Origin: an uncultured delta proteobacterium
Lineage (GTDB): Bacteria; Desulfobacterota; Desulfobacteria; Desulfobacterales; JAHEIW01
Direction of reading: 5' to 3'
DNA length: 64,000 nt
Assembly: GCA_963706575.1 (NCBI GenBank)
Contig: CAVPNL010000003.1
Location: forward strand, 491,912 to 555,911
Position numbers and translations under genes: made by a program
The notes under the pieces: generated by a model
Databases searched by the model: none
Told to the model about the DNA's origin: nothing
Seen by the model: only the letters and a program-made list of their open reading frames with translations
Shown: positions 1-64,000 of the stretch, piece after piece
Numbering within the stretch: position 1 is the first letter of the stretch
Layout of the letters: the number at the start of each line of letters is the position of its first letter

Positions 1-52
1 ATCAGGAAATGCGGTAATGGGTAGTACTCAATAACCTCTTTAAAACACACTG

Positions 53-763
53 TCAAGGTGTGAACATGGCCTGGACTTCTTTGGAATATTCCCCGCTCGC
101 ATCATAGATGATCAACGGAGGGCCGAGCCGGATGCCGGGCCGCGCACCCTTGACCCCGTCGACTAAAATGAGTTTGGCTTCCGTGTCCAGCTGCGAATGA
201 ATCGACCGCATAAATTTGGGTTCAATGCCCTCCAGACGCATTTGGCAAAGCAATTCGACGATACGCTCCGCTGTATAAACGGTAACAAATCGCCCGGCGG
301 TCTGCAGCATTCGCCGGACGGTCTGCAGCACATCGGCTAAACTTACTTTTAATTCATGCCGGGCGATTGCCCGCTGCGCATCCGGATTTAACCTGCCGGA
401 ATTGGGTTTGCGGTAAGGAGGGTTGCAAACGACCAGGTCCACCGGTCCGCCGATCATATCCGGTTTCAAGTCACGCATATCCTGTCGAAGCACCGTAATT
501 CGATTCTGCATGTAGTTCGCAGTTACATTTGAAATTGCCAACTCGGCTAAGTCCTGCTGGATTTCAATGCCGAATACGACGATGTCCGGGTTGCGGTATG
601 TCAAAATTAACGGAATGATGCCGCAGCCGGTCCCTAAATCGAGCACCCTTTCATCCGCTCGCGGCCTGGCATGCCAGGCCAATAAGACCGCGTCGAGAGA
701 AAAGCGGTATCCCGACGCCTCCTGTTTTATATGGAGTTTGCCGTCAAAGAATGCATCGGTCAT
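53..763 (-). CDS. tRNA1(Val) (adenine(37)-N6)-methyltransferase family SAM-dependent methyltransferase
   Basis: GYRFSLDAVLLA N-terminus, motif I VLDLGTGCG and NPPY motif typical of the YfiC/TrmN6 family. Confidence 0.85.
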   Translation of the reverse strand: MTDAFFDGKLHIKQEASGYRFSLDAVLLAWHARPRADERVLDLGTGCGIIPLILTYRNPDIVVFGIEIQQDLAELAISNVTANYMQNRITVLRQDMRDLKPDMIGGPVDLVVCNPPYRKPNSGRLNPDAQRAIARHELKVSLADVLQTVRRMLQTAGRFVTVYTAERIVELLCQMRLEGIEPKFMRSIHSQLDTEAKLILVDGVKGARPGIRLGPPLIIYDASGEYSKEVQAMFTP

Positions 764-1080
764 CTGTTTAAGGGTCCAATCTTAAATTTTAACTCCTCTA
801 TCAGCGGTTTCCCGAGAGCCGCGTTTAATTTGGTGATCATATCATTTTTTAAAAATTGCAGCTGGTGAATCCAGGTCGAACTGCTGACATGCACAACGAG
901 ACGTTTACCCTTAAAAGCGGCCGGGCGGGCATTTTGGGCAATGGTTTCCCCCACAGCCTCATCCCACAGACGCCATACTTCTTTGAGCTCAAAGTCAGGT
1001 TTGGACCGATACGGCGCTAAAACATCATCAAGAATGTTTCGAATATGAATGAAATCTGATCGTTTGTCCGCGTTTTTCAT
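760..1080 (-). CDS. DUF721 / DciA-family protein
   Basis: W..AVG..IAQNARP...KG.RLVVHVSSSTW...LQF pattern typical of DUF721; ATG at 1080 preferred over the TTG at 1128; ATGA overlap with the methyltransferase gene. Confidence 0.8.
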   Translation of the reverse strand: MKNADKRSDFIHIRNILDDVLAPYRSKPDFELKEVWRLWDEAVGETIAQNARPAAFKGKRLVVHVSSSTWIHQLQFLKNDMITKLNAALGKPLIEELKFKIGPLNR

Positions 1081-1190
1081 ATGCCTAAGACTATAGCAGA
1101 ATTTTTCCAATTCTTGAACCGCAAACAAATAGATGCAGTGGATTCAAATGGGTGCAATCGCCCTCCACCAGCACCCTAGCCTGCTTTTAC

Positions 1191-1578
1191 CATGAACCCA
1201 TTTTAAAAATGTCTTTTGGCCCCATATCTTTGTTGGTGCCTCGTTTCAAATCCTCGACATACAACAGTCTGCCTCCGGTTTGCGACCCACAAAGCGTATA
1301 TGATCAGACGGGGAATCCCGCAACGCGGGACGACCCACAACGTGTATATGACCAGACGGGGAATCCCGCAACGCGGGACGACCCACAACGTGTATATGAC
1401 CAGACGGGGAATCCCGCAACGCGGGACGACCCACAACGTGTATATGACCAGACGGGGAATCCCGCAACGCGGGACGACCCACAAGCAGTATAAGATCAGA
1501 CAGGGAATCCAGCAACGCTGGAAAACTCGGCCCCGCCGCGATCTTAAACCAAAATCCTATTTTTAAAATGGGTTCATG
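1191..1578 (-). mobile_element. Non-autonomous hairpin element (MITE/REP-like) with perfect 20-bp terminal inverted repeats, interrupted by a 240-bp tandem array
   Basis: CATGAACCCATTTTAAAAAT (1191-1210) and ATTTTTAAAATGGGTTCATG (1559-1578); minus-strand core AACCGGAGGCAGAC..GTATGTCGAGGATT matches the core of the element at 49033-49178. Confidence 0.8.
1283..1522. repeat. Five head-to-tail 48-bp repeats, each with a TCCCGC-AAC-GCGGGA hairpin
   Basis: Units start at 1283, 1331, 1379, 1427 and 1475; units 2-4 are identical, units 1 and 5 diverged; unit 5 has a compensatory TCCAGC-AAC-GCTGGA stem; no unique spacers. Confidence 0.95.
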
Positions 1579-1775
1579 TTGATGCAGATAGAGCGTTTGC
1601 TTAAACATATGAGGAAGTTGTCTTCATCTTTGTTATTCTGCTAGATTTGCTTTTTGCTTGACTTGGCGGATCGGGTAACTTATTTTACTAAGGAATTCTT
1701 ATGATTTGCCAATAAATTGCCATTTCAATTTAAGGCTCGATGTATTTAACACCTTTAACGTAAAGGACTTCGAAT

Positions 1776-2825
1776 ATGAGTTGGGATTGGGAAAAGCTAA
1801 AACAGCAACAGCATGGCAAAGGCGGGGTTCCGCCGCAAATGGACGAATTTGTCGATAGGCTCAAAAAATTCAAACTCCCGGGCGGCCCTTTGTTTATTGC
1901 CGCAATTTTAGTGGTGGCCCTGGCAGCCACATCCGTATTTACGGTTAAGCAAAATGAAGTCGGCGTGGTTCAATTATTTGGCCGATATGTGCGCACGACC
2001 GAGCCGGGTCTAAATTTCAAGCTGCCCCTGGGCATCGAAAAAGTTACCAAAGTCAACGTCCGTGAAATCCAGACAGCTGAGTTCGGTTTCAGCACCGCCC
2101 AGGTTAACCTCAGATCCCGGGCCAGATCCGGCGGTGACAATCAAAACGAATCCCTCATGCTGACCGGAGACTTAAACGTGGCGATCGTGCCCTGGATTGT
2201 GCAATATCGGGTCAAGAACCCCTTTGATTTCCTGTTTAAAGTTCGAGACGTCCGCCGCCTGCTGCGCGATATGTCCGAAGCCTCGATGCGGCTGGTGGTC
2301 GGTGACCGCAGTATTAATGAAGTCATCAGCAAACGGGATGAAATTGCGGTAGAGGCCAAAGGTCTTTTGCAAAGCGAATTGGACGGGGCTGATACCGGAA
2401 TCCATATTGTTACCATCGAGATGAAAAAGACCAACGTGCCCCCCCCGGTGCAGCCTTCGTTCAATGAGGTGAACCAGGCTGTTCAGGAAAAGGAACAGAT
2501 GATTTATCAGGCCAAAGAGGGCTACAATAAAGCCATCCCGGCCGCCCGCGGTGAAGCCGAGAGAACGATTCGGGCGGCCGAAGGGTATGCCTTAAACCGG
2601 GTGAACCGCGCCAAGGGTAATGCCGCCAGGTTCGTGGCCCTCTACAATGAATATATTAATGCCAAAGATATTACCAAACGGCGACTTTATCTTGAAACCA
2701 TTAAACAAACGTTTCCCAATCTGGGACCCAAATATATCATCGACTCCGACCAGAAAAATCTGTTGCCGTTGCTCAACCTGGGGCAATCGGTTAACCTCGG
2801 ACAACAAAGCAGTGGTGAAAAATGA
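1776..2825 (+). CDS. hflK: FtsH protease activity modulator HflK
   Basis: SPFH domain (MLTGDLN, VQPSFNEVNQA), N-terminal TM helix, paired with hflC. Confidence 0.95.
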   Translation: MSWDWEKLKQQQHGKGGVPPQMDEFVDRLKKFKLPGGPLFIAAILVVALAATSVFTVKQNEVGVVQLFGRYVRTTEPGLNFKLPLGIEKVTKVNVREIQTAEFGFSTAQVNLRSRARSGGDNQNESLMLTGDLNVAIVPWIVQYRVKNPFDFLFKVRDVRRLLRDMSEASMRLVVGDRSINEVISKRDEIAVEAKGLLQSELDGADTGIHIVTIEMKKTNVPPPVQPSFNEVNQAVQEKEQMIYQAKEGYNKAIPAARGEAERTIRAAEGYALNRVNRAKGNAARFVALYNEYINAKDITKRRLYLETIKQTFPNLGPKYIIDSDQKNLLPLLNLGQSVNLGQQSSGEK

Positions 2826-3763
2826 AAAATAAAAGCATCTTTCTGATTCCCCTGGCCATTGTCGCCGTTGTCATTTACGGCGCCGCTTACTCGGTTGACG
2901 AAACCGAACAGGTGGTTATCACCCAGTTTGGCCGCATTGTGGGCGAGCCCAAAAGAGATCCGGGTCTAAAATTTAAAATCCCTTTTATCCAGAAAGCCAA
3001 TTATTTCAATAAAAACTTGCTGGAGTGGGATGGCGACCCCGGACAGGTCCCCACCCTGGACAAGACCTTTATCTGGGTCGATACCTTTGCCAGATGGAAA
3101 ATTGTGGATCCGATTAAATTTTTCCAGACCGTAAACAACCGATTTAATGCGGTGGGTAAACTCAATGACATTATCGACCCGGCGGTTAGAAACTTCATTA
3201 CCTCCCACCACCTGATTGAGGCGGTGCGCAAATCCAACCGTGAAATGGACACCGCGGAGGCCGGTTTAGAAGAATCGAGCCGCAAAACCCGGGTTATCTA
3301 TAACATCGCTATCGGTCGCCAAAAAATTACCCAGGGCATCCTGGAACAGGCCCAACCGAAACTGACCCCTTTTGGCATCGAACTGGTCGATGTAAAAATT
3401 AAGCGTATCAACTACGTGGAAGAGGTCAAAAAGTCCGTGTACGGGCGCATGATTGCCGAGCGAAACCAGATTGCGGAGAAATTTCGTTCCGAGGGCAAGG
3501 GCGAAGCCCAAAAGATTTTAGGTGAAAAGGAAAGGGATTTGCAGGAGATTGAATCCGAAGCCTTTAAGAGAGCTGAGAAAATTAAAGGCAGTGCCGACGC
3601 CGAGGCAACCATCATTTACGCTGAAGCATACGGCAAGGACCCTGAATTTTACTCTTTTGTTCAAACGCTGGAGATTTACCGCGAGGCATTGGATAAAAAT
3701 AGTTCGCTCATTCTTTCAACCGATTCGGAATTCTTAAAATATCTCAAAGGGCCTCCAAAATAA
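2822..3763 (+). CDS. hflC: Protease modulator HflC
   Basis: SPFH domain, RMIAERNQIAEKFRSEG and YGKDPEFYSF motifs; ATGA overlap with hflK. Confidence 0.95.
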   Translation: MKNKSIFLIPLAIVAVVIYGAAYSVDETEQVVITQFGRIVGEPKRDPGLKFKIPFIQKANYFNKNLLEWDGDPGQVPTLDKTFIWVDTFARWKIVDPIKFFQTVNNRFNAVGKLNDIIDPAVRNFITSHHLIEAVRKSNREMDTAEAGLEESSRKTRVIYNIAIGRQKITQGILEQAQPKLTPFGIELVDVKIKRINYVEEVKKSVYGRMIAERNQIAEKFRSEGKGEAQKILGEKERDLQEIESEAFKRAEKIKGSADAEATIIYAEAYGKDPEFYSFVQTLEIYREALDKNSSLILSTDSEFLKYLKGPPK

Positions 3764-3777
3764 GCGAATAATCGCAT

Positions 3778-3812
3778 AAAAAGAGCACCGTTTTTTTAAA
3801 CGGTGCTCTTTT
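3778..3812. terminator. Bidirectional intrinsic terminator between hflC and the bS22-type gene
   Basis: AAAAAGAGCACCGTTT-loop-AAACGGTGCTCTTTT stem flanked by A and T tracts. Confidence 0.8.
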
Positions 3813-3842
3813 AAGCCGTTACAGAAAAAACTTCCGGGATCA

Positions 3843-3941
3843 TTATTTGCCCTTCCTTCTTTGGTGGCGCGTCTTGGCCAAAAGTTTTCTGTGTTTATGT
3901 TTTCTCATTTTCTTTCTGCGCTTTTTTACGACACTACCCAA
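3843..3941 (-). CDS. Small basic ribosomal protein bS22 / AURKAIP1-COX24 (DUF1713) family, 32 aa
   Basis: Manual translation from TTG at 3941: MGSVVKKRRKKMRKHKHRKLLAKTRHQRRKGK*; GGGGGTGA RBS upstream; below the ORF-track size cutoff. Confidence 0.9.
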   Translation of the reverse strand: MGSVVKKRRKKMRKHKHRKLLAKTRHQRRKGK

Positions 3942-4193
3942 TGGCTCACCCCCTTCGAAATGTTTTTTTAAGCGATAAAACAATAAAAGCATTTCATAAC
4001 ATATCCGTATGTTTGATGTCTACATTTATTTTTAGAATTGGAAAACCGGGCCGGCATATGCTATAGTATTAAATCAACAGTGAAGCCTGACGAAAAAGCG
4101 GTATTTTTTTCGTCATATTTTCGCCCATAAAGAAACAAAAAAGATGGCCTTTTCGTTGGCCGTTTTTATATTTAATTCGGAGACAGAGTCGAT

Positions 4194-4697
4194 ATGGACA
4201 GCGGCGTCATCGTAACCAGTATGGGAATCGGGGCGGCTATATTCGCCGGTCTGATTATATTCTGGTTTTTTCATACATTTATCAAACGCAAGCTGGGGGC
4301 TGAGAAATCGGTTCAATTGCCGAACAGCGCTCAAAAATTTAACGGGGAAGAAATGCGCCGGCACCCCAGAATGGAGGTCGCCTGGCCGGCGGCATTGGAA
4401 ATACGTCACGGGTCGATCAAGGTCCGGTTGAAAGATATCAGCCTGGGGGGGGCATTTGTTATCTGCCAGGAGCCGATAGCACTAAATGAAAAATTTCGGC
4501 TCTATGTAGAGGCGCCCGATGAGGAAACGTTTGCACTAAACGCTGAAATGGTTTGGTCAAATATGAATGTGCCGGAAGAAAAAGTCATCCATCGGGGGAT
4601 GGGAATCCGATTCGTCCAAAACACAGATGCAGCACGCAAACGCCTTGAAAAAGCCATTTCCCGCCACTTACGGGAAGCCAAGCTCACCGCTGTTTGA
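4194..4697 (+). CDS. Membrane-anchored PilZ domain protein
   Basis: N-terminal TM helix, then RRHPR and DISLGG (RxxxR / DxSxxG c-di-GMP motifs) and GMGIRF. Confidence 0.85.
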   Translation: MDSGVIVTSMGIGAAIFAGLIIFWFFHTFIKRKLGAEKSVQLPNSAQKFNGEEMRRHPRMEVAWPAALEIRHGSIKVRLKDISLGGAFVICQEPIALNEKFRLYVEAPDEETFALNAEMVWSNMNVPEEKVIHRGMGIRFVQNTDAARKRLEKAISRHLREAKLTAV

Positions 4698-4825
4698 AAC
4701 CCGGATCACCGCGCTAGTCCATAGACCCTATCAATTTTGCCCTCAAGACCGACGATCGATTTCTGACAATCGCAATCAGTTGACCATCTGAACGCAGTTA
4801 AATCCAATATGACTGAATTAAAAAT

Positions 4826-5365
4826 ATGCAGGACCTGAAAACATTCTCAAAAGATGAGATTGTCACCGTCAATAATGCCGTGTCGATGGCTGAAGAACTC
4901 GTCAGCAATCACTACAAAATGTCTGCCAGCGAATGGCTGCGGCCCAAATATGATGTCAAAACCCTGGTCGATCTTGCTCCCGGGGAAATTGTGGCCGGTC
5001 CGTTTGCACAGATTGTTCGTTATGAAGGCCAGCTCAAGAATACGCCCTTGGGCTCCGGCGCTTTCGACTACTATAAAATATGCCTTCAGGACCACGCGAT
5101 TCATTCCACGCTGAAAAAAATGGCGGATATGAAGCTTTTTCCATTTTGTCTCTATATCATTACACACGAATTGATCCACATCGTGCGCTTCAGCAAATTT
5201 CTGCAGCGCTTTGATGCCAGTCCCAGCGAAAAATTGTCTGAAGAAAAACGCGTCCATGAAAGTACCCATCAGATTTTACATCCGGTTCAGGTTTCAGGAA
5301 TGGTGGCGGTGCTTGATTTTTATAACAAATGGCGGCAACCCCTTGAAGGCATGCGCAATAGCTGA
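4826..5365 (+). CDS. Hypothetical protein with HEXXH zinc-metallopeptidase-like motif
   Basis: 179-aa ORF with HELIH and a downstream EE. Confidence 0.65.
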   Translation: MQDLKTFSKDEIVTVNNAVSMAEELVSNHYKMSASEWLRPKYDVKTLVDLAPGEIVAGPFAQIVRYEGQLKNTPLGSGAFDYYKICLQDHAIHSTLKKMADMKLFPFCLYIITHELIHIVRFSKFLQRFDASPSEKLSEEKRVHESTHQILHPVQVSGMVAVLDFYNKWRQPLEGMRNS

Positions 5366-5407
5366 TGGCAAATGCGCGTAATTCACATTGAAAATCGATT
5401 CAGCCTA

Positions 5408-5437
5408 TTGACTTTACGACGAACACGCCTCTATAAT
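5408..5437 (+). promoter_or_regulatory. Sigma70-type promoter for the FmdB-family gene
   Basis: TTGACT-N18-TATAAT. Confidence 0.5.
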
Positions 5438-5449
5438 TAAGGAACTAAT

Positions 5450-5611
5450 AGAAGTGGTTTCAAAACCTCAGATCAGGTTCAAGAGAACACGCGCAAGGCG
5501 TCCCGCGAATCGAAATGCGCGTGTCCGAGCGTACACGAAGTACGTGAGTATTTCAACTCGGGCGGGACAACGCAGCCATTGGGCCTTAGATGGGGTTTTG
5601 AAACCACTTCT
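5450..5611 (+). mobile_element. ~160-bp intergenic hairpin element (MITE/REP-like)
   Basis: Terminal inverted repeat AGAAGTGGTTTCAAAACC / GGTTTTGAAACCACTTCT; same ends as the copies at 9496 and 22950. Confidence 0.85.
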
Positions 5612-5631
5612 GACGATGGAGGTTGCGGGTA

Positions 5632-5928
5632 ATGCCGATATACGAATACGAGTGTACAAAATGCGGTAAGATCGAGGAAATTTTTCAGAAATTTTCGGAT
5701 AAGCCGCTGGTTAAATGCAAGCATTGTTCTGGCAAGCTTCATAAGCTTATTTCTCACAGCAGCTTCCATCTGAAGGGTACCGGTTGGTACGTCACCGATT
5801 ACGCCACTAAGTCAAAGCCCAACAGCGCTGCTCCCAAGAAATCGGATCAATCGAAAACATCCGACAGCCCAAAATCATCCACCAAAGAGAAGGCCACCAA
5901 AACTGCCTCTGACAGCTCCGCTTCATAG
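5632..5928 (+). CDS. FmdB-family zinc-ribbon regulatory protein
   Basis: MPIYEYECTKCG...CKHCSG...FHLKGTGWYVTDY; GGAGG RBS at 5618. Confidence 0.9.
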   Translation: MPIYEYECTKCGKIEEIFQKFSDKPLVKCKHCSGKLHKLISHSSFHLKGTGWYVTDYATKSKPNSAAPKKSDQSKTSDSPKSSTKEKATKTASDSSAS

Positions 5929-6217
5929 TCGACATCGGATCGATCCAGAGCTATTTTTTTCGAAAAATTTTTTAAAAAAACCAAAATAATTAAGCCCCTA
6001 CCTCTTTACAAACAAAAAAGGGTGATTATTATTTCAGCACAATTCAACACAACCTGTTCAAATCCTTTATAAATATGTTTCAATTTTAACTACGAGATTC
6101 GCTGGAAAGGAGGTGAAATTTTAACCCCGGAACAGACTAGGGAGCGTGCATTATTCGTATAACAATTTCAACACTTCGATATATATTTGATACTATTCGA
6201 AAAGGAGAGCAAAAACG

Positions 6218-6505
6218 ATGAAACTCAGACCATTGCAAGATCGAATTTTAGTGCAACGCGTAGCAGAAGAGGAAAAAACCAAAGGGGGTATCATTATACC
6301 GGATACCGCTAAAGAAAAGCCGGCCGAAGGCAAGGTTACTGCTGTGGGAAAGGGCAAGGTTGATGAAAACGGTAAACCCATCCCCATGGAGGTCAAAAAG
6401 GGCGATCGAATTCTATTTGGCAAATACTCCGGCACCGAGATTAAAATCGAAGGTGAAGAATATTTAATTATGCGTGAGGACGACGTACTCGGCATTATTG
6501 GTTAA
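6218..6505 (+). CDS. groES: Co-chaperonin GroES
   Basis: [35 protein letters not shown]. Confidence 0.98.
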
Positions 6506-6537
6506 AAAATAAAATTTCAGCAAATGATGGAGGTTAA

Positions 6538-8196
<1,659 letters not shown>

Positions 8197-8232
8197 GCAC
8201 CTATTCGCCGATTCACCTGCAAAATAATCTGC

Positions 8233-8277
8233 AAAAAGCCCTCATGACATTTTTTTATGCCATGAGGGCTTTTTTTT
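8233..8277 (+). terminator. Intrinsic terminator after groEL
   Basis: AAAAAGCCCTCATG...CATGAGGGC followed by a T tract. Confidence 0.8.
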
Positions 8278-8310
8278 GCCGCCGATCAACAACTGGCAGG
8301 ATTGCAAAAC

Positions 8311-8339
8311 TTGACAAATCAGCCATAAACAGGTAATCT
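8311..8339 (+). promoter_or_regulatory. Sigma70-type promoter for the LysM gene
   Basis: TTGACA-N17-TAATCT. Confidence 0.5.
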
Positions 8340-8386
8340 TATTGTAAATAAATTTCTTTTTGATATTACTGCAAACTTAAAACGAA

Positions 8387-9424
8387 GTGGGGCTTCTGAT
8401 GAATTTTAAAGTAAATTTCCGAAATAAAATGTGGGCGACAATCTTGCTGACAATGCTTCTGGTAATGCCGTTTCCGTCGGCGGCCGCCGAAAACGAAAAA
8501 GTAATCGAGCACGAAACCGGGTTTTACTACACGGTTCAGAAAGGCGACACGCTCTGGGATCTTAGCCGTAAATTTTCTGATTCTGCCTGGTTATGGCCGG
8601 AGATGTGGCAGGAAAACAGTCAGATCGCCAATCCCCATCGTATTTACCCGGGCGAGCGCATCCGCTTGCTCCGTCGAGTCGGCTCTCAAAAAATCAGTGA
8701 AAAGAAAACGGGGGTAGTGCCACCGACTCTGAAAGATCTCATCCACTATGGTTATAGCGCCCTTGACCGTGTCGGTTTTATTCGCAAGCAAGCGGTGGCG
8801 CCACACGGTGCTATTTTTAAGGTGCTGGAATCCAAAGTAATGATCAGCGATGATGACATTGTCTATATCCGCCCGGAAGGTGATTTTAGGCTGGTACCCG
8901 GCAAGCGCTACACCATCTATCGGACGTTAAAGCCGATCAGGGATCGATTCAACAACGAGTATATCGGCATTCAGCACCTGCTGACCGGTGTGGTCGAGAT
9001 TACCCAGGTACAGCCAAACTATGCCATCGGAACGATAATCGCATCCTACCGGCCGATTAATCTTGAAGACAAATTAATGCCCTATTACCGGCGCACACCG
9101 GAAATCATTTTAAAAGACAGCCCCAGGGGCCTGGAGGGCAAAATCATTGAAGCCGAAGACCACAACAGAATCATCGGCGACCAGATGATCGCCTTTATCG
9201 ATAAGGGCAAAAAAGACGGAGTATATCCCGGACAATTTTACAACGTATTCCATCAGGCATCAGAGCACCTTAGTCCCAAAAAGCAAGGCAAAATAATGCT
9301 GGTCCCGTTTGATATTGCCGAACTACTGGTCGTTCACACTGAAAACACAACCGCCACGGTGGTCATAACAAAGGCCGATGTAGAATTTGAAGCGGGCTCA
9401 AAAATCCGCTCACCTGCTCCGTAA
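8387..9424 (+). CDS. LysM peptidoglycan-binding protein, TsaP-like
   Basis: Signal peptide, then YTVQKGDTLWDLS...WPEMWQEN..IANPHRIYPGE LysM motif; architecture like the pilus secretin-associated TsaP. Confidence 0.8.
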   Translation: MGLLMNFKVNFRNKMWATILLTMLLVMPFPSAAAENEKVIEHETGFYYTVQKGDTLWDLSRKFSDSAWLWPEMWQENSQIANPHRIYPGERIRLLRRVGSQKISEKKTGVVPPTLKDLIHYGYSALDRVGFIRKQAVAPHGAIFKVLESKVMISDDDIVYIRPEGDFRLVPGKRYTIYRTLKPIRDRFNNEYIGIQHLLTGVVEITQVQPNYAIGTIIASYRPINLEDKLMPYYRRTPEIILKDSPRGLEGKIIEAEDHNRIIGDQMIAFIDKGKKDGVYPGQFYNVFHQASEHLSPKKQGKIMLVPFDIAELLVVHTENTTATVVITKADVEFEAGSKIRSPAP

Positions 9425-9450
9425 TTCCACGTAAAACATTGACAGCATAT

Positions 9451-9491
9451 AAAAAAAGCGCCTTGCAGCTAAATATGCAAGGCGCTCTTTT
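9451..9491. terminator. Intrinsic terminator after the LysM gene
   Basis: AAAAAAGCGCCTTGCA-loop-TGCAAGGCGCTCTTTT. Confidence 0.75.
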
Positions 9492-9495
9492 ACTC

Positions 9496-9643
9496 TAGAA
9501 GTGGTTTCAAAACCTCAGATCAGGTCCAAGGGCAAGGCGTCAGGCCGATCGGGAAAGCGCAGCATACATTGGGTATGTGAGCATTTACCGGAGGCCTGCA
9601 ACGAAGCCATTGGGCCTTAGATGGGGTTTTGAAACCGCTTCTA
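9496..9643 (+). mobile_element. 148-bp intergenic hairpin element (MITE/REP-like)
   Basis: TAGAAGTGGTTTCAAAACC...GGTTTTGAAACCGCTTCTA; near-identical to the copy at 22950-23094. Confidence 0.85.
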
Positions 9644-9685
9644 AAAAATGAGCCCGGCAGAGGCCCATCCCTTGGCCGGCCGGCG

Positions 9686-12600
9686 CTATTCGCTGAGCTC
9701 CATCCAGTAGGCGATACCGGTTTTGGCCGGTTTTTCGGTGATCGCGATAATACCGCCGCCGGAGGAGCTCATATATTTCTTCTCTCTTTCCTCGTCCAGT
9801 TTGATGATGGCCGGCGGTTGAATAAGGCCCGTCAGCTTTAAGCCGGATGGCGGAACTTTAACCGTCTTTCCATCGATTTCGACTTCGACCATGTCTTGCT
9901 CATCAACGACACCATCATCATTAATATCAAACTGAATGGCCCCGATCGAACCGCCGGTGAAGGCATTGAGTTCCATAAAAACAGAGTTGCCCCCCGAGCT
10001 GCAACGGCTTTGTTCGGGAATAAAGCCGATGACGATCAAAATGCCATCTCTCAATATGACGTCGCCGATGACCCGCTCCCCGGGATAAATGTTTAGATCC
10101 AGGTACCAGCCGGCATTATTGACGTTGTCGTCAGTTGGATCGGGCAATTGATTGGCCGGGTTATCGAAATCCGGCTCGGTATCCCAGACCGGTTGGCCTT
10201 CAGTCAAGACCCGAACCGTTAATCCGGTTCCGGCGGAATCGACCTCAAAATCAGTTGCCGTCTGTCTCAACAGCTGCACTTGTTCTGAAAGATAGGGATT
10301 GGAAAGTTGTCTGCCGGCTTCGTTTCGACTCTGAAATAATCCCAGATATTCATTGTCGCTATCCAGGCTCCAGCCGTCGACGGGCTGAAAGACCGTGTCG
10401 CCGTAATCCCAGAGACCGTAAATTGTCTGAGTCTGAATATCTGAATAATCATCGAGGCCCAGGAATTTTCCGGTTCCGAAACAGACCATCAAACCGCGCT
10501 CTTGAGGGTGGAACATGACATCCGGCCTGGAGGTGATGGGCTGGGGGGCGCCCGCCGGGTCTCTGGCCACAAAAAGGGACGCCGCTTTACCGCCGCCGTC
10601 TTTAAAAGCCACACCCCAGTTTATGACCTGGTTGCTGATTAAATCAAATTTCCAGAGGTTGCCTTTGAGATCACCGGCATAGACGAAATCCACCACGTCA
10701 TCTTGGTTTACGTCAACGGCAATCGGGCTGGAGAGGCCATTGTCGGGCCCGCTCGCGGTTGCGATTTTTTTAATGACAGCACCCGTAATGGCATCCAGGA
10801 TAAACAGCACCGCGTCACCGTTTGGGCTGTTGTAACCGTTTCCGGTGATTACGACCCAGGAAGGCGCTGGCTTGTAAGACCGCACCACCGCAGGCTTGCT
10901 GAATGAATACCCCATATCCGCCGCATCCTCCGCCGATGTATCCTGGCGCGGAAACTCCCACAAGACCTGACCAGCGCTCATGGCAAGCGGGTTCGTAATG
11001 TCTAGCGCAAAATACCCCATAGCGCCTTTGCCCAAACCGCCCACCAGTATCGCCTGGTCGCCGGCTCGGCCCAGGAGGTTTTGGCCCTTTTGCACCGTGG
11101 GTGTCAGGTCCACATAAAAGCGGTGGTCGTAATTTATATCTATAAGGTCCCTGAGGTATTCAGTTACCAGATAGGGCACATAACCAAAGATTTCGGTTCC
11201 GTCGCCGGCTTTAAATGCATGCAGCATGCCGTCGTTGGCGCCCACATAGACAACGTCATCGATAAAAACGGGCGAGGAGTGCACAATATCTCCCAGCATG
11301 TTGGCTCGATTGCCGTCGCTGTCAGGGTCTTTGCCCCGGATAAATTCGACAACCTTCTCCGCCTCCGGGCCCAGTTTGTCTTTCTGGTCGCCGGTTAATT
11401 CGGTGTATTCAAACAACTGGCCCGATTGATCGCCATTAAAGGTCAGGATTTTGCGGCTGCTCCATGGTGTGGCCTGAAGTTTCTCGGCCGCAGACCATTT
11501 TACATCCTGCGGGGCTGTCAACACCTCTCCTGATACCGGATCAATACCATAAGCTTTTACATCCCCGCCCCATTCGTTATCGATGTAACTGTAGCTCCCC
11601 TGAAAAATAAGAACATGCGGTCCGATTTTGCCGTACAGATAGTCTCCATTGACCGTCACCGCGGCGACGGATGTCGGCTGCCGTTCCTTGATGTCTTTGA
11701 TAATTCCCAGCAGTCCCTCCACCAGCTTCTGGGGCTCGCCGGCGTTGACAAACACGCCCCTGCCGTTTACCGTGGCGTGCCACAGATCATCGATGGATTC
11801 AGGCTGGCGGTCGCCGGTCACCTCGGGCCATTCCACGTATTCACCGCTGGTTTTTGATTTCATATAGTCTGCGCTGGTGCGGTCATCTTCATACGCTTCC
11901 GGATCGAGGGTTCCGGAAACCCCGAAGGCCACCGCAAAGGTGACCATATGCTGATGAGGCGCCTTATCCCATTTATTTGTCGGCACCTTATCATCCATTG
12001 CAGGGATCAGGTCGGTCGCATAATAGTACATGGCAATATCGGCCAGGGTAACATCGTATGTATCGGTATAGGGCTGTTTACCGCCGCCCCACGCTTCGTT
12101 ATCCGTGTCGCCATCGGCATTGCCCACCGTCGACGGGTTATAACTCCGGTCACTATAGTACCCGTCGGTGACAATGATCGTAAACGACTGTTGGCAATCC
12201 CCCCCATCTGCCGGATAGGGCGGATCCCCTTCCTCTCCCGCCAGGTTTCCGTCGTTGACCCGAAAGTACTCACCGACCTTTCGCAGGCCTGTCTTTAAGG
12301 GCGTGCCGCCACTGGATCGATAGGCATACAGGGTTTCTATGAGCGTATCGGATTCATCTTTGAATTCGCCGCTGATGACCGCTTCAATCGGTTTTAGCGG
12401 CGCAACAATTCTGCTGTTGATCCCCAAAATTCCAACGCGTACACCGTCCAGGTTACGAATGACCCGGGCAATGGCGGCCTTGGCCACAAATTCGCGCCGG
12501 CGGTGATACGTAAACCAGTTGGCAAAATTCTGACGATCCTCGTCATAGGACCGCTGAATGTCGGCCGGTGCATCTGAAACCGATACGGGCGTAACCATTT

Positions 12601-13342
12601 CAATCTTGTCATTGGGTTCGAGGCCATCGTCGGTCGTAAAGGTATAATAAGAAATAGCACCTTTTTCCAGGATCACCAGGTAAGCGGTTCCATTGGTGGA
12701 CTTCACGAAATAATGGGACCACGCAATCTTGAGATTGCCATCATCCGTTCCATTACCATCATTGTCTATGTCGACCGTAAATGACTCCTTATCCAGGTCG
12801 AGGGTTTTGGTCTGCAGGGGATGAACCAGAGGGTCATCGGGATCTGCCGCCGAAAAGATTTTATTATTATGGTCCGGCCAGGGCTCGTAAACGATATTGG
12901 GGTTGTAGTAAACCGCGTTGACTTCATGCCACCGGGAACGCCAGTATTTCCGGTCCTCCTTCTCCATATGTCTCCCAGCGTCCGTATAATTATAACCATC
13001 ACCCATGTTATCGAAAACATAACAGAACCCATCTGTATCTGAACGATCCGGATTCGGGAATTTTCCATCATATTCTCCCCGGACCAGGATTTCATAGGTC
13101 ATGCTGCCGGAATCATCCTGCAGGATCATCAGGTTGGTGGGCGGCGGATTGATCTTGGTAAACAGCGGCGCATCCGCCAGATCAACTGCGCCGTCTGCCG
13201 CCAGGGCGCCGAAAAACAGGACAACGGCCGTGAGTACGCAAAACCCAATGGCCAGTACCCGCAGTTCGCGCCCGGATCTTAATCTATGCAGGCAAGTGTT
13301 CAAATCGTTGGAATTAACCATGGAATATCTCCTGCAACGCAT
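9686..13342 (-). CDS. pilY1: Type IV pilus tip adhesin PilY1 (cassette A)
   Basis: N-terminal hydrophobic signal, vWA-like DDSGSM motif, C-terminal PilC-type propeller (GDIVHSSP, VYVGANDGMLHAF, YAGDLKGNLWKFD), Ca-loop DVNQDDVVD. Confidence 0.92.
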   Translation of the reverse strand: MRCRRYSMVNSNDLNTCLHRLRSGRELRVLAIGFCVLTAVVLFFGALAADGAVDLADAPLFTKINPPPTNLMILQDDSGSMTYEILVRGEYDGKFPNPDRSDTDGFCYVFDNMGDGYNYTDAGRHMEKEDRKYWRSRWHEVNAVYYNPNIVYEPWPDHNNKIFSAADPDDPLVHPLQTKTLDLDKESFTVDIDNDGNGTDDGNLKIAWSHYFVKSTNGTAYLVILEKGAISYYTFTTDDGLEPNDKIEMVTPVSVSDAPADIQRSYDEDRQNFANWFTYHRRREFVAKAAIARVIRNLDGVRVGILGINSRIVAPLKPIEAVISGEFKDESDTLIETLYAYRSSGGTPLKTGLRKVGEYFRVNDGNLAGEEGDPPYPADGGDCQQSFTIIVTDGYYSDRSYNPSTVGNADGDTDNEAWGGGKQPYTDTYDVTLADIAMYYYATDLIPAMDDKVPTNKWDKAPHQHMVTFAVAFGVSGTLDPEAYEDDRTSADYMKSKTSGEYVEWPEVTGDRQPESIDDLWHATVNGRGVFVNAGEPQKLVEGLLGIIKDIKERQPTSVAAVTVNGDYLYGKIGPHVLIFQGSYSYIDNEWGGDVKAYGIDPVSGEVLTAPQDVKWSAAEKLQATPWSSRKILTFNGDQSGQLFEYTELTGDQKDKLGPEAEKVVEFIRGKDPDSDGNRANMLGDIVHSSPVFIDDVVYVGANDGMLHAFKAGDGTEIFGYVPYLVTEYLRDLIDINYDHRFYVDLTPTVQKGQNLLGRAGDQAILVGGLGKGAMGYFALDITNPLAMSAGQVLWEFPRQDTSAEDAADMGYSFSKPAVVRSYKPAPSWVVITGNGYNSPNGDAVLFILDAITGAVIKKIATASGPDNGLSSPIAVDVNQDDVVDFVYAGDLKGNLWKFDLISNQVINWGVAFKDGGGKAASLFVARDPAGAPQPITSRPDVMFHPQERGLMVCFGTGKFLGLDDYSDIQTQTIYGLWDYGDTVFQPVDGWSLDSDNEYLGLFQSRNEAGRQLSNPYLSEQVQLLRQTATDFEVDSAGTGLTVRVLTEGQPVWDTEPDFDNPANQLPDPTDDNVNNAGWYLDLNIYPGERVIGDVILRDGILIVIGFIPEQSRCSSGGNSVFMELNAFTGGSIGAIQFDINDDGVVDEQDMVEVEIDGKTVKVPPSGLKLTGLIQPPAIIKLDEEREKKYMSSSGGGIIAITEKPAKTGIAYWMELSE

Positions 13343-13350
13343 TTCTGGTG

Positions 13351-13878
13351 CTAAAATGCCCTGCGATAACCGATTTTTATGGTGGTTACGCCCTGCTTTT
13401 CGGTGCGGCCGTAAATGACAAATCCATGCACTTTGGGTTGGCCCAGACCCAGTGAATAACCCGGAGGGGTTCCCTCGTAACCGGCTCTAAAACGGGTTTT
13501 GTTGCTGGAATCCAGGCTCGTTGCAACCGGCAGAGAGTTTGCCTCCCAGTCCGTTTTAAAATTCTCATCATCAATCGCTTTAATCCCCGGATCAACAAAC
13601 GACAACCCTCTGGGGTTGGGATCATTGTGTAGCACGTCAACCGCTTGCATGGCGGCCCCTTCAGCCAGATACAAATTGCGCTGGTAGACTGCGTCATTAC
13701 CCGCAATCTGGACCTCGGTGTTGGCGGTATTGGTGGCCGCGATGCTGATAATCGTCAGCAGGGCCAGCAGCATAATGGTCGACATGATCAGAAAATAACC
13801 CTGCTCATTTTTTAACGGCTTCATCAGGTTCGACATGACGCTTTTGTCCTTATTCAATGAAATATCATTATAAACCAA
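13351..13878 (-). CDS. pilX: Minor pilin PilX (cassette A)
   Basis: KNEQG/YFLIM prepilin site lacking Glu5, LYLAEGA motif; alternative ATG at 13836. Confidence 0.85.
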   Translation of the reverse strand: MVYNDISLNKDKSVMSNLMKPLKNEQGYFLIMSTIMLLALLTIISIAATNTANTEVQIAGNDAVYQRNLYLAEGAAMQAVDVLHNDPNPRGLSFVDPGIKAIDDENFKTDWEANSLPVATSLDSSNKTRFRAGYEGTPPGYSLGLGQPKVHGFVIYGRTEKQGVTTIKIGYRRAF

Positions 13879-14581
13879 TGTTGCGGCACCTGACCCGCGT
13901 GGAATAGGTCCGGCTTACCGTTCCGCCGCGACCCGCCGGTTCCTGCATGGTCAGGGAAATCTCAACTGTCGCAATCCTGCCGGGATCGGTTGTCGGGTCG
14001 TTATTTCTGTCAAAATAATTAAAAGTGAGGGCTGAAACATTATTTTCCGTAAGGGATTCCCAAATAGGACCATCTATACCGCTTGCACCCCTGTATTTTT
14101 CTATGGCACCACCATTCAGCCGGTAGGCAATGAGCTCGTTTTCAATATTATCGTCCTCGTCCGGACATTTGATGGTCCCATCAGCGGCTCTGCAATTATC
14201 AATCCGGCCATCCATATCCGCATCCATGGTGAAAGCAATCTGGGTTGCATCCGTATCTGCGACCTCGCCGTTGTGGGCATCGTCAAAAACGCTGGTATCA
14301 TCAAAATTAGGCAGAATTGCGGCCGCGGCGCTCCCACCGGGATCAAAGCCCGCCATACGAATTTGCTGAATCATCAGCTCAATGCCGGCGCGCGCAACCT
14401 GCTGCACGTCGGCGGCGACGTTCTGCGTCGTATAGGATCGTCCCATAGTGGTAAAAAGGCTGACCGTGGCCGCCATCAGCACCGATGCCATAGCAAGCCC
14501 CACCAGAATATCCACCAGCGTAAAGCCTTTCTGGCAGCCGGTGAGGCGAATTTTCTTGCGAACAAATCCGATCTCGATCAT
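13868..14581 (-). CDS. pilW: Minor pilin PilW (cassette A)
   Basis: QKG/FTLVDILV prepilin site, IRMAGFDP motif, C-terminal RVRCRN; ATGA overlap with pilV. Confidence 0.85.
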   Translation of the reverse strand: MIEIGFVRKKIRLTGCQKGFTLVDILVGLAMASVLMAATVSLFTTMGRSYTTQNVAADVQQVARAGIELMIQQIRMAGFDPGGSAAAAILPNFDDTSVFDDAHNGEVADTDATQIAFTMDADMDGRIDNCRAADGTIKCPDEDDNIENELIAYRLNGGAIEKYRGASGIDGPIWESLTENNVSALTFNYFDRNNDPTTDPGRIATVEISLTMQEPAGRGGTVSRTYSTRVRCRNIGL

Positions 14582-15006
14582 GTCCCGTTCCCCTTTGTCA
14601 GCGTAGTCAATACAACGCTGCGGTCCCGGCCCCGCCACGACCAGTTGACGGTCACCTGAATTTCTCTGGAGGTATTGAAGCCCAGCGCATCTTGAATCGT
14701 CCAGGTGCGCGTGTAAATGCCCCCCGGGTTGCCGTTTCCATCCCAGGGCCCATCGCTGAATGTCTGAAGCGTTTGAGGCAGCGTCGTGATGTCAGGTGTG
14801 CTTTTCAGCAGTTCCATCTGTTGTCTGGCCAGCATGTTGGCCTGGGTCATGAGATTGCCGTTGGTATTGTTGCGGGTGGCCGAAAATACAAGGGTGGCCA
14901 CCGCTAAAAATCCGATGGCAAATATGGCAATCGAAACCAGGGCTTCAATCATCATGTAGCCTTTAGGATTTTTCACACAGACGCCATTTAATTCTATCCG
15001 TTTCAT
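14578..15006 (-). CDS. pilV: Minor pilin PilV (cassette A)
   Basis: KG/YMMIEALVSIAIFAIGFLAVA prepilin; YTRTWTI and VTVNW motifs. Confidence 0.85.
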   Translation of the reverse strand: MKRIELNGVCVKNPKGYMMIEALVSIAIFAIGFLAVATLVFSATRNNTNGNLMTQANMLARQQMELLKSTPDITTLPQTLQTFSDGPWDGNGNPGGIYTRTWTIQDALGFNTSREIQVTVNWSWRGRDRSVVLTTLTKGNGT

Positions 15007-15020
15007 TTTTTCCCCCAGAA

Positions 15021-15476
15021 TTATTCAACGCGAATTCGCCCTAAAGTGCTGACGATTATATTTTTTTGGTCGCCTTTGGTGTTCACCAGCACGGCACTGC
15101 CGGCTACCGGAATTCCCCTGCCGTTGAAGCGGGTTTTGTCCCCCATCGTGCCAAAACTGGTGCCGTCCAGATCAAGCCTGACACCGGCGGGCAATTGCCG
15201 GTTGCGAAGTGTTCTGGCGTTTCCATCTTTATCCGTATAGGTAACCTGATAATTTGTCGCGGTGAAAGTGACCGTTACCGGCGTTCTTTCCCGGACGGCT
15301 CTTGCCTTGGACATTTCTAAATCACCTTTCAAGTTGCCGGCAGCGCCTCTTAATTTGGCATTACTGCGCCAGCTGATGATGTTGGGCGTGACAATTGCCG
15401 ACACCACGGCAATAACGGCGATGACGACCAGAAGCTCGAAAAGTGAAAACCCCCCATTTTTTTTCATGATCTCCAT
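15021..15476 (-). CDS. fimU: Minor pilin FimU/FimT (GspH-like, cassette A)
   Basis: GG/FSLFELLVVIA prepilin site; FNGRG and GRIRV GspH-like C-terminus. Confidence 0.85.
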   Translation of the reverse strand: MEIMKKNGGFSLFELLVVIAVIAVVSAIVTPNIISWRSNAKLRGAAGNLKGDLEMSKARAVRERTPVTVTFTATNYQVTYTDKDGNARTLRNRQLPAGVRLDLDGTSFGTMGDKTRFNGRGIPVAGSAVLVNTKGDQKNIIVSTLGRIRVE

Positions 15477-15486
15477 TCTCCATGGG

Positions 15487-15590
15487 AAAAAAAAACCGGA
15501 TGCCCTTTTCCCTCAGGCAACCCGGCTATCCGTCTTATGACGGACCCGCAGCTTTCCGTCTCCCGATTACTCGGGATTTGGCTTTATCAC
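15487..15590 (-). ncRNA. c-di-GMP-I (GEMM-I) riboswitch with overlapping intrinsic terminator
   Basis: Minus strand GAUAAAGCCAAAUCCCGA-GUAA-UCGGGAGACGGAAAGCUGCGGGUCCGUC-AUAA-GACGGAUAGCCGGGUUGCC fits the GEMM-I pattern; followed by CCGG..UGCC/GGCAUCCGG stem and U9 just before fimU. Confidence 0.85.
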
Positions 15591-15731
15591 GGGGTGATAG
15601 AAAAAGTCCTCAAAAGGGGTCTCCCGGCTCCCCCCGAAGGCTTTATTTTATTGCTTTGGTAAATTTGCATCCATAGCGTATTGAGCGAAAGTAAATTCTA
15701 TAAACATAGAATATCCAAGCATCCGGGAAAA

Positions 15732-15760
15732 AAATTATAGTAAAAACGTTCGCGTGTCAA
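15732..15760 (-). promoter_or_regulatory. Sigma70-type promoter upstream of the riboswitch and cassette A
   Basis: TTGACA at 15760-15755 with TATAAT at 15-nt spacing or TAATTT at 17-nt spacing. Confidence 0.45.
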
Positions 15761-16257
15761 TAAAAAGTCCGACAAAATGTCATATAACTAATAAGAATTA
15801 AAAGAAAATTTAGACTTCTTCTCAAAAAGCTGATTCGAATTAAAAACTCTGAAGCCCATTTTTTTGCCGGCGGCCGGATATTCAATCCAGGCATGATTAT
15901 AGTGCCGATGAGCACGGACCGCTGCAAACAAATGGGCCGGACTGTCTTTACTGGTTATTGGCTCGCAAGAAATATACCAAAACTTACTAATTCAAAATTA
16001 ATATAATTTTCAATAGCTTAAAAACAATGTGAAAAAAAGTTCCACTTTCAAAACCGTATAAATGTGTAATTTAGGTAACAAAGATATGCAATTTTGTGTA
16101 ATAAAAGTAAGAATCCTTTGTTATGCGGAAGGAATGGGACATGTTTTATCTTGGCGATAAGATGTGATCAATGCGATTCATCACTCCCCCGGCAGGGACA
16201 TACAATTTCATGCATGTCCCCCGGGGGTTTTTGATGGTATTCAGCTCCAATCAATCC

Positions 16258-19200
16258 TTAGTTAAAAATTTGTTGCCACCATAAATAAAAGAAATTGCGT
16301 TTTGGATAAAGCGGATCGAGGGCAACAATACCCGCACTGACGGATTGACTCGCCGCATTCGGATTGGTGCTTCCGACCGATATAAAAAGCTTTGTATTTT
16401 CAGCAGTAATTACAGTTACCGGCTTGGAAGGGATGCCACCGCCTATAAGAACGCTGCGGGTTAAATCATCGTCGCCATCGCCGTCGGTATCCGTAAATGC
16501 AATAACCGCAGCGCCGGTCTTGTATTCTATGGCATAGAGGCGTGCAATTCCGCCAGGTACGCAGGGATTGTCATTCGGGGTAAAGGTCGTCACATAATAA
16601 GTTTTATAAAATACGACACCCCGTGCCAGTACCTTTTCGCCTTCTGGCGCACCCAGAGTGTCGACAAAGCGAATAAACCAGCCTTGATCGGGGTTGCCGT
16701 CCTGATTTGCATCACCATTGGGGTCGTCAAGATTCGGCACGGGGTCCGCTGGATCGGTCACATCAACGAGATCGGCTTCAGTAAAGGGGGTCGTTCCGTG
16801 CGCATCCCTCATAGCGTAAATTCGATCCGCGCCGACATCCGTATCGCAGGCATTCTCACGATCTCCGGTTCCCGCATATATCAGATCATATCCTTTTTCC
16901 AGCGTCACGCTCGGCGGATAGTAAAATTTGCGCGTATAGGTTGTTGAATCAACATCATATGTCGGTGCTGTGAATAAAATCTGGCCTACCCAGCTTTGGA
17001 TGTTCTCGTTACAGTCGGGGAAACTCAAGGGATCGTTAGCGGAATCGGTCGTAACCTGACCGAAACGCCACATCTGCCCGCCCAGGTCGCCAACATAGAT
17101 TTTATCCACAAAACCGTTGCCGTCTTCATCGACAACTTTAACGGTGCTGGGCACGCTGTAATTCATTCCGGCGGTGAATTTTTTGACCACCGCACCTGTA
17201 AATACATTTACGGCAACCATTGTTTTTCCGGCCGAGTTATCGGCACTGTATCCGCCCCCGATAAAGCATACCACCGTGCCGGTGGTATCGTTAGCGGTGG
17301 TTTTCACCCGGCCGAATTCGGGTTCAGACCAGCTCTGACCGAGCTCCGGAATAACCACATCCGGATCGGTAGAGGTCATGGAAACAATTTTACCCCAGAC
17401 AAAGGGCCCCGTGGCCCCATTTCCGAAGTCCCAGTCCTGGTACATACCGCTCGTCAGGTTGCCCAGCCATTGACCTGGATAAAAATGCCGTGTTCGATTA
17501 TCGAAGGTGACAAAAACATTGTCGAATTCATCGCTAACCACGATGGCGGCATCAAGCCATTGACCGACACCTTCCCAATACCCATTCCACAATCTGAGGC
17601 TATCTCCAGCCTGAAATGAGCCGCCAGCATAGCGGTATATGTTTGAAAGTTGTACCGTACCGGTTTCGGCATCATTTGCGTTTCCGATGCGCCACAGGTA
17701 TTTGGGTATGTTAGGATCGGTGACATCCAGCGCAAAATAGCTCGAACCGCCTTTGCGCAGACCGCAAACCAGAATGACCTTGTCCCCGTCGGCGGAATCA
17801 ACGCGTCCGTCCTCATCCACATCATGAAAATAGATCTTGGGGCTCGAATCAACATAATCTTCGTGAGTAGATCCTTCCAGAAGGTACTTTAAGCGATTGA
17901 GCTGATCCGGTGGAATAAAGGCCCAGGCTTCCGTGCCATAGTTGACTTCGTCACCGGAAATATTCACATTCGGATCAATGTCATCCAAAACCGCATGCAG
18001 CATGCCGTCGTTGGCCCCGAAGAAAACCAGGGTCTTGGCGCTGCCGTCGGCATACTGATAGGTAAAGACCAACGGCTCGCTGTGCAGCACATCAGCCGGT
18101 GATAACCGACCGGTTTTCAGTCGACATCCGTGTCCCCATCCTCATCCAGCACATCGGCCCCACGGAAGTAGTTGATTACCTTGTCTTTGCCGGTAACGGG
18201 ATTGCCATTTACGCTAATATCGGTGGGATGACCCAGTATCATGTCCGTCAAATTGGTGTTGTCGGCGGCAAAGCGATTGGCTGAATCGGTTAGATTGTCT
18301 GTTGCTCCCAAATAGGAATAAATCTTACGGTTGCTGTTGTGGATCCCGTTGCTTTTGGAAATATCGGCCCAGTCAATGGTCGACCAGTAGGGTTTGGCAG
18401 TATCGCGCATGGATCCATTTGGCCAGGTGGCCGGATTTCCGTCGCTGCCGATAATTTCATTCGCCGCGTTGAGGCCGAATTTGGTTACATTGCCTTCCCA
18501 GAAATTCTCCTCCAGCGGTTTAAAGAACGCCATGTAGATTTTATTGCCGCTGGTGGTGCGGGTGACCGGAACCACCGGTGCGGTAAAAGAGCTGGTGCGC
18601 GAAATAATGCTGTTGACGGCATCCAGAATGGCCTGGGACAGCCCGCCCGCCGAGGTGGCCTCGAAGTGATATTTGCCGTATTCCGGATCGGCGCTGTCGG
18701 CTAAATTGGTGTTGCCGTTGCCGTTATTGGATGTGTTTATCAAAAGCAATCGGCTTTCGATGGTGGCCATAAATCCGACCGTGTAGGTCGTGACGTTCTG
18801 GAAGCCGTCGGTTTTGTCATTGGCAACGCGCATATCGTTGGCGTGAAAATAGCTGGCCACATCATCCATATAGGTCGAGCCGTTGATGTTGGTGGTAATC
18901 GTGTATGTAGTCCCATCAATTGTCAGGGTTCCCTGACCCGGATTGTCATTTTCGCCGTATCCGTCGCTGCCGTCTTGATCGTGATCGATCAAATCGCTCG
19001 GCTTGGTCTGGCTTAATCCACTGGATGTGTCTTCGGAAGACATGCCGGGGGTAATCACAATCACGAAATTTTTCTGGCAGTGATTGGTGGCGTCGGGCTC
19101 TCCGGATGAGTTTGAGTTCAAATACCCGCCGATCCTGGCCATACCCTCGGCCAGGGGAGAATAGATGACAGTACCCATATTGTTGATATTGTTAATATAA

Positions 19201-19982
19201 TTAGGATCCAAAACGTTGTCCTGTGGCGTTGCCCCCAATGTGGTCACAACGTCACCCAATGGCTGAACGCTGGAAGATCCCTCCGGTGTGCTGGTGAAAT
19301 TATAAATGGCAAATTGGGCCTTATTGGACGAGAGCCGGCCGACGGTCTGCAGGGCCTGTTTGGCATAATAAAAACGACTTTTGTTGGGCAGGGCGGCGCC
19401 ATCGTAAACCGGTTCAGCGACACTGTCGCCGTTGAGATCAACCGGCGAAGTGTAAAAAAACAACCAGTTCAGGTAATTTTTTGAGTAGCGAAACTCCCCG
19501 GCGTTATCTTTGATGCCGTCGCCATCAACTGCAGACGAGGCTTCAAGAGGCAAGGTGACCGTTTGGGAGTTGATGGTCCAGATACCGGTACCTTCCCCGC
19601 CGGTCTCCTCCAATTTGTCCCCTGTATCAAGCTCCAGGTCATCTCCCACCGCCACTAAATAATAGGATCCTCCATGCTCGTAAATACCGTAACCATTGTC
19701 ATTGAAAAATCCGTTGCCGGAGACCCCATTGACCACCACATCGGTTTCGGGAGCGACAGCAGGGGTATAGTCGACGCTATTGTCATAGTCTCCGTGGGTG
19801 ACCGCATGCTTCATCTCAGCACCATTGTCGATCAATATGACGATGTTGGGCGGCAGGTCATCGGCAGTTACCGCAAACATGCACATGTCGCTGGCGAACC
19901 CGGGGTTAACCGCAAAGACCAGGCCGAATAAAACGACCATCCATAAAACGGCAATCATATATAGTTTTTTCATATCAACCAT
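16258..19982 (-). pseudogene. pilY1: PilY1 (cassette B), split by two +1 frameshifts near 18094 and 18119 (possibly sequencing error)
   Basis: ORFs 19982-18117 and 18090-16258 join as ...DV.ENRSVITG-DVLHSEP...FGANDGMLHA when two bases are removed; propeller motifs YVGDLGGQMWRF, GTGDRE. Confidence 0.88.
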
Positions 19983-20002
19983 CTTCTTAGCCTCTATTGT
20001 GT

Positions 20003-20461
20003 TTAGAAACCGATCCGATAAAAGCCGGTCTCGATTTCAGATTTTGAATTACGCGGGCCATACCCGGTCGTAGTTATTCGATACCGATGCGAAGAAAACT
20101 TGCCCACCTCAAAGCCGGATCCTCTGGGCGTGAGACCGGAACCGATGTATTCCACCTCACCTTTAAATGATTCTAAAGATCCCATTGAAAAGAGTAACGA
20201 TGGATTATCCTTATCCGGAAAAGCGATAGGTACTCCAGAGGTGATATTCTCACCATGGTACAAATCGACATGCTCAATCACATATGCTCTTCCGGTGTCC
20301 GCCGCATAAAATGAAAGTTCATGGATCTGTTCATTGGTGGCCGAACGCTGCTCGGTAATCGAGTTGTTCGTACCCGCTGTAGCAATGACAGTAAGAATAG
20401 ATAAAATCATGAGCACCACCACGATCATATAACCTTCTTCATTATTTAATCTTGCTTTCAT
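20003..20461 (-). CDS. pilX: Minor pilin PilX (cassette B)
   Basis: NNEEG/YMIVVVL prepilin without Glu5; SFYAADTG motif; directly upstream of pilY1. Confidence 0.85.
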   Translation of the reverse strand: MKARLNNEEGYMIVVVLMILSILTVIATAGTNNSITEQRSATNEQIHELSFYAADTGRAYVIEHVDLYHGENITSGVPIAFPDKDNPSLLFSMGSLESFKGEVEYIGSGLTPRGSGFEVGKFSSHRYRITTTGYGPRNSKSEIETGFYRIGF

Positions 20462-20483
20462 GATGTTGTGACCTTCCTCTATT

Positions 20484-20891
20484 TTACAACTCATGGATAA
20501 TGTATTGCATACTTACATCTTTTGCATTTGGATTGGCACAGCGAACCGTCACCTCTACGGTTTTGCTTTCGTTGGTTAGATCACCGTCAATATCGGATTC
20601 GGTGACACGCCAATCGATGGTGTAAGCCCCCTGGACAAGTGTGTGAAGACCCGGATTCAGGACATTATCGTCATAGCCTGAAGCCATGAGCGTTTCCAAT
20701 TGGTTGGCTGCCAGCGCGGTGGCCTCTCCGGACATTCGCGCAGATGCATTGGCATTGATCGATGTCACCTGCATGCTTGCGACCGCAAGTATCCCGATAG
20801 AAAAAATGGCAATCACGATCAGCAACTCAACAAAAGTAAACCCCCGATCATCAATTCGATGCGTCATTTTGGCTGTTTGGGTGTTAAGCAT
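20484..20891 (-). CDS. pilV: Minor pilin PilV (cassette B)
   Basis: RG/FTFVELLIVIAIFSIGILAVASMQ; start uncertain. Confidence 0.82.
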   Translation of the reverse strand: MLNTQTAKMTHRIDDRGFTFVELLIVIAIFSIGILAVASMQVTSINANASARMSGEATALAANQLETLMASGYDDNVLNPGLHTLVQGAYTIDWRVTESDIDGDLTNESKTVEVTVRCANPNAKDVSMQYIIHEL

Positions 20892-20902
20892 AAATGGGTT
20901 CC

Positions 20903-21568
20903 TTAATTGAAAGTCAGGTTTCGGCATTCCACCCTTCGCGTCAAGGTACGGCTGACCATTTCGTCGCGTCCGGCCGGCTCCTGATGGGTGACTAATATTT
21001 CAACGGTTCTGATATCAGCGAGTTTATCATCCGGAACCCGCGGCGGGCTGAGTCCCGAATCGATCAAATCGGTGTTGTCGGCATCAAAATATGCAAAATT
21101 TAGATTCGTTATATTGCTGATCAATGCCGCAGTGTCTGCGGTGGAGGTCGTCACCGTCTCATATAATGTCTGCATGACCTGGTTGCCTTGAAAATCATAA
21201 GTAATCTCTTCCCAATTCGCTTCATCCACAATGCCATTGAAAGTGTCGCTGTCTATGGTAAAGCGAATCTTGCTCTGAGACGCATACGTAATTCCGAAAT
21301 TATCACTGTCGGACGGATCGAGGCCCGCATGCCGGATGTCTCTTGCCATCAGTCGAATCGCCGAACGTAGATTTTGCTGTACATTCGCCGCCGCATTCTG
21401 GGTGGTAAAATTTTTATTGGCAATCGTAAACACACTATACATGGCAGCCAATACAATGGTTGAAATTGCCAGTACCATCACCATTTCAACAAGTGTGAAC
21501 CCCCGGTGGCTATTTTTTTGTGAGACTATTCGATTTAAGATGATCGATTTGCGTATTTTATTGAACAT
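20903..21568 (-). CDS. pilW: Minor pilin PilW (cassette B)
   Basis: RG/FTLVEMVM; QQNLRSA...DIRHAGLDP; C-terminal RVECRN. Confidence 0.85.
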   Translation of the reverse strand: MFNKIRKSIILNRIVSQKNSHRGFTLVEMVMVLAISTIVLAAMYSVFTIANKNFTTQNAAANVQQNLRSAIRLMARDIRHAGLDPSDSDNFGITYASQSKIRFTIDSDTFNGIVDEANWEEITYDFQGNQVMQTLYETVTTSTADTAALISNITNLNFAYFDADNTDLIDSGLSPPRVPDDKLADIRTVEILVTHQEPAGRDEMVSRTLTRRVECRNLTFN

Positions 21569-22028
21569 TGATATTTCCCAAACGGTTTATCGTGATTTGT
21601 CTATTGTTGCCTTCTTGAATTATCCCTATTGTTTCCGGCGTAACAATATCTGCAGGAATCCCTCTACTGTTAAACCGGACTTTATCAGTGAAAGCCCCCG
21701 GAAAGTTGAGATTAGCGGTATCGATGCTGACACTGGGCGGCAAAACCCGATCGAGCAGGATATTTTCACCGCTTGAATCCCAGTCTTTATTGCTATCGAC
21801 AAATATTTTGTAGCTTCTCGGATTAAATTCAATCACCACAAGGTCATTCTCGCGAATCGCCTCCGTCTTCGCCATTTCGAGATCCACGGTAAAGCTTGAT
21901 ACCGCGCTCCGCAGCCGGGATGTTCGGTACCACTTCAGATAAGGCGGCATCGTTATCGCCGCAATCACTGCCATAATGGCGATGGTCACCATCAATTCAT
22001 ATATCGTGAAACCCGAGTTTTTTCTCAT
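21558..22028 (-). CDS. fimU: Minor pilin FimU/FimT (cassette B)
   Basis: SG/FTIYELMVTIAI; FNSRG motif; close paralog of 27893-28384. Confidence 0.85.
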   Translation of the reverse strand: MRKNSGFTIYELMVTIAIMAVIAAITMPPYLKWYRTSRLRSAVSSFTVDLEMAKTEAIRENDLVVIEFNPRSYKIFVDSNKDWDSSGENILLDRVLPPSVSIDTANLNFPGAFTDKVRFNSRGIPADIVTPETIGIIQEGNNRQITINRLGNINVQ

Positions 22029-22065
22029 TAATCTGAACTCCTTGTTTAAAATATGACCCTATTAA

Positions 22066-22081
22066 TTCAAGACTTGTGCCA
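22066..22081 (-). promoter_or_regulatory. Sigma54 (-24/-12)-like promoter, cassette B
   Basis: Minus strand TGGCAC-AAGTC-TTGAA about 40 nt upstream of fimU; a matching motif precedes cassette C. Confidence 0.6.
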
Positions 22082-22459
22082 GATCTGTTGGCACCAGAAT
22101 ATTTTTGATCTAGCACGCCTTATATTATTAATATCATACTGAAATTATTGTATATTATTTTCTTTAGGGATTTGAAATCTATCGCTTAAAACCAAAAGAA
22201 ATGAGAAGCTGCGAGGGGTAAAAAATTTAATGGCAATTACGATATGGTCATCAAAATGGATGGGTCGCTCCGGAATGGGGTGGCTATGGCGGTGGGAATG
22301 ATTTCCTGAATATTTATATATATAAATTTCAATATGTTATAAAGTTTTTAGCTCTCACGTCAATTCATTGGAGCCTCGAAATCGCTGAGATTCTGTCTGA
22401 AGCTGATTTTGGAAGGCGGTATTAAATAAGTTTATAACTATTAAATAATTTAAATCATT

Positions 22460-22933
22460 TTAGTTCTTTATACCCGACGCCCGTCGCTCGATCCGGTTAG
22501 ACCGCCGGCTTTCTTTGCTGATTTTACGCACCACCGGTTTTTTGCGTTCCGGTGGATCGATCCGTTGTACCAGCGATGCAACAACCCCGCCATCGATATG
22601 CTTGAATCCTTTGACGTACACCCATTGGCCCCGGCTGAAAGCGCCGAAATCCATGCGGTTACCTTCCGGATCCGTCAACTCGGTTATTAAATGCTGGTCT
22701 CCAAGGCTCAGGTCCACCACATAAATGATTTGCTCGGCTGCAACCAATTGCGCCTTTTTGGAGTTTACATCCATAATAAGCGCATGCGCTTCGAAGGGAT
22801 CGCAATCATCAAAACTGAAATTTTTCAGTATATCCGATTCGGCAGGTGCCTGCAAAGGAAGCATCAGGACCCCCAGACCCAAAATCAGCACCAGCAAAAT
22901 CGCTTTCTGATATATACTCTCAAAAAAGTCCAT
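22460..22933 (-). CDS. Exported hypothetical protein downstream of pilY1 (positionally PilY2-like)
   Basis: Signal-peptide-like N-terminus; beta-rich body ending GQWVYVKG; basic tail. Confidence 0.6.
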   Translation of the reverse strand: MDFFESIYQKAILLVLILGLGVLMLPLQAPAESDILKNFSFDDCDPFEAHALIMDVNSKKAQLVAAEQIIYVVDLSLGDQHLITELTDPEGNRMDFGAFSRGQWVYVKGFKHIDGGVVASLVQRIDPPERKKPVVRKISKESRRSNRIERRASGIKN

Positions 22934-22949
22934 TCTATATCCCTTTCTT

Positions 22950-23094
22950 GAAGTGGTTTCAAAACCTCAGATCAGGTTCAAGGGCAAGGCGTCAGGCCGA
23001 TCGAGAAAGCGCAGCATACATTGGGTATGTGAGCATTTATCGGAGGCTGCAACGCAGCCATTGGGCCTCAGATGGGGTTTTGAAACCACTTCTA
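22950..23094 (+). mobile_element. 145-bp intergenic hairpin element (MITE/REP-like)
   Basis: GAAGTGGTTTCAAAACC...GGTTTTGAAACCACTTCTA; its terminal CTA is the TAG stop codon of pilY1-C. Confidence 0.85.
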
Positions 23095-26000
23095 AAACAT
23101 TTGATGCCAGTAATAGCGATACATATCCGGTGTTACGACGGCCGGCATGCTGACAATGCCGCCCTCAACGCCGATAAAAATCCGTGCGCCGTTTTCAAAG
23201 ATGGCAATTACGGGGGCGGATGGGATGGCGGTGCCAATGGCAATCGCCCGGTCTTTTTTGCCCACATCGACCACATTGCCGTCACCATCGTACTCGATTT
23301 CCGTACTGAAATCGGAAACCGAAGCACCGGTTTTATAATCTACCGCATATAGACGGCCGACTCCCCGTACGGTAGAAGCCGCGCAGGGATCGGTACCAAC
23401 AGCGCCGGCAGTATCCGGTGTGTAGGTTGTAAAATAAACGACCCCGCCATACACTCTCGGGGATGCCACCACTTTTTCGCCTGTGTTTTCCAGCCGAATG
23501 AACCAGCCCTTGCCGTCTTCTAAACTCGTTTTGACCGCCTCTTTTTGGGCTTCGGTGCCAAGTTGAATGAGATCATCGGTGACATCCACAAGATCGGATT
23601 CATCCAATGTTCCGGCACCTGACCAGTCGTTTTTGACGGCGTAGAAACGGTTTACGACCCCGGTATCACTGGGATCGGTTCGATCCCCGGTGCCAAAAAA
23701 GATATATTCACCGAACTCTTCACCCACCACATCGGGTGCATAAAGAATCTTGCGTTGAACGCCGTCCACTAAAGAGGCCGAAAACAGCTTCTGAGCGGAC
23801 CAGGTCCCGTCGGCTATTGACTTCGAATAGGTGCCGCTGCAAAAAGACATAGCCTCATCGTCTTTGAAGGCAAAGATGTTTCCCCCCAGATCGCCGGCAT
23901 AGATCCGATTGACGATACCGTCACCGTCATGATCGATGCCCGATACATCCACAATGGAATGGGTCATACCCAGGGTGGGATTGGCTGTAGCGTTAAAATT
24001 TAGCCCGCTGACAACCTGTCCGTCGGTCACCCGGACGCCAAAGAGAGCGCGGCCGACCGAATCGGTTGCGCTGGGCGCAGCCAGATCCTGGTTGTCGTCG
24101 TATCCTCCGGGTAGCAGAAAGACATCAGCCACATCCGTATTGACGGTGACGCTGCAGGTGGGGGGTGTGCCCGTCTCGCTAATGGTCACATTGGTAGCCA
24201 CCGTGACAGCCTGGGGTCGACTCCAGGATTGGCCCAGGATCTCATAGATGTCGGTATCCGGAAAGTTTAAGGGATCCGGGTCCAAAATGGTGGACCCGAT
24301 GGAATACAGCCAGGACGGAGCATGGGGGGTTGTGATATCGAGGGCCACATAATTTTCACCACCGCGCCGCTCGCCGATAATCAGAATTTTCTGACTCGAA
24401 CCAATGTAAACAGAAGGTGAACCGTCCATGAAGTATTGGTGATCGTCGTTATCGAGCAATTTCAGTTGCCCCAGTTGGTACGGAGCAATAAAGCCCCAGA
24501 TTTCGCTACCGTCGGCATCATCAAACGCATGCAGGATACCATCATTGGCACCGGCATAAATGATGGTTTTGCTATCGTCGGTAGCCGGATTGCCATCCGG
24601 ATCCGGATAATGCACCACCGCCGGCTCGGAATGAATGATATCTCCAAGCCACCCCTCCTGAACCGCATTAAACAGCTCGGTTCTTTCAGTACTTGAAGCC
24701 ACCCCCAGCGCTTCGTCCGTGATGAGATCGTTGGAATCTACAAAGGCATTTGACGGATCGGTCAGGAGCTCTGCATTGTCGGCATCAGAGAGCGTATAGG
24801 TATAAAGATTGCGCGCCATGGGGCTATCGATAAGCAAATCAAGGACTTCAGCCGCTCCGCCCTTTTCCACATCCGGTCCATCATTTCCCAGAGTTGTCCA
24901 AAAAGAAAGGGCATTGTCCTTGATCAATCCGTCCGCCGTGCAGGCTTCAACCCCGGTGGCGTCGTGAAGAACACCGTCGCTGTCCAGCGCATAACGCTTG
25001 ATATTGCCGATCCAGCGACCGCTCTGCTGGGGCTTAAAAAAACCCAGATAGATTTTTTCACCGGCATAGGTCCGGTTCATGCGGCTGATGGGAACCACCG
25101 GCGCCACAAACACGGCATTTTCTTCAGAAATGGCCATTAAGATTTCATCGAAAGCCAGCGCGAGGTCAGATATGTTATCTGCTGTAAAATATTCACCGCC
25201 GCCGTTGGAGGCGGTATCCTGTAGAAGCTGCTGGGAGGTCTTAAAACCAATAGTATACGTAACAATATTTTGCTTATCAAATGAGGTGCCGTCACCAATA
25301 CTGGGGTTGCAGTCGTTCTCATATAGATATTTAGCAACATCGTCCAAATAGTCTGATCCATCATCGGTGTAAACAGCTTCCGAACCGCTATGGTCATTGT
25401 CATAATCACCGATTTTATCTCCATTGATGTAATTGGCGTCGGTCAGTCTATCGTCGATATCCTGGGTGGACTGCCCGTCGGTCATGATGATGATATAGTT
25501 TTTCTGGCAGCGCTCCAATATAGGAGTTGTATAACTGACACCGGAATTGTACCAGCTGTTCATTCCAGCAAAATAGAGCCCAGCTTCTGCCAGCGTCTCC
25601 GCCAGCGGTGTCCATCCGTTAGCGGTAATATTACTTACTTCAGTGATTAAAGTTGTCTTATCTGTACCGATCTCGGCAACGATATGCCCACCTTGATTGT
25701 CATTAAATTTCATGATGCCGAAGCGCACACCGGTGGTGTTATTAAGCAGATCTGTAATAACTTGCTTGGCCACATCAATTCTGCTGAGCGGTGTCCCGAT
25801 ACCGGATTCATCATAGTTTATATAATTGCCCAGACGAAGCCGTCGCATTTATTTTGCCGCCACAGGTGTAGCTGGTATCTCGGATTTTAGCACGCGAATT
25901 TCCGTCTAGCAGCAATTCGGTTTTAACCGAATCACAGTTAAGATCATTTATATCCGAAGCGAATAACTGCCAGATATAAACCTTATTCGCTTTATCCCAG

Positions 26001-26232
26001 TAACGCTGGTAAACTGCAAGGGGGGGATAGGATCCGGGTAGGTAACTGCCGGATCATACGGGTCTCCCGGCACATCCACGGTGGACATGCTTCCGGAAGA
26101 ATCAAAAATAATCAGTATATTGGGTTCTAAGTCCGGATTGGTAACGGCACCGTATATTTCGGTATCGTCCGCCCGGCTGGAAACCGATGTGCTTATCATC
26201 AATATCAGGGCGATCAGTAACCATCTCTTCAT
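23092..26232 (-). pseudogene. pilY1: PilY1 (cassette C), interrupted by two compensating frameshifts near 26036 and 25850 (possibly sequencing error)
   Basis: Signal peptide and IIFDSSGSM (26232-25948 ORF) are in the same frame as the 918-aa ORF (GDIIHSEP, YAGANDGILHAF, YAGDLGG); the gap reads openly in another frame (GSYPPLAVYQRYWD...TCGGK). Confidence 0.88.
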
Positions 26233-26301
26233 ACTTAAATCTCCTCATCCCAAGCCTGACGACATATTCCGCTTTATTGGCCCCTTAAGGCATCGGCCTT
26301 G

Positions 26302-26841
26302 CTAAAATTTGTTGAATACCTTCCAGGCTCCCACCTGGATGTGGGTGTTACCCTTGGTTGAATAAGCTGTAATTCCATAGCGACGGATCTCAAAATATTT
26401 CAAGCTGTAGCCCGAACCGGCCGGTGGCGGACCGATATGGGGCTGCAGCGGCAGATTATTGCTGTCATTTCCCAGACCGGAAACCGCGGTTCCACTGCTC
26501 TCAATGCAGCGTATCTCCACCCTGGCAACCGGTTCGCCGTTTTCGTCATTGGACAAAACAACCTTTTTAGCCAGGGTTTGATCTTCGGTCAGAAAATCGT
26601 CGGTCATCCAGTTGGTCGAACCGCTGTTGTAATTTTCCATGGCATCGATCAGCCCGGCCTCGGCATTATAAAATTCCCGGACCATCTGGCCTTCGTTGCG
26701 TACAATTTTAACTTCCGTATTGGAGGTCCAAACCGCCAGCACACCGGCGATGACCAAAATGGCTGAAACCAGAATGGCAGTGCCCAATATAAAGCCGTGT
26801 TCATTATGAAGGGTCTTTTTCAGCGATTTAAACATCTTCAT
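26302..26841 (-). CDS. pilX: Minor pilin PilX (cassette C)
   Basis: NEHG/FILGTAILV prepilin without Glu5; FYNAEAG motif. Confidence 0.85.
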   Translation of the reverse strand: MKMFKSLKKTLHNEHGFILGTAILVSAILVIAGVLAVWTSNTEVKIVRNEGQMVREFYNAEAGLIDAMENYNSGSTNWMTDDFLTEDQTLAKKVVLSNDENGEPVARVEIRCIESSGTAVSGLGNDSNNLPLQPHIGPPPAGSGYSLKYFEIRRYGITAYSTKGNTHIQVGAWKVFNKF

Positions 26842-26859
26842 ATTTTTTCTCTTTTTTGG

Positions 26860-27463
26860 CTAGAGATTCCGGCATCTGACGCGCGTTGTATAGGTACGGC
26901 TCACCGTTCCGCTCCGGCCTGCCGGTCGTTGCAAGGTCAGGGAAATAAGGACCGTTCGAATCTGAGCGACTGCAACGGGCTCGGGCAGCAGGTTGTCTGC
27001 CTGGTCCAGGTAGGTAAAGGACAAAGCGGTGACATGGTCCAGAAGGGTGGCGGTTAGCGACCCGCTCCCGAGATCACTGGTCTGCTGAAGCAAATTGCCG
27101 TTTAAGGCATAAATGATATCTTCAAAGGGATCATCGAGATCACCGTCATAGTTGAGATCGGCGCTAAATTGAACTGCTGGTAGAATTGGTATTGGCTGGA
27201 TTAAAACCGGCAGCGGCAGAGCCCAGGGGGTCCAGTCCGGCCAGGCGGATGTCGCGCGCCATCAAATCGATTCCAATACGCGATTTTTGCTGGACACCGG
27301 CTTTGACATTTTCATTGGCATAGGATCGGTTAAAGGTGTCAAATGTCCGGTAAATCGTACCAAAAAGAATCGAGAGTATCGCAATGCACATCAACACTTC
27401 AACCAAGGTAAACCCGGCTGAACGCAGAGCCTGATTCTTTATCTGAATCAGATCGATTTTCAT
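26860..27463 (-). pseudogene. pilW: Minor pilin PilW (cassette C), +1 frameshift near 27174
   Basis: AG/FTLVEVLM...DIRLAGLDP continues as VQFSADLNYDGD...RTYTTRVRCRNL after one base is removed. Confidence 0.82.
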
Positions 27464-27879
27464 ACGCCATTCCCCATTGTGTTGGAGCGCACAATCACGC
27501 GACGGGTACTGCCGAATTTCGTCCATTCCACGGTCACACTGACACGACGCGAGGAAGTTCCCAGAGGATCAATCCGCCAGTTCCGATTGTAAATACCGCC
27601 GGGATTACCGCTGGCATCAACCCGGGTGGAATCAACATAATCACCCACTGCCAGCGCTGTTGAGTCAATGTCCTGGTTTTTAAGCATTTCCAGCGTGGCT
27701 TTCGCCAGCATGGTGGCCTGGGTGGAGGTATTGCCGGTCGTGTTGTTGCGTACCGCCGAGTACTGCATGGATGCCGCCGCCAGCATACCCATCGCCATGA
27801 CGGACATGGCAATTAACAATTCGATCAAGGAAAATCCGTTATCTTTTTTGACGGTATTTTGAAGCTTTTTGATTCCCAT
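27460..27879 (-). CDS. pilV: Minor pilin PilV (cassette C)
   Basis: NG/FSLIELLIAMSV; GNPGGIY motif shared with PilV-A; alternative in-frame ATG at 27903. Confidence 0.85.
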   Translation of the reverse strand: MGIKKLQNTVKKDNGFSLIELLIAMSVMAMGMLAAASMQYSAVRNNTTGNTSTQATMLAKATLEMLKNQDIDSTALAVGDYVDSTRVDASGNPGGIYNRNWRIDPLGTSSRRVSVTVEWTKFGSTRRVIVRSNTMGNGV

Positions 27880-27892
27880 TTTGGTTTCGCCT

Positions 27893-28384
27893 TTATTGAA
27901 CATTGACAAAGCCCAATCGATTGATGGTAATTTGCCGGCCTCTGACAGTATTGGCCACCGGTATGATTTCAGGTGCGAGAATATCGGGCGGTATTCCACG
28001 AGCATTGAATCGCATTTTATCATTGAACGTCGGAAAACTGAGACTGCCGGTGTCGATCTGGACACCGCTGGGCATTTTGCGGCTGAGAATTTTTCTTTCG
28101 TCGCTATCCCGGTTCCAGTTTGGCGGTCCGCCCACGCCATCCCCCGCATCCAGGAACATGGTGTAGCTGTTTGCGCCGAACTGAACGACAACAAAGGTAT
28201 TTTCGCGAATGGCCCGTATTTTTGCCATTTCGAGGTCCGAGGTCAAATTAACCACAGCGCCCTCTAAACGTCTTGTCCTGTTCCACCTGAGGTAAGGCGG
28301 CATCATCAAAGCAGCGATCACAGCAACAATGGCAATGGTGGTTGCCAGTTCAAGAGCCGTAAATCCTGAGTTTTTTCGCATCAT
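27893..28384 (-). CDS. fimU: Minor pilin FimU/FimT (cassette C)
   Basis: SG/FTALELATTIAI; FNARG; paralog of FimU-B. Confidence 0.85.
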   Translation of the reverse strand: MMRKNSGFTALELATTIAIVAVIAALMMPPYLRWNRTRRLEGAVVNLTSDLEMAKIRAIRENTFVVVQFGANSYTMFLDAGDGVGGPPNWNRDSDERKILSRKMPSGVQIDTGSLSFPTFNDKMRFNARGIPPDILAPEIIPVANTVRGRQITINRLGFVNVQ

Positions 28385-28409
28385 TTTAATCTCCTCTGCA
28401 GGCAGTTGT

Positions 28410-28425
28410 TACAAAACTTATGCCA
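28410..28425 (-). promoter_or_regulatory. Sigma54 (-24/-12)-like promoter, cassette C
   Basis: Minus strand TGGCAT-AAGTT-TTGTA about 26 nt upstream of fimU. Confidence 0.55.
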
Positions 28426-28711
28426 TTTCGATTTTTTGGATGATCCGGTACCGAATTGAAAAAGTGTGACAAACCAAAGCGCGATTTTTATTCGCGTTTT
28501 AGAAATGATATAAGATCCTGATTTTGTTAGTCTTAATACCTATTTAGGGTGGGTCTGAGGAGGGTGCGAGAGGATATATTATTTTAGATTGGCTTCTACG
28601 AGGGATTTTGGAAAATGTTAAAAGGAAGCAATTAATTACAATATTGAAATTTGAATTTCGAGTTTGAAATTGAAGTTGCAAGCTGTGAACCGGTTTCGGA
28701 CGGAGCCCAGT

Positions 28712-29530
28712 TTAACCATTAGCAACAGCATCAACGGCATTTTGCAGCATCCGGATGCCGACGGTGGGACCGGATTCGGGAGTCTGGCCCAGTCGCCGGA
28801 TTTTTTCCCGGTTACGGGTCCAGTCCGGGTGATTGGTCCAGTGATTATAGGCTTCCGGGTGCGGCATCAGGCCGAAGATCCGCCCGGTAGGATCGCAGAT
28901 ACCGGCGATGTCCTGTAAGGAACCATTGGGGTTGAAAGGAAAGCGGCCCTGGGCCAGGTTTCCGTCCGTATCGGCATATTGCAGCGCGATCTGATTACCT
29001 TCGAGCAAACGGGCAAGGGTATCGTCATCGGCATAGAACTTCCCTTCTCCGTGGCGCACCGGAAACTGGGCCGTGTCGATTCCCCGGGTAAACACACAGG
29101 GCGATGCCGGATTGGTCTTTAAATAAACCCACTGATCCCTGAAATTGCCGCAATCATTGAATGTCAGCGCCACCGAGCGCCGGGTATAATCCCGGTCGAA
29201 CCCCGGTAACAGGCCGAGATTAACAAGGGCCTGAAAACCATTGCAAATTCCCAGAACCAGATTTCCCTGATCGACAAATTCGAGAATCCTTTCGCCGATA
29301 TTGGTCTTGAGGCGCACGGCCTGAACCACGCCGGCGCCATGATCATCGGCCCAGCTGAATCCGCCGATAAAAACCATGATCTGAAAATCCTCCAGGCGGG
29401 CATCTCCGTCAATCAAAGAATTAATATGGACAAACCGGGTTTTGGCCCCGGCCAGCTGAAACGCATGGGCCGTCTCGTTGTCGCAGTTTAATCCAAAACC
29501 GGTCATAATCAGGACGTTGACGTCGCTCAT
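28712..29530 (-). CDS. purQ: Phosphoribosylformylglycinamidine synthase glutaminase subunit PurQ
   Basis: GGFSWADD, LGICNGFQ, HGEG, GLMPHPE. Confidence 0.95.
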   Translation of the reverse strand: MSDVNVLIMTGFGLNCDNETAHAFQLAGAKTRFVHINSLIDGDARLEDFQIMVFIGGFSWADDHGAGVVQAVRLKTNIGERILEFVDQGNLVLGICNGFQALVNLGLLPGFDRDYTRRSVALTFNDCGNFRDQWVYLKTNPASPCVFTRGIDTAQFPVRHGEGKFYADDDTLARLLEGNQIALQYADTDGNLAQGRFPFNPNGSLQDIAGICDPTGRIFGLMPHPEAYNHWTNHPDWTRNREKIRRLGQTPESGPTVGIRMLQNAVDAVANG

Positions 29531-29548
29531 TATCTATCTCCGTTCAAT

Positions 29549-29640
29549 AGCATGGCGCATAGCGCAGAGCGCATAGGGTTGCCGAATGCTGAAAAAAGTC
29601 ACATTTTTTACGCTATGCTCTATGCGCTTTGCGCTTTGCC
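29549..29640. repeat. Degenerate 7-mer tandem repeat hairpin (AGCGCAT / ATGCGCT)
   Basis: AGCATGGCGCATAGCGCAGAGCGCATAG and the inverted CTATGCTCTATGCGCTTTGCGCT between purL and purQ. Confidence 0.7.
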
Positions 29641-32636
29641 TAAATGAGGTCCCCGAAAGGCTTTTTCCAGGCAGCTTTCAGATCCTTAACTGCAAGCGAA
29701 ACGATGGTTTCTTGATCGAGTCCCTTAATTTCAAGTTGGGGGGTTGCAGTTACCGTTCCGATGCAGGCGCACGCTGATGTTTTAAAAATGTTTTCAAAAC
29801 CCTCACGGTTTTTAGGATCAATGGTCACGATAAACCGGCCGGCCGACTCTGAAAACATCACCTGATCATTACGATCCAGCTCATCCAGCGGCACTCGATC
29901 CAGTTCGACCTGCATGCCCAGATTACCGCCCATGGCAACCATAGCCAGATGTACCGCCAGACCGCCACGGTAGATGCCATGAGCAGAGGCGACTATTCCC
30001 TCAGCGATGGCCCGGCTCAAAGCCCGGTAAGTTTCCAAAAACGCATCGGACCGGACCCGCGGAACATTTAAGCCGACTTCAGCCAAATGGGCATAATATT
30101 CCGAGCCGCCGAGTTCGTTGCGGGTGGTCCCCAAAACATAGACCAAGTCCCCGGCAACTTTGCTGTCCATCGTTATACAGCGGCTGATATCATCAATAAC
30201 CGATATGGCGGAAAATTGAAGGGTTTCCAGCGCAGAGACTTTATGCATTTCACCATAACGGCCGGGCAGATAACCATCTACATACATACTGTCTTTGCCG
30301 GAAAGCAGCGGTATTTTATAGGATTGGCACATATCTCTTAAAGCCCAGCATGCCCGTACCAGCTGGGCCGCCTTCAATTTGCCGTCAGGGTTGTCAGCCG
30401 GATGGTATTGGATATTAGGCCAGCAAAAATTATCCACGCCGCCGATATGGTTCAGATCGGCTCCAACCGCCACCAGGCGCCGGACAGCCTCATCGATGCT
30501 GCCGGCGGCCATGTGGTAAGCATCGATGGCCGAATACGCCGGCAGCAGGGCCTGGGTAAATGCCAGCCCTTTTAGTGAACTGAGCACCGGCCGAACAACA
30601 GATGCATCACTGGGGATGTCCCGCTCGGCACCGACCAGCGGTTTGATCACACTGCCCCCCTGTACTTCATGATCGTACTGCCGGGTGACCCATTGCGTGG
30701 AACAGACATTGGGGCGCGCCAGCAAATCCAGCAGCAGTGTTTCGTAATCATCCGGAGCGCTGATCACCGGCTCCGACAATCCCCGTTGTTCAGGGGAGGC
30801 CCACTCGGCCTCGAATTCCCACTGGGGAAAACCGGATTTAAGCAGATCCAGATTGACATGAGCGCAGGTTTTGCCCTCATAAGTAATATGAAGCTTTCCG
30901 GAATCGGTGTAACGACCGATAACGGTGCTCTCAACCGCATGCTTTTGAGAAAGCTGCATAAATTCAGCGAGGTCCTGGGGACGAATCGCCACCGTCATGC
31001 GTTCCTGGGACTCGGAAATCCATATCTCCCACTGGTCAAGACCCGCGTATTTTAACGGCACCTTTTCCAGCTCAATTTCACAACCGTTTGAGAATCGCGC
31101 CGACTCCCCAACAGAAGATGACAGCCCCCCGCCCCCATTATCGGTTATAAATCGAATCAGGCCCCTGTCGCGGGCTTCCAATAAAAAGTCGTGCATTTTT
31201 TTCTGGGTGTAGGGATCTCCAATCTGCACATGCCCCGCCGGCGTGTTCTCCGAAAAGGTCTCCGAGGCTGCCGTGACCCCGTGGATGCCGTCTTTGCCCA
31301 CCCGGCCCCCGCACATGATCACCAGCTCACCGGGAGATGTCCGTTTCTGCTCGGCGGGTTCTGCGTTTATCTGCGACGGCATGATGCCAACGGCGGTCAC
31401 AAACACCAGACATTTGCCCAGGTACCCCGGATCAAATGTAATCTGGCCAAATGTGGTCGGGATACCGCTTTTGTTGCCGCCGTCGCGCACCCCTTCAATC
31501 ACACCGTCCAGCAGGCGTCGCGGGTGCAAATGCGGCTTTAATTCACCGCTATAATCCCGTGGTCCCACACAATACCCATAGCTTCCCATGACCAGGCGCG
31601 AGCCTTTGCCGGTCCCCAGCGGGTCGCGGTAGACACCGACAATCCCCGTGATTGCGCCGCCGTATGCCTCCATATTCGATGGTGAATTGTGCGTTTCCCC
31701 GGTTATCACATAATAGTGATCAGCATCGAACCGTCCAGCGCCGGCATTATCCCATAACACTGAAATGACCCAGGCTTTTTGCTCCTTCAGCGTCAGCGTC
31801 GGCTTTTCGATGCAGGTTTTAAATAGATTGTCGATCTTTTCACTGCGGCCGGTCGCCAGATCCCGGTAATGAAAAAGGCCCTGAAAGGTATTATGGTTGC
31901 AGTGATCGCTGCGCGCCTGGGAAATATACTCCAGTTCGAGGTCGGTCGGATCGACAAGCCCCACCCGGGCGCGGTCTGCCTGCACCGCTTTATTCATAAA
32001 ATACGCCCGGATGGTGGGGATATCATTGGGGTTTAAGGCCAGGTTGCGTTCAGCGCTGATTTTAATCAGCGTATCATCGCTATCGACCGGAACCGTGCGA
32101 ACCGTTGGAATATGATCGAGCCGGACCTTGGGGATAATAAATCCGATTCCGTTTTTCGAATTCCAGTCTTGGGCCGGGATGACTTTCCACTGTTGAATAA
32201 TATCGTTTGCCAGCAGCTCACCGGCAATTTTATTCAGATCGGCTTCCACCAGACCGTTGCCTTCTATGCAGTAACGCCTGGAGGTGTATACGGACTCACC
32301 GGCCGCCAGGCGAAACCCCAGCAGGTCTTCAATGGCTTCAACTGCGGTGGCGCCCGGATTGTCGCGCACACCCGGGCGGTATCCGACCCATATGGTCCAG
32401 TCGAAAGGAAAGTCAAGCGGTTCAAAGGAGGAGAGCTGGGTGACCGGATTTGTAAAGATTTCAGTTTGGATCTGTTGAAGCTGATCCGTCTTCAACTCAG
32501 CATCGATGGTCAAAATGTGGATAGCACGCACCCGGGACAGCTGCATCCCGAAGTAATCCAGTGCCTTTTGGCGAATCCCCTCTCCTTCAGCATCAATTAG
32601 ATGGTCCTTCAGCGCAATTTCTAATCTGGCCGGCAT
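29640..32636 (-). CDS. purL: Phosphoribosylformylglycinamidine synthase PurL with N-terminal PurS-like region
   Basis: SDHCNH, ETHNSPS, DNGGGGLSS, SESQERM, QYDHEV, SGKDSM motifs. Confidence 0.95.
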   Translation of the reverse strand: MPARLEIALKDHLIDAEGEGIRQKALDYFGMQLSRVRAIHILTIDAELKTDQLQQIQTEIFTNPVTQLSSFEPLDFPFDWTIWVGYRPGVRDNPGATAVEAIEDLLGFRLAAGESVYTSRRYCIEGNGLVEADLNKIAGELLANDIIQQWKVIPAQDWNSKNGIGFIIPKVRLDHIPTVRTVPVDSDDTLIKISAERNLALNPNDIPTIRAYFMNKAVQADRARVGLVDPTDLELEYISQARSDHCNHNTFQGLFHYRDLATGRSEKIDNLFKTCIEKPTLTLKEQKAWVISVLWDNAGAGRFDADHYYVITGETHNSPSNMEAYGGAITGIVGVYRDPLGTGKGSRLVMGSYGYCVGPRDYSGELKPHLHPRRLLDGVIEGVRDGGNKSGIPTTFGQITFDPGYLGKCLVFVTAVGIMPSQINAEPAEQKRTSPGELVIMCGGRVGKDGIHGVTAASETFSENTPAGHVQIGDPYTQKKMHDFLLEARDRGLIRFITDNGGGGLSSSVGESARFSNGCEIELEKVPLKYAGLDQWEIWISESQERMTVAIRPQDLAEFMQLSQKHAVESTVIGRYTDSGKLHITYEGKTCAHVNLDLLKSGFPQWEFEAEWASPEQRGLSEPVISAPDDYETLLLDLLARPNVCSTQWVTRQYDHEVQGGSVIKPLVGAERDIPSDASVVRPVLSSLKGLAFTQALLPAYSAIDAYHMAAGSIDEAVRRLVAVGADLNHIGGVDNFCWPNIQYHPADNPDGKLKAAQLVRACWALRDMCQSYKIPLLSGKDSMYVDGYLPGRYGEMHKVSALETLQFSAISVIDDISRCITMDSKVAGDLVYVLGTTRNELGGSEYYAHLAEVGLNVPRVRSDAFLETYRALSRAIAEGIVASAHGIYRGGLAVHLAMVAMGGNLGMQVELDRVPLDELDRNDQVMFSESAGRFIVTIDPKNREGFENIFKTSACACIGTVTATPQLEIKGLDQETIVSLAVKDLKAAWKKPFGDLI

Positions 32637-32713
32637 AAATGGTCTCTCGATTGGGCTAATTTTTTCTGGCAAACGGTTAACGGCGATTGGAACGGATAAA
32701 CTCTTAAAAGCAG

Positions 32714-32815
32714 GTGTTTTGTGTTTTGTGTTTTGTGTTTAGTAAAGCGCATATGAAATTGCACCAGTTTGATATTCTAAACACTAAATACGAAACACTA
32801 AATACTAAACACTAC
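32714..32815. repeat. Degenerate 7-mer tandem repeat hairpin (GTGTTTT / TAAACAC)
   Basis: GTGTTTT runs inverted against TAAACAC/TAAATAC runs between rseP and purL. Confidence 0.7.
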
Positions 32816-32822
32816 CCCCTCT

Positions 32823-33920
32823 TCAACTAAATATCCCCCTGAAGAAACTCATGATATCGTCTTTATATCTGAAAATATCATTATAAAAAACCAAAACAAC
32901 CAGCAGCAGGATAATAAATAAACCAATTTGCTGGGCAACTTCACGGACTTTCAAACTGACCGGATTGCCCTTGAGCGCTTCAATCGAAAAGAAAAGCAGA
33001 TGGCCACCGTCAAGGATGGGTATCGGCAGCAGATTAATAATGGCCAGATTGACACTAATCAAGGCAATAAAAAAAATCAGGTTCCCAATCCCCGATTTGG
33101 CCTGATCCCCGGCCATCTTGGCAATCATGATCGGCCCGCCGATGGTATCGGTCGATATATCGCCTGCAACCAGCTTGCCGATGATGATCACCATCAACTC
33201 GGTGATTTTATAGGTTTGAACTAAGCTTTCGATCAACGCCTGAAAAGGATTTAAATCTTTGGCAAAGGCGTCACCCGAGGCACTGATACCGATAATAAAT
33301 CGCTCAATATCTTCGCCGAAAATATTTTTCGCCGGAACCAGTTCAGGTGTAATCTGAAAAACTTTTTCTGAATCCGAGCGCAAGACCGTTATTTCCAGGG
33401 TTTTGCCTTTGCTGGCACCGATGATTTGGGTCATATCATCCCAGCTGGAAACCGGTACGCTATCAATCGAGGTAATCAGGTCCCCCGCCTCTATTCCAGC
33501 GGCAAGTGCCGGCGAACCCTCTCTAACCGTACCCACAGACGCCTTTAATATCATGGCGCCGGAAACCAGAAATATGACGAAAAAGATGATAACCGCCAGT
33601 AAAATATTAAACAGGGGACCGGCGGCCACAATGCACATGCGTTTGGCCACATGTTTGTGGGTAAAGGAAAGGGGGATATCGCCCGGCTCCACCTCGGCAT
33701 CCGGTTCTTCACCGACCATTTTGACATAGCCGCCAAGGGGAATGGCCGAGATGCGATAATCGGTTCTTCCGATCTTCTTTCCAATCAAGCGCGGACCAAA
33801 ACCCAGGGAAAATTTTTCAACCCCAACACCGAATAATCTGGCAATCAGAAAATGTCCGAATTCATGAAAAAAAATGAGAACCCCTAAAACGACAACAAAT
33901 GACAGTAGTGTTATGCCCAT
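32823..33920 (-). CDS. rseP: RIP metalloprotease RseP
   Basis: HEFGH, PDZ domain, NLLPIPILDGGH. Confidence 0.96.
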   Translation of the reverse strand: MGITLLSFVVVLGVLIFFHEFGHFLIARLFGVGVEKFSLGFGPRLIGKKIGRTDYRISAIPLGGYVKMVGEEPDAEVEPGDIPLSFTHKHVAKRMCIVAAGPLFNILLAVIIFFVIFLVSGAMILKASVGTVREGSPALAAGIEAGDLITSIDSVPVSSWDDMTQIIGASKGKTLEITVLRSDSEKVFQITPELVPAKNIFGEDIERFIIGISASGDAFAKDLNPFQALIESLVQTYKITELMVIIIGKLVAGDISTDTIGGPIMIAKMAGDQAKSGIGNLIFFIALISVNLAIINLLPIPILDGGHLLFFSIEALKGNPVSLKVREVAQQIGLFIILLLVVLVFYNDIFRYKDDIMSFFRGIFS

Positions 33921-34106
33921 GGTTTAACGTCTCGGATTAGTTTTAATATATTGAAATTATAAAATTTTAATTGATTTCGGTATTCATTTCATCTGGAAAA
34001 ATGGAATAATGGGTAAAACGTATGAAAAAACCGTTTTGATTAGACAGAATTCCTTTGAACCCATGATTCCAGCATTCCATCATTCCACTATTCCAGTCGT
34101 AAACAA

Positions 34107-35270
34107 TTAAGCCTGGATGTTGCGAATAAGATCGGCGGCCTTTTTTCTGGCATTCCGATCAGCGTCGATAATGTCTGAAAGCGCCGGATTGGCTGCAACC
34201 GTATGTGAATCCATGGTTCCTCCGACAATCCGGGCAATGTCGTTAAAAGAAATCTCTTCTTTCAGAAACGCATTTACCGCCACTTCATTGGCGGCATTTA
34301 ATACCGCCGGCATCGTTTTGCCGACCTTGCAAGCCTTAAATGCCAGCGCCAGACAGGGAAATTTCTCCAAATCCGGTTTCTGGAATGTCAGTCCCTGTCC
34401 GTCTGAAAAATCCGGCAACGGCTGATTTAGCGGCAGCCGTTCCGGATAGGACAACGCGTAAGCGATCGCCCCTCTCATATCCGGTATGCCCAGCTGGGCA
34501 ATGACGGAGCCGTCTTGATAGGCAACCATCGAATGAATCACACTCTGGGGGTGAATAATCACCTCGATCATATCTTCGGAAACGTCAAAAAGAGATTTGG
34601 CTTCAAGCACCTCCAGTCCTTTGTTCATCAGGGTGGCTGAATCGATGGTGATCTTGGGTCCCATATCCCAGTTGGGATGATTTAATGCCTGCGCTTTTGA
34701 GATATTGGAAAATTGGGAAACCGGCAAGTTTAAAAACGGGCCGCCGGAGGCCGTTAATAGAATTTTTGCTAAATCCGCTTTGCGATGCCCCTGAAGACAT
34801 TGAAAAATTGCACTGTGCTCGCTGTCGACCGGAAGGATTTGAACGCCTTTGCGGGCCGCATTCCGGGTGACAATGTCACCGGCCATGACCAGCGTTTCTT
34901 TATTGGCCAATGCAATCGTTTTGCCGGCTTCGATGGCCGCCAGCGTCGGCATCAAACCGGCCGCACCGACGACGGCGGAAATGACGATATCCACACCGTC
35001 GGCTGTCGCCGCCGCCCGGTAACCTTCATCCTCACAAAGGATCTCGACACGGGTCCCTGCCGCAAGCGTCTGTTTTAATCGCTGCTTACTGTCCAGGTCA
35101 TAAACAACCGCAATCTCAGGGTCAAACTGCTCAATCTGTTTGGCCAGAAGGACCGTATTGGTTTTGGCGGCCAGCGCCTTCACCGAAAATCGTTGCGGAA
35201 ACATCTCGACAATTTTCAGCGCATTGCGACCAATCGAGCCTGTAGAGCCCAGTATGGAGAGATTTTTCAT
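34107..35270 (-). CDS. dxr: 1-deoxy-D-xylulose 5-phosphate reductoisomerase
   Basis: ILGSTGSIG, LANKETLV, PVDSEHSA, KITIDSATLMNKGLE; start at ATG 35270. Confidence 0.97.
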   Translation of the reverse strand: MKNLSILGSTGSIGRNALKIVEMFPQRFSVKALAAKTNTVLLAKQIEQFDPEIAVVYDLDSKQRLKQTLAAGTRVEILCEDEGYRAAATADGVDIVISAVVGAAGLMPTLAAIEAGKTIALANKETLVMAGDIVTRNAARKGVQILPVDSEHSAIFQCLQGHRKADLAKILLTASGGPFLNLPVSQFSNISKAQALNHPNWDMGPKITIDSATLMNKGLEVLEAKSLFDVSEDMIEVIIHPQSVIHSMVAYQDGSVIAQLGIPDMRGAIAYALSYPERLPLNQPLPDFSDGQGLTFQKPDLEKFPCLALAFKACKVGKTMPAVLNAANEVAVNAFLKEEISFNDIARIVGGTMDSHTVAANPALSDIIDADRNARKKAADLIRNIQA

Positions 35271-35353
35271 TACAATTTCTAACGATTTCAATCCAACATG
35301 TTTATTTAATGTTACAGCGACACGTTGCCGCAAGGAATTATTTTTTTCGGTGG

Positions 35354-35402
35354 GTGGGAGCGGCTGCCAGCCGCGAATATCGCAGCAAGATGCTGCTCCC
35401 AC
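35354..35402. repeat. REP-like inverted doublet
   Basis: GTGGGAGCGGCTGCCAGCCGCGA followed by the inverted TCGCAGCAAGATGCTGCTCCCAC. Confidence 0.65.
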
Positions 35403-35431
35403 AGCTATAAATTTGAAAAATGCCTATAGTA

Positions 35432-36238
35432 CTAAAAAACAAATCGAATAAAAACGTATGCCACCGGAGAAGCAAATAAAAGGGCGTCGATCCGATCCAG
35501 GATGCCGCCGTGGCCCGGCAAAATATTGCTGGAGTCCTTTATATTTGAAGATCGTTTCATTTCCGATTCAAATAGATCTCCCAGCTGACCGGCAATACCG
35601 ACCGCAAGAAAGAATAAGATGCTTAAGCTCCATGGCAAATGGGGCAGAAAAAAGGCTTTTCCAATCGCCCCGACCAGCAGGTTGGCGGCTAATCCGCCAA
35701 TTGCCCCCTCGATGGTCTTTCCCGGACTGATCGCCGGGCTTAATTTGTGTCTGCCCAAATAGGATCCAACATAGTAGGCACTGGTATCGCCGGCGAAAAT
35801 GATCGCCAGCAATAAAAAAATCCAGATGGTGCCGGAGTGACCCTCACGGATGAGAACCAAAAAGCCAAGCGCTACCGGAATGTAGATGATTCCCTGAAGT
35901 TGCCGTACAATCACCTCTAAAACAGAGCGGTCTGTTTTGAACTGAAACATCGAGATCAGGGCGATGGTCACAAGATTCAACGCCACCAGACCCAGGATAA
36001 GATCCACCCCCACCCCATATGCCGCCCAGATAATGGCGCAACAGATCCCGTAACCCCACCACAAAATGATACCGGATGGCGATTTGGCCTTCCCTGGCGC
36101 GACGACACGATAATACTCCCACAGGGCAACCAGACTGACCGCACAGACAAGGGTCGCAAAGAAAACACCGCCTTTGTAAACCAGGAAAATAAGAAATGGG
36201 AGGGCACTGAGTCCCGTTATCCAGCGTTTAAGATGCAT
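35432..36238 (-). CDS. cdsA: Phosphatidate cytidylyltransferase
   Basis: SPGKTIEG, GDLFESEMKR..IKDS..ILPGHGGILDRID. Confidence 0.96.
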   Translation of the reverse strand: MHLKRWITGLSALPFLIFLVYKGGVFFATLVCAVSLVALWEYYRVVAPGKAKSPSGIILWWGYGICCAIIWAAYGVGVDLILGLVALNLVTIALISMFQFKTDRSVLEVIVRQLQGIIYIPVALGFLVLIREGHSGTIWIFLLLAIIFAGDTSAYYVGSYLGRHKLSPAISPGKTIEGAIGGLAANLLVGAIGKAFFLPHLPWSLSILFFLAVGIAGQLGDLFESEMKRSSNIKDSSNILPGHGGILDRIDALLFASPVAYVFIRFVF

Positions 36239-36267
36239 CCGGTCGCTCTTTCAAAAAAAAAGTCGCC

Positions 36268-36432
36268 AAACCCCAAATAACAAAATCTAAAACTCCAAGT
36301 CACAAGCACCAAATTGCAAATAAATCTCAAATCTCAATTTTTCAATTTTTCAATGACCAAAACAGTTTGATTTTTTTAGATTTTGGTTATTGTAATTTGA
36401 TTGATATTTGTGTTTTGTCTTTTGGAATTTTT
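36268..36432. repeat. Degenerate 7-mer repeat hairpin (CAAAT-rich / ATTTG-rich)
   Basis: Periodic CAAA runs followed by inverted TTTG runs between uppS and cdsA. Confidence 0.55.
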
Positions 36433-36505
36433 TTCAATTCAAGAACTCAGCTGGGCTGAGATATATCACACGACTTTTGTACGATTCATTTATGGGGAAA
36501 TGACC

Positions 36506-37249
36506 CTACACCCTTCCAAACCTGCGTTCCCGTTGCTGATAGTCCTTCAGAATCTCGTAAAATTCATCCTTGCCGAAATCGGGCCAATAGGTCGGGGTGA
36601 CATAAATTTCAGCATAGGCAATCTGCCACAATAAGAAATTGCTGATACGCATCTCCCCGCTGGTCCGGATCAACAGATCCGGATCCGGTATGTCTTTGGT
36701 ATAAAGGTGTTCAGCCACGATATCCGCGTCAATGGCATCCGGATCAATCTGCCCGCTTTTCGATTTCCGGGCAAGTTTCTGGGCCATATGGACAATTTCC
36801 GCCCGACTGCCATAACTCAGGGCCAGATTCAGCTGAAGGGCGGAATTGGCGCGGGTTAAGTCCATGGCCTCACGCAACGCCTGTTGAACCTTTGCCGGCA
36901 GTCGCTGCATTTGCCCGATCACCTGCAAGCGAATGTCATTTTCAGCAAGTTCTTTCTGTTCTGATTTTAAGAATTTCATCAGGAGGGCCATGAGAGCATC
37001 GACCTCACTTTTGGGCCGCTGCCAGTTTTCGGTCGAAAAGGCGTAAAGCGTCAGATAGGCAATGCCAATTTCACGACAGGCGCGCACAATTGCTCGAACT
37101 GCGTCAGCGCCCTTTTCATGTCCTTTAATGCGGGATAAAAGATGTTTTTTTGCCCACCGGCCATTACCATCCATGATGACGGCAACATGGGTTGGCAGTT
37201 TGGTTTTGTCAAGATCTTCCGGAACGCCGGAAGCAGAACTAGAATTCAA
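36506..37249 (-). CDS. uppS: Undecaprenyl diphosphate synthase
   Basis: HVAVIMDGNGRWA, YAFSTENW, IRTSGEMRISNFLLWQ. Confidence 0.97.
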   Translation of the reverse strand: MNSSSASGVPEDLDKTKLPTHVAVIMDGNGRWAKKHLLSRIKGHEKGADAVRAIVRACREIGIAYLTLYAFSTENWQRPKSEVDALMALLMKFLKSEQKELAENDIRLQVIGQMQRLPAKVQQALREAMDLTRANSALQLNLALSYGSRAEIVHMAQKLARKSKSGQIDPDAIDADIVAEHLYTKDIPDPDLLIRTSGEMRISNFLLWQIAYAEIYVTPTYWPDFGKDEFYEILKDYQQRERRFGRV

Positions 37250-37796
37250 GGATTTCTTTCTCTTTTTTTATAAAGCATTCGTCAACGCGCTTGATATGCT
37301 CATCGGTAATTTTTTGAACCTCATCCTGGGCTTTAAAAGCCTCATCTTCGGATATGTCGCCATCCTTTTTCAGGCTCTTCAGCAGTTCATTTGAATCGCG
37401 CCGGATGTTGCGGACCGAAACTTTGTGGTCCTCACACATTTTATGAACCAATTTGACCAGCTCCTTTCTGCGATCTTCGGTAAGCGGCGGAATTGAAATT
37501 CGCAGAATTTTGCCGTCATTGGAAGGTGTAAGTCCCAGGTCGGACTTTAGAATCGCCTTTTCAATATCTTTGATCACGGATACATCCCAGGGCTGGATCG
37601 TAATCAGGCGGCTTTCCGGCACCGCAAGGGTGGCCATCTGATTCAGCGGTGTCAGCGTGCCGTAATAGTCCACTCTAATTCCATCCAGAATCGATAAAGA
37701 CGCACGACCGGTCCGTACCCGCTTTAATTCTCTTTCGAGCGCCTCGATCGAGTTGCGCATACTTTCCTTGGTATCTTGATAGATATCATCAATCAT
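37239..37796 (-). CDS. frr: Ribosome recycling factor
   Basis: RTGRAS, PPLTEDRRKELVK, VRNIRRD. Confidence 0.98.
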   Translation of the reverse strand: MIDDIYQDTKESMRNSIEALERELKRVRTGRASLSILDGIRVDYYGTLTPLNQMATLAVPESRLITIQPWDVSVIKDIEKAILKSDLGLTPSNDGKILRISIPPLTEDRRKELVKLVHKMCEDHKVSVRNIRRDSNELLKSLKKDGDISEDEAFKAQDEVQKITDEHIKRVDECFIKKEKEILEF

Positions 37797-37922
37797 TGGA
37801 ATCCCTCGATTTGCTCATTTTAGGCTAAAATTATTTTTGAAATTGGCGCCTTTACGATCATTATATCAAGAATTTAATGATCTCACCAATGAAATTATAC
37901 GCGACAGGTGGGCTGATGTGTC

Positions 37923-38636
37923 CTATGAAATGCGCGTGCCGATATCTTGCCCGCAAACCACCCTTTTGATATTGCCTTTGTCTTTTAATTTAAATACCGC
38001 CAGCGGAAGTTTGTTGTCCATGGCAAGGGAGATCGCGGTCATATCCATCACCCTGAGCTGCTTTTCGATGACCTTTATATAGCTGGTTTTTTTAATAATC
38101 CGGGCCTTCTTGTTGACAACTGGATCCGAATCATACAGCCCATCGACCTTGGTGGCCTTCAACAGGATCTCGGCATGGGTCTCCTGAGCCCGTAATACGG
38201 CAGCCGTGTCGGTCGTAAAATACGGATTGCCGGTCCCGGCACCAAAGATAACCACCCGACCCCTTTCCAGGTGGCGGATGGCCCGACGCAGAATATAGGG
38301 CTCGGCAACTTCATGCATGGAAATAGCCGTTTGTACACGGGTTTCAAGGCCAACTTTCTCCATGGCATCTTGCAACGCCAGGCTGTTGATTACCGTCGCC
38401 AGCATTCCCATATGATCTGCGGAAGCCCGGTCCATACCATAGGAACTTGCGCCAATGCCTCTGAAAATATTACCGCCCCCCACAACAATGCCGGTTTGCA
38501 CACCCAGTTCGATGATGGATTTAATCTCCCCGGATACATACTTCAACATATCCGGGTCGATGCCGAATTTCTGATCCCCCATGAGCGCTTCGCCGCTTAA
38601 TTTAAGCAAAATGCGCTTGTATTGTGGCCGGCTCAC
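37923..38636 (-). CDS. pyrH: UMP kinase
   Basis: [25 protein letters not shown]. Confidence 0.98.
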
Positions 38637-38639
38637 GAT

Positions 38640-39239
38640 TTACGATTCTCCAATCTGATAGCGTACAAATCTTTTGATGGATATATTTTCACCGATTTTG
38701 GCGATCATTTGATTGAGCAGATCTGCAATGGATATATCCGTATCGCGCACATAAGGCTGTTTCAGCAGGCAGCTCTCCTCATAAAATTTATTGAGCTTGC
38801 CCTCAACGATTTTATCAACCACGTTTTCCGGTTTTCCCATATCGAGCGCCTGGGCCCGGTAAATTTCTTTTTCTTTCTCAATAATTTCTTGCGAAATATC
38901 TTCCGGTGAGATCCCCAGGGGATTGGTGGCCGCAATATGCATGGCAATATTTTTGGTAAATTCTTGAAAATCCTCATTTTTTGCCACGAAGTCCGTCTCA
39001 CAGTTCACTTCGACCAGAACACCCAGCTTACCGGTCATATGAATATAGGATTGAATCATTCCTTCGCTCAAGGCACGCCCGGCTCTTTTTTGGGCGGTGG
39101 CCAGCCCCTTTTTTCTAAGGAGTTCAATCGCTTTTTCAACATCACCTTCAACTTCGGAAAGCGCATTTTTACAATCCATCATTCCGGCTCCGGTTTTTTC
39201 GCGGAGCTGTTTCACCATTGCAGCGCTAATATTCGCCAT
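38640..39239 (-). CDS. tsf: Elongation factor Ts (short form)
   Basis: LREKTGAGMMDCK, EVNCETDFVA. Confidence 0.98.
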   Translation of the reverse strand: MANISAAMVKQLREKTGAGMMDCKNALSEVEGDVEKAIELLRKKGLATAQKRAGRALSEGMIQSYIHMTGKLGVLVEVNCETDFVAKNEDFQEFTKNIAMHIAATNPLGISPEDISQEIIEKEKEIYRAQALDMGKPENVVDKIVEGKLNKFYEESCLLKQPYVRDTDISIADLLNQMIAKIGENISIKRFVRYQIGES

Positions 39240-39241
39240 GT

Positions 39242-40177
39242 TTATTCTCCCGCTATCTTTTCTTCAGATTCATCGATCGGTTTCTCGGTTTCAGTCTCCC
39301 CATCCACGGCCGGCTGCACTTCCTCCTCTACAGCGCTTTCAACGGTTTCCGTCTTTCGGATAATTTCGACGACCGGGCCCTCTGTCCCATCGGATATGAC
39401 TTTGCGTTCGCCCGGTTTCAGTTCGGCGCTGGCGGTTGCGATTTCGGATTCTTCCTCAACATCCTTATCCGCTTCGGCCTGCATTTTTTCGTCATAACGC
39501 GCTTTGCCGGCGACGCAGGCATCGGCGACTCTGGAGGTTAGCAGTCGAATCGCCCGGATGGCATCATCATTCCCCGGTATGATATAGTCAATTTCGTCCG
39601 GATCACAATTGCTATCAACGATTGCCACGATGGGTATATTCAGCCGTTGACCCTCCCGCACCGCAATCATTTCATTTTTGGGATCCACCACAAAAATTGC
39701 CCCGGGCAGACCGTTCATGGTCCGAATACCGCCAAGGTTATTGTCGAGTTTGACCCGCTCTTTGGCCAGCTTCAGCCGCTCTTTTTTGGGAAACACGTCG
39801 ATGGACCCGTCATTCTGTATTTCGTTGAGATAATTCAACCGATCAATACTCTGTCGAATCGTCTGAAAATTCGTCAGCATACCGCCCAGCCAGCGATTGT
39901 GAACGTAAAACATCTCGCACCGATTGGCTTCTTCATAAATGGATTCCCGGGCCTGTTTTTTTGTGCCGACAAAAAGGACCGATTTTCCTTCCGCCACCGT
40001 ATTCATAATAAAATCGTAGGCGGTTTTGAACATGGCAACGGTTCTTTGAAGATCAATGATGTAGATCCCGTTTCTCGCGCCAAAAATATAGGGTTTCATT
40101 TTGGGGTTCCAGCGTTTGGTCTGGTGACCGAAATGAACCCCGGCCTCAAGCAATTCTTTCATAGTGACATAAGCCAT
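39242..40177 (-). CDS. rpsB: 30S ribosomal protein S2
   Basis: [30 protein letters not shown]. Confidence 0.99.
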
Positions 40178-40197
40178 TTTTTTCTCCCTTCAATACG

Positions 40198-40277
40198 TGG
40201 TTTTTCCTCCGCCGCCGTCAACCCTGTCTCCAACTTTCCATGAAAGCACCGGGAGACCAATTCGGCGACGTGTGTGG
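40198..40277 (-). ncRNA. rpsB 5' leader (t44-like autoregulatory RNA)
   Basis: Minus strand CACACACG..GGUGC..GCGGAGG..AAACC pattern directly upstream of rpsB. Confidence 0.55.
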
Positions 40278-40336
40278 TAAAAAATCCATTTCAAATAGCA
40301 AATTCTATCAGGCTCCGCAACAGTTTTTTCTTTTAA

Positions 40337-41236
40337 TCAAGATCGTTTTCGCATGGACACGATGCGGTCATAGCCACTGTAATCTTTGTAAAACTGAGCA
40401 TCTTCATATTGATCGCTGGCGTCGATGATTTGCTTTATCGGTGCCTGCTGATCATGTCCCATTTCCAAAAGAAGGGCGCCGGCCGGTTTTAGATAGAGAT
40501 ATGCACATTGAATAATATGCCGCAAGTAACGCAGACCATCTTTAGCGCCGTCGAGGGCTGCAACCGGCTCATAGGCATGTATTTCCGGCTGAAGCCGTTT
40601 CAGATCATCGGATCTTATATACGGCGGGTTGGAAACGATCAGATCAAACTGGCCTGATTTTGCATCAAAGGGCGCAAACCAATCCGCAACCATAAAACAG
40701 ATCTTAGCACCCATCCCATGGCGCATGGAATTGCGGCGGGCAACCCGAACGGCATCGCTGGAAATATCCGTGCCCACATATGAATGCCGGGAATTCTCAG
40801 ACGCCAGGGCCAAAACGACCGCCCCGGACCCGGTACCCAGCTCCAGGATGGACTTACACCCCGGATTCGGATCCGCCGCCAGGTTTTCCAAAGCCCTTTC
40901 AACCAGACATTCGGTTTCCGGACGCGGGATCAGGACATCCCTGTTGACTTCCAGATCCATTGACCAGAATTCCTTGTGTCCCACAATATATGCCACCGGC
41001 TCCCGTTTTGTGCGGCGTTTGATCAGCGTTTTAAAGCGGTTCAATTCATCAGAATTCAGCGGTTGATCGTAGCGCAGATATAAATCAATTCGCTTTACGC
41101 CCATCGCGTGCGCCAAAAGAATTTCGGCAGTCGCCCGGGGGCTGTCGATATCGTGGGCGTCAAAGTACGCTGTGGCCCATTGAATCAGTTTAATCAGGGT
41201 CCATTCCGGTGGGCCGGGTTTGGTTTGTTTGTGCAT
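40337..41236 (-). CDS. prmC: Release factor glutamine methyltransferase PrmC (HemK)
   Basis: [21 protein letters not shown]; follows prfA. Confidence 0.96.
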
Positions 41237-42290
41237 TTTGCAGCGCCTGCGCCTGAAAATAAGTCGTCAGTTCATCGATGAATTCGCTGAGATTCCCAGC
41301 CAGGACATCATCCAGTTTATATAGGGTCAGACCGATGCGGTGATCGGTCACCCTGCCCTGGGGGAAGTTATAGGTTCGGATGCGCCCGCTGCGATCTCCG
41401 GTTCCCACCTGGCTTTTGCGTTCTTCAGACCGTTTTTCGTTCTGTTCCTGGGTGATTTGATCCAGCAACCGCGCCCGCAAAACTTTTAAGGCTTTGTTTT
41501 TATTTTTTAATTGCGATTTTTCATCCTGACAGGTGACAACCAGCCCCGTCGGCAGATGGGTAATGCGAACAGCCGAATCGGTCGTGTTCACACTCTGCCC
41601 CCCGGGCCCTGTGGAACGATAGACGTCAATTTTCAGTTCGGAAGGGTCAATTTTTACATCGACTTCTTCGGCCTCCGGCAAAACGGCAACCGTAACCGCA
41701 GAGGTGTGAATTCGCCCCTGGGCTTCGGTGGTCGGAACCCGCTGAACCCGATGAATACCGCTTTCGTATTTAAATCGGCTGTAAGCCCCTTTACCGTGAA
41801 CCAGGACGATAATTTCTTTAATCCCACCGACGCCGGTGAGGTGTTGCGCCATGACTTCCACCCGCCAATCGCGGTTTTCCGCATAGCGCGTGTACATTCT
41901 AAAAAGATCGCCGGCAAATAGGGCTGCTTCTTCCCCGCCTGTACCGGCCCGGATTTCAACAATCACATTCTTATCATCATTGGGATCCTTTGGCAAAAGC
42001 AGCTTTCTGAGATCATCTTCAAGCCGACCTTTATTCTGATTCAAGGCGGTGAGCTCTTCCCGGGCCAAATTTTTTATTTCAGGATCAGAATCCTGCAGCA
42101 GTTCCGTGCTATCTTCAATACCCTGAAGGACCCTTTGATATTCATTGAAGACCGATACAATTTTATTCAGCTCGGCGTGTTCACGGATAAGCTTCTGATA
42201 CGCTTGACGATCATTGACAATTTTCGGTTCGCTCAGATGCTTTTCAATCTCTAAGAATCGTTCTTCAACCCCTTTTAATTTTTCGAACAT
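41190..42290 (-). CDS. prfA: Peptide chain release factor 1
   Basis: GGQ motif, VQRVPTTE (PxT) motif, [14 protein letters not shown]. Confidence 0.97.
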
Positions 42291-42558
42291 TTTTGCGACA
42301 CCCTAAAAAATTTAAGTATTCCTAAATGTTATGCCAACCGGCGAAAGTAAAGGGGAAAGGTGAATGCAACTGGCTATATCCTAATAATTAACCAGGCTAC
42401 TTCCGAGATCAGCAGATTGTATTTGAGGGAGACGGCCTCTGGACGATTCTGGTAGAATACTTGTAAGGCCAGAAAGTGCCTTTATGCGGTTAAGCCCTCG
42501 GCCACTGGTTTTTCAGTATCGATAAGCTTAGCCGCATCATCGCAACAAGGCGGGGGTG

Positions 42559-42783
42559 CTAGTTCGGTTTTTCTTTTTTTTGCTGAAATTTTTCATATTT
42601 TTGGCGGAAACGTTCGATGCGACCGGCGGTATCTACCAGCTTCTGTTTGCCGGTAAAAAACGGATGGCATTTTGAGCAAATCTCAACCCGGATATCCTCT
42701 CTGGTGGATCCGACCTCCAGGACGTTACCACAGGCGCACCGAATGGTGGTTTCATGATACTCTGGATGAATGTCAGTTTTCAT
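42559..42783 (-). CDS. rpmE: 50S ribosomal protein L31
   Basis: [28 protein letters not shown]. Confidence 0.97.
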
Positions 42784-42801
42784 TTTATCTCAACCCCCTA
42801 A

Positions 42802-42904
42802 TGTATCTGGTATTTGGTGTTTGGTATTTAGTGTTTGGTATAGCGGATATGACGTCACTTCGGTTTAAATGCTAAACACGAAACACCAAATACTAAACAC
42901 TAAA
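42802..42904. repeat. Degenerate 7-mer tandem repeat hairpin (GTRTTTG / YAAAYAC)
   Basis: GTATCTGGTATTTGGTGTTTGGTATTTAGTGTTTG inverted against CTAAACACGAAACACCAAATACTAAACAC; same unit family as 32714. Confidence 0.7.
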
Positions 42905-42979
42905 AATTTTTTTGTATATACGAATGAATTCCTTTTGGCAACCCTTTATTTTCAATTGGGAATGTTACTCCTGATTATA

Positions 42980-44227
42980 TTACGCATTCATTGAATTTAA
43001 AAATTCCTGGTTGTCTTTGGTTCCGCCCATTTTATCGAGCAAAAATTCCATACTGTCAACCGTATTCAACGATGTCAGCAGTTTGCGCAATATCCAAACC
43101 CGATTCAATGCCTCTCCATTCAGCAGTAGCTCTTCTTTACGCGTACCGGAACGCTTGATATCAAATGAAGGATAAACACGCTTATCCGCCAGGCGTCGAT
43201 CCAGCTGAATCTCAGCATTGCCGGTACCTTTAAATTCCTCGAAAATAACTTCGTCCATGCGGCTGCCCGTATCAACCAACGCAGTCGCAATGATGGTCAG
43301 ACTACCGCCCTCCTCAATATTCCGGGCGGCGCCAAAAAATCGTTTGGGGCGCTGCAACGCGTTGGAATCCACGCCACCGGAAAGTATCTTGCCACTGGGA
43401 GGTACCACCGAATTGTAAGCCCGGGCCAGCCGGGTAATACTGTCCAGCAGGATGACAACATCTTTTTTGTGTTCAACCAGACGCTTGGCCTTGTCGATCA
43501 CCATCTCGGCTACCTGGACATGCCGTTCTGCCGGCTCGTCAAAAGTTGAGCTGATGACTTCAGCAGCCACAGTCCGTTGCATATCGGTGACCTCCTCCGG
43601 CCTCTCATCAATCAGCAGGACAAAAGGCACCACATCCTTGTGGCTGATGATAATGGCGTTGGCAATACTTTGCAGCAGCATGGTTTTACCGGATCGCGGC
43701 GGCGAAACAATCAAGCCCCTTTGGCCAAAGCCCATAGGGATCATCATATCCATGATCCGGGTGGAATAGTTTTCAGCATCGGTTTCCAGACTGATTTTGC
43801 GATCCGGATAAAGCGGTGTAAGATTGTCAAACAGGATCTTGTCACGGGCGACTTCCGGATCTTCAAAATTAACGGCTTCCACCTTCAGCAGGGCGAAATA
43901 GCGCTCGGATTCTTTGGGCTGGCGGATCTGGCCCGAAATCGTATCGCCGGTTCTTAAATTAAAGCGCCGAATCTGGGAGGGTGACACATAAATGTCATCG
44001 GGTCCCGGCAAATAGTTGGAATCCGGTGATCTTAGAAAGCCAAATCCGTCGGGCAGAATCTCAAGGGTTCCTTCGCCAAAAATAAACCCGTTTTTTTCAA
44101 TCTGGTGTTGCAGCAGGGCAAACATCAGTTCCTGCTTACGCATTCCGGCTGCCCCGTCAATTTTGTACTGTTTGGCCATCTGGGTGAGTTCGTTGATTTT
44201 TTTTTCTTTAAGTTCTACGATATTCAT
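42980..44227 (-). CDS. rho: Transcription termination factor Rho
   Basis: [37 protein letters not shown]; start at ATG 44227. Confidence 0.98.
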
Positions 44228-44798
44228 CAAGTTTTTCCTCTTTAAGTTAATATTCCGGTGGGTTAGATCTGCCGCTGGCGGCAGGATTATTTTTAAAGCA
44301 TTTATCCTCAAGCTGTTGCTGAACGGTTTCTGAGAAATATACTTTATGCTTTATTAATAAACGCTTTCCAGCACTTTAGCATTATACCTAAGCGCAGGCG
44401 GGTTATCCTTGCGACAAACCTGTTTGGCGGTATGGGTACTTGAAAACGTTGAGCATTTGAATAAATATAGGCGTCCCTACACAGCAGATTTATGGATTGG
44501 ATCCATGTCGGTTTTTAAGGAGGTTTATGCGTGTATGCTTGTACAGTGATTTTAAGCTAGAAGAATATTATTAAGTCCTCACAGTCTGGTGGGCTATGCC
44601 TTAGATCTGATAATATAAAAATTATATCATTATCGGAAGCCTGTCAAGCAGTTTGTCAAATTTTTAAACACTTTAGCGAAACACGCGCCAGATGGTTTTT
44701 AAATTCAACCATAGCTGTGTTATAATCCAAATTCATTCAAATTCTTCGTTTGCATCAATTGCGAAAAATCAATCTCGTACTTTGTAAATAAGAACTCC

Positions 44799-46215
44799 GT
44801 GCAAAATTCAGCTAAAAAAATGATTCGACTTGATACAAAAATTTTCCCTGAAGTCCCGGGCGCTTTCATTGTTGGCGGTTCAATCAGAGATTTGCTTTGC
44901 GGTCGTGCACCGGTTGACTATGACGTTGCCGTGCTGGGAGATCCGGTTAAATTTGCGCGCCAGATTGAAAGCAGGACAAACGGTCGCAGGGTTGAACTCG
45001 GCAAACCCGGCCAAATGATTATTCGGGTGATCAGTGAAAATCACATTATCGACGTTTCCAGTATTAAAAATGCATCTATTGAAAAAGATCTTCAGGCAAG
45101 GGATTTTACGATCAATGCCATGGCATATGATTTGTCATCAAATCGATTAATCGACCCTGTTGGCGCACAACGCGATCTGAAGAACAAAACCGTTCGTATG
45201 GTTTCAAAAGAAATTTTTAAGCGGGATCCGGCACGACTGCTGAGGGCATATCGAATTGCAGCCGAATTTCAATTTGAGATTGAACCGCAGACCAAGGCTG
45301 CGATTCAAAAACATGCTGCGCTTATTCAGCAATCAGCGGGAGAACGGGTTCGCGCAGAACTTTTTAAGATGCTGCAATGCACCGGTTTTCACCCTTATCT
45401 ATGCCAGATGGCGGATAGCAGGTTGCTGTTTGCAGTTTTGCCTGAACTTGCAGCCCTAAAACAATGCCGCCAAAATCGGCACCATGAATTCAACGTATTT
45501 GATCATACCCTGCAGGCATTTTTTCATCTGGAAGGTTTGCTGGGGCCAAATCAAAAATTGTTGATCGCCAACAAGGAGGCGGCTGCACGCCGGATCGACG
45601 CAACACAGACTCCGCTGCTCAAGCTTGCGATGCTGCTGCACGATGTCGCCAAACCGGCTGTTATGACCGGGAGTCGTGACGAGAAACTCCATTTTTACGG
45701 CCATGAACGCCAGAGTGCCCAGGTGGCTGAGACCATCTGCCAGCGGCTGAAGTGCTCCAGGCGGGATACCGCTAAAATTCATTTTCTGGTGCGGCATCAC
45801 GTTCGCCCCCGGTTCCTTTTTACGGCACTTCATGAACAAAAAGCCTGCCCCCGGGCGGTGACCCGATTTTTTATGAAATGCGCCGAGCATATGCCAGATC
45901 TGCTCATCATTGCAGCTGCTGATATGCTGGGCAAAGAAGCGGAATTCAGCGAACGCAGCACCGCATTTTTAGCTTTTTTGAATCAGTTGATGGTTGATTT
46001 TGAAACAAATTACAAACCCAGAACATCCGGCTCACGGCTGATAAGCGGCCACGATTTGGCTGCTGAATTCGGGCTTGCGCCATCTCCACTAGTATAAGAA
46101 AATTTTAGCCCGGGTGGAAGAAGAACGATTGTCAAGAAGCGATATGACGCGGCAGGAAGCCTTGGCGCTGGTTACAAGGCTAATACGCGCTAAGGGGTCA
46201 ATCGAGGATAAGTGA
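44799..46215 (+). CDS. tRNA nucleotidyltransferase / poly(A) polymerase family protein with HD domain; apparent +1 frameshift near 46091
   Basis: VGGSIRD..DYD, RDFTINAM, DPARLLRAYR, HDVAKP; the tail YKKILARVEEERL...EDK* continues in another frame to 46215. Confidence 0.88.
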
Positions 46216-46238
46216 AAGGTGGCGTAGGTCGGTCGCCT

Positions 46239-46316
46239 GGTTCAAAGGTTCAAGGTTCTGAGGTTCAGAGGTTTGTACCTGAACCTCTGAACCTCAGAAC
46301 CTTGAACCCTGAACCG
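46239..46316. repeat. Degenerate 7-8-mer hairpin (GGTTCA(A) / TGAACC)
   Basis: GGTTCAAAGGTTCAAGGTTCTGAGGTTCAGAGG inverted against CCTGAACCTCTGAACCTCAGAACCTTGAACCCTGAACC between convergent genes. Confidence 0.75.
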
Positions 46317-46319
46317 ATA

Positions 46320-46985
<666 letters not shown>

Positions 46986-47393
46986 TTATCCTCCTTCCAT
47001 TCATTTAACAAATTTCGTGCTTTCGTGATTCGCCTTACCATTTTTTCATCCAGATTTTGTGAATTAAATAATACTTTTTTTGCCGGCAGAGTATGGCGGA
47101 AGGAAAGCCGAGTGTCAAGATAATATTGGGCGTATTCCACCGACCCTAGCATTCCAGGATTCCATTATTCCAACAGCCCGTGGCAAGCGTTTACGGTAAT
47201 CCGCCTCCGACAAACTGACCTGTCTATCGGAGCACCTTTTCAATGTTAGAATAAATTTCTTGAAAATATCGGAAATTTTTCTTGCCAAATGGAATCATAG
47301 ACTATATAAATAAGCGTTTAACGTAAAATATTGGAAAATAGACAATTTCAATACGTTACAAATAAAATTGGAACTTAAAAGGGGGCGAGGAAT

Positions 47394-47607
47394 TTGAAGG
47401 ATATTGAGGTCAGGGTCATTGACAACGATATTGAAAAGGCCATCCGGATCTTGAAAAAGAAGATTCAAAACGATGGGCTGTTCAAACGGCTTAAGCTAAA
47501 AAAGAGTTACGAAAAGCCGAGTGAATACAGACGTCGCAAGATGCGTGAGGCCTTAAGAAGGGAACGGCTAGCTCGCTGCCCGCGCTGCCAGATATCGCAG
47601 AAGATAG
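47394..47607 (+). CDS. rpsU: 30S ribosomal protein S21; +1 frameshift near 47574 makes an apparent fusion to folC
   Basis: IEKAIRILKKK..YEKPS motifs; removing one base gives ...AARAARYRRR* ending at TAG 47607. Confidence 0.9.
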
Positions 47608-47627
47608 GGCCTAACTGCAATAAAAGG

Positions 47628-47663
47628 AAACCCGGCAAGAAAAGCCTTTTTGCCGGGTTTTTT
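47628..47663 (+). terminator. Intrinsic terminator after rpsU
   Basis: AAACCCGGCAA-loop-TTGCCGGG followed by a T tract. Confidence 0.75.
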
Positions 47664-47669
47664 ATGTTT

Positions 47670-48974
47670 ATGCCGCCAAAAGAAACTTATAATAGCTGTT
47701 TGAAGACCATGTATGCGCTGAGAAGATTTGGGATCATACTTGGTCTGGGTACCATCAAAAACATTTTAAGCGCACTTGGCGATCCTCAGAACGATTTTAA
47801 CTGCATCCACATAGCGGGAACAAACGGAAAGGGCTCGGTTGCATCCGCCCTCTCCACCATTTTACACGAATCCGGTTATCGCGTCGGTCTTTATACCTCA
47901 CCCCATCTGGTTCGTTTCAATGAGAGAATCTGTATCAACAACCGTCAGATCGCAAATAAAGATGTCGTAAAATCCTATCAGGCGGTCAAGCGTGTCCACC
48001 ACGGGGACCGCAGCCCGACGTTTTTTGAATTTTCCACCGCCATGGCACTTTATACGTTCAGCAGACAAAAGGTGGACTGGGCGGTGATCGAGACCGGTAT
48101 GGGGGGACGCTACGATGCCACCAACATCATAAAGCCGGCCATTTCGATCATTACCAACGTATCCATGGAACATCGGGATTATCTGGGCAGCACCATAGCT
48201 GAGATTGCACGCGAAAAAGCCGGTATCATCAAGCAAATGACACCGGTGGTCACCGCCGTAAAACAAAAGCAGGCCCGATCTGTCGTTCGGGAAGTCGCCC
48301 AAAAAAAATCTGCACCGCTATTCATGCTGGGGAAAGATTTCGCGGTCAGACAACATCCGTCCGGACATTTTTCTTACTATGGCTTTGAAAATACCTGGCG
48401 CCATTTAAAGACGCCTTTGTTGGGACACTATCAGGTTCAAAATGCGGCGCTCGCCCTGGCAGCCAGCGAACTGTTAACCAAAAACAACGTCTCAATTTCC
48501 CGTGAAAGTATTAAACAGGGCCTGGCAAACACCCGGTGGCCCGGAAGACTGGAAATTGTCTGCGACAATCCTTTGGTCATCCTGGACGGCGCTCACAATT
48601 TAATTGCCGCACGCAATCTGGCCAGATTCCTGGCCGATAACCTGGCTAAAAGGCGCATCACCCTGGTCATCGGAATATTGGATGACAAACCCTATGAGTC
48701 CATGCTTAAAAGTTTACTGCCCCAATGTTGCCGGGCCATTATCACCCGGGCCAAAACCGGTCGGGCATTAGAACCTCAGCGCCTTTATAAAACGGCCCAA
48801 AAACTCGTTTCAGATGTATCGATTGTACCTGATGTAGCCGATGCATTTCGACAGGCGGTTGAAACCGCAGCATCAGATGAAGTGATCTGTGTTGCCGGTT
48901 CCCTGTATGTCGTCGGCGAAGCCAAAGAAGCCGTCGAGAAAGGCCTTATCAAATCTATAAAAACACATAAATAG
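47670..48974 (+). CDS. folC: Bifunctional folylpolyglutamate / dihydrofolate synthase
   Basis: HIAGTNGKGS, YTSPHL, ETGMGGRYDATN, LDGAHN, AGSLYVVG. Confidence 0.95.
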   Translation: MPPKETYNSCLKTMYALRRFGIILGLGTIKNILSALGDPQNDFNCIHIAGTNGKGSVASALSTILHESGYRVGLYTSPHLVRFNERICINNRQIANKDVVKSYQAVKRVHHGDRSPTFFEFSTAMALYTFSRQKVDWAVIETGMGGRYDATNIIKPAISIITNVSMEHRDYLGSTIAEIAREKAGIIKQMTPVVTAVKQKQARSVVREVAQKKSAPLFMLGKDFAVRQHPSGHFSYYGFENTWRHLKTPLLGHYQVQNAALALAASELLTKNNVSISRESIKQGLANTRWPGRLEIVCDNPLVILDGAHNLIAARNLARFLADNLAKRRITLVIGILDDKPYESMLKSLLPQCCRAIITRAKTGRALEPQRLYKTAQKLVSDVSIVPDVADAFRQAVETAASDEVICVAGSLYVVGEAKEAVEKGLIKSIKTHK

Positions 48975-49032
48975 ATTTGATCTAATTGATCTTGACTTAT
49001 ATAACCGCATAAATTAATTAATTTGTTAAAGC

Positions 49033-49178
49033 TCGAGGGCTTTGGGAAGCGTTCAATTTTGTTCAAGTTCAAGGAAGGCGAAGATTTTAACCGGAGGCAT
49101 ACTTAAAGTATGTTGAGGATTAAAATCTGCGTCTGACGCAGAAATTGGGCAAAAGGGGACGGTTCCCAGAGCCCTCGA
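49033..49178 (+). mobile_element. 146-bp hairpin element of the same structural family with a different terminal stem
   Basis: TCGAGGGCTTTGGGAA / TTCCCAGAGCCCTCGA ends; internal GTTCAAG..AAGGCG..GCATAC-loop-GTATG..ACGCAG..ATTGGGC core. Confidence 0.75.
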
Positions 49179-49181
49179 TAG

Positions 49182-49257
49182 GCGCCCGTAGCTCAGGGGA
49201 TAGAGCGTCAGCCTCCGGAGCTGAAAGCCGCTGGTTCGAATCCAGCCGGGCGTACCA
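49182..49257 (+). tRNA. tRNA-Arg (anticodon CCG)
   Basis: Cloverleaf: GCGCCCG acceptor stem, anticodon arm TCAGC-CTCCGGA-GCTGA, GGTTCGAATCC T-arm, encoded CCA. Confidence 0.96.
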
Positions 49258-49591
49258 ATAAAATAAAGGGTTTAGAAGATTTTCTAAACCCTTTTTCTTT
49301 TTTAAAAACTATATTTCCAACCCTATTTCCAACCTAAAGAAGAAATAGCGGGGTAATTCAGGGTAAGTCAATAGGAAAGGTAAATCTTCGGTTCGGCAAA
49401 AGAGGAAGGTTTAAACGACAATCAGCTTTTTTAATTGAAATATTAAGCTTTCAAATCTGCAATTATCCCGAAAGCTATATTTCGATCTGAAATCCTAAAA
49501 TTTTCTTACACTTTAGAAGATGCATTTATAGCCGAAATGTAAAGTAAAAGTAATTTGGGGACTGCGTTATGAAATCCAAATATTTGAGAAA

Positions 49592-49690
49592 TTAGCATGC
49601 ATCCAAGTCATCTGCTAATTTTAAAGCACCCTCGAAGTCAAAATCTTCGGCCAATTGAGCGATTCGATATCTAACCTCTGAACCAGGAGA
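49592..49690 (-). pseudogene. C-terminal remnant of a gene, possibly a hybrid sensor kinase
   Basis: Translates SEVRYRIAQLAEDFDFEGALKLADDLDAC* with no upstream body; family resemblance judged by eye. Confidence 0.35.
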
Positions 49691-49908
49691 CTGACACGTT
49701 GCACCATTTTTTAATCCAACAAACCCAAGTAACCGAGTTACTCAACAAACCTGCGTCTCTACTGCCCACTCAGTCCCCAGCACTCAGTCCTAAGTTCTTT
49801 TTGGATTTTCCAAATTCGACTCGGCTGAGCTCGTCGCGGGCCATATTCCATTGTCGCGGAAAAAATTGATTATTATGACTTGACAAGGGCTTCGATTTGA
49901 CGGAAAAG

Positions 49909-49926
49909 TAACCAAGCGCTTGGTTA
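49909..49926. promoter_or_regulatory. Perfect 18-bp palindrome, candidate TetR (KstR2-type) operator
   Basis: TAACCAAGCGCTTGGTTA, 24 nt downstream of TTGACA (49880); contains AnCAAGnnCTTGnT. Confidence 0.7.
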
Positions 49927-50144
49927 ATAATTCGAATTCGCTGCGCAACAAACCGAATTTAGATCAAGCACTTTCCCTCCCGAATGATCATTTACCCAAT
50001 TAGGATAAGCCAATAATTATGCAAAAATACATTGTCTTTAAGATCCTTATCTCTGTGAATCGGTTTCGGCCGTGGTTTTCATTTTATAGAGAAAAAGCGT
50101 TTTCTTCATTCAGTTTCCCAAACCGTCTATTTTCATAAAAAAGG

Positions 50145-51302
50145 ATGGACGCAATGCAACAGACAGCATCTAAGAACAAGTACATCGTTGGTAATGTGGA
50201 AAGATTCGATCAGAAAAATGTGATGTATAACCGCGTAAGATGGGATCCGAAAGTCGAAGAGTTAGGGCGCAAATTGTATGGAATTCTCGCGCCCGGTGAA
50301 CAACCGGGTTATACTCTCGTTGATCGGGCGTTACAAAATTCATACTGGTATGTCGAGATGGCCTATGCTCATGGCCATATTGTGCATGGCCTGGATCTAT
50401 TTTCATGGGAGAAAAAACCCTATTCCGATTGTCTCCGTCTTCCCAAAGGCGAAAAACTTGAATCACCTGACCCGGCAGATATGGCCTTAAAGGTAAAGAA
50501 GGCCGCCAAAGGTCTGGGGGCTGATATGGTCGGGATATGTGAAATGGATCAGCGCTGGATTTATTCGCATTGGTATAACCTGCATAGCCGCGAAAGCGGG
50601 CCTCTCGAAATACCTGAAAACTGCAAATGGGTCATCGCCATCGCTGTGGAGATGGATTATGAAATGTTTCGCACGTCCCCGACGGAGATAGAATCAGCGG
50701 CAACAGGTTTGGGTTATTCACGAATGGCTTTTGTTGCGGGTTCTCTGGCCCATTTCATTCGCAATCTAGGTTATACAGCCATCGCCTGCGGAAATGATAC
50801 CGGCTTGAGTATACCCATCGGAATTGATGCCGGATTGGGTGAATTAGGAAGACACGGCCTTCTGATTACCCCGAAGTTCGGGCCACGGGTGCGATTATGC
50901 AAAGTCATTACCGATTTGCCCCTGGCAACTGATGCACCCATAGAGTTTGGCGTCGCAAAATTCTGCGATCTATGCAAGAAATGCGCAGAAAACTGCCCTT
51001 CCCAGGCCATTCACCACGAAGAGCGCACGACTGAGGCCCTGAATATCTCAAACAATCCGGGGGTATTAAAGTGGCCGACGGATGGAGAAAAGTGCTTTAA
51101 ATTTTGGGCCAAAAAAAATAATACATGCTGCGGCAACTGCATCCGGGTGTGCCCTTTTAATAAACCCGATACCCGGTTTCATCGCATGGTCAAATGGCAT
51201 GTAAAGAATCTGCCTCAATTTGACAACATCTACAAATGGATGGACGATGTTTGCGGTTATGACAAACAGATTGATGCAGATGACTGGTGGAAACAGCCCT
51301 AA
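50145..51302 (+). CDS. rdhA: Reductive dehalogenase homologue 1 (cobalamin, 2x[4Fe-4S]); no TAT signal
   Basis: RFDQKN, GADMVGICEMDQRWIYS, GLGYS, DAGLGELGRHGLLITPKFGPRVRLCK, CDLCKKCAENCP and CFKFW..CGNCIRVCP. Confidence 0.85.
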   Translation: MDAMQQTASKNKYIVGNVERFDQKNVMYNRVRWDPKVEELGRKLYGILAPGEQPGYTLVDRALQNSYWYVEMAYAHGHIVHGLDLFSWEKKPYSDCLRLPKGEKLESPDPADMALKVKKAAKGLGADMVGICEMDQRWIYSHWYNLHSRESGPLEIPENCKWVIAIAVEMDYEMFRTSPTEIESAATGLGYSRMAFVAGSLAHFIRNLGYTAIACGNDTGLSIPIGIDAGLGELGRHGLLITPKFGPRVRLCKVITDLPLATDAPIEFGVAKFCDLCKKCAENCPSQAIHHEERTTEALNISNNPGVLKWPTDGEKCFKFWAKKNNTCCGNCIRVCPFNKPDTRFHRMVKWHVKNLPQFDNIYKWMDDVCGYDKQIDADDWWKQP

Positions 51303-51401
51303 TTGAGCAATTAACGCTCAATTTATTTTCAACTCAATTCAGGTATCAATATCAATCGCAATTCGTGATGAATTCGCCATAGTGTTGCAAGGAGACAAAA
51401 A

Positions 51402-52607
51402 ATGAAATCAAAGCACCAGGGCTCAGATCTCAAGCCTGCGCCTCCTGAACTGATTAATTCTATACCGAAGCAAGCCCATAAAGGTGCCAGCCGGTATGTT
51501 GTCGGAGAGATCACAAGATTTGATCAGAAAAATGACATGTTTAAGCGGCCCCGATGGGATCCGGAAGTTGCGTTCGGACAAAAGTACTATGGTATGATTA
51601 TGCCCAAAGATGACAAGGCCGGCTATACCCTGCTTGAAATGGCCTTCAAAAATGCATCCTGGTGGGTGGAACTGGCTTTTGCCCAGAGTGTACTGGGCGG
51701 CAAGATGGGGCTGCTGGAATGGGATGCCAAGCTGTGGGGCGACAGCCGACCGCCTGAAGGCCTAAAATGGAATGTCGATGATCCGGTTAAAATGACAAAG
51801 ATCGTTAAGAAAGTAGCTGGTTTTTTTGGAGCGGGTTCGGTGGGCGTTTGTGAACTCGATCGGCGCTGGATCTATTCCCACTCTTATCATTTAAGAACCA
51901 TGGAGCATCAGCCGGTGGAGATTCCTGAAGAATGCAAGTATGCGATTGTGACCACCGTGGAGATGGATTACGAAGCATACAAGGGTTCGCCGAATTATAT
52001 CCAGGGGGCGGCCACAGGATTGGGTTATTCCGAAGAAGCCATCACCGCCGGGCTGGTCGCCCAGTTCATTCGCGGCCTCGGCTATAAAGCGATACCAAAT
52101 GCAAATGACACCTCCTGCAGCGTGCCCATCGCCATCGATGCCGGCTTGGGAGAGTTGTCCCGTGCCGGTTTTCTGATTACGCCTAAATTCGGCCCACGAG
52201 TCAGGATCAGTAAAATTTTTACAGACCTTCCTCTGGTCCCGGACAAACCCGTAGATTTTGGGGTGTGGGACTTCTGCAGAATCTGCGGCAAGTGTGCCGA
52301 TCATTGTCCGGCGAATGCAATCATGCCCGGGGAACCGACAACACAAACAAATAACATCTCCAATCGCGAGGGACTGCTGCGCTGGCCGGCCAATGGTGAA
52401 AAGTGTCTGGGATTCTGGGCAGCACAGGGAGGCGCCTGCGGCAACTGTATTCGCGTGTGCCCTTTCAATAAACCGGACAACTGGTTTCATCGCAGTATCA
52501 AATGGGGAGTCGATCGTGTTCGTTCGATGGACAAATTGTTTCTCTGGGGAGATGATATCGTTGGCTACGGCAAACAGATGAAAGCTGAAAAATTCTGGGA
52601 TGTCTAA
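51402..52607 (+). CDS. rdhA: Reductive dehalogenase homologue 2; no TAT signal
   Basis: RFDQKN, GAGSVGVCELDRRWIYS, GLGYS, DAGLGELSRAGFLITPKFGPRVRISK, CRICGKCADHCP and CLGFW..CGNCIRVCP. Confidence 0.85.
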   Translation: MKSKHQGSDLKPAPPELINSIPKQAHKGASRYVVGEITRFDQKNDMFKRPRWDPEVAFGQKYYGMIMPKDDKAGYTLLEMAFKNASWWVELAFAQSVLGGKMGLLEWDAKLWGDSRPPEGLKWNVDDPVKMTKIVKKVAGFFGAGSVGVCELDRRWIYSHSYHLRTMEHQPVEIPEECKYAIVTTVEMDYEAYKGSPNYIQGAATGLGYSEEAITAGLVAQFIRGLGYKAIPNANDTSCSVPIAIDAGLGELSRAGFLITPKFGPRVRISKIFTDLPLVPDKPVDFGVWDFCRICGKCADHCPANAIMPGEPTTQTNNISNREGLLRWPANGEKCLGFWAAQGGACGNCIRVCPFNKPDNWFHRSIKWGVDRVRSMDKLFLWGDDIVGYGKQMKAEKFWDV

Positions 52608-53175
52608 AGAAGACAAGAAAAAAAAGATTTTAGATACTGCCGCAAAACTTTTCGCCGAGAAGGGCTTCGAGAATACAACCACGCGAGACATCTGCAAGGC
52701 CACCGGCATGAGTCATGCAATGATATATTATTATTTTGAGGATAAAGAATCCGTTCTCAATGAAATCCTGGAGGATATCTTAAGCGACGGTTTGAAGCAA
52801 ATTAAGAAAATTGCGCAAAGCCCAAAAAGATCGAAAGAAAAATTAACCGCCATCACCCATATGTATGCCCGTTACCATGTGGTCAAAATCGATAAAATGA
52901 AGGTTTTCGTACACGACCAGAAACCGCTTAAGCCGGAACACAAAATAAGGGTGGCCGCGTACCAGAAGGAGTATCTGAATATCCTGGAAGATCTATTGAA
53001 AAAACTCAGAGAAGAAGACGCAATTGTTGACGTGGATACAAAGGCGGCGGCCTTTACCTTCTTCGGAATGGTTCACTGGGCATACCGCTGGTATGATCCA
53101 AAGGGCAGGATCAAGCCGGATCAGTTATCCGAAATTATCAATAGAATCTTCACCAAAGGTGTCTATAAGCATTAA
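52600..53175 (+). CDS. TetR-family regulator (KstR2/PaaR-like C-terminus)
   Basis: HTH ILDTAAKLFAEKGF..TTRDIC..IYYYF; GMVHWAYRWYDPKG C-terminal motif; overlaps the rdhA2 stop. Confidence 0.9.
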   Translation: MSKEDKKKKILDTAAKLFAEKGFENTTTRDICKATGMSHAMIYYYFEDKESVLNEILEDILSDGLKQIKKIAQSPKRSKEKLTAITHMYARYHVVKIDKMKVFVHDQKPLKPEHKIRVAAYQKEYLNILEDLLKKLREEDAIVDVDTKAAAFTFFGMVHWAYRWYDPKGRIKPDQLSEIINRIFTKGVYKH

Positions 53176-53232
53176 ACAGCATGTATTCAATGGGGTCGTT
53201 AAACGTTAACCTTTTTAATAAGGAGGTGATTC

Positions 53233-54537
53233 ATGAAGCGTTGTCAAGCAAAAAAAGGACGTTCAAGGTTTACGGTTTATGTGAGTCTGTTATTCGTATC
53301 CGTCGCTTTATCATTCGGAACCTTCGGCCTTTTAGAAAAAGAAGCTCTTGCGGCTGATCCCATTATCATCGGATCCCCGTTGGCTATGGGATTCCCACAG
53401 GGCGTGGGAGCCAAGCAAGGATTTGATCTGGCGGTAGCGGAGATCAACAAACAGGGCGGGATTAAGATCGGAAATGAGCGTCGCTCGCTTAAGCTCGTGG
53501 TCATGGATACGCGCGACCTGGCCGCCGGTGTGCCGGTGAGCGAATCGCTCCTCGCCGTTGAACGGCTTATTTTAGGAAAGAAAGCCAACTTTCTCCTCGG
53601 GGGGCCCATTCGTTCGGAAGCAGCCCTGGCGGTCATGGATTTGATCGCGCAACATAAAAAGATCAATATCATAACGGCCGGAGCCATAACCCCCGGGTAC
53701 ACCGCGAAAATAGCCAAGGATTATGACAAGTATAAATACCTGTTCAGGCTTTCAGCGAATGCGATTTCATTTGTGGGTGAAACACTTCAATTTTTTGCAT
53801 CGCTCAAGAAACAATATGGGTATAACAATGTTGCCTTTATGATCCAAGATGTCATGCACGCCCGCCAGATGGCGAAATTCGTGCAGGGCGGCCTTACCAA
53901 AATGGGCGGCTGGGAAATGAGTGCGCCCCTCATTTATCCCACAGGATCAATGGATTATTCCATGGGATTGCTGAAGGTAAAGCGTCAAAAGGCCCAGATC
54001 ACCTTTGTATGGATGGATCACCCGGAAGTCTCCATTCTCATCAAACAGGCCTATGATTTCAAGGTGCCGACTTTGCTGGCCGGAAAACAGGGGGGCTTGC
54101 AGGATCCCGGATTCTGGAAGGCAAGCGAAGGAAAATGCCAGGCTGCGATCAGCACGGAGTTGAAGGCCAGTTCTCTGCCTTCTCCGGCGCTTTCCGGGAG
54201 CCAAGAATATTTTGATTCACATGTCAAAATGTATGGTAAAGGTCCCATCGATGAATGGGCAGGAATAAGCTACATCAGTGTTTATGTCTTGGCCGAGGCG
54301 ATTGAACGTGCGGGTTCGATTGATACAGATGCCGTCCTTAAGGAACTTGAGAAAACAGATCGCCCCAGTGTTATCGGCCGCATTCGTTTCGATCCCAAGA
54401 GCCATCAGGTGATAGAGAAATTAGACCCGGCCGAGGGTGTCATATCCATGTGGTCACAATGGCAGGATGGAAAGCGGGTTCCGGTCTTTCCTCCCAAAAT
54501 CGCCAGCAAGGTCATGGTATCACCCTGGGCAAAATAA
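53233..54537 (+). CDS. Liv-type (HAAT) ABC transporter substrate-binding protein
   Basis: Signal peptide, LAVAEINKQGGI, EAIERAGS motifs. Confidence 0.88.
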   Translation: MKRCQAKKGRSRFTVYVSLLFVSVALSFGTFGLLEKEALAADPIIIGSPLAMGFPQGVGAKQGFDLAVAEINKQGGIKIGNERRSLKLVVMDTRDLAAGVPVSESLLAVERLILGKKANFLLGGPIRSEAALAVMDLIAQHKKINIITAGAITPGYTAKIAKDYDKYKYLFRLSANAISFVGETLQFFASLKKQYGYNNVAFMIQDVMHARQMAKFVQGGLTKMGGWEMSAPLIYPTGSMDYSMGLLKVKRQKAQITFVWMDHPEVSILIKQAYDFKVPTLLAGKQGGLQDPGFWKASEGKCQAAISTELKASSLPSPALSGSQEYFDSHVKMYGKGPIDEWAGISYISVYVLAEAIERAGSIDTDAVLKELEKTDRPSVIGRIRFDPKSHQVIEKLDPAEGVISMWSQWQDGKRVPVFPPKIASKVMVSPWAK

Positions 54538-54566
54538 ACAGCTGAGATTATTGGGGTACTGCAAAA

Positions 54567-55436
54567 ATGCTAGACATAATCGTTTACGGAACAATAAACA
54601 GCGCCATTCTTGCAGTGATGGCACTCGGATTCGCTCTGGTGTACGGCGTAAGCAGGCTTCCTAACTTCGCCCACGGTGCTTTATATATCCTGACCGGCTA
54701 CACGACCTGGACCTTCATGAACAAGCTCGGGATGAATTACGTCCTGGCCATCATTGCCTCTCTTATTGTGGTAACCGTGGTCGGGGCGTTTATATACCAG
54801 TTTCTTCTCATCCGGGTCAGAGGCATGCCGATATCGGAAATTATGGCTTCATTTGCAATTGGGCTTGCCATAATGGAAACTCTACGCTGGTGGGGTTTCA
54901 TCGGCGAAGCTTATGTTTTGCCCTCATTTGTAAGTGGTGTGGTCCGGATTGGCGATGTTCCGGTAGACTTTCAGCGGCTGATCATCCTGGGCGTGGGCGT
55001 AGTGCTGGTCGTTTTTCTGTGGTTTTTTACGCTTTACACCCGAATCGGATTGGCACTCAGTGCCATCGCCCAGGATGAACACGCCGCCATGATGCTGGGT
55101 ATAGACTCGGACTTCACGGCAACTTTGGCCATGGGGTTTGGTTCGGCTCTGGCCGGCATCGCTGCCGTGGTGATCCTTCCCATTGGAAACATAACCGTAG
55201 AAACCGGATATGAAGTGCTGATCTATGCTGTGGCCGTGGCGGCTATCGGCGGTTTGGGCAGCTGGTTTGGGGCGATACTGGCGGCTTTTCTGATCGGTTA
55301 CGCCCAGATCATCACGGTGGTGTACCTGGCGCCCCAATATCAGATGGTGGTGGTTTTCATCGCCATTATTTTGACTTTCATCATCAGGCCTTCAGGGCTC
55401 TTTGGAAGGCAAAAGGAACTTGAAGAAAGGGTATAA
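54567..55436 (+). CDS. Liv-type ABC permease (LivH-like)
   Basis: ALGFALVYGVSRLPNFAHG, IGGLGS. Confidence 0.9.
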   Translation: MLDIIVYGTINSAILAVMALGFALVYGVSRLPNFAHGALYILTGYTTWTFMNKLGMNYVLAIIASLIVVTVVGAFIYQFLLIRVRGMPISEIMASFAIGLAIMETLRWWGFIGEAYVLPSFVSGVVRIGDVPVDFQRLIILGVGVVLVVFLWFFTLYTRIGLALSAIAQDEHAAMMLGIDSDFTATLAMGFGSALAGIAAVVILPIGNITVETGYEVLIYAVAVAAIGGLGSWFGAILAAFLIGYAQIITVVYLAPQYQMVVVFIAIILTFIIRPSGLFGRQKELEERV

Positions 55437-55439
55437 CGA

Positions 55440-56453
55440 TTGGCATCAAAGGAAAGACGCAAGGAAAGATTAGACCGGGGCATTAAGGTTAGAGCGCAGG
55501 GTGTCTACGCCCTGTCTTCCTTAAAGGAATTGACATACCTGATTATGCCCAGGCTATTTTTAATAACAGGTCTATTACTGGCCCCTGTGGCAATGCCTGA
55601 TCTTTACTGGCAAAGGGTTATCTGCATGATGTGCATCTTTGCCCTGCTGGCGCTATCGTTTGACTTCCTGGCACATTTTACAGGTTTGGTTTCTCTGGGG
55701 GGTGCTCTTTTTATCGGGCTTGGCGGTTATATATCGGGGTCTCTAAATTCTTACCTCGGGTTAGCACCCATATTCTCGATCCCGATCGCCACGGTGGTGG
55801 GTGCTTTGATCAGCACCTTGCTTCTGCTTCCCTGCCTGCCTCTGCGAGGTATCTATTTTGCCATTGTAACCCTCATGTACCCTCTTTTATTGGCCCGAAT
55901 CATTCCGGCCCTTAATATTCTCGGCGGCACGGATGGTATCGCGGGTATCAAAACATTCCCCAATATATGGGTTGCTTCCTATGTGGTTGTCGGCGTAACG
56001 ATTATTGCAGTGTTTGCTTTGCGGAGATTGGTTACCGAGGACTACGGGTTGGTCTTGCATAGTATAAAAGACAACGATCAGGCCGTTCAGGCTTCTGGTA
56101 TCGATATTACGCCTTACAAAGCGCAGGCTGTATTTATCGCCGCCGCCGGTGGAACCTTTGCTGGGGCCTACCTTGTCCATTTATACGGCTGGGCCGGGAT
56201 TTCTTTGTTTGCTCTGGATTTTTCGATACTTCCGATTGCGGCAACCGTGGTGGGCGGAGTTGGGACCCTGGTAGGCCCGATCATTGGGGCCATCATTTTA
56301 ACACCGATATCTGAATCGCTGCGGGATTTCGGGACGTTGCGGATCGTTTTCTACAGCCTGGTTTTATTAGGCTTTATTTTATTCATACCCGAAGGATTAA
56401 TGAACTATTTGGATCGTAAATATCACCAATTTGAGCGCTGGGCAGACGTATGA
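55440..56453 (+). CDS. Liv-type ABC permease (LivM-like)
   Basis: TGLVSLG, LRGIYFAIVTL, VVGGVGTLVGP. Confidence 0.9.
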   Translation: MASKERRKERLDRGIKVRAQGVYALSSLKELTYLIMPRLFLITGLLLAPVAMPDLYWQRVICMMCIFALLALSFDFLAHFTGLVSLGGALFIGLGGYISGSLNSYLGLAPIFSIPIATVVGALISTLLLLPCLPLRGIYFAIVTLMYPLLLARIIPALNILGGTDGIAGIKTFPNIWVASYVVVGVTIIAVFALRRLVTEDYGLVLHSIKDNDQAVQASGIDITPYKAQAVFIAAAGGTFAGAYLVHLYGWAGISLFALDFSILPIAATVVGGVGTLVGPIIGAIILTPISESLRDFGTLRIVFYSLVLLGFILFIPEGLMNYLDRKYHQFERWADV

Positions 56454-57220
56454 ATCCGGACAATGAAATAATTCTAAAAGTAGAAGGCCTTCACAAGTCT
56501 TTTGGCGGTGTCACTGCCGTGCACAATGTAAGCTTTAAGCTGCACAAGGGGGAGGTATTTGGGATTATCGGCCCCAACGGCTCGGGGAAAACAACGCTGG
56601 TCAACCTGATTACGGGTTTTGTTAAGCCCGATGCCGGCGAGGTGTTCTTCAGGAACAAAGAGATTACCCGGCTGAAACCCTGTAAAATCGCCGACCGGGG
56701 AGTGACCCGAACCTTTCAAAATATCAGGCCGTATTATTCCTTGCCCGCATTTAAAAATCTGATTGCACCGCTGTGTTCTCCACGCGTTAAACGGGCCAGC
56801 GGGGGCAAGCTTGGAAATCGGGATGCGGTTGCCATCGATCTTTTAGAGGAAATCGGCTTTGAACGTGACGCATACGTTCCATACAAACTGGCATCTGCCC
56901 TTCCCCAGGGTTATCTCAAACGTCTCGAGTTGGCTCGCTGCATTGCCTTAAGACCGGAGATTATTATTGCGGATGAACTTTTCTCAGGTTTGAGTATGAG
57001 TGAGATCGCTACCATGGTGCCGATTGTGGAGCGGCTGCAAATGGACGGCATCACCATGATCATGATTGAGCACCGGCTCAGGGAGCTGTTTAAAGTCGCC
57101 AATCGGATCATGGTATTGAATTTTGGTGTCAAAATTGCCGAAGGCTCGCCCGATGAAGTTGTCGAGAACGAGGGGGTCAAGCAAGCGTACTTCGGAAGAG
57201 AACGAAAGGTACCCGCTTAG
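56450..57220 (+). CDS. Liv-type ABC ATPase (LivG-like)
   Basis: GPNGSGKTT, RTFQN, IEH. Confidence 0.92.
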   Translation: MNPDNEIILKVEGLHKSFGGVTAVHNVSFKLHKGEVFGIIGPNGSGKTTLVNLITGFVKPDAGEVFFRNKEITRLKPCKIADRGVTRTFQNIRPYYSLPAFKNLIAPLCSPRVKRASGGKLGNRDAVAIDLLEEIGFERDAYVPYKLASALPQGYLKRLELARCIALRPEIIIADELFSGLSMSEIATMVPIVERLQMDGITMIMIEHRLRELFKVANRIMVLNFGVKIAEGSPDEVVENEGVKQAYFGRERKVPA

Positions 57221-57224
57221 GGCC

Positions 57225-57971
57225 ATGCTTGAAATCAAAGATCTAATGGTGTTTTTTGAAAATGCACTGGCAATAAACAATGCCAGTATTACGGCTGAAG
57301 AAGGCAAAATTACGGGTATTTTTGGTTCCAACAGCGCCGGCAAGTCTACGATGATGTATGCGATTTCAGGTATCATTCTGGATATTAAGAAAAAGGCGGA
57401 AATGAGGGGCGGTGAGCGCATAAACCTATTTGGCGAAATCCATCTCAACGGGGAAAACATCAAAGATTTGAAAGCCAGCCAGCGCGCAAAGAAAGGGATA
57501 ATCCTTTGTCCGGAAAGACGCCGGGTTTTTGCTGAAAGTACAACATTAACGAACCTGAAAATGGGCGGACATTTGGCCAGTCGCGCGCAGGCCAAACAAA
57601 CCCTTGAATATGTATTCCGCCTTTTTCCGAATCTAAAAAGATGGCGGAAAAGGGAAGCGGGCTTCTTAAGCGGGGGCGAGCAGCAGATGCTGGCCATCGG
57701 TCGCGCCTTAATGGCCCAGCCCAAATTGCTATTACTGGATGAACCTCTGATGGGGTTAAGCCCGCTTATGGAGGAAAGCCTGGTTAATGCGATTAAAGAC
57801 ATAAACAACCAGACCGGTATTAGCGTTCTGGTTACAGAGCAATATGCAAGACCCATATTGCCGATAATCGATTACGGTTACGTGCTGGAAAACGGAGGGG
57901 TGGTCCTGGAAGGCACCGCCGAGGAACTCATGGAAAATCCGGATATGCGAGCGGCCTACTTCGGAATGTAA
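57225..57971 (+). CDS. Liv-type ABC ATPase (LivF-like)
   Basis: GSNSAGKST, LSGGEQQMLAIGRALM, LLDEP; start at ATG 57225. Confidence 0.92.
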   Translation: MLEIKDLMVFFENALAINNASITAEEGKITGIFGSNSAGKSTMMYAISGIILDIKKKAEMRGGERINLFGEIHLNGENIKDLKASQRAKKGIILCPERRRVFAESTTLTNLKMGGHLASRAQAKQTLEYVFRLFPNLKRWRKREAGFLSGGEQQMLAIGRALMAQPKLLLLDEPLMGLSPLMEESLVNAIKDINNQTGISVLVTEQYARPILPIIDYGYVLENGGVVLEGTAEELMENPDMRAAYFGM

Positions 57972-58027
57972 ATACAAGCGGTGTTGGTTTTGTGAGAAAC
58001 GCCTTGAGCAGTTGAGGAATCCTATCG

Positions 58028-59683
58028 ATGACAGATTCAGCCCTAAAAAGTGAATATATATTTAGCGGCCTTGAAAGGATGAGCCTGAAATATCCGGATA
58101 AGACGGCATTAATCTTTCTGGGTGAGAAATTTACTTTTGCCAAATTGCAAGAGTGCGTCGATAGATTCGCTACGGCCCTGGCTGACCTGGGAATTCGAGA
58201 TAACGATAAATGTGTGATCTACATAGCGAATTGCCCCCAGTGGATTATCACGTATTTTGCGCTTCAAAAAATCGGAGCCGTCCCGGTACCCATCTCCCCT
58301 ATTTATACGCCCAGAGAAATTGAATATATGATCAACGATTCCGAAGCCGCAGCGGTGATCTGTCAGGACGTCAATTTTCGGTACATCAAACAGGTTTTTG
58401 CCGCTACCGGCTTGAAAAAAATCATCATCACCAATCTTGTTGATTTGTTGCCCTGGTGGAAAAAAATATTCGGAAGACTGCTCGATAAAATCCCAACCGG
58501 TGCCGTTGAGCGAACGCCGGAGGTATTTTTCTTTAAAAACCTGCTGCGCAAATATCCGCCTCAGCCTCCCCAAACAAATATTGATCCTAAAGAGCACCTG
58601 GCTTACATCATGTATACCGGTGGAACGACCGGATTGCCCAAGGGTGTACCAGGCAGCCATGCCACCTTGCTTGAATATTCAGACGGCTATGCTGAAATTA
58701 CCAGGGGATATTTGCAGGAGGGAGAAGAGACGCTGGTCCTGGTAAACCCACTTTTCCATATCATGGGACAGGGTACGATTACCGGATTGGGATTCAACCA
58801 GGGCAACACGACGGTTTTAATGCCTTTTCCGGAAATCGATGCCATACTCGAGGCCATCCAAAAGTACAAAGGTAGTTTGTTCCTGGGAGTTCCGGCACTT
58901 TATCGTATGATTTTAGAAAACGACCGGGTGGATCTATATGATATATCTTCTCTGAGATACTGCTGGGTGGGTGGCGATGTGCTTCCGTCCGAGATACACA
59001 AACGCTGGAAGCAAAAATTTAAAATGCCCATTTATCAAACATTTGGCACAACTGAGGCGGTCTTTGTTTGTGCGAGCCCATTAAATTGCGAACCGCCTCA
59101 AGGAAGCATGGGATACCCATTTCCCTTCATTAAATTTAAGCTGGTAGATCCGGATACCTTAGACCCTGCTGCACCAAATACAACAGGGGAGCTTTTGACT
59201 TCATTTGTAGATGGCACCAAAAGCTATTGGAAAAAGCCAGAAGAAACCGCCTCTTCCTGGGTCGTAATAGACGAAGAGCGATGGTATCGAACAAAGGATT
59301 ATGTCCGCATGGGCGAAGATGGCATGCTTTATTTTGTTGATAGAGCTGCAGATACGATAAAGTATAAAGGTTACAAGGTTTCCTGCTCGGAGATTGAAGC
59401 AGTTTTGCAAGACCACCCCGCCATAACGGACGCCTGTGTTGTGGGGGTGCCCGATGATAGAGTAGGGGAACGCATCAAGGCCATGGCCGTTCTTAAAGAA
59501 GACGCCCGCGGCGTTAGTGCCTCTGAACTGATTGGATGGTGTCGAGATCGGCTGGCACCATACAAAGTTCCAAAGTATATAGAATTCAGAGATATGCTGC
59601 CCAAGTCGAAGGTCGGGAAGTTGCTGCGACGCGAAATCAGAGATGAGGAGCGCAGGCGCACAAAAAAAGTAAAGAAAAAGTGA
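58028..59683 (+). CDS. Acyl-CoA ligase / AMP-binding enzyme
   Basis: YTGGTTGLPKG, FGTTE, PKSKVGKLLRR. Confidence 0.92.
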   Translation: MTDSALKSEYIFSGLERMSLKYPDKTALIFLGEKFTFAKLQECVDRFATALADLGIRDNDKCVIYIANCPQWIITYFALQKIGAVPVPISPIYTPREIEYMINDSEAAAVICQDVNFRYIKQVFAATGLKKIIITNLVDLLPWWKKIFGRLLDKIPTGAVERTPEVFFFKNLLRKYPPQPPQTNIDPKEHLAYIMYTGGTTGLPKGVPGSHATLLEYSDGYAEITRGYLQEGEETLVLVNPLFHIMGQGTITGLGFNQGNTTVLMPFPEIDAILEAIQKYKGSLFLGVPALYRMILENDRVDLYDISSLRYCWVGGDVLPSEIHKRWKQKFKMPIYQTFGTTEAVFVCASPLNCEPPQGSMGYPFPFIKFKLVDPDTLDPAAPNTTGELLTSFVDGTKSYWKKPEETASSWVVIDEERWYRTKDYVRMGEDGMLYFVDRAADTIKYKGYKVSCSEIEAVLQDHPAITDACVVGVPDDRVGERIKAMAVLKEDARGVSASELIGWCRDRLAPYKVPKYIEFRDMLPKSKVGKLLRREIRDEERRRTKKVKKK

Positions 59684-59801
59684 ATTAGAAATCAGAACAA
59701 AATCCAATCCGGTATAGCGTTTCAAAGGAAAGTGGACAGATTTAAGGTATAAGATAAGAGACGGTTTTAGGTTATAATCAAGATCGTGAAAGGAGGACCA
59801 G

Positions 59802-60155
59802 ATGGAACCTAAAACCAGTAAAAGCCCTGAATCTGTGGTTAGAGAGATCAAACGCAAAACCCGCCGCAAATTCAATTCTGAAGAAAAAATCAGGATCATT
59901 TTAGAAGGCCTGAAGGGCGAAGACAGCATCGCCGCTATCTGCCGTCGAGAGGGCATTGCCCCAAGTCTGTATTACAAATGGAGCAAAACTTTTTTACAAG
60001 CAGGCAAACGCAGGCTGAAGGGGGATACGATTCGTGAAGCGAACAGCGATGAAGTAAGTGAGCTGCGCCAGGAAAATGACCAGTTAAAACAACTGGTAGC
60101 GGAATTGAGTCTGAAAAATCGTGTGCTAAAAAAAAGTTTGAATGGGCTGGAGTGA
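59802..60155 (+). CDS. IS3-family transposase OrfA
   Basis: RRKFNSEEKIRIILEG..SIAAICRREGI..LYYKW HTH and leucine-zipper tail. Confidence 0.88.
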   Translation: MEPKTSKSPESVVREIKRKTRRKFNSEEKIRIILEGLKGEDSIAAICRREGIAPSLYYKWSKTFLQAGKRRLKGDTIREANSDEVSELRQENDQLKQLVAELSLKNRVLKKSLNGLE

Positions 60156-61083
60156 AGCTGAGGCGATATATGCGTTACAGTCAGTCAGAGAAGATGCAGA
60201 TCATCCGGTTGGTAGAAGAATCTCCGGTGAGTATAAAGCAGACGCTTTTGGAGCTGAACATCAATCGCAGTACGTTTTACAAGTGGTATCGGCGGTATCA
60301 GGAAGGAGGCTTTGAAGCACTGGCCAATCGATACCGCCCACCGAGGCAATTCTGGAATGCGATACCACCTTGGGAAAAGCAGCGTGTGGTTGAAACGGCT
60401 CTTGAACACCCGGAAAAGTCACCCCGTGAGCTGGCCTGGTACATTACGGATACCCGTGGGTATTATATATCTGAATCAACGTGTATACCGGATACTGAAG
60501 GCCAATGATCTGGTAACCAGCCCGGTATACACAGTTATAACGGCACAGGACAAGTTTCCCAATCCAACCAAAGCACCTAATGAGCTGTGGCAGACGGACT
60601 TTACCTGGTTCAAGGTCGTTCACTGGGGCTGGTACTATCTGAGCACTATTCTTGATGATTATTCACGCTATATCCTGGCCTGGCAGCTGTGCACCGGCAT
60701 GTCCACCGACGAGGTCAAGGAAACGATTGAAGCGGCCATTGAGTTTACCGGCTTTCGGGATCCCAGGGTGATACATCGCCCCCGGCTGCTCTCGGATAAT
60801 GGCCCCTGCTATGTTTCTAAGGCGTTAAAAGAATATCTGGAGCAGGAAGGGTATTGCCCATACCCGCGGCAGGCCGTATCACCCGATGACCCAGGGTAAA
60901 ATCGAGCGCTATCATCGCTCGATGAAAAATATCCTGCTTCTTGAAAATTATTACAGTCCCGATGAACTAACGGATCAAATTGATCTTTTTATCGACTATT
61001 ACAACAATGATCGCTATCATGAAGCGTTGAATAATTTGACTCCAGCTGATGTATACTACGGTATCATAAACCGAAATATTTAA
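60152..61083 (+). pseudogene. IS3-family transposase OrfB (rve integrase core), frameshifts near 60482 and 60852, truncated after PADVYYG
   Basis: WQTDFT, DDYSRY, SDNG, QGKIERYH motifs spread over three frames. Confidence 0.85.
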
Positions 61084-61266
61084 TTGTGAATTGCATCAGC
61101 TAATAGAACAAATTTAGGCTTGTCTAAAATTGTGACATCCGTGCCTTAATAACACATTGGGATTTTCAATGGATATCATGCAGAAACCCGAAAAAAACAG
61201 CGCCTTAAAAAACTGTGATTATTGAAACCCATCTATAATCCGAGCTTAAAGCACCCTGCCCTAACT

Positions 61267-61303
61267 AATAAGCGCATTGGAAGTGCATTCCAATGCGCTT
61301 ATT
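61267..61303. terminator. 16-bp perfect inverted repeat, probable bidirectional terminator
   Basis: AATAAGCGCATTGGAA-GTGCA-TTCCAATGCGCTTATT. Confidence 0.55.
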
Positions 61304-61706
61304 TAAATGTACTATTGATGGAGATTTGCAGCTTATTGTGCCTGGACTGTGCCTAAAAATTTATTGGAATTCAACCTTACATTTTCTGAATTTTTCTTTT
61401 CTGTCCCATGCAAAGAAATAGCCTTCTGCCCAGGTGTTATGGCCCATCATTGAAAGAACCATGTTAGCAAGAACAGTGTGGTTACATGCGATTTTTGGGA
61501 TAAAGCTTACAAATACTGGAGTTAGGCTATTTGTTCCCACTGGGCCCAACCGATTAAGCGGTGTAAGATTTCCAATTGCAAAATTTCAAAACCTTTTAAT
61601 TATATTATTAAATATATATCTAATTAATTTATTATTTAATTAATTTATTATATTAAATTTTTATTATATAATAATTATATTCTTTAATTCATACTTTCTT
61701 TATATC

Positions 61707-62732
61707 TTACTTATACCCGTAAAAACCTTTAAACCATTTCACGAAACGTTTAATACCGGCTTCGATCGGGGTGTCGGGCTTAAACCCCACATCTTCCATT
61801 AAATCATCCACGTCCGCATAAGTTGCGGCCACATCTCCGGGTTGAATATCCATCAGTTCTTTTTTAGCCTTCTTGCCGAGGACATCTTCAATGACTTCGA
61901 TAAATTTAGTGAGTTCGACCGGGTTATTATTACCGATATTATAAACTTTATAGGGTGCTGAAGATGTGCCCGGGTCCGGAGCATCTCCGCTCCAGTGCGG
62001 ATTGGCCTCCGGGAGCCTTCCCAGCACTCTTACCACGCCTTCGATGATATCATCGATATAGGTAAAGTCCCGCTGCATTTTACCATGGTTAAAAACTTTA
62101 ATCGGTTTATCTTCTAATATGGCCCGGGTAAAAAGAAAAAGCGCCATATCCGGGCGTCCCCACGGCCCGTAAACGGTGAAAAAACGCAGCCCGGTGCAGG
62201 GAAGCCCGTACAGATGGCTGTAAGTGTGCGCCATGAGCTCATTGGCCTTTTTGGTGGCTGCATAAAGCGATACCGGATGATCCACATTGTGATGCACGGA
62301 AAAGGGCATTCTGGTATTGGCGCCGTAAACCGAACTGGATGACGCGAATACGAGATGTTTTACGGCTTTGTGGCGGCAGCATTCCAGGACATTAATAAAG
62401 CCGACCAGGTTGGAATCGACATAGGCATAGGGATTTTCGAGGGAATATCGCACACCGGCCTGGGCAGCCAGATTCACCACCACCTCAAATCCCTGCTCGG
62501 TAAATATATTTTCAAGCTGAGGGCGGTCGCACAGATCGATTTGACAAAATGTAAAATTCGCTTCTTTTTTAAGATCTCCAAGCCGGGCCGCTTTAAGTGA
62601 AACGTCATAATACGGGTTCATATTATCGACGCCCACGACTTTATGGCCGTCTGCTAAAAGGCGTTTTGCCAGATGAAATCCAATGAAACCGGCCGCCCCG
62701 GTGACAAGTACTTTCTCGTATTTTAGTTCCAT
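61707..62732 (-). CDS. NAD-dependent epimerase, UDP-glucuronate 4-epimerase type
   Basis: [41 protein letters not shown]. Confidence 0.92.
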
Positions 62733-62744
62733 ATCTAATTGTCG

Positions 62745-62870
62745 ATTCAGGTTCAGAGTTCAGGGTTCAAAGGTTCATGGATTTGTTAAATTCGTTTTAT
62801 TTGTCTTATTGGTCAAATTGGTTGGTTTAGCCCGAATCAATTGAGCGAATTAAACCAATCAAACCAATGT
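62745..62870. repeat. Degenerate short-period repeats between the epimerase genes
   Basis: GGTTCAGAGTTCAGGGTTCAAAGGTTCA plus TTGGT / ACCAA inverted runs. Confidence 0.55.
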
Positions 62871-62896
62871 AACATGTGCGTGAAACTCGACCTCAA

Positions 62897-63853
62897 TTAT
62901 TTTACCTTCTGACTGTTGCGGTACCATTCAAGAGTCGATTTAAGCCCTGTTTCAAAGGAAGTCTCACACTCAAAATCCAGAAGTTCTTTTGCTCTCCCCA
63001 CGTCCGCTAAAGACGCAACGATATCTCCCGGTCTTTTGGGTGCATATTCAGGCTTAATATTTTGACCGGACAGAGAACAAACTGTCTTCCATAGTTGATT
63101 GATAGCAACCGATTTGCCTGAGCCGATATTGAGTACCTGGCCACCTACCCCCTGGGTGGCTGCAGCCAGCAAATTGGCCCTGACCACATCTTGAACAAAG
63201 ATGAAGTCTCGGCTTTGATTTCCATCGCCGTAAATGACAGCCGGCTCCTTCAGCAGTGCTTTTGTCATAAAAATTGAAATCACGCCCGAATAAGGGGATG
63301 AGGGATCCTGCCTTGGCCCGTAGACATTAAAATAGCGGAGAACAGTCGTTTCAAGGCCGTGTAGGTCATAAAACATTTGAGCATAATATTCGGCCGCCAA
63401 CTTTTGCACTGCATAGGGGCTCAGTGGATTCGGCGCCATATCTTCCAGTTTCGGAAGACGGAGATCATCGCCATATACCGCACAGGAGCTGGAAAAAACA
63501 ACACGTTGCACCCTTTTTTCTCGCGCGGTCTCAAAAACAGACAGAGACCCCATTTCATTAATAGCGGCAGATTCAATCGGGTTTTCAATTGTCTGGGGAA
63601 CGGAAACCACAGCCGCCAGATGAAAAATCACCTGGCAGTCTTGCGCCGCAGCAGATAATGCTTTTTGGTTTCGAATATCGTCCTGGAAAAAAGAAAATTT
63701 CCCGTCCAGATGTTTCAGGTTCGTAAGATTGCCGCTAGATAAATTATCCAGGACGGCTACCCGGCAGCCTGCAGATATGAGCGCCCCAACCAGATGAGAT
63801 CCAATAAATCCGGCCCCACCGGTTACCAGCGCACTTTTAAACGGTAGTTTCAT
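62897..63853 (-). CDS. Extended SDR nucleotide-sugar epimerase (UDP-Glc(NAc) 4-epimerase-like)
   Basis: TGGAGFIGSH, SPYAVQK, RYFNVYGPRQDPSSPYSGVI. Confidence 0.9.
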   Translation of the reverse strand: MKLPFKSALVTGGAGFIGSHLVGALISAGCRVAVLDNLSSGNLTNLKHLDGKFSFFQDDIRNQKALSAAAQDCQVIFHLAAVVSVPQTIENPIESAAINEMGSLSVFETAREKRVQRVVFSSSCAVYGDDLRLPKLEDMAPNPLSPYAVQKLAAEYYAQMFYDLHGLETTVLRYFNVYGPRQDPSSPYSGVISIFMTKALLKEPAVIYGDGNQSRDFIFVQDVVRANLLAAATQGVGGQVLNIGSGKSVAINQLWKTVCSLSGQNIKPEYAPKRPGDIVASLADVGRAKELLDFECETSFETGLKSTLEWYRNSQKVK

Positions 63854-64000
63854 AAACAAAGTCCAGAATTCAAATTCAAAGCCGTTGGCATCAAAATATA
63901 GTCATTATTCAAGTTGTCCGTTGCCCATTGTTAACTTAATATTTTCAATTTAAATACTAGAACTGCGATCTTATTCTACAACGGACAGCCAACCACTGGC

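Follow-up and report, generated by a model that had tools for sequence, protein, structure and literature searches.

A nine-gene block in the genome of an uncultured, sulfate-reducing delta proteobacterium is probably a horizontally moved, TetR-controlled catabolic module. In the reading that we favour, two cytoplasmic reductive dehalogenase homologues (RdhA1 and RdhA2) form a dehalogenation add-on to an aryl-acid uptake and activation cassette and work on the free acid, with CoA ligation following. The block lies in a window of 64,000 nucleotides, the whole stretch of DNA that was analysed. An earlier sequence-only reading of the window had proposed a candidate new pathway, in which a halogenated acid is imported, dehalogenated in the cytoplasm and passed to CoA-dependent catabolism. 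The predicted fold, the catalytic residues, the behaviour of the block as one unit and the genes of the host speak for this scheme, whereas a gene order conserved only within a narrow lineage and an importer–ligase cassette that is usually free of RdhA speak against it.

Organization and insertion site of the block

All nine open reading frames lie on the forward strand, and their coordinates and order (rdhA1-rdhA2-tetR-SBP-livH-livM-livG-livF-ligase) are as first described (Table 1). Successive gaps from rdhA1 to the ligase gene measure 99, -8, 57, 29, 3, -4, 4 and 56 bp. The likely start of rdhA1 is position 50154, the database start, which gives a protein of 382 aa. rdhA1 and rdhA2 have a weak hairpin between them (51301-51323), and a terminator scan found no terminator-like site between rdhA2, tetR and SBP; promoter and terminator scans gave counts at chance level (14 versus 16.2 and 13 versus 12.8, respectively).

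Table 1 Features of the block and its surroundings (positions in the window).
Feature	Position	Strand	Length	Remarks
tRNA-Arg(CCG)	49182..49257	+		Left edge of the insertion
Terminator-like hairpin	49265-49294			Just past tRNA-Arg(CCG)
-35 hexamer	49880..49885	+		Perfect sigma-70 -35 candidate, from sequence
Palindrome	49909..49926		18 bp	Perfect; upstream of rdhA1; candidate operator of the block's TetR
rdhA1	50145-51302	+	385 aa
rdhA2	51402-52607	+	401 aa
tetR	52600-53175	+		TetR repressor; TetR_C_24 (KstR2-like) C-terminal domain
SBP	53233-54537	+		Liv-type solute-binding protein, Peripla_BP_6
livH	54567-55436	+		ABC importer; livH-livM-livG-livF (54567-57971) encode permeases and ATPases
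livM	55440-56453	+		ABC importer component
livG	56450-57220	+		ABC importer component
livF	57225-57971	+		ABC importer component
ligase	58028-59683	+		AMP-forming acyl-CoA ligase
IS3-like element	59802..60899	+		HTH_Tnp_1 and rve, split over several frames; right part of the insertion

In 7/7 congeners, an epimerase gene directly follows tRNA-Arg and the block is absent; the insert measures 12.4 kb, at a place where those genomes have 209-533 bp. It contains only the nine genes and an IS, present as a single copy in the assembly, and no duplicated tRNA end or integrase was found at the insertion. One insertion, one candidate operator and co-occurrence in strains with 88-97% identity together support the conclusion that the nine genes behave as a single unit.

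The block's TetR scored 92 bits for the TetR_C_24 domain (cut-off 26.4) and matched 3vpr, 5k7f and 4w97 in the PDB. It shares this domain, at low identity, with KstR2, AibR and PfmR, relatives that bind or sense acyl-CoA esters. The palindrome, which sits before rdhA1 and not before SBP, is a candidate operator for this repressor. It fits the KstR2 operator motif (PMC3068626), which has 5 matches in 5.67 Mb; the same 5.67 Mb hold 79 perfect palindromes of at least this length, and an isolated 18-bp palindrome would turn up by chance in the intergenic region (890 bp) at a rate of roughly 1%. Upstream of related rdhA loci, all of which lack this TetR, the palindrome was absent within 3 mismatches. 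The scan found no consensus -10 for the -35 candidate, and the promoter scan did not list this site.

RdhA1 and RdhA2 resemble PceA

Both proteins exceeded the curated cut-off (160.35 bits) of the NCBIfam RDH profile TIGR02486, with 262.3 bits for RdhA1 and 251.3 bits for RdhA2, and both contain two Fe-S motifs (CxxCxxCxxxCP and Cx(11-12)CxxCxxxCP). The description of short RdhAs that keep the family motifs and both clusters was confirmed by length, profile and motif. An AlphaFold model, made of RdhA1 only and built on a 149-row alignment (pLDDT 97), has the nitroreductase-like B12 fold and superimposes on PceA (8q4h) with a Z of 45.4 and an rmsd of 2.1 Å over 372 residues. Respiratory PceA enzymes (8q4h from Desulfitobacterium and 4uqu from Sulfurospirillum multivorans) are the nearest solved relatives, with Z of 41-45 and 33-38% identity in structural alignment. 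Y191, N217, R250 and W321 of RdhA1, all kept in RdhA2, align with the Tyr, Asn, Arg and Trp pocket residues of PceA, which we take to be Y246, N272, R305 and W376; a conserved Tyr and a basic residue (Y191 and R250, with their equivalents in RdhA2) lie at the cobalt face. Judged by sequence and modelled fold, RdhA1 is a TAT-less PceA-type corrinoid/2x[4Fe-4S] reductive dehalogenase homologue, and RdhA2 a predicted member of the same family.

The two proteins are 52% identical, and RdhA2 falls in a separate subclade; a recent tandem duplication was rejected (AU p 2e-7). We discounted an obligate RdhA1-RdhA2 heterodimer on the grounds that four loci (L124, L125, L129 and L133) carry an RdhA1-type gene alone. 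Membership of QueG, which would have undone the dehalogenase reading, is contradicted by profile and fold: RdhA1 and RdhA2 scored 47.9 and 41.9 bits against TIGR00276 (cut-off 200), and the RdhA1 model matched QueG with a Z of only 15 over about 210 residues. Grouping with the BhbA/NpRdhA clade was rejected (AU p 1.1e-4; LG+G4 quick tree, 32 rows), and a tree joining the RdhA clade with QueG-like rows, whose outgroup branches are long, gave an AU p of 0.578.

Sequence features support a cytoplasmic location for both proteins, as judged by a motif and hydropathy test. Neither has a twin-arginine RR in its first 60 residues or an upstream in-frame extension, and neither contains a hydrophobic helix (maximum 19-residue Kyte-Doolittle values of 0.99 and 1.22). 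Hydropathy stayed below 0.7 over the first 80 windows, which does not fit the N-terminal membrane helices of Transmembrane/hybrid RdhA proteins (PMC6797604). Two other RdhAs encoded in the same genome reach hydropathy values of 2.4-3.0. The absence of an adjacent rdhB was borne out, because no hydrophobic small open reading frame was found on the forward strand from 48975 to 53240; the absence of a TAT signal and, by Pfam, of a fused reductase domain also held. Across 46 dereplicated clade loci, none had a TAT signal or an rdhB-like open reading frame.

Recurrence of the block and its parts

The genes of the block co-occur in strains with 88-97% identity, and their order is not conserved outside this narrow lineage. 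In run X11, from another study, contigs with 89-93% identity bridge rdhA1-rdhA2, rdhA2-tetR, SBP-livH and livH to the ligase gene; the tetR-SBP junction is unbridged in the listed X11 pieces, and three further runs (X1, X4 and X9) gave short pieces only over the block. For proteins that are 88-97% identical, the longest contigs (30146, 10924 and 9912 bp) are common to the RdhA1, RdhA2 and LivM matches, the first two also to the ligase matches. These shared lengths are circumstantial evidence of co-occurrence, which at such identity may be explained by shared ancestry. The exact arrangement appears to be rare, because matches to RdhA2 did not exceed 57% across 400 genomes of the order, and those to RdhA1 stayed at or below 54% across 60 relatives.

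Co-conservation of the dehalogenases with the transporter and ligase held likewise among close strains only. The importer–ligase cassette stood without rdhA at 12/12 loci fetched, among them a copy with 66-77% identity in a genome (G101) that has no RDH over the cut-off. The cassette therefore commonly occurs without RdhA, which weighs against a widespread pathway. The SBP family is common in Desulfobacterota; the ligase reached no NCBIfam equivalog cut-off, neither that of its best match, PRK08314 (371 of 705 bits), nor that of the benzoate-CoA ligase family TIGR02262 (234 of 375 bits). Searches of the PDB and Atlas gave no hint of a ligand for the SBP or the ligase.

Related RdhAs keep other company. 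Among nine RdhA1-subclade loci, six have a Liv system and four a CoA ligase, of families that differ from those of the block, and the closest relatives of RdhA1 have another Liv system and another ligase. In the set of 29 well-flanked clade loci, 13 have an importer, 21 a Mo/W catabolic enzyme, 6 a ligase of any kind, 3 both Liv and ligase, and none a TetR homologue. The transporters and ligases at these loci are not orthologous to those of the block, and molybdoenzymes accompany them, which also weighs against a widespread pathway. The logic of dehalogenase plus importer (plus ligase) seems to recur independently with different families.

Proposed mechanism and alternatives

The substrate of the Liv importer would be a halogenated carboxylic acid, most likely an aromatic or heteroaromatic one that carries bromine, iodine or chlorine. 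RdhA1 and RdhA2, acting as soluble cob(I)amide enzymes, would strip the free acid of its halogens, perhaps with each paralogue serving different positions or congeners. No electron donor gene lies within the block, and re-reduction through the two [4Fe-4S] clusters could come from a host ferredoxin or flavodoxin encoded elsewhere. The ligase would then join CoA to the dehalogenated acid; the resulting ester may release TetR from the palindrome and could enter host CoA-dependent catabolism, for example by a benzoyl-CoA route. Host matches over cut-off include dsrA, cobS and oah (benzoyl-CoA ring-opening hydrolase). With such an add-on, an ordinary cassette for acid uptake and activation would accept a wider range of substrates.

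We place dehalogenation of the free acid first because only 6/29 clade loci have any ligase. The reverse order, with the RdhAs dehalogenating a halo-acyl-CoA ester, is unlikely: 23/29 clade loci have no ligase nearby, and the pocket of characterized RDases is buried and takes small free molecules. Thioesters do ease ring reduction, a ligase is co-located here and in 4/9 subclade loci, and the subclade ligases adjoin an enoyl-CoA hydratase and molybdoenzymes resembling 4-hydroxybenzoyl-CoA reductase (571-701 bits, cut-off 995). Equally improbable in our view are corrinoid reductases for C-O, C-S, C-N or N-O cleavage in the catabolism of an imported acid. The fold also serves epoxide reduction, as in QueG, the clade occupies very varied catabolic operons, the AU test left a tree with QueG-like rows unrejected, and we know of no assayed member of the clade. 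However, the RdhA1 model lies nearer to PceA than NpRdhA does (Z 45 versus 35; QueG 15), the halide-elimination residues are conserved, and PMC13101508 lists TAT-less RDases of several anaerobes that are active when expressed heterologously.

The RdhAs might instead be real dehalogenases for detoxification or a cytoplasmic electron sink, roles both proposed in passages of PMC4959651, with importer and ligase forming a separate cassette that shares the insertion. That the cassette is normally RdhA-free and the parts have different nearest relatives fits this picture. We nevertheless give it little credence, since rdhA2 overlaps the start of tetR by 8 bp, SBP follows 57 bp beyond with no terminator-like site between, and RdhA1 kin independently took up another Liv system and ligase. 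Two further possibilities, a respiratory RdhA whose anchor is encoded elsewhere and a tRNA epoxyqueuosine reductase, are largely excluded. PceA is respiratory and no QueG over cut-off was found in the genome, yet TAT signal, transmembrane helix and rdhB are lacking, the QueG profile scores are 48 and 42 of 200 bits, and the gene context is catabolic. More speculatively, and doubtful at present, a PceA-type third lineage of small soluble corrinoid dehalogenases apart from BhbA/NpRdhA could be the standard entry step by which strict anaerobes of sediments use natural organohalides, acting here on a halo-acyl-CoA ester or a non-halogen leaving group, chemistry that we know for no RdhA.

Relation to known systems

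RdhA1 and RdhA2 differ from PceA in lacking TAT and RdhB, in being about 80-120 residues shorter and in their catabolic context. BhbA (Comamonas 7D-2) and NpRdhA (Nitratireductor) are also cytoplasmic and TAT-less and dehalogenate before catabolism, the logic proposed here, and bhbA likewise adjoins a solute-binding protein gene. They belong to a different clade, are longer (700-1070 versus 385-401 aa) with an extra N-terminal domain or a fused reductase, and come from hosts that, unlike this one, are not anaerobic. In place of the pocket Arg and Trp they have Lys and Arg (in NpRdhA the phenolate-binding K488 and R552).

The claim of a new pathway was overstated, because adjacent cytoplasmic rdhA genes and dehalogenation followed by catabolism are already in print (PMC6129605, PMC4959651). 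Passages of the first describe TAT-less, RdhB-less cytoplasmic rdhA in marine Desulfatiglans-related SAG2 and SAG3, with two adjacent copies in SAG2 and a proposed catabolic role; passages of the second describe the same type in marine Dehalococcoidia DEH-C11 and Desulfobacula toluolica Tol2, in a clade that, unlike RdhA1 and RdhA2, is sister to BhbA/NpRdhA. Unlike the block, these are presented in those passages with no mention of an importer, ligase, operator or mobility. A cold-seep 'Cytosolic' RdhA-like group, defined around BhbA-like references, is found near regulators and beta-oxidation genes in Desulfobacterota and Chloroflexota (PMC12219181). With tandem cytoplasmic rdhA of catabolic role proposed in 2016-2018, the block is a variant and not a new category. 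What is new is the 12.4-kb insertion after tRNA-Arg, the KstR2-type palindrome, the co-recurrence in strains with 88-97% identity, the PceA-type pocket and the separation from BhbA/NpRdhA; an rdhA-Liv-CoA-ligase operon was not described in the literature searched, which included few subscription papers.

Sediment anaerobes commonly carry TAT-less rdhA genes, which are often taken as signs of organohalide respiration, yet what these genes do has been a matter of proposal since 2016. If our reading is right, mobile modules allow sulfate reducers to draw carbon from organohalides, and rdhA counts would have to be interpreted differently in studies of the halogen cycle. The compact block makes the earlier idea directly testable and offers three independent ligand read-outs for the substrate (SBP, ligase and repressor). 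RDases that are small, soluble and built of a single domain are also attractive candidates for expression work and for the chemistry of bioremediation.

RdhA1 and RdhA2 are PceA-like proteins of a TAT-less clade

The block matched the sequence-only reading in the count, order and tight spacing of its nine ORFs. RdhA1 and RdhA2 (52% identical) both passed the RDH profile, failed the QueG profile and carried both Fe–S motifs. As claimed, a twin-arginine motif and an adjoining rdhB-like ORF were missing from both, and neither showed an extension upstream or a membrane helix. The closest solved structures were those of respiratory PceA proteins (E = 9e-69 and 3e-64), followed by NpRdhA (1e-36) and QueG (8e-8). 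A predicted RdhA1 model, built from a 149-row alignment (pLDDT 97), superposed on PceA 8q4h with Z 45.4 and an rmsd of 2.1 Å over 372 residues, compared with Z 35 for NpRdhA and Z 15 for QueG. On sequence alignments, RdhA1 Y191, N217, R250 and W321 align onto PceA Y246, N272, R305 and W376, which we take to be the functional Tyr, Asn, Arg and Trp. Both RdhAs keep all four; in BhbA and its Nitratireductor counterpart the final Arg and Trp are replaced by Lys and Arg.

A 129-row tree (FastTree) and a 48-row tree (IQ-TREE quick, LG+G4) both grouped the two proteins with other short sequences that lack TAT, among TAT-bearing RdhAs, with support of 0.98 in the larger tree and only 81–84 in the smaller. 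Using a 32-row subset, we could reject a union of this clade with BhbA/NpRdhA (p = 1.1e-4) and an RdhA1–RdhA2 sister pair (p = 2e-7), but not a union with the long-branched QueG rows (p = 0.58). The position of the root is therefore tentative. All 120 RdhA1 matches among the matches listed were at least 45% identical, 184 proteins matched RdhA2 at E 1e-140, and a TAT-like motif (our own pattern) was absent from 216 of 217 matched proteins. Two clade RdhAs (P0218 and P0071) are fused to a C-terminal part of about 300 aa with weak DUF6937 and Fe–S matches, possibly a built-in electron-transfer module.

Features of the block, its surroundings and related loci
Feature	Location	Strand	Content
rdhA1 start	50154	+	likelier true start; database entry 382 aa
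livF start	57225	+	likelier true start
TetR	tetR gene of block		KstR2-like C-terminal domain
Importer	block		Liv-type ABC (SBP, livHMGF); profile matches
Ligase	block		AMP-forming; no equivalog cut-off reached
Palindrome	49909-49926		perfect, 18 bp
rpsU–folC frame	47394-48974		single open frame; aligned contigs differ by one base at 47573
TetR paralogue	G000:C1:116010-116270 (L001)		51% identical
Second rdhA cluster	G000:C1 about 306-326 kb (L004:14674 to L005:17913)		
 part 1			GntR, nitrilase, cupin, SBP, membrane-helix RdhA (461 aa), liv genes (livH split across two frames)
 part 2			EthD, OYE, TAT-less RdhA (426 aa, 43% to RdhA1), UbiD
 facing side			ligase, HGD-D, BadF-type activator
L002 cluster	G000:C1 127-142 kb (L002:2774-18032)		molybdoenzyme, NpRdhA-like short RdhA (395 aa), GntR, membrane-helix RdhA (482 aa), phenylacetate-CoA-ligase-like gene, HD protein, MttB, FrhB, IorAB
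Divergent cluster, rdhA side	L142, L163, L165, L110, L119, others		LysR, GGR-like flavoprotein, rdhA, HD protein, 679-aa molybdoenzyme, UPF0261
Divergent cluster, opposite side			two phytoene-dehydrogenase-like genes, 140-aa orphan, SDR, two 205-aa orphans, AFOR
rdhA-adjoining molybdoenzymes	L105:4633-6669, L104:10773-13076, L129:2716-4845		GxxC-type ligand segment
Tandem rdhA genes	L134:568-3663		three, TAT-less, other subclades

The block is a mobile unit

In 7/7 congeners an epimerase gene followed tRNA-Arg(CCG) within 209–533 bp; in the host it lies 12,450 bp away. These seven come from 13 folC regions sampled among relatives; of the others, five stopped short of the tRNA or directly past it, and one, of another genus, carries other genes. 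The insert holds the nine block genes and one IS3-like element, its GC is close to that of the host, and a search for an att repeat or integrase found none. The joined rpsU–folC frame is probably an assembly error or a lost stop.

Upstream of rdhA1 and downstream of a perfect −35 hexamer lies a palindrome that fits the KstR2 motif of PMC3068626. This motif occurs five times in the host genome, which has 79 perfect palindromes of at least this length. Provided that it is the operator, the palindrome ties the repressor to the dehalogenases. A TetR paralogue diverges from an HcrA-like molybdoenzyme gene, with two different palindromes between them.

Contigs 89–93% identical to the block in X11, a run from another study and one of four compared, bridged rdhA1–rdhA2, rdhA2–tetR, SBP–livH and livH through the ligase; no piece among those listed bridged tetR–SBP. 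Matches of RdhA1, RdhA2, LivM, ligase and TetR (88–97% identical) agree in the lengths of their longest contigs, at 30146, 10924 and 9912 bp, circumstantial evidence for the same block elsewhere. Locus L126 shows the rdhA1–rdhA2 tandem directly (72/70% identity). The block is real, well-formed and mobile and, judged from sequence, a single unit.

Cassette and RdhAs recur in exchanged combinations

The SBP had matches at E 1e-90 in 82/401 phylum genomes. For the ligase, 20/24 family genomes had a match at E 1e-150 (best 59%). None of the 12 cassette loci fetched had an rdhA within up to 20 kb; one genome (G101) has a cassette 66–77% identical to the block's and no RDH over the cut-off. RdhA1 had no match above 54% in 60 relatives, nor RdhA2 above 57% in 400 order genomes (at most four candidates scored per genome).

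We collected 84 short-clade RdhA loci, 46 after dereplication at 90%, none of which had TAT or rdhB. Flanks of 5 kb or more were available for 29; of these, labelled approximately by BLAST to our own reference set, 13 had an importer, six a CoA ligase, three Liv plus ligase and 21 a Mo/W enzyme; the block's TetR was found in none. The nine loci nearest RdhA1 (58–73%) included six with Liv genes, only 28–33% identical to the window's, and four with ligases (21–28%). Their neighbouring genes included HcrA-like molybdoenzymes, amidohydrolases and an enoyl-CoA hydratase. The predicted gene order recurred, apart from the tetR–SBP junction, in the 89–93% identical contigs and, as a tandem, in L126; in the other loci fetched the cassette lacked rdhA or parts were exchanged, and on this gene-order survey the block is not a widespread fixed pathway. 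That importer, activation and dehalogenase recur with exchanged parts agrees with a modular add-on, and with a carboxylic substrate that is probably aromatic or heteroaromatic.

The host encodes further catabolic rdhA clusters

In the host genome (5.67 Mb, 92% complete), dsrA, cobS and a benzoyl-CoA ring-opening hydrolase all scored over cut-off; the 4-hydroxybenzoyl-CoA reductase profile had nine matches, none over cut-off. Gene content and homologue names point to a Desulfobacterota sulfate reducer. It encodes six RdhAs, none with TAT and two with N-terminal helices, and the four other rdhA genes also lie in catabolic clusters. On its 527-kb contig C1, 8/9 HcrA/Xdh-like genes are clustered with numerous Liv systems and four of the rdhA genes, forming a large catabolic region. 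An oah gene lies about 10 kb beyond the second rdhA cluster, and the gene content of the L002 cluster suggests halogenated aromatic amino acid catabolism.

Proposed mechanism and alternatives

Alongside the observed fold, residues, localization signals, gene linkage, candidate operator and host pathways, we infer an activity, substrate, order of steps and electron donor that we consider reasonably probable. The transporter would import a halo-acid, RdhA1 and RdhA2 would strip halogens from the free acid by drawing on low-potential carriers of the host, and the ligase would join CoA to the dehalogenated product. The CoA ester would lift TetR repression, and the product would enter CoA-dependent catabolism.

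The adjoining ligase is also consistent with dehalogenation of the CoA ester, which we think unlikely given the recurrence of ligases in only some clade loci. Non-halogen chemistry would suit the unrejected QueG union; the conserved PceA residues speak for dehalogenation, and we give this alternative little weight. Detoxification or an electron sink unlinked to the cassette would agree with cassettes that lack rdhA; it is improbable beside the 8-bp overlap of rdhA2 with tetR and the separate pairing of RdhA1 relatives with another Liv system and ligase. A respiratory or QueG role is the least credible: TAT and rdhB are missing, the gene context is catabolic and the QueG profile failed. Import, dehalogenation of the free acid and ligation remain our preferred account.

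Relation to earlier work

Several papers bear on the claim of a new pathway. A Desulfatiglans-related cell has two adjacent cytoplasmic rdhA genes and no rdhB, with dehalogenation ahead of downstream catabolism named as a possible role (PMC6129605); the same role was proposed for DEH-C11 and D. toluolica (PMC4959651). Cytosolic rdhA-like genes adjoin beta-oxidation genes (PMC12219181), TAT-less copies are reported (PMC12090745, PMC6299228, PMC7031245, PMC6737245), the membrane-helix type is defined in PMC6797604, and TAT-less RDases of Clostridioides and archaea are listed as active after heterologous expression (PMC13101508); PMC8163825 held nothing further. The supplements of PMC6129605 and PMC12219181 may include clade members. 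Tandem cytoplasmic rdhA genes and a catabolic role had therefore been proposed already, but we found no description of an rdhA–Liv–CoA-ligase operon in the mostly non-subscription literature searched. What is new is a PceA-type, minimal, anaerobic, ligase-linked form of the proposed, little-tested catabolic RDases, and its worth lies in testability more than surprise.

Other contexts of the RdhA clade

The commonest context is a conserved divergent cluster that looks like an undescribed anaerobic pathway and, as a target, seems better conserved than the window's block. A second recurring context (L104, L107, L113, L247, L248) combines aldehyde dehydrogenase-like, GATase, RidA, OYE, a TRAP importer, rdhA and a 768-aa molybdoenzyme, sometimes with a nitrilase. 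The rdhA-adjoining molybdoenzymes carry the GxxC-type ligand segment and not one of formate dehydrogenase type, so these enzymes are probably substrate-transforming rather than electron donors. At L158, L159, L173 and L174, rdhA adjoins UbiD and PPDK_N/PEP-utilizer genes, a combination like that of phenol carboxylation, and by analogy these loci may encode a halophenol route. Locus L134 carries a tandem array of rdhA genes.
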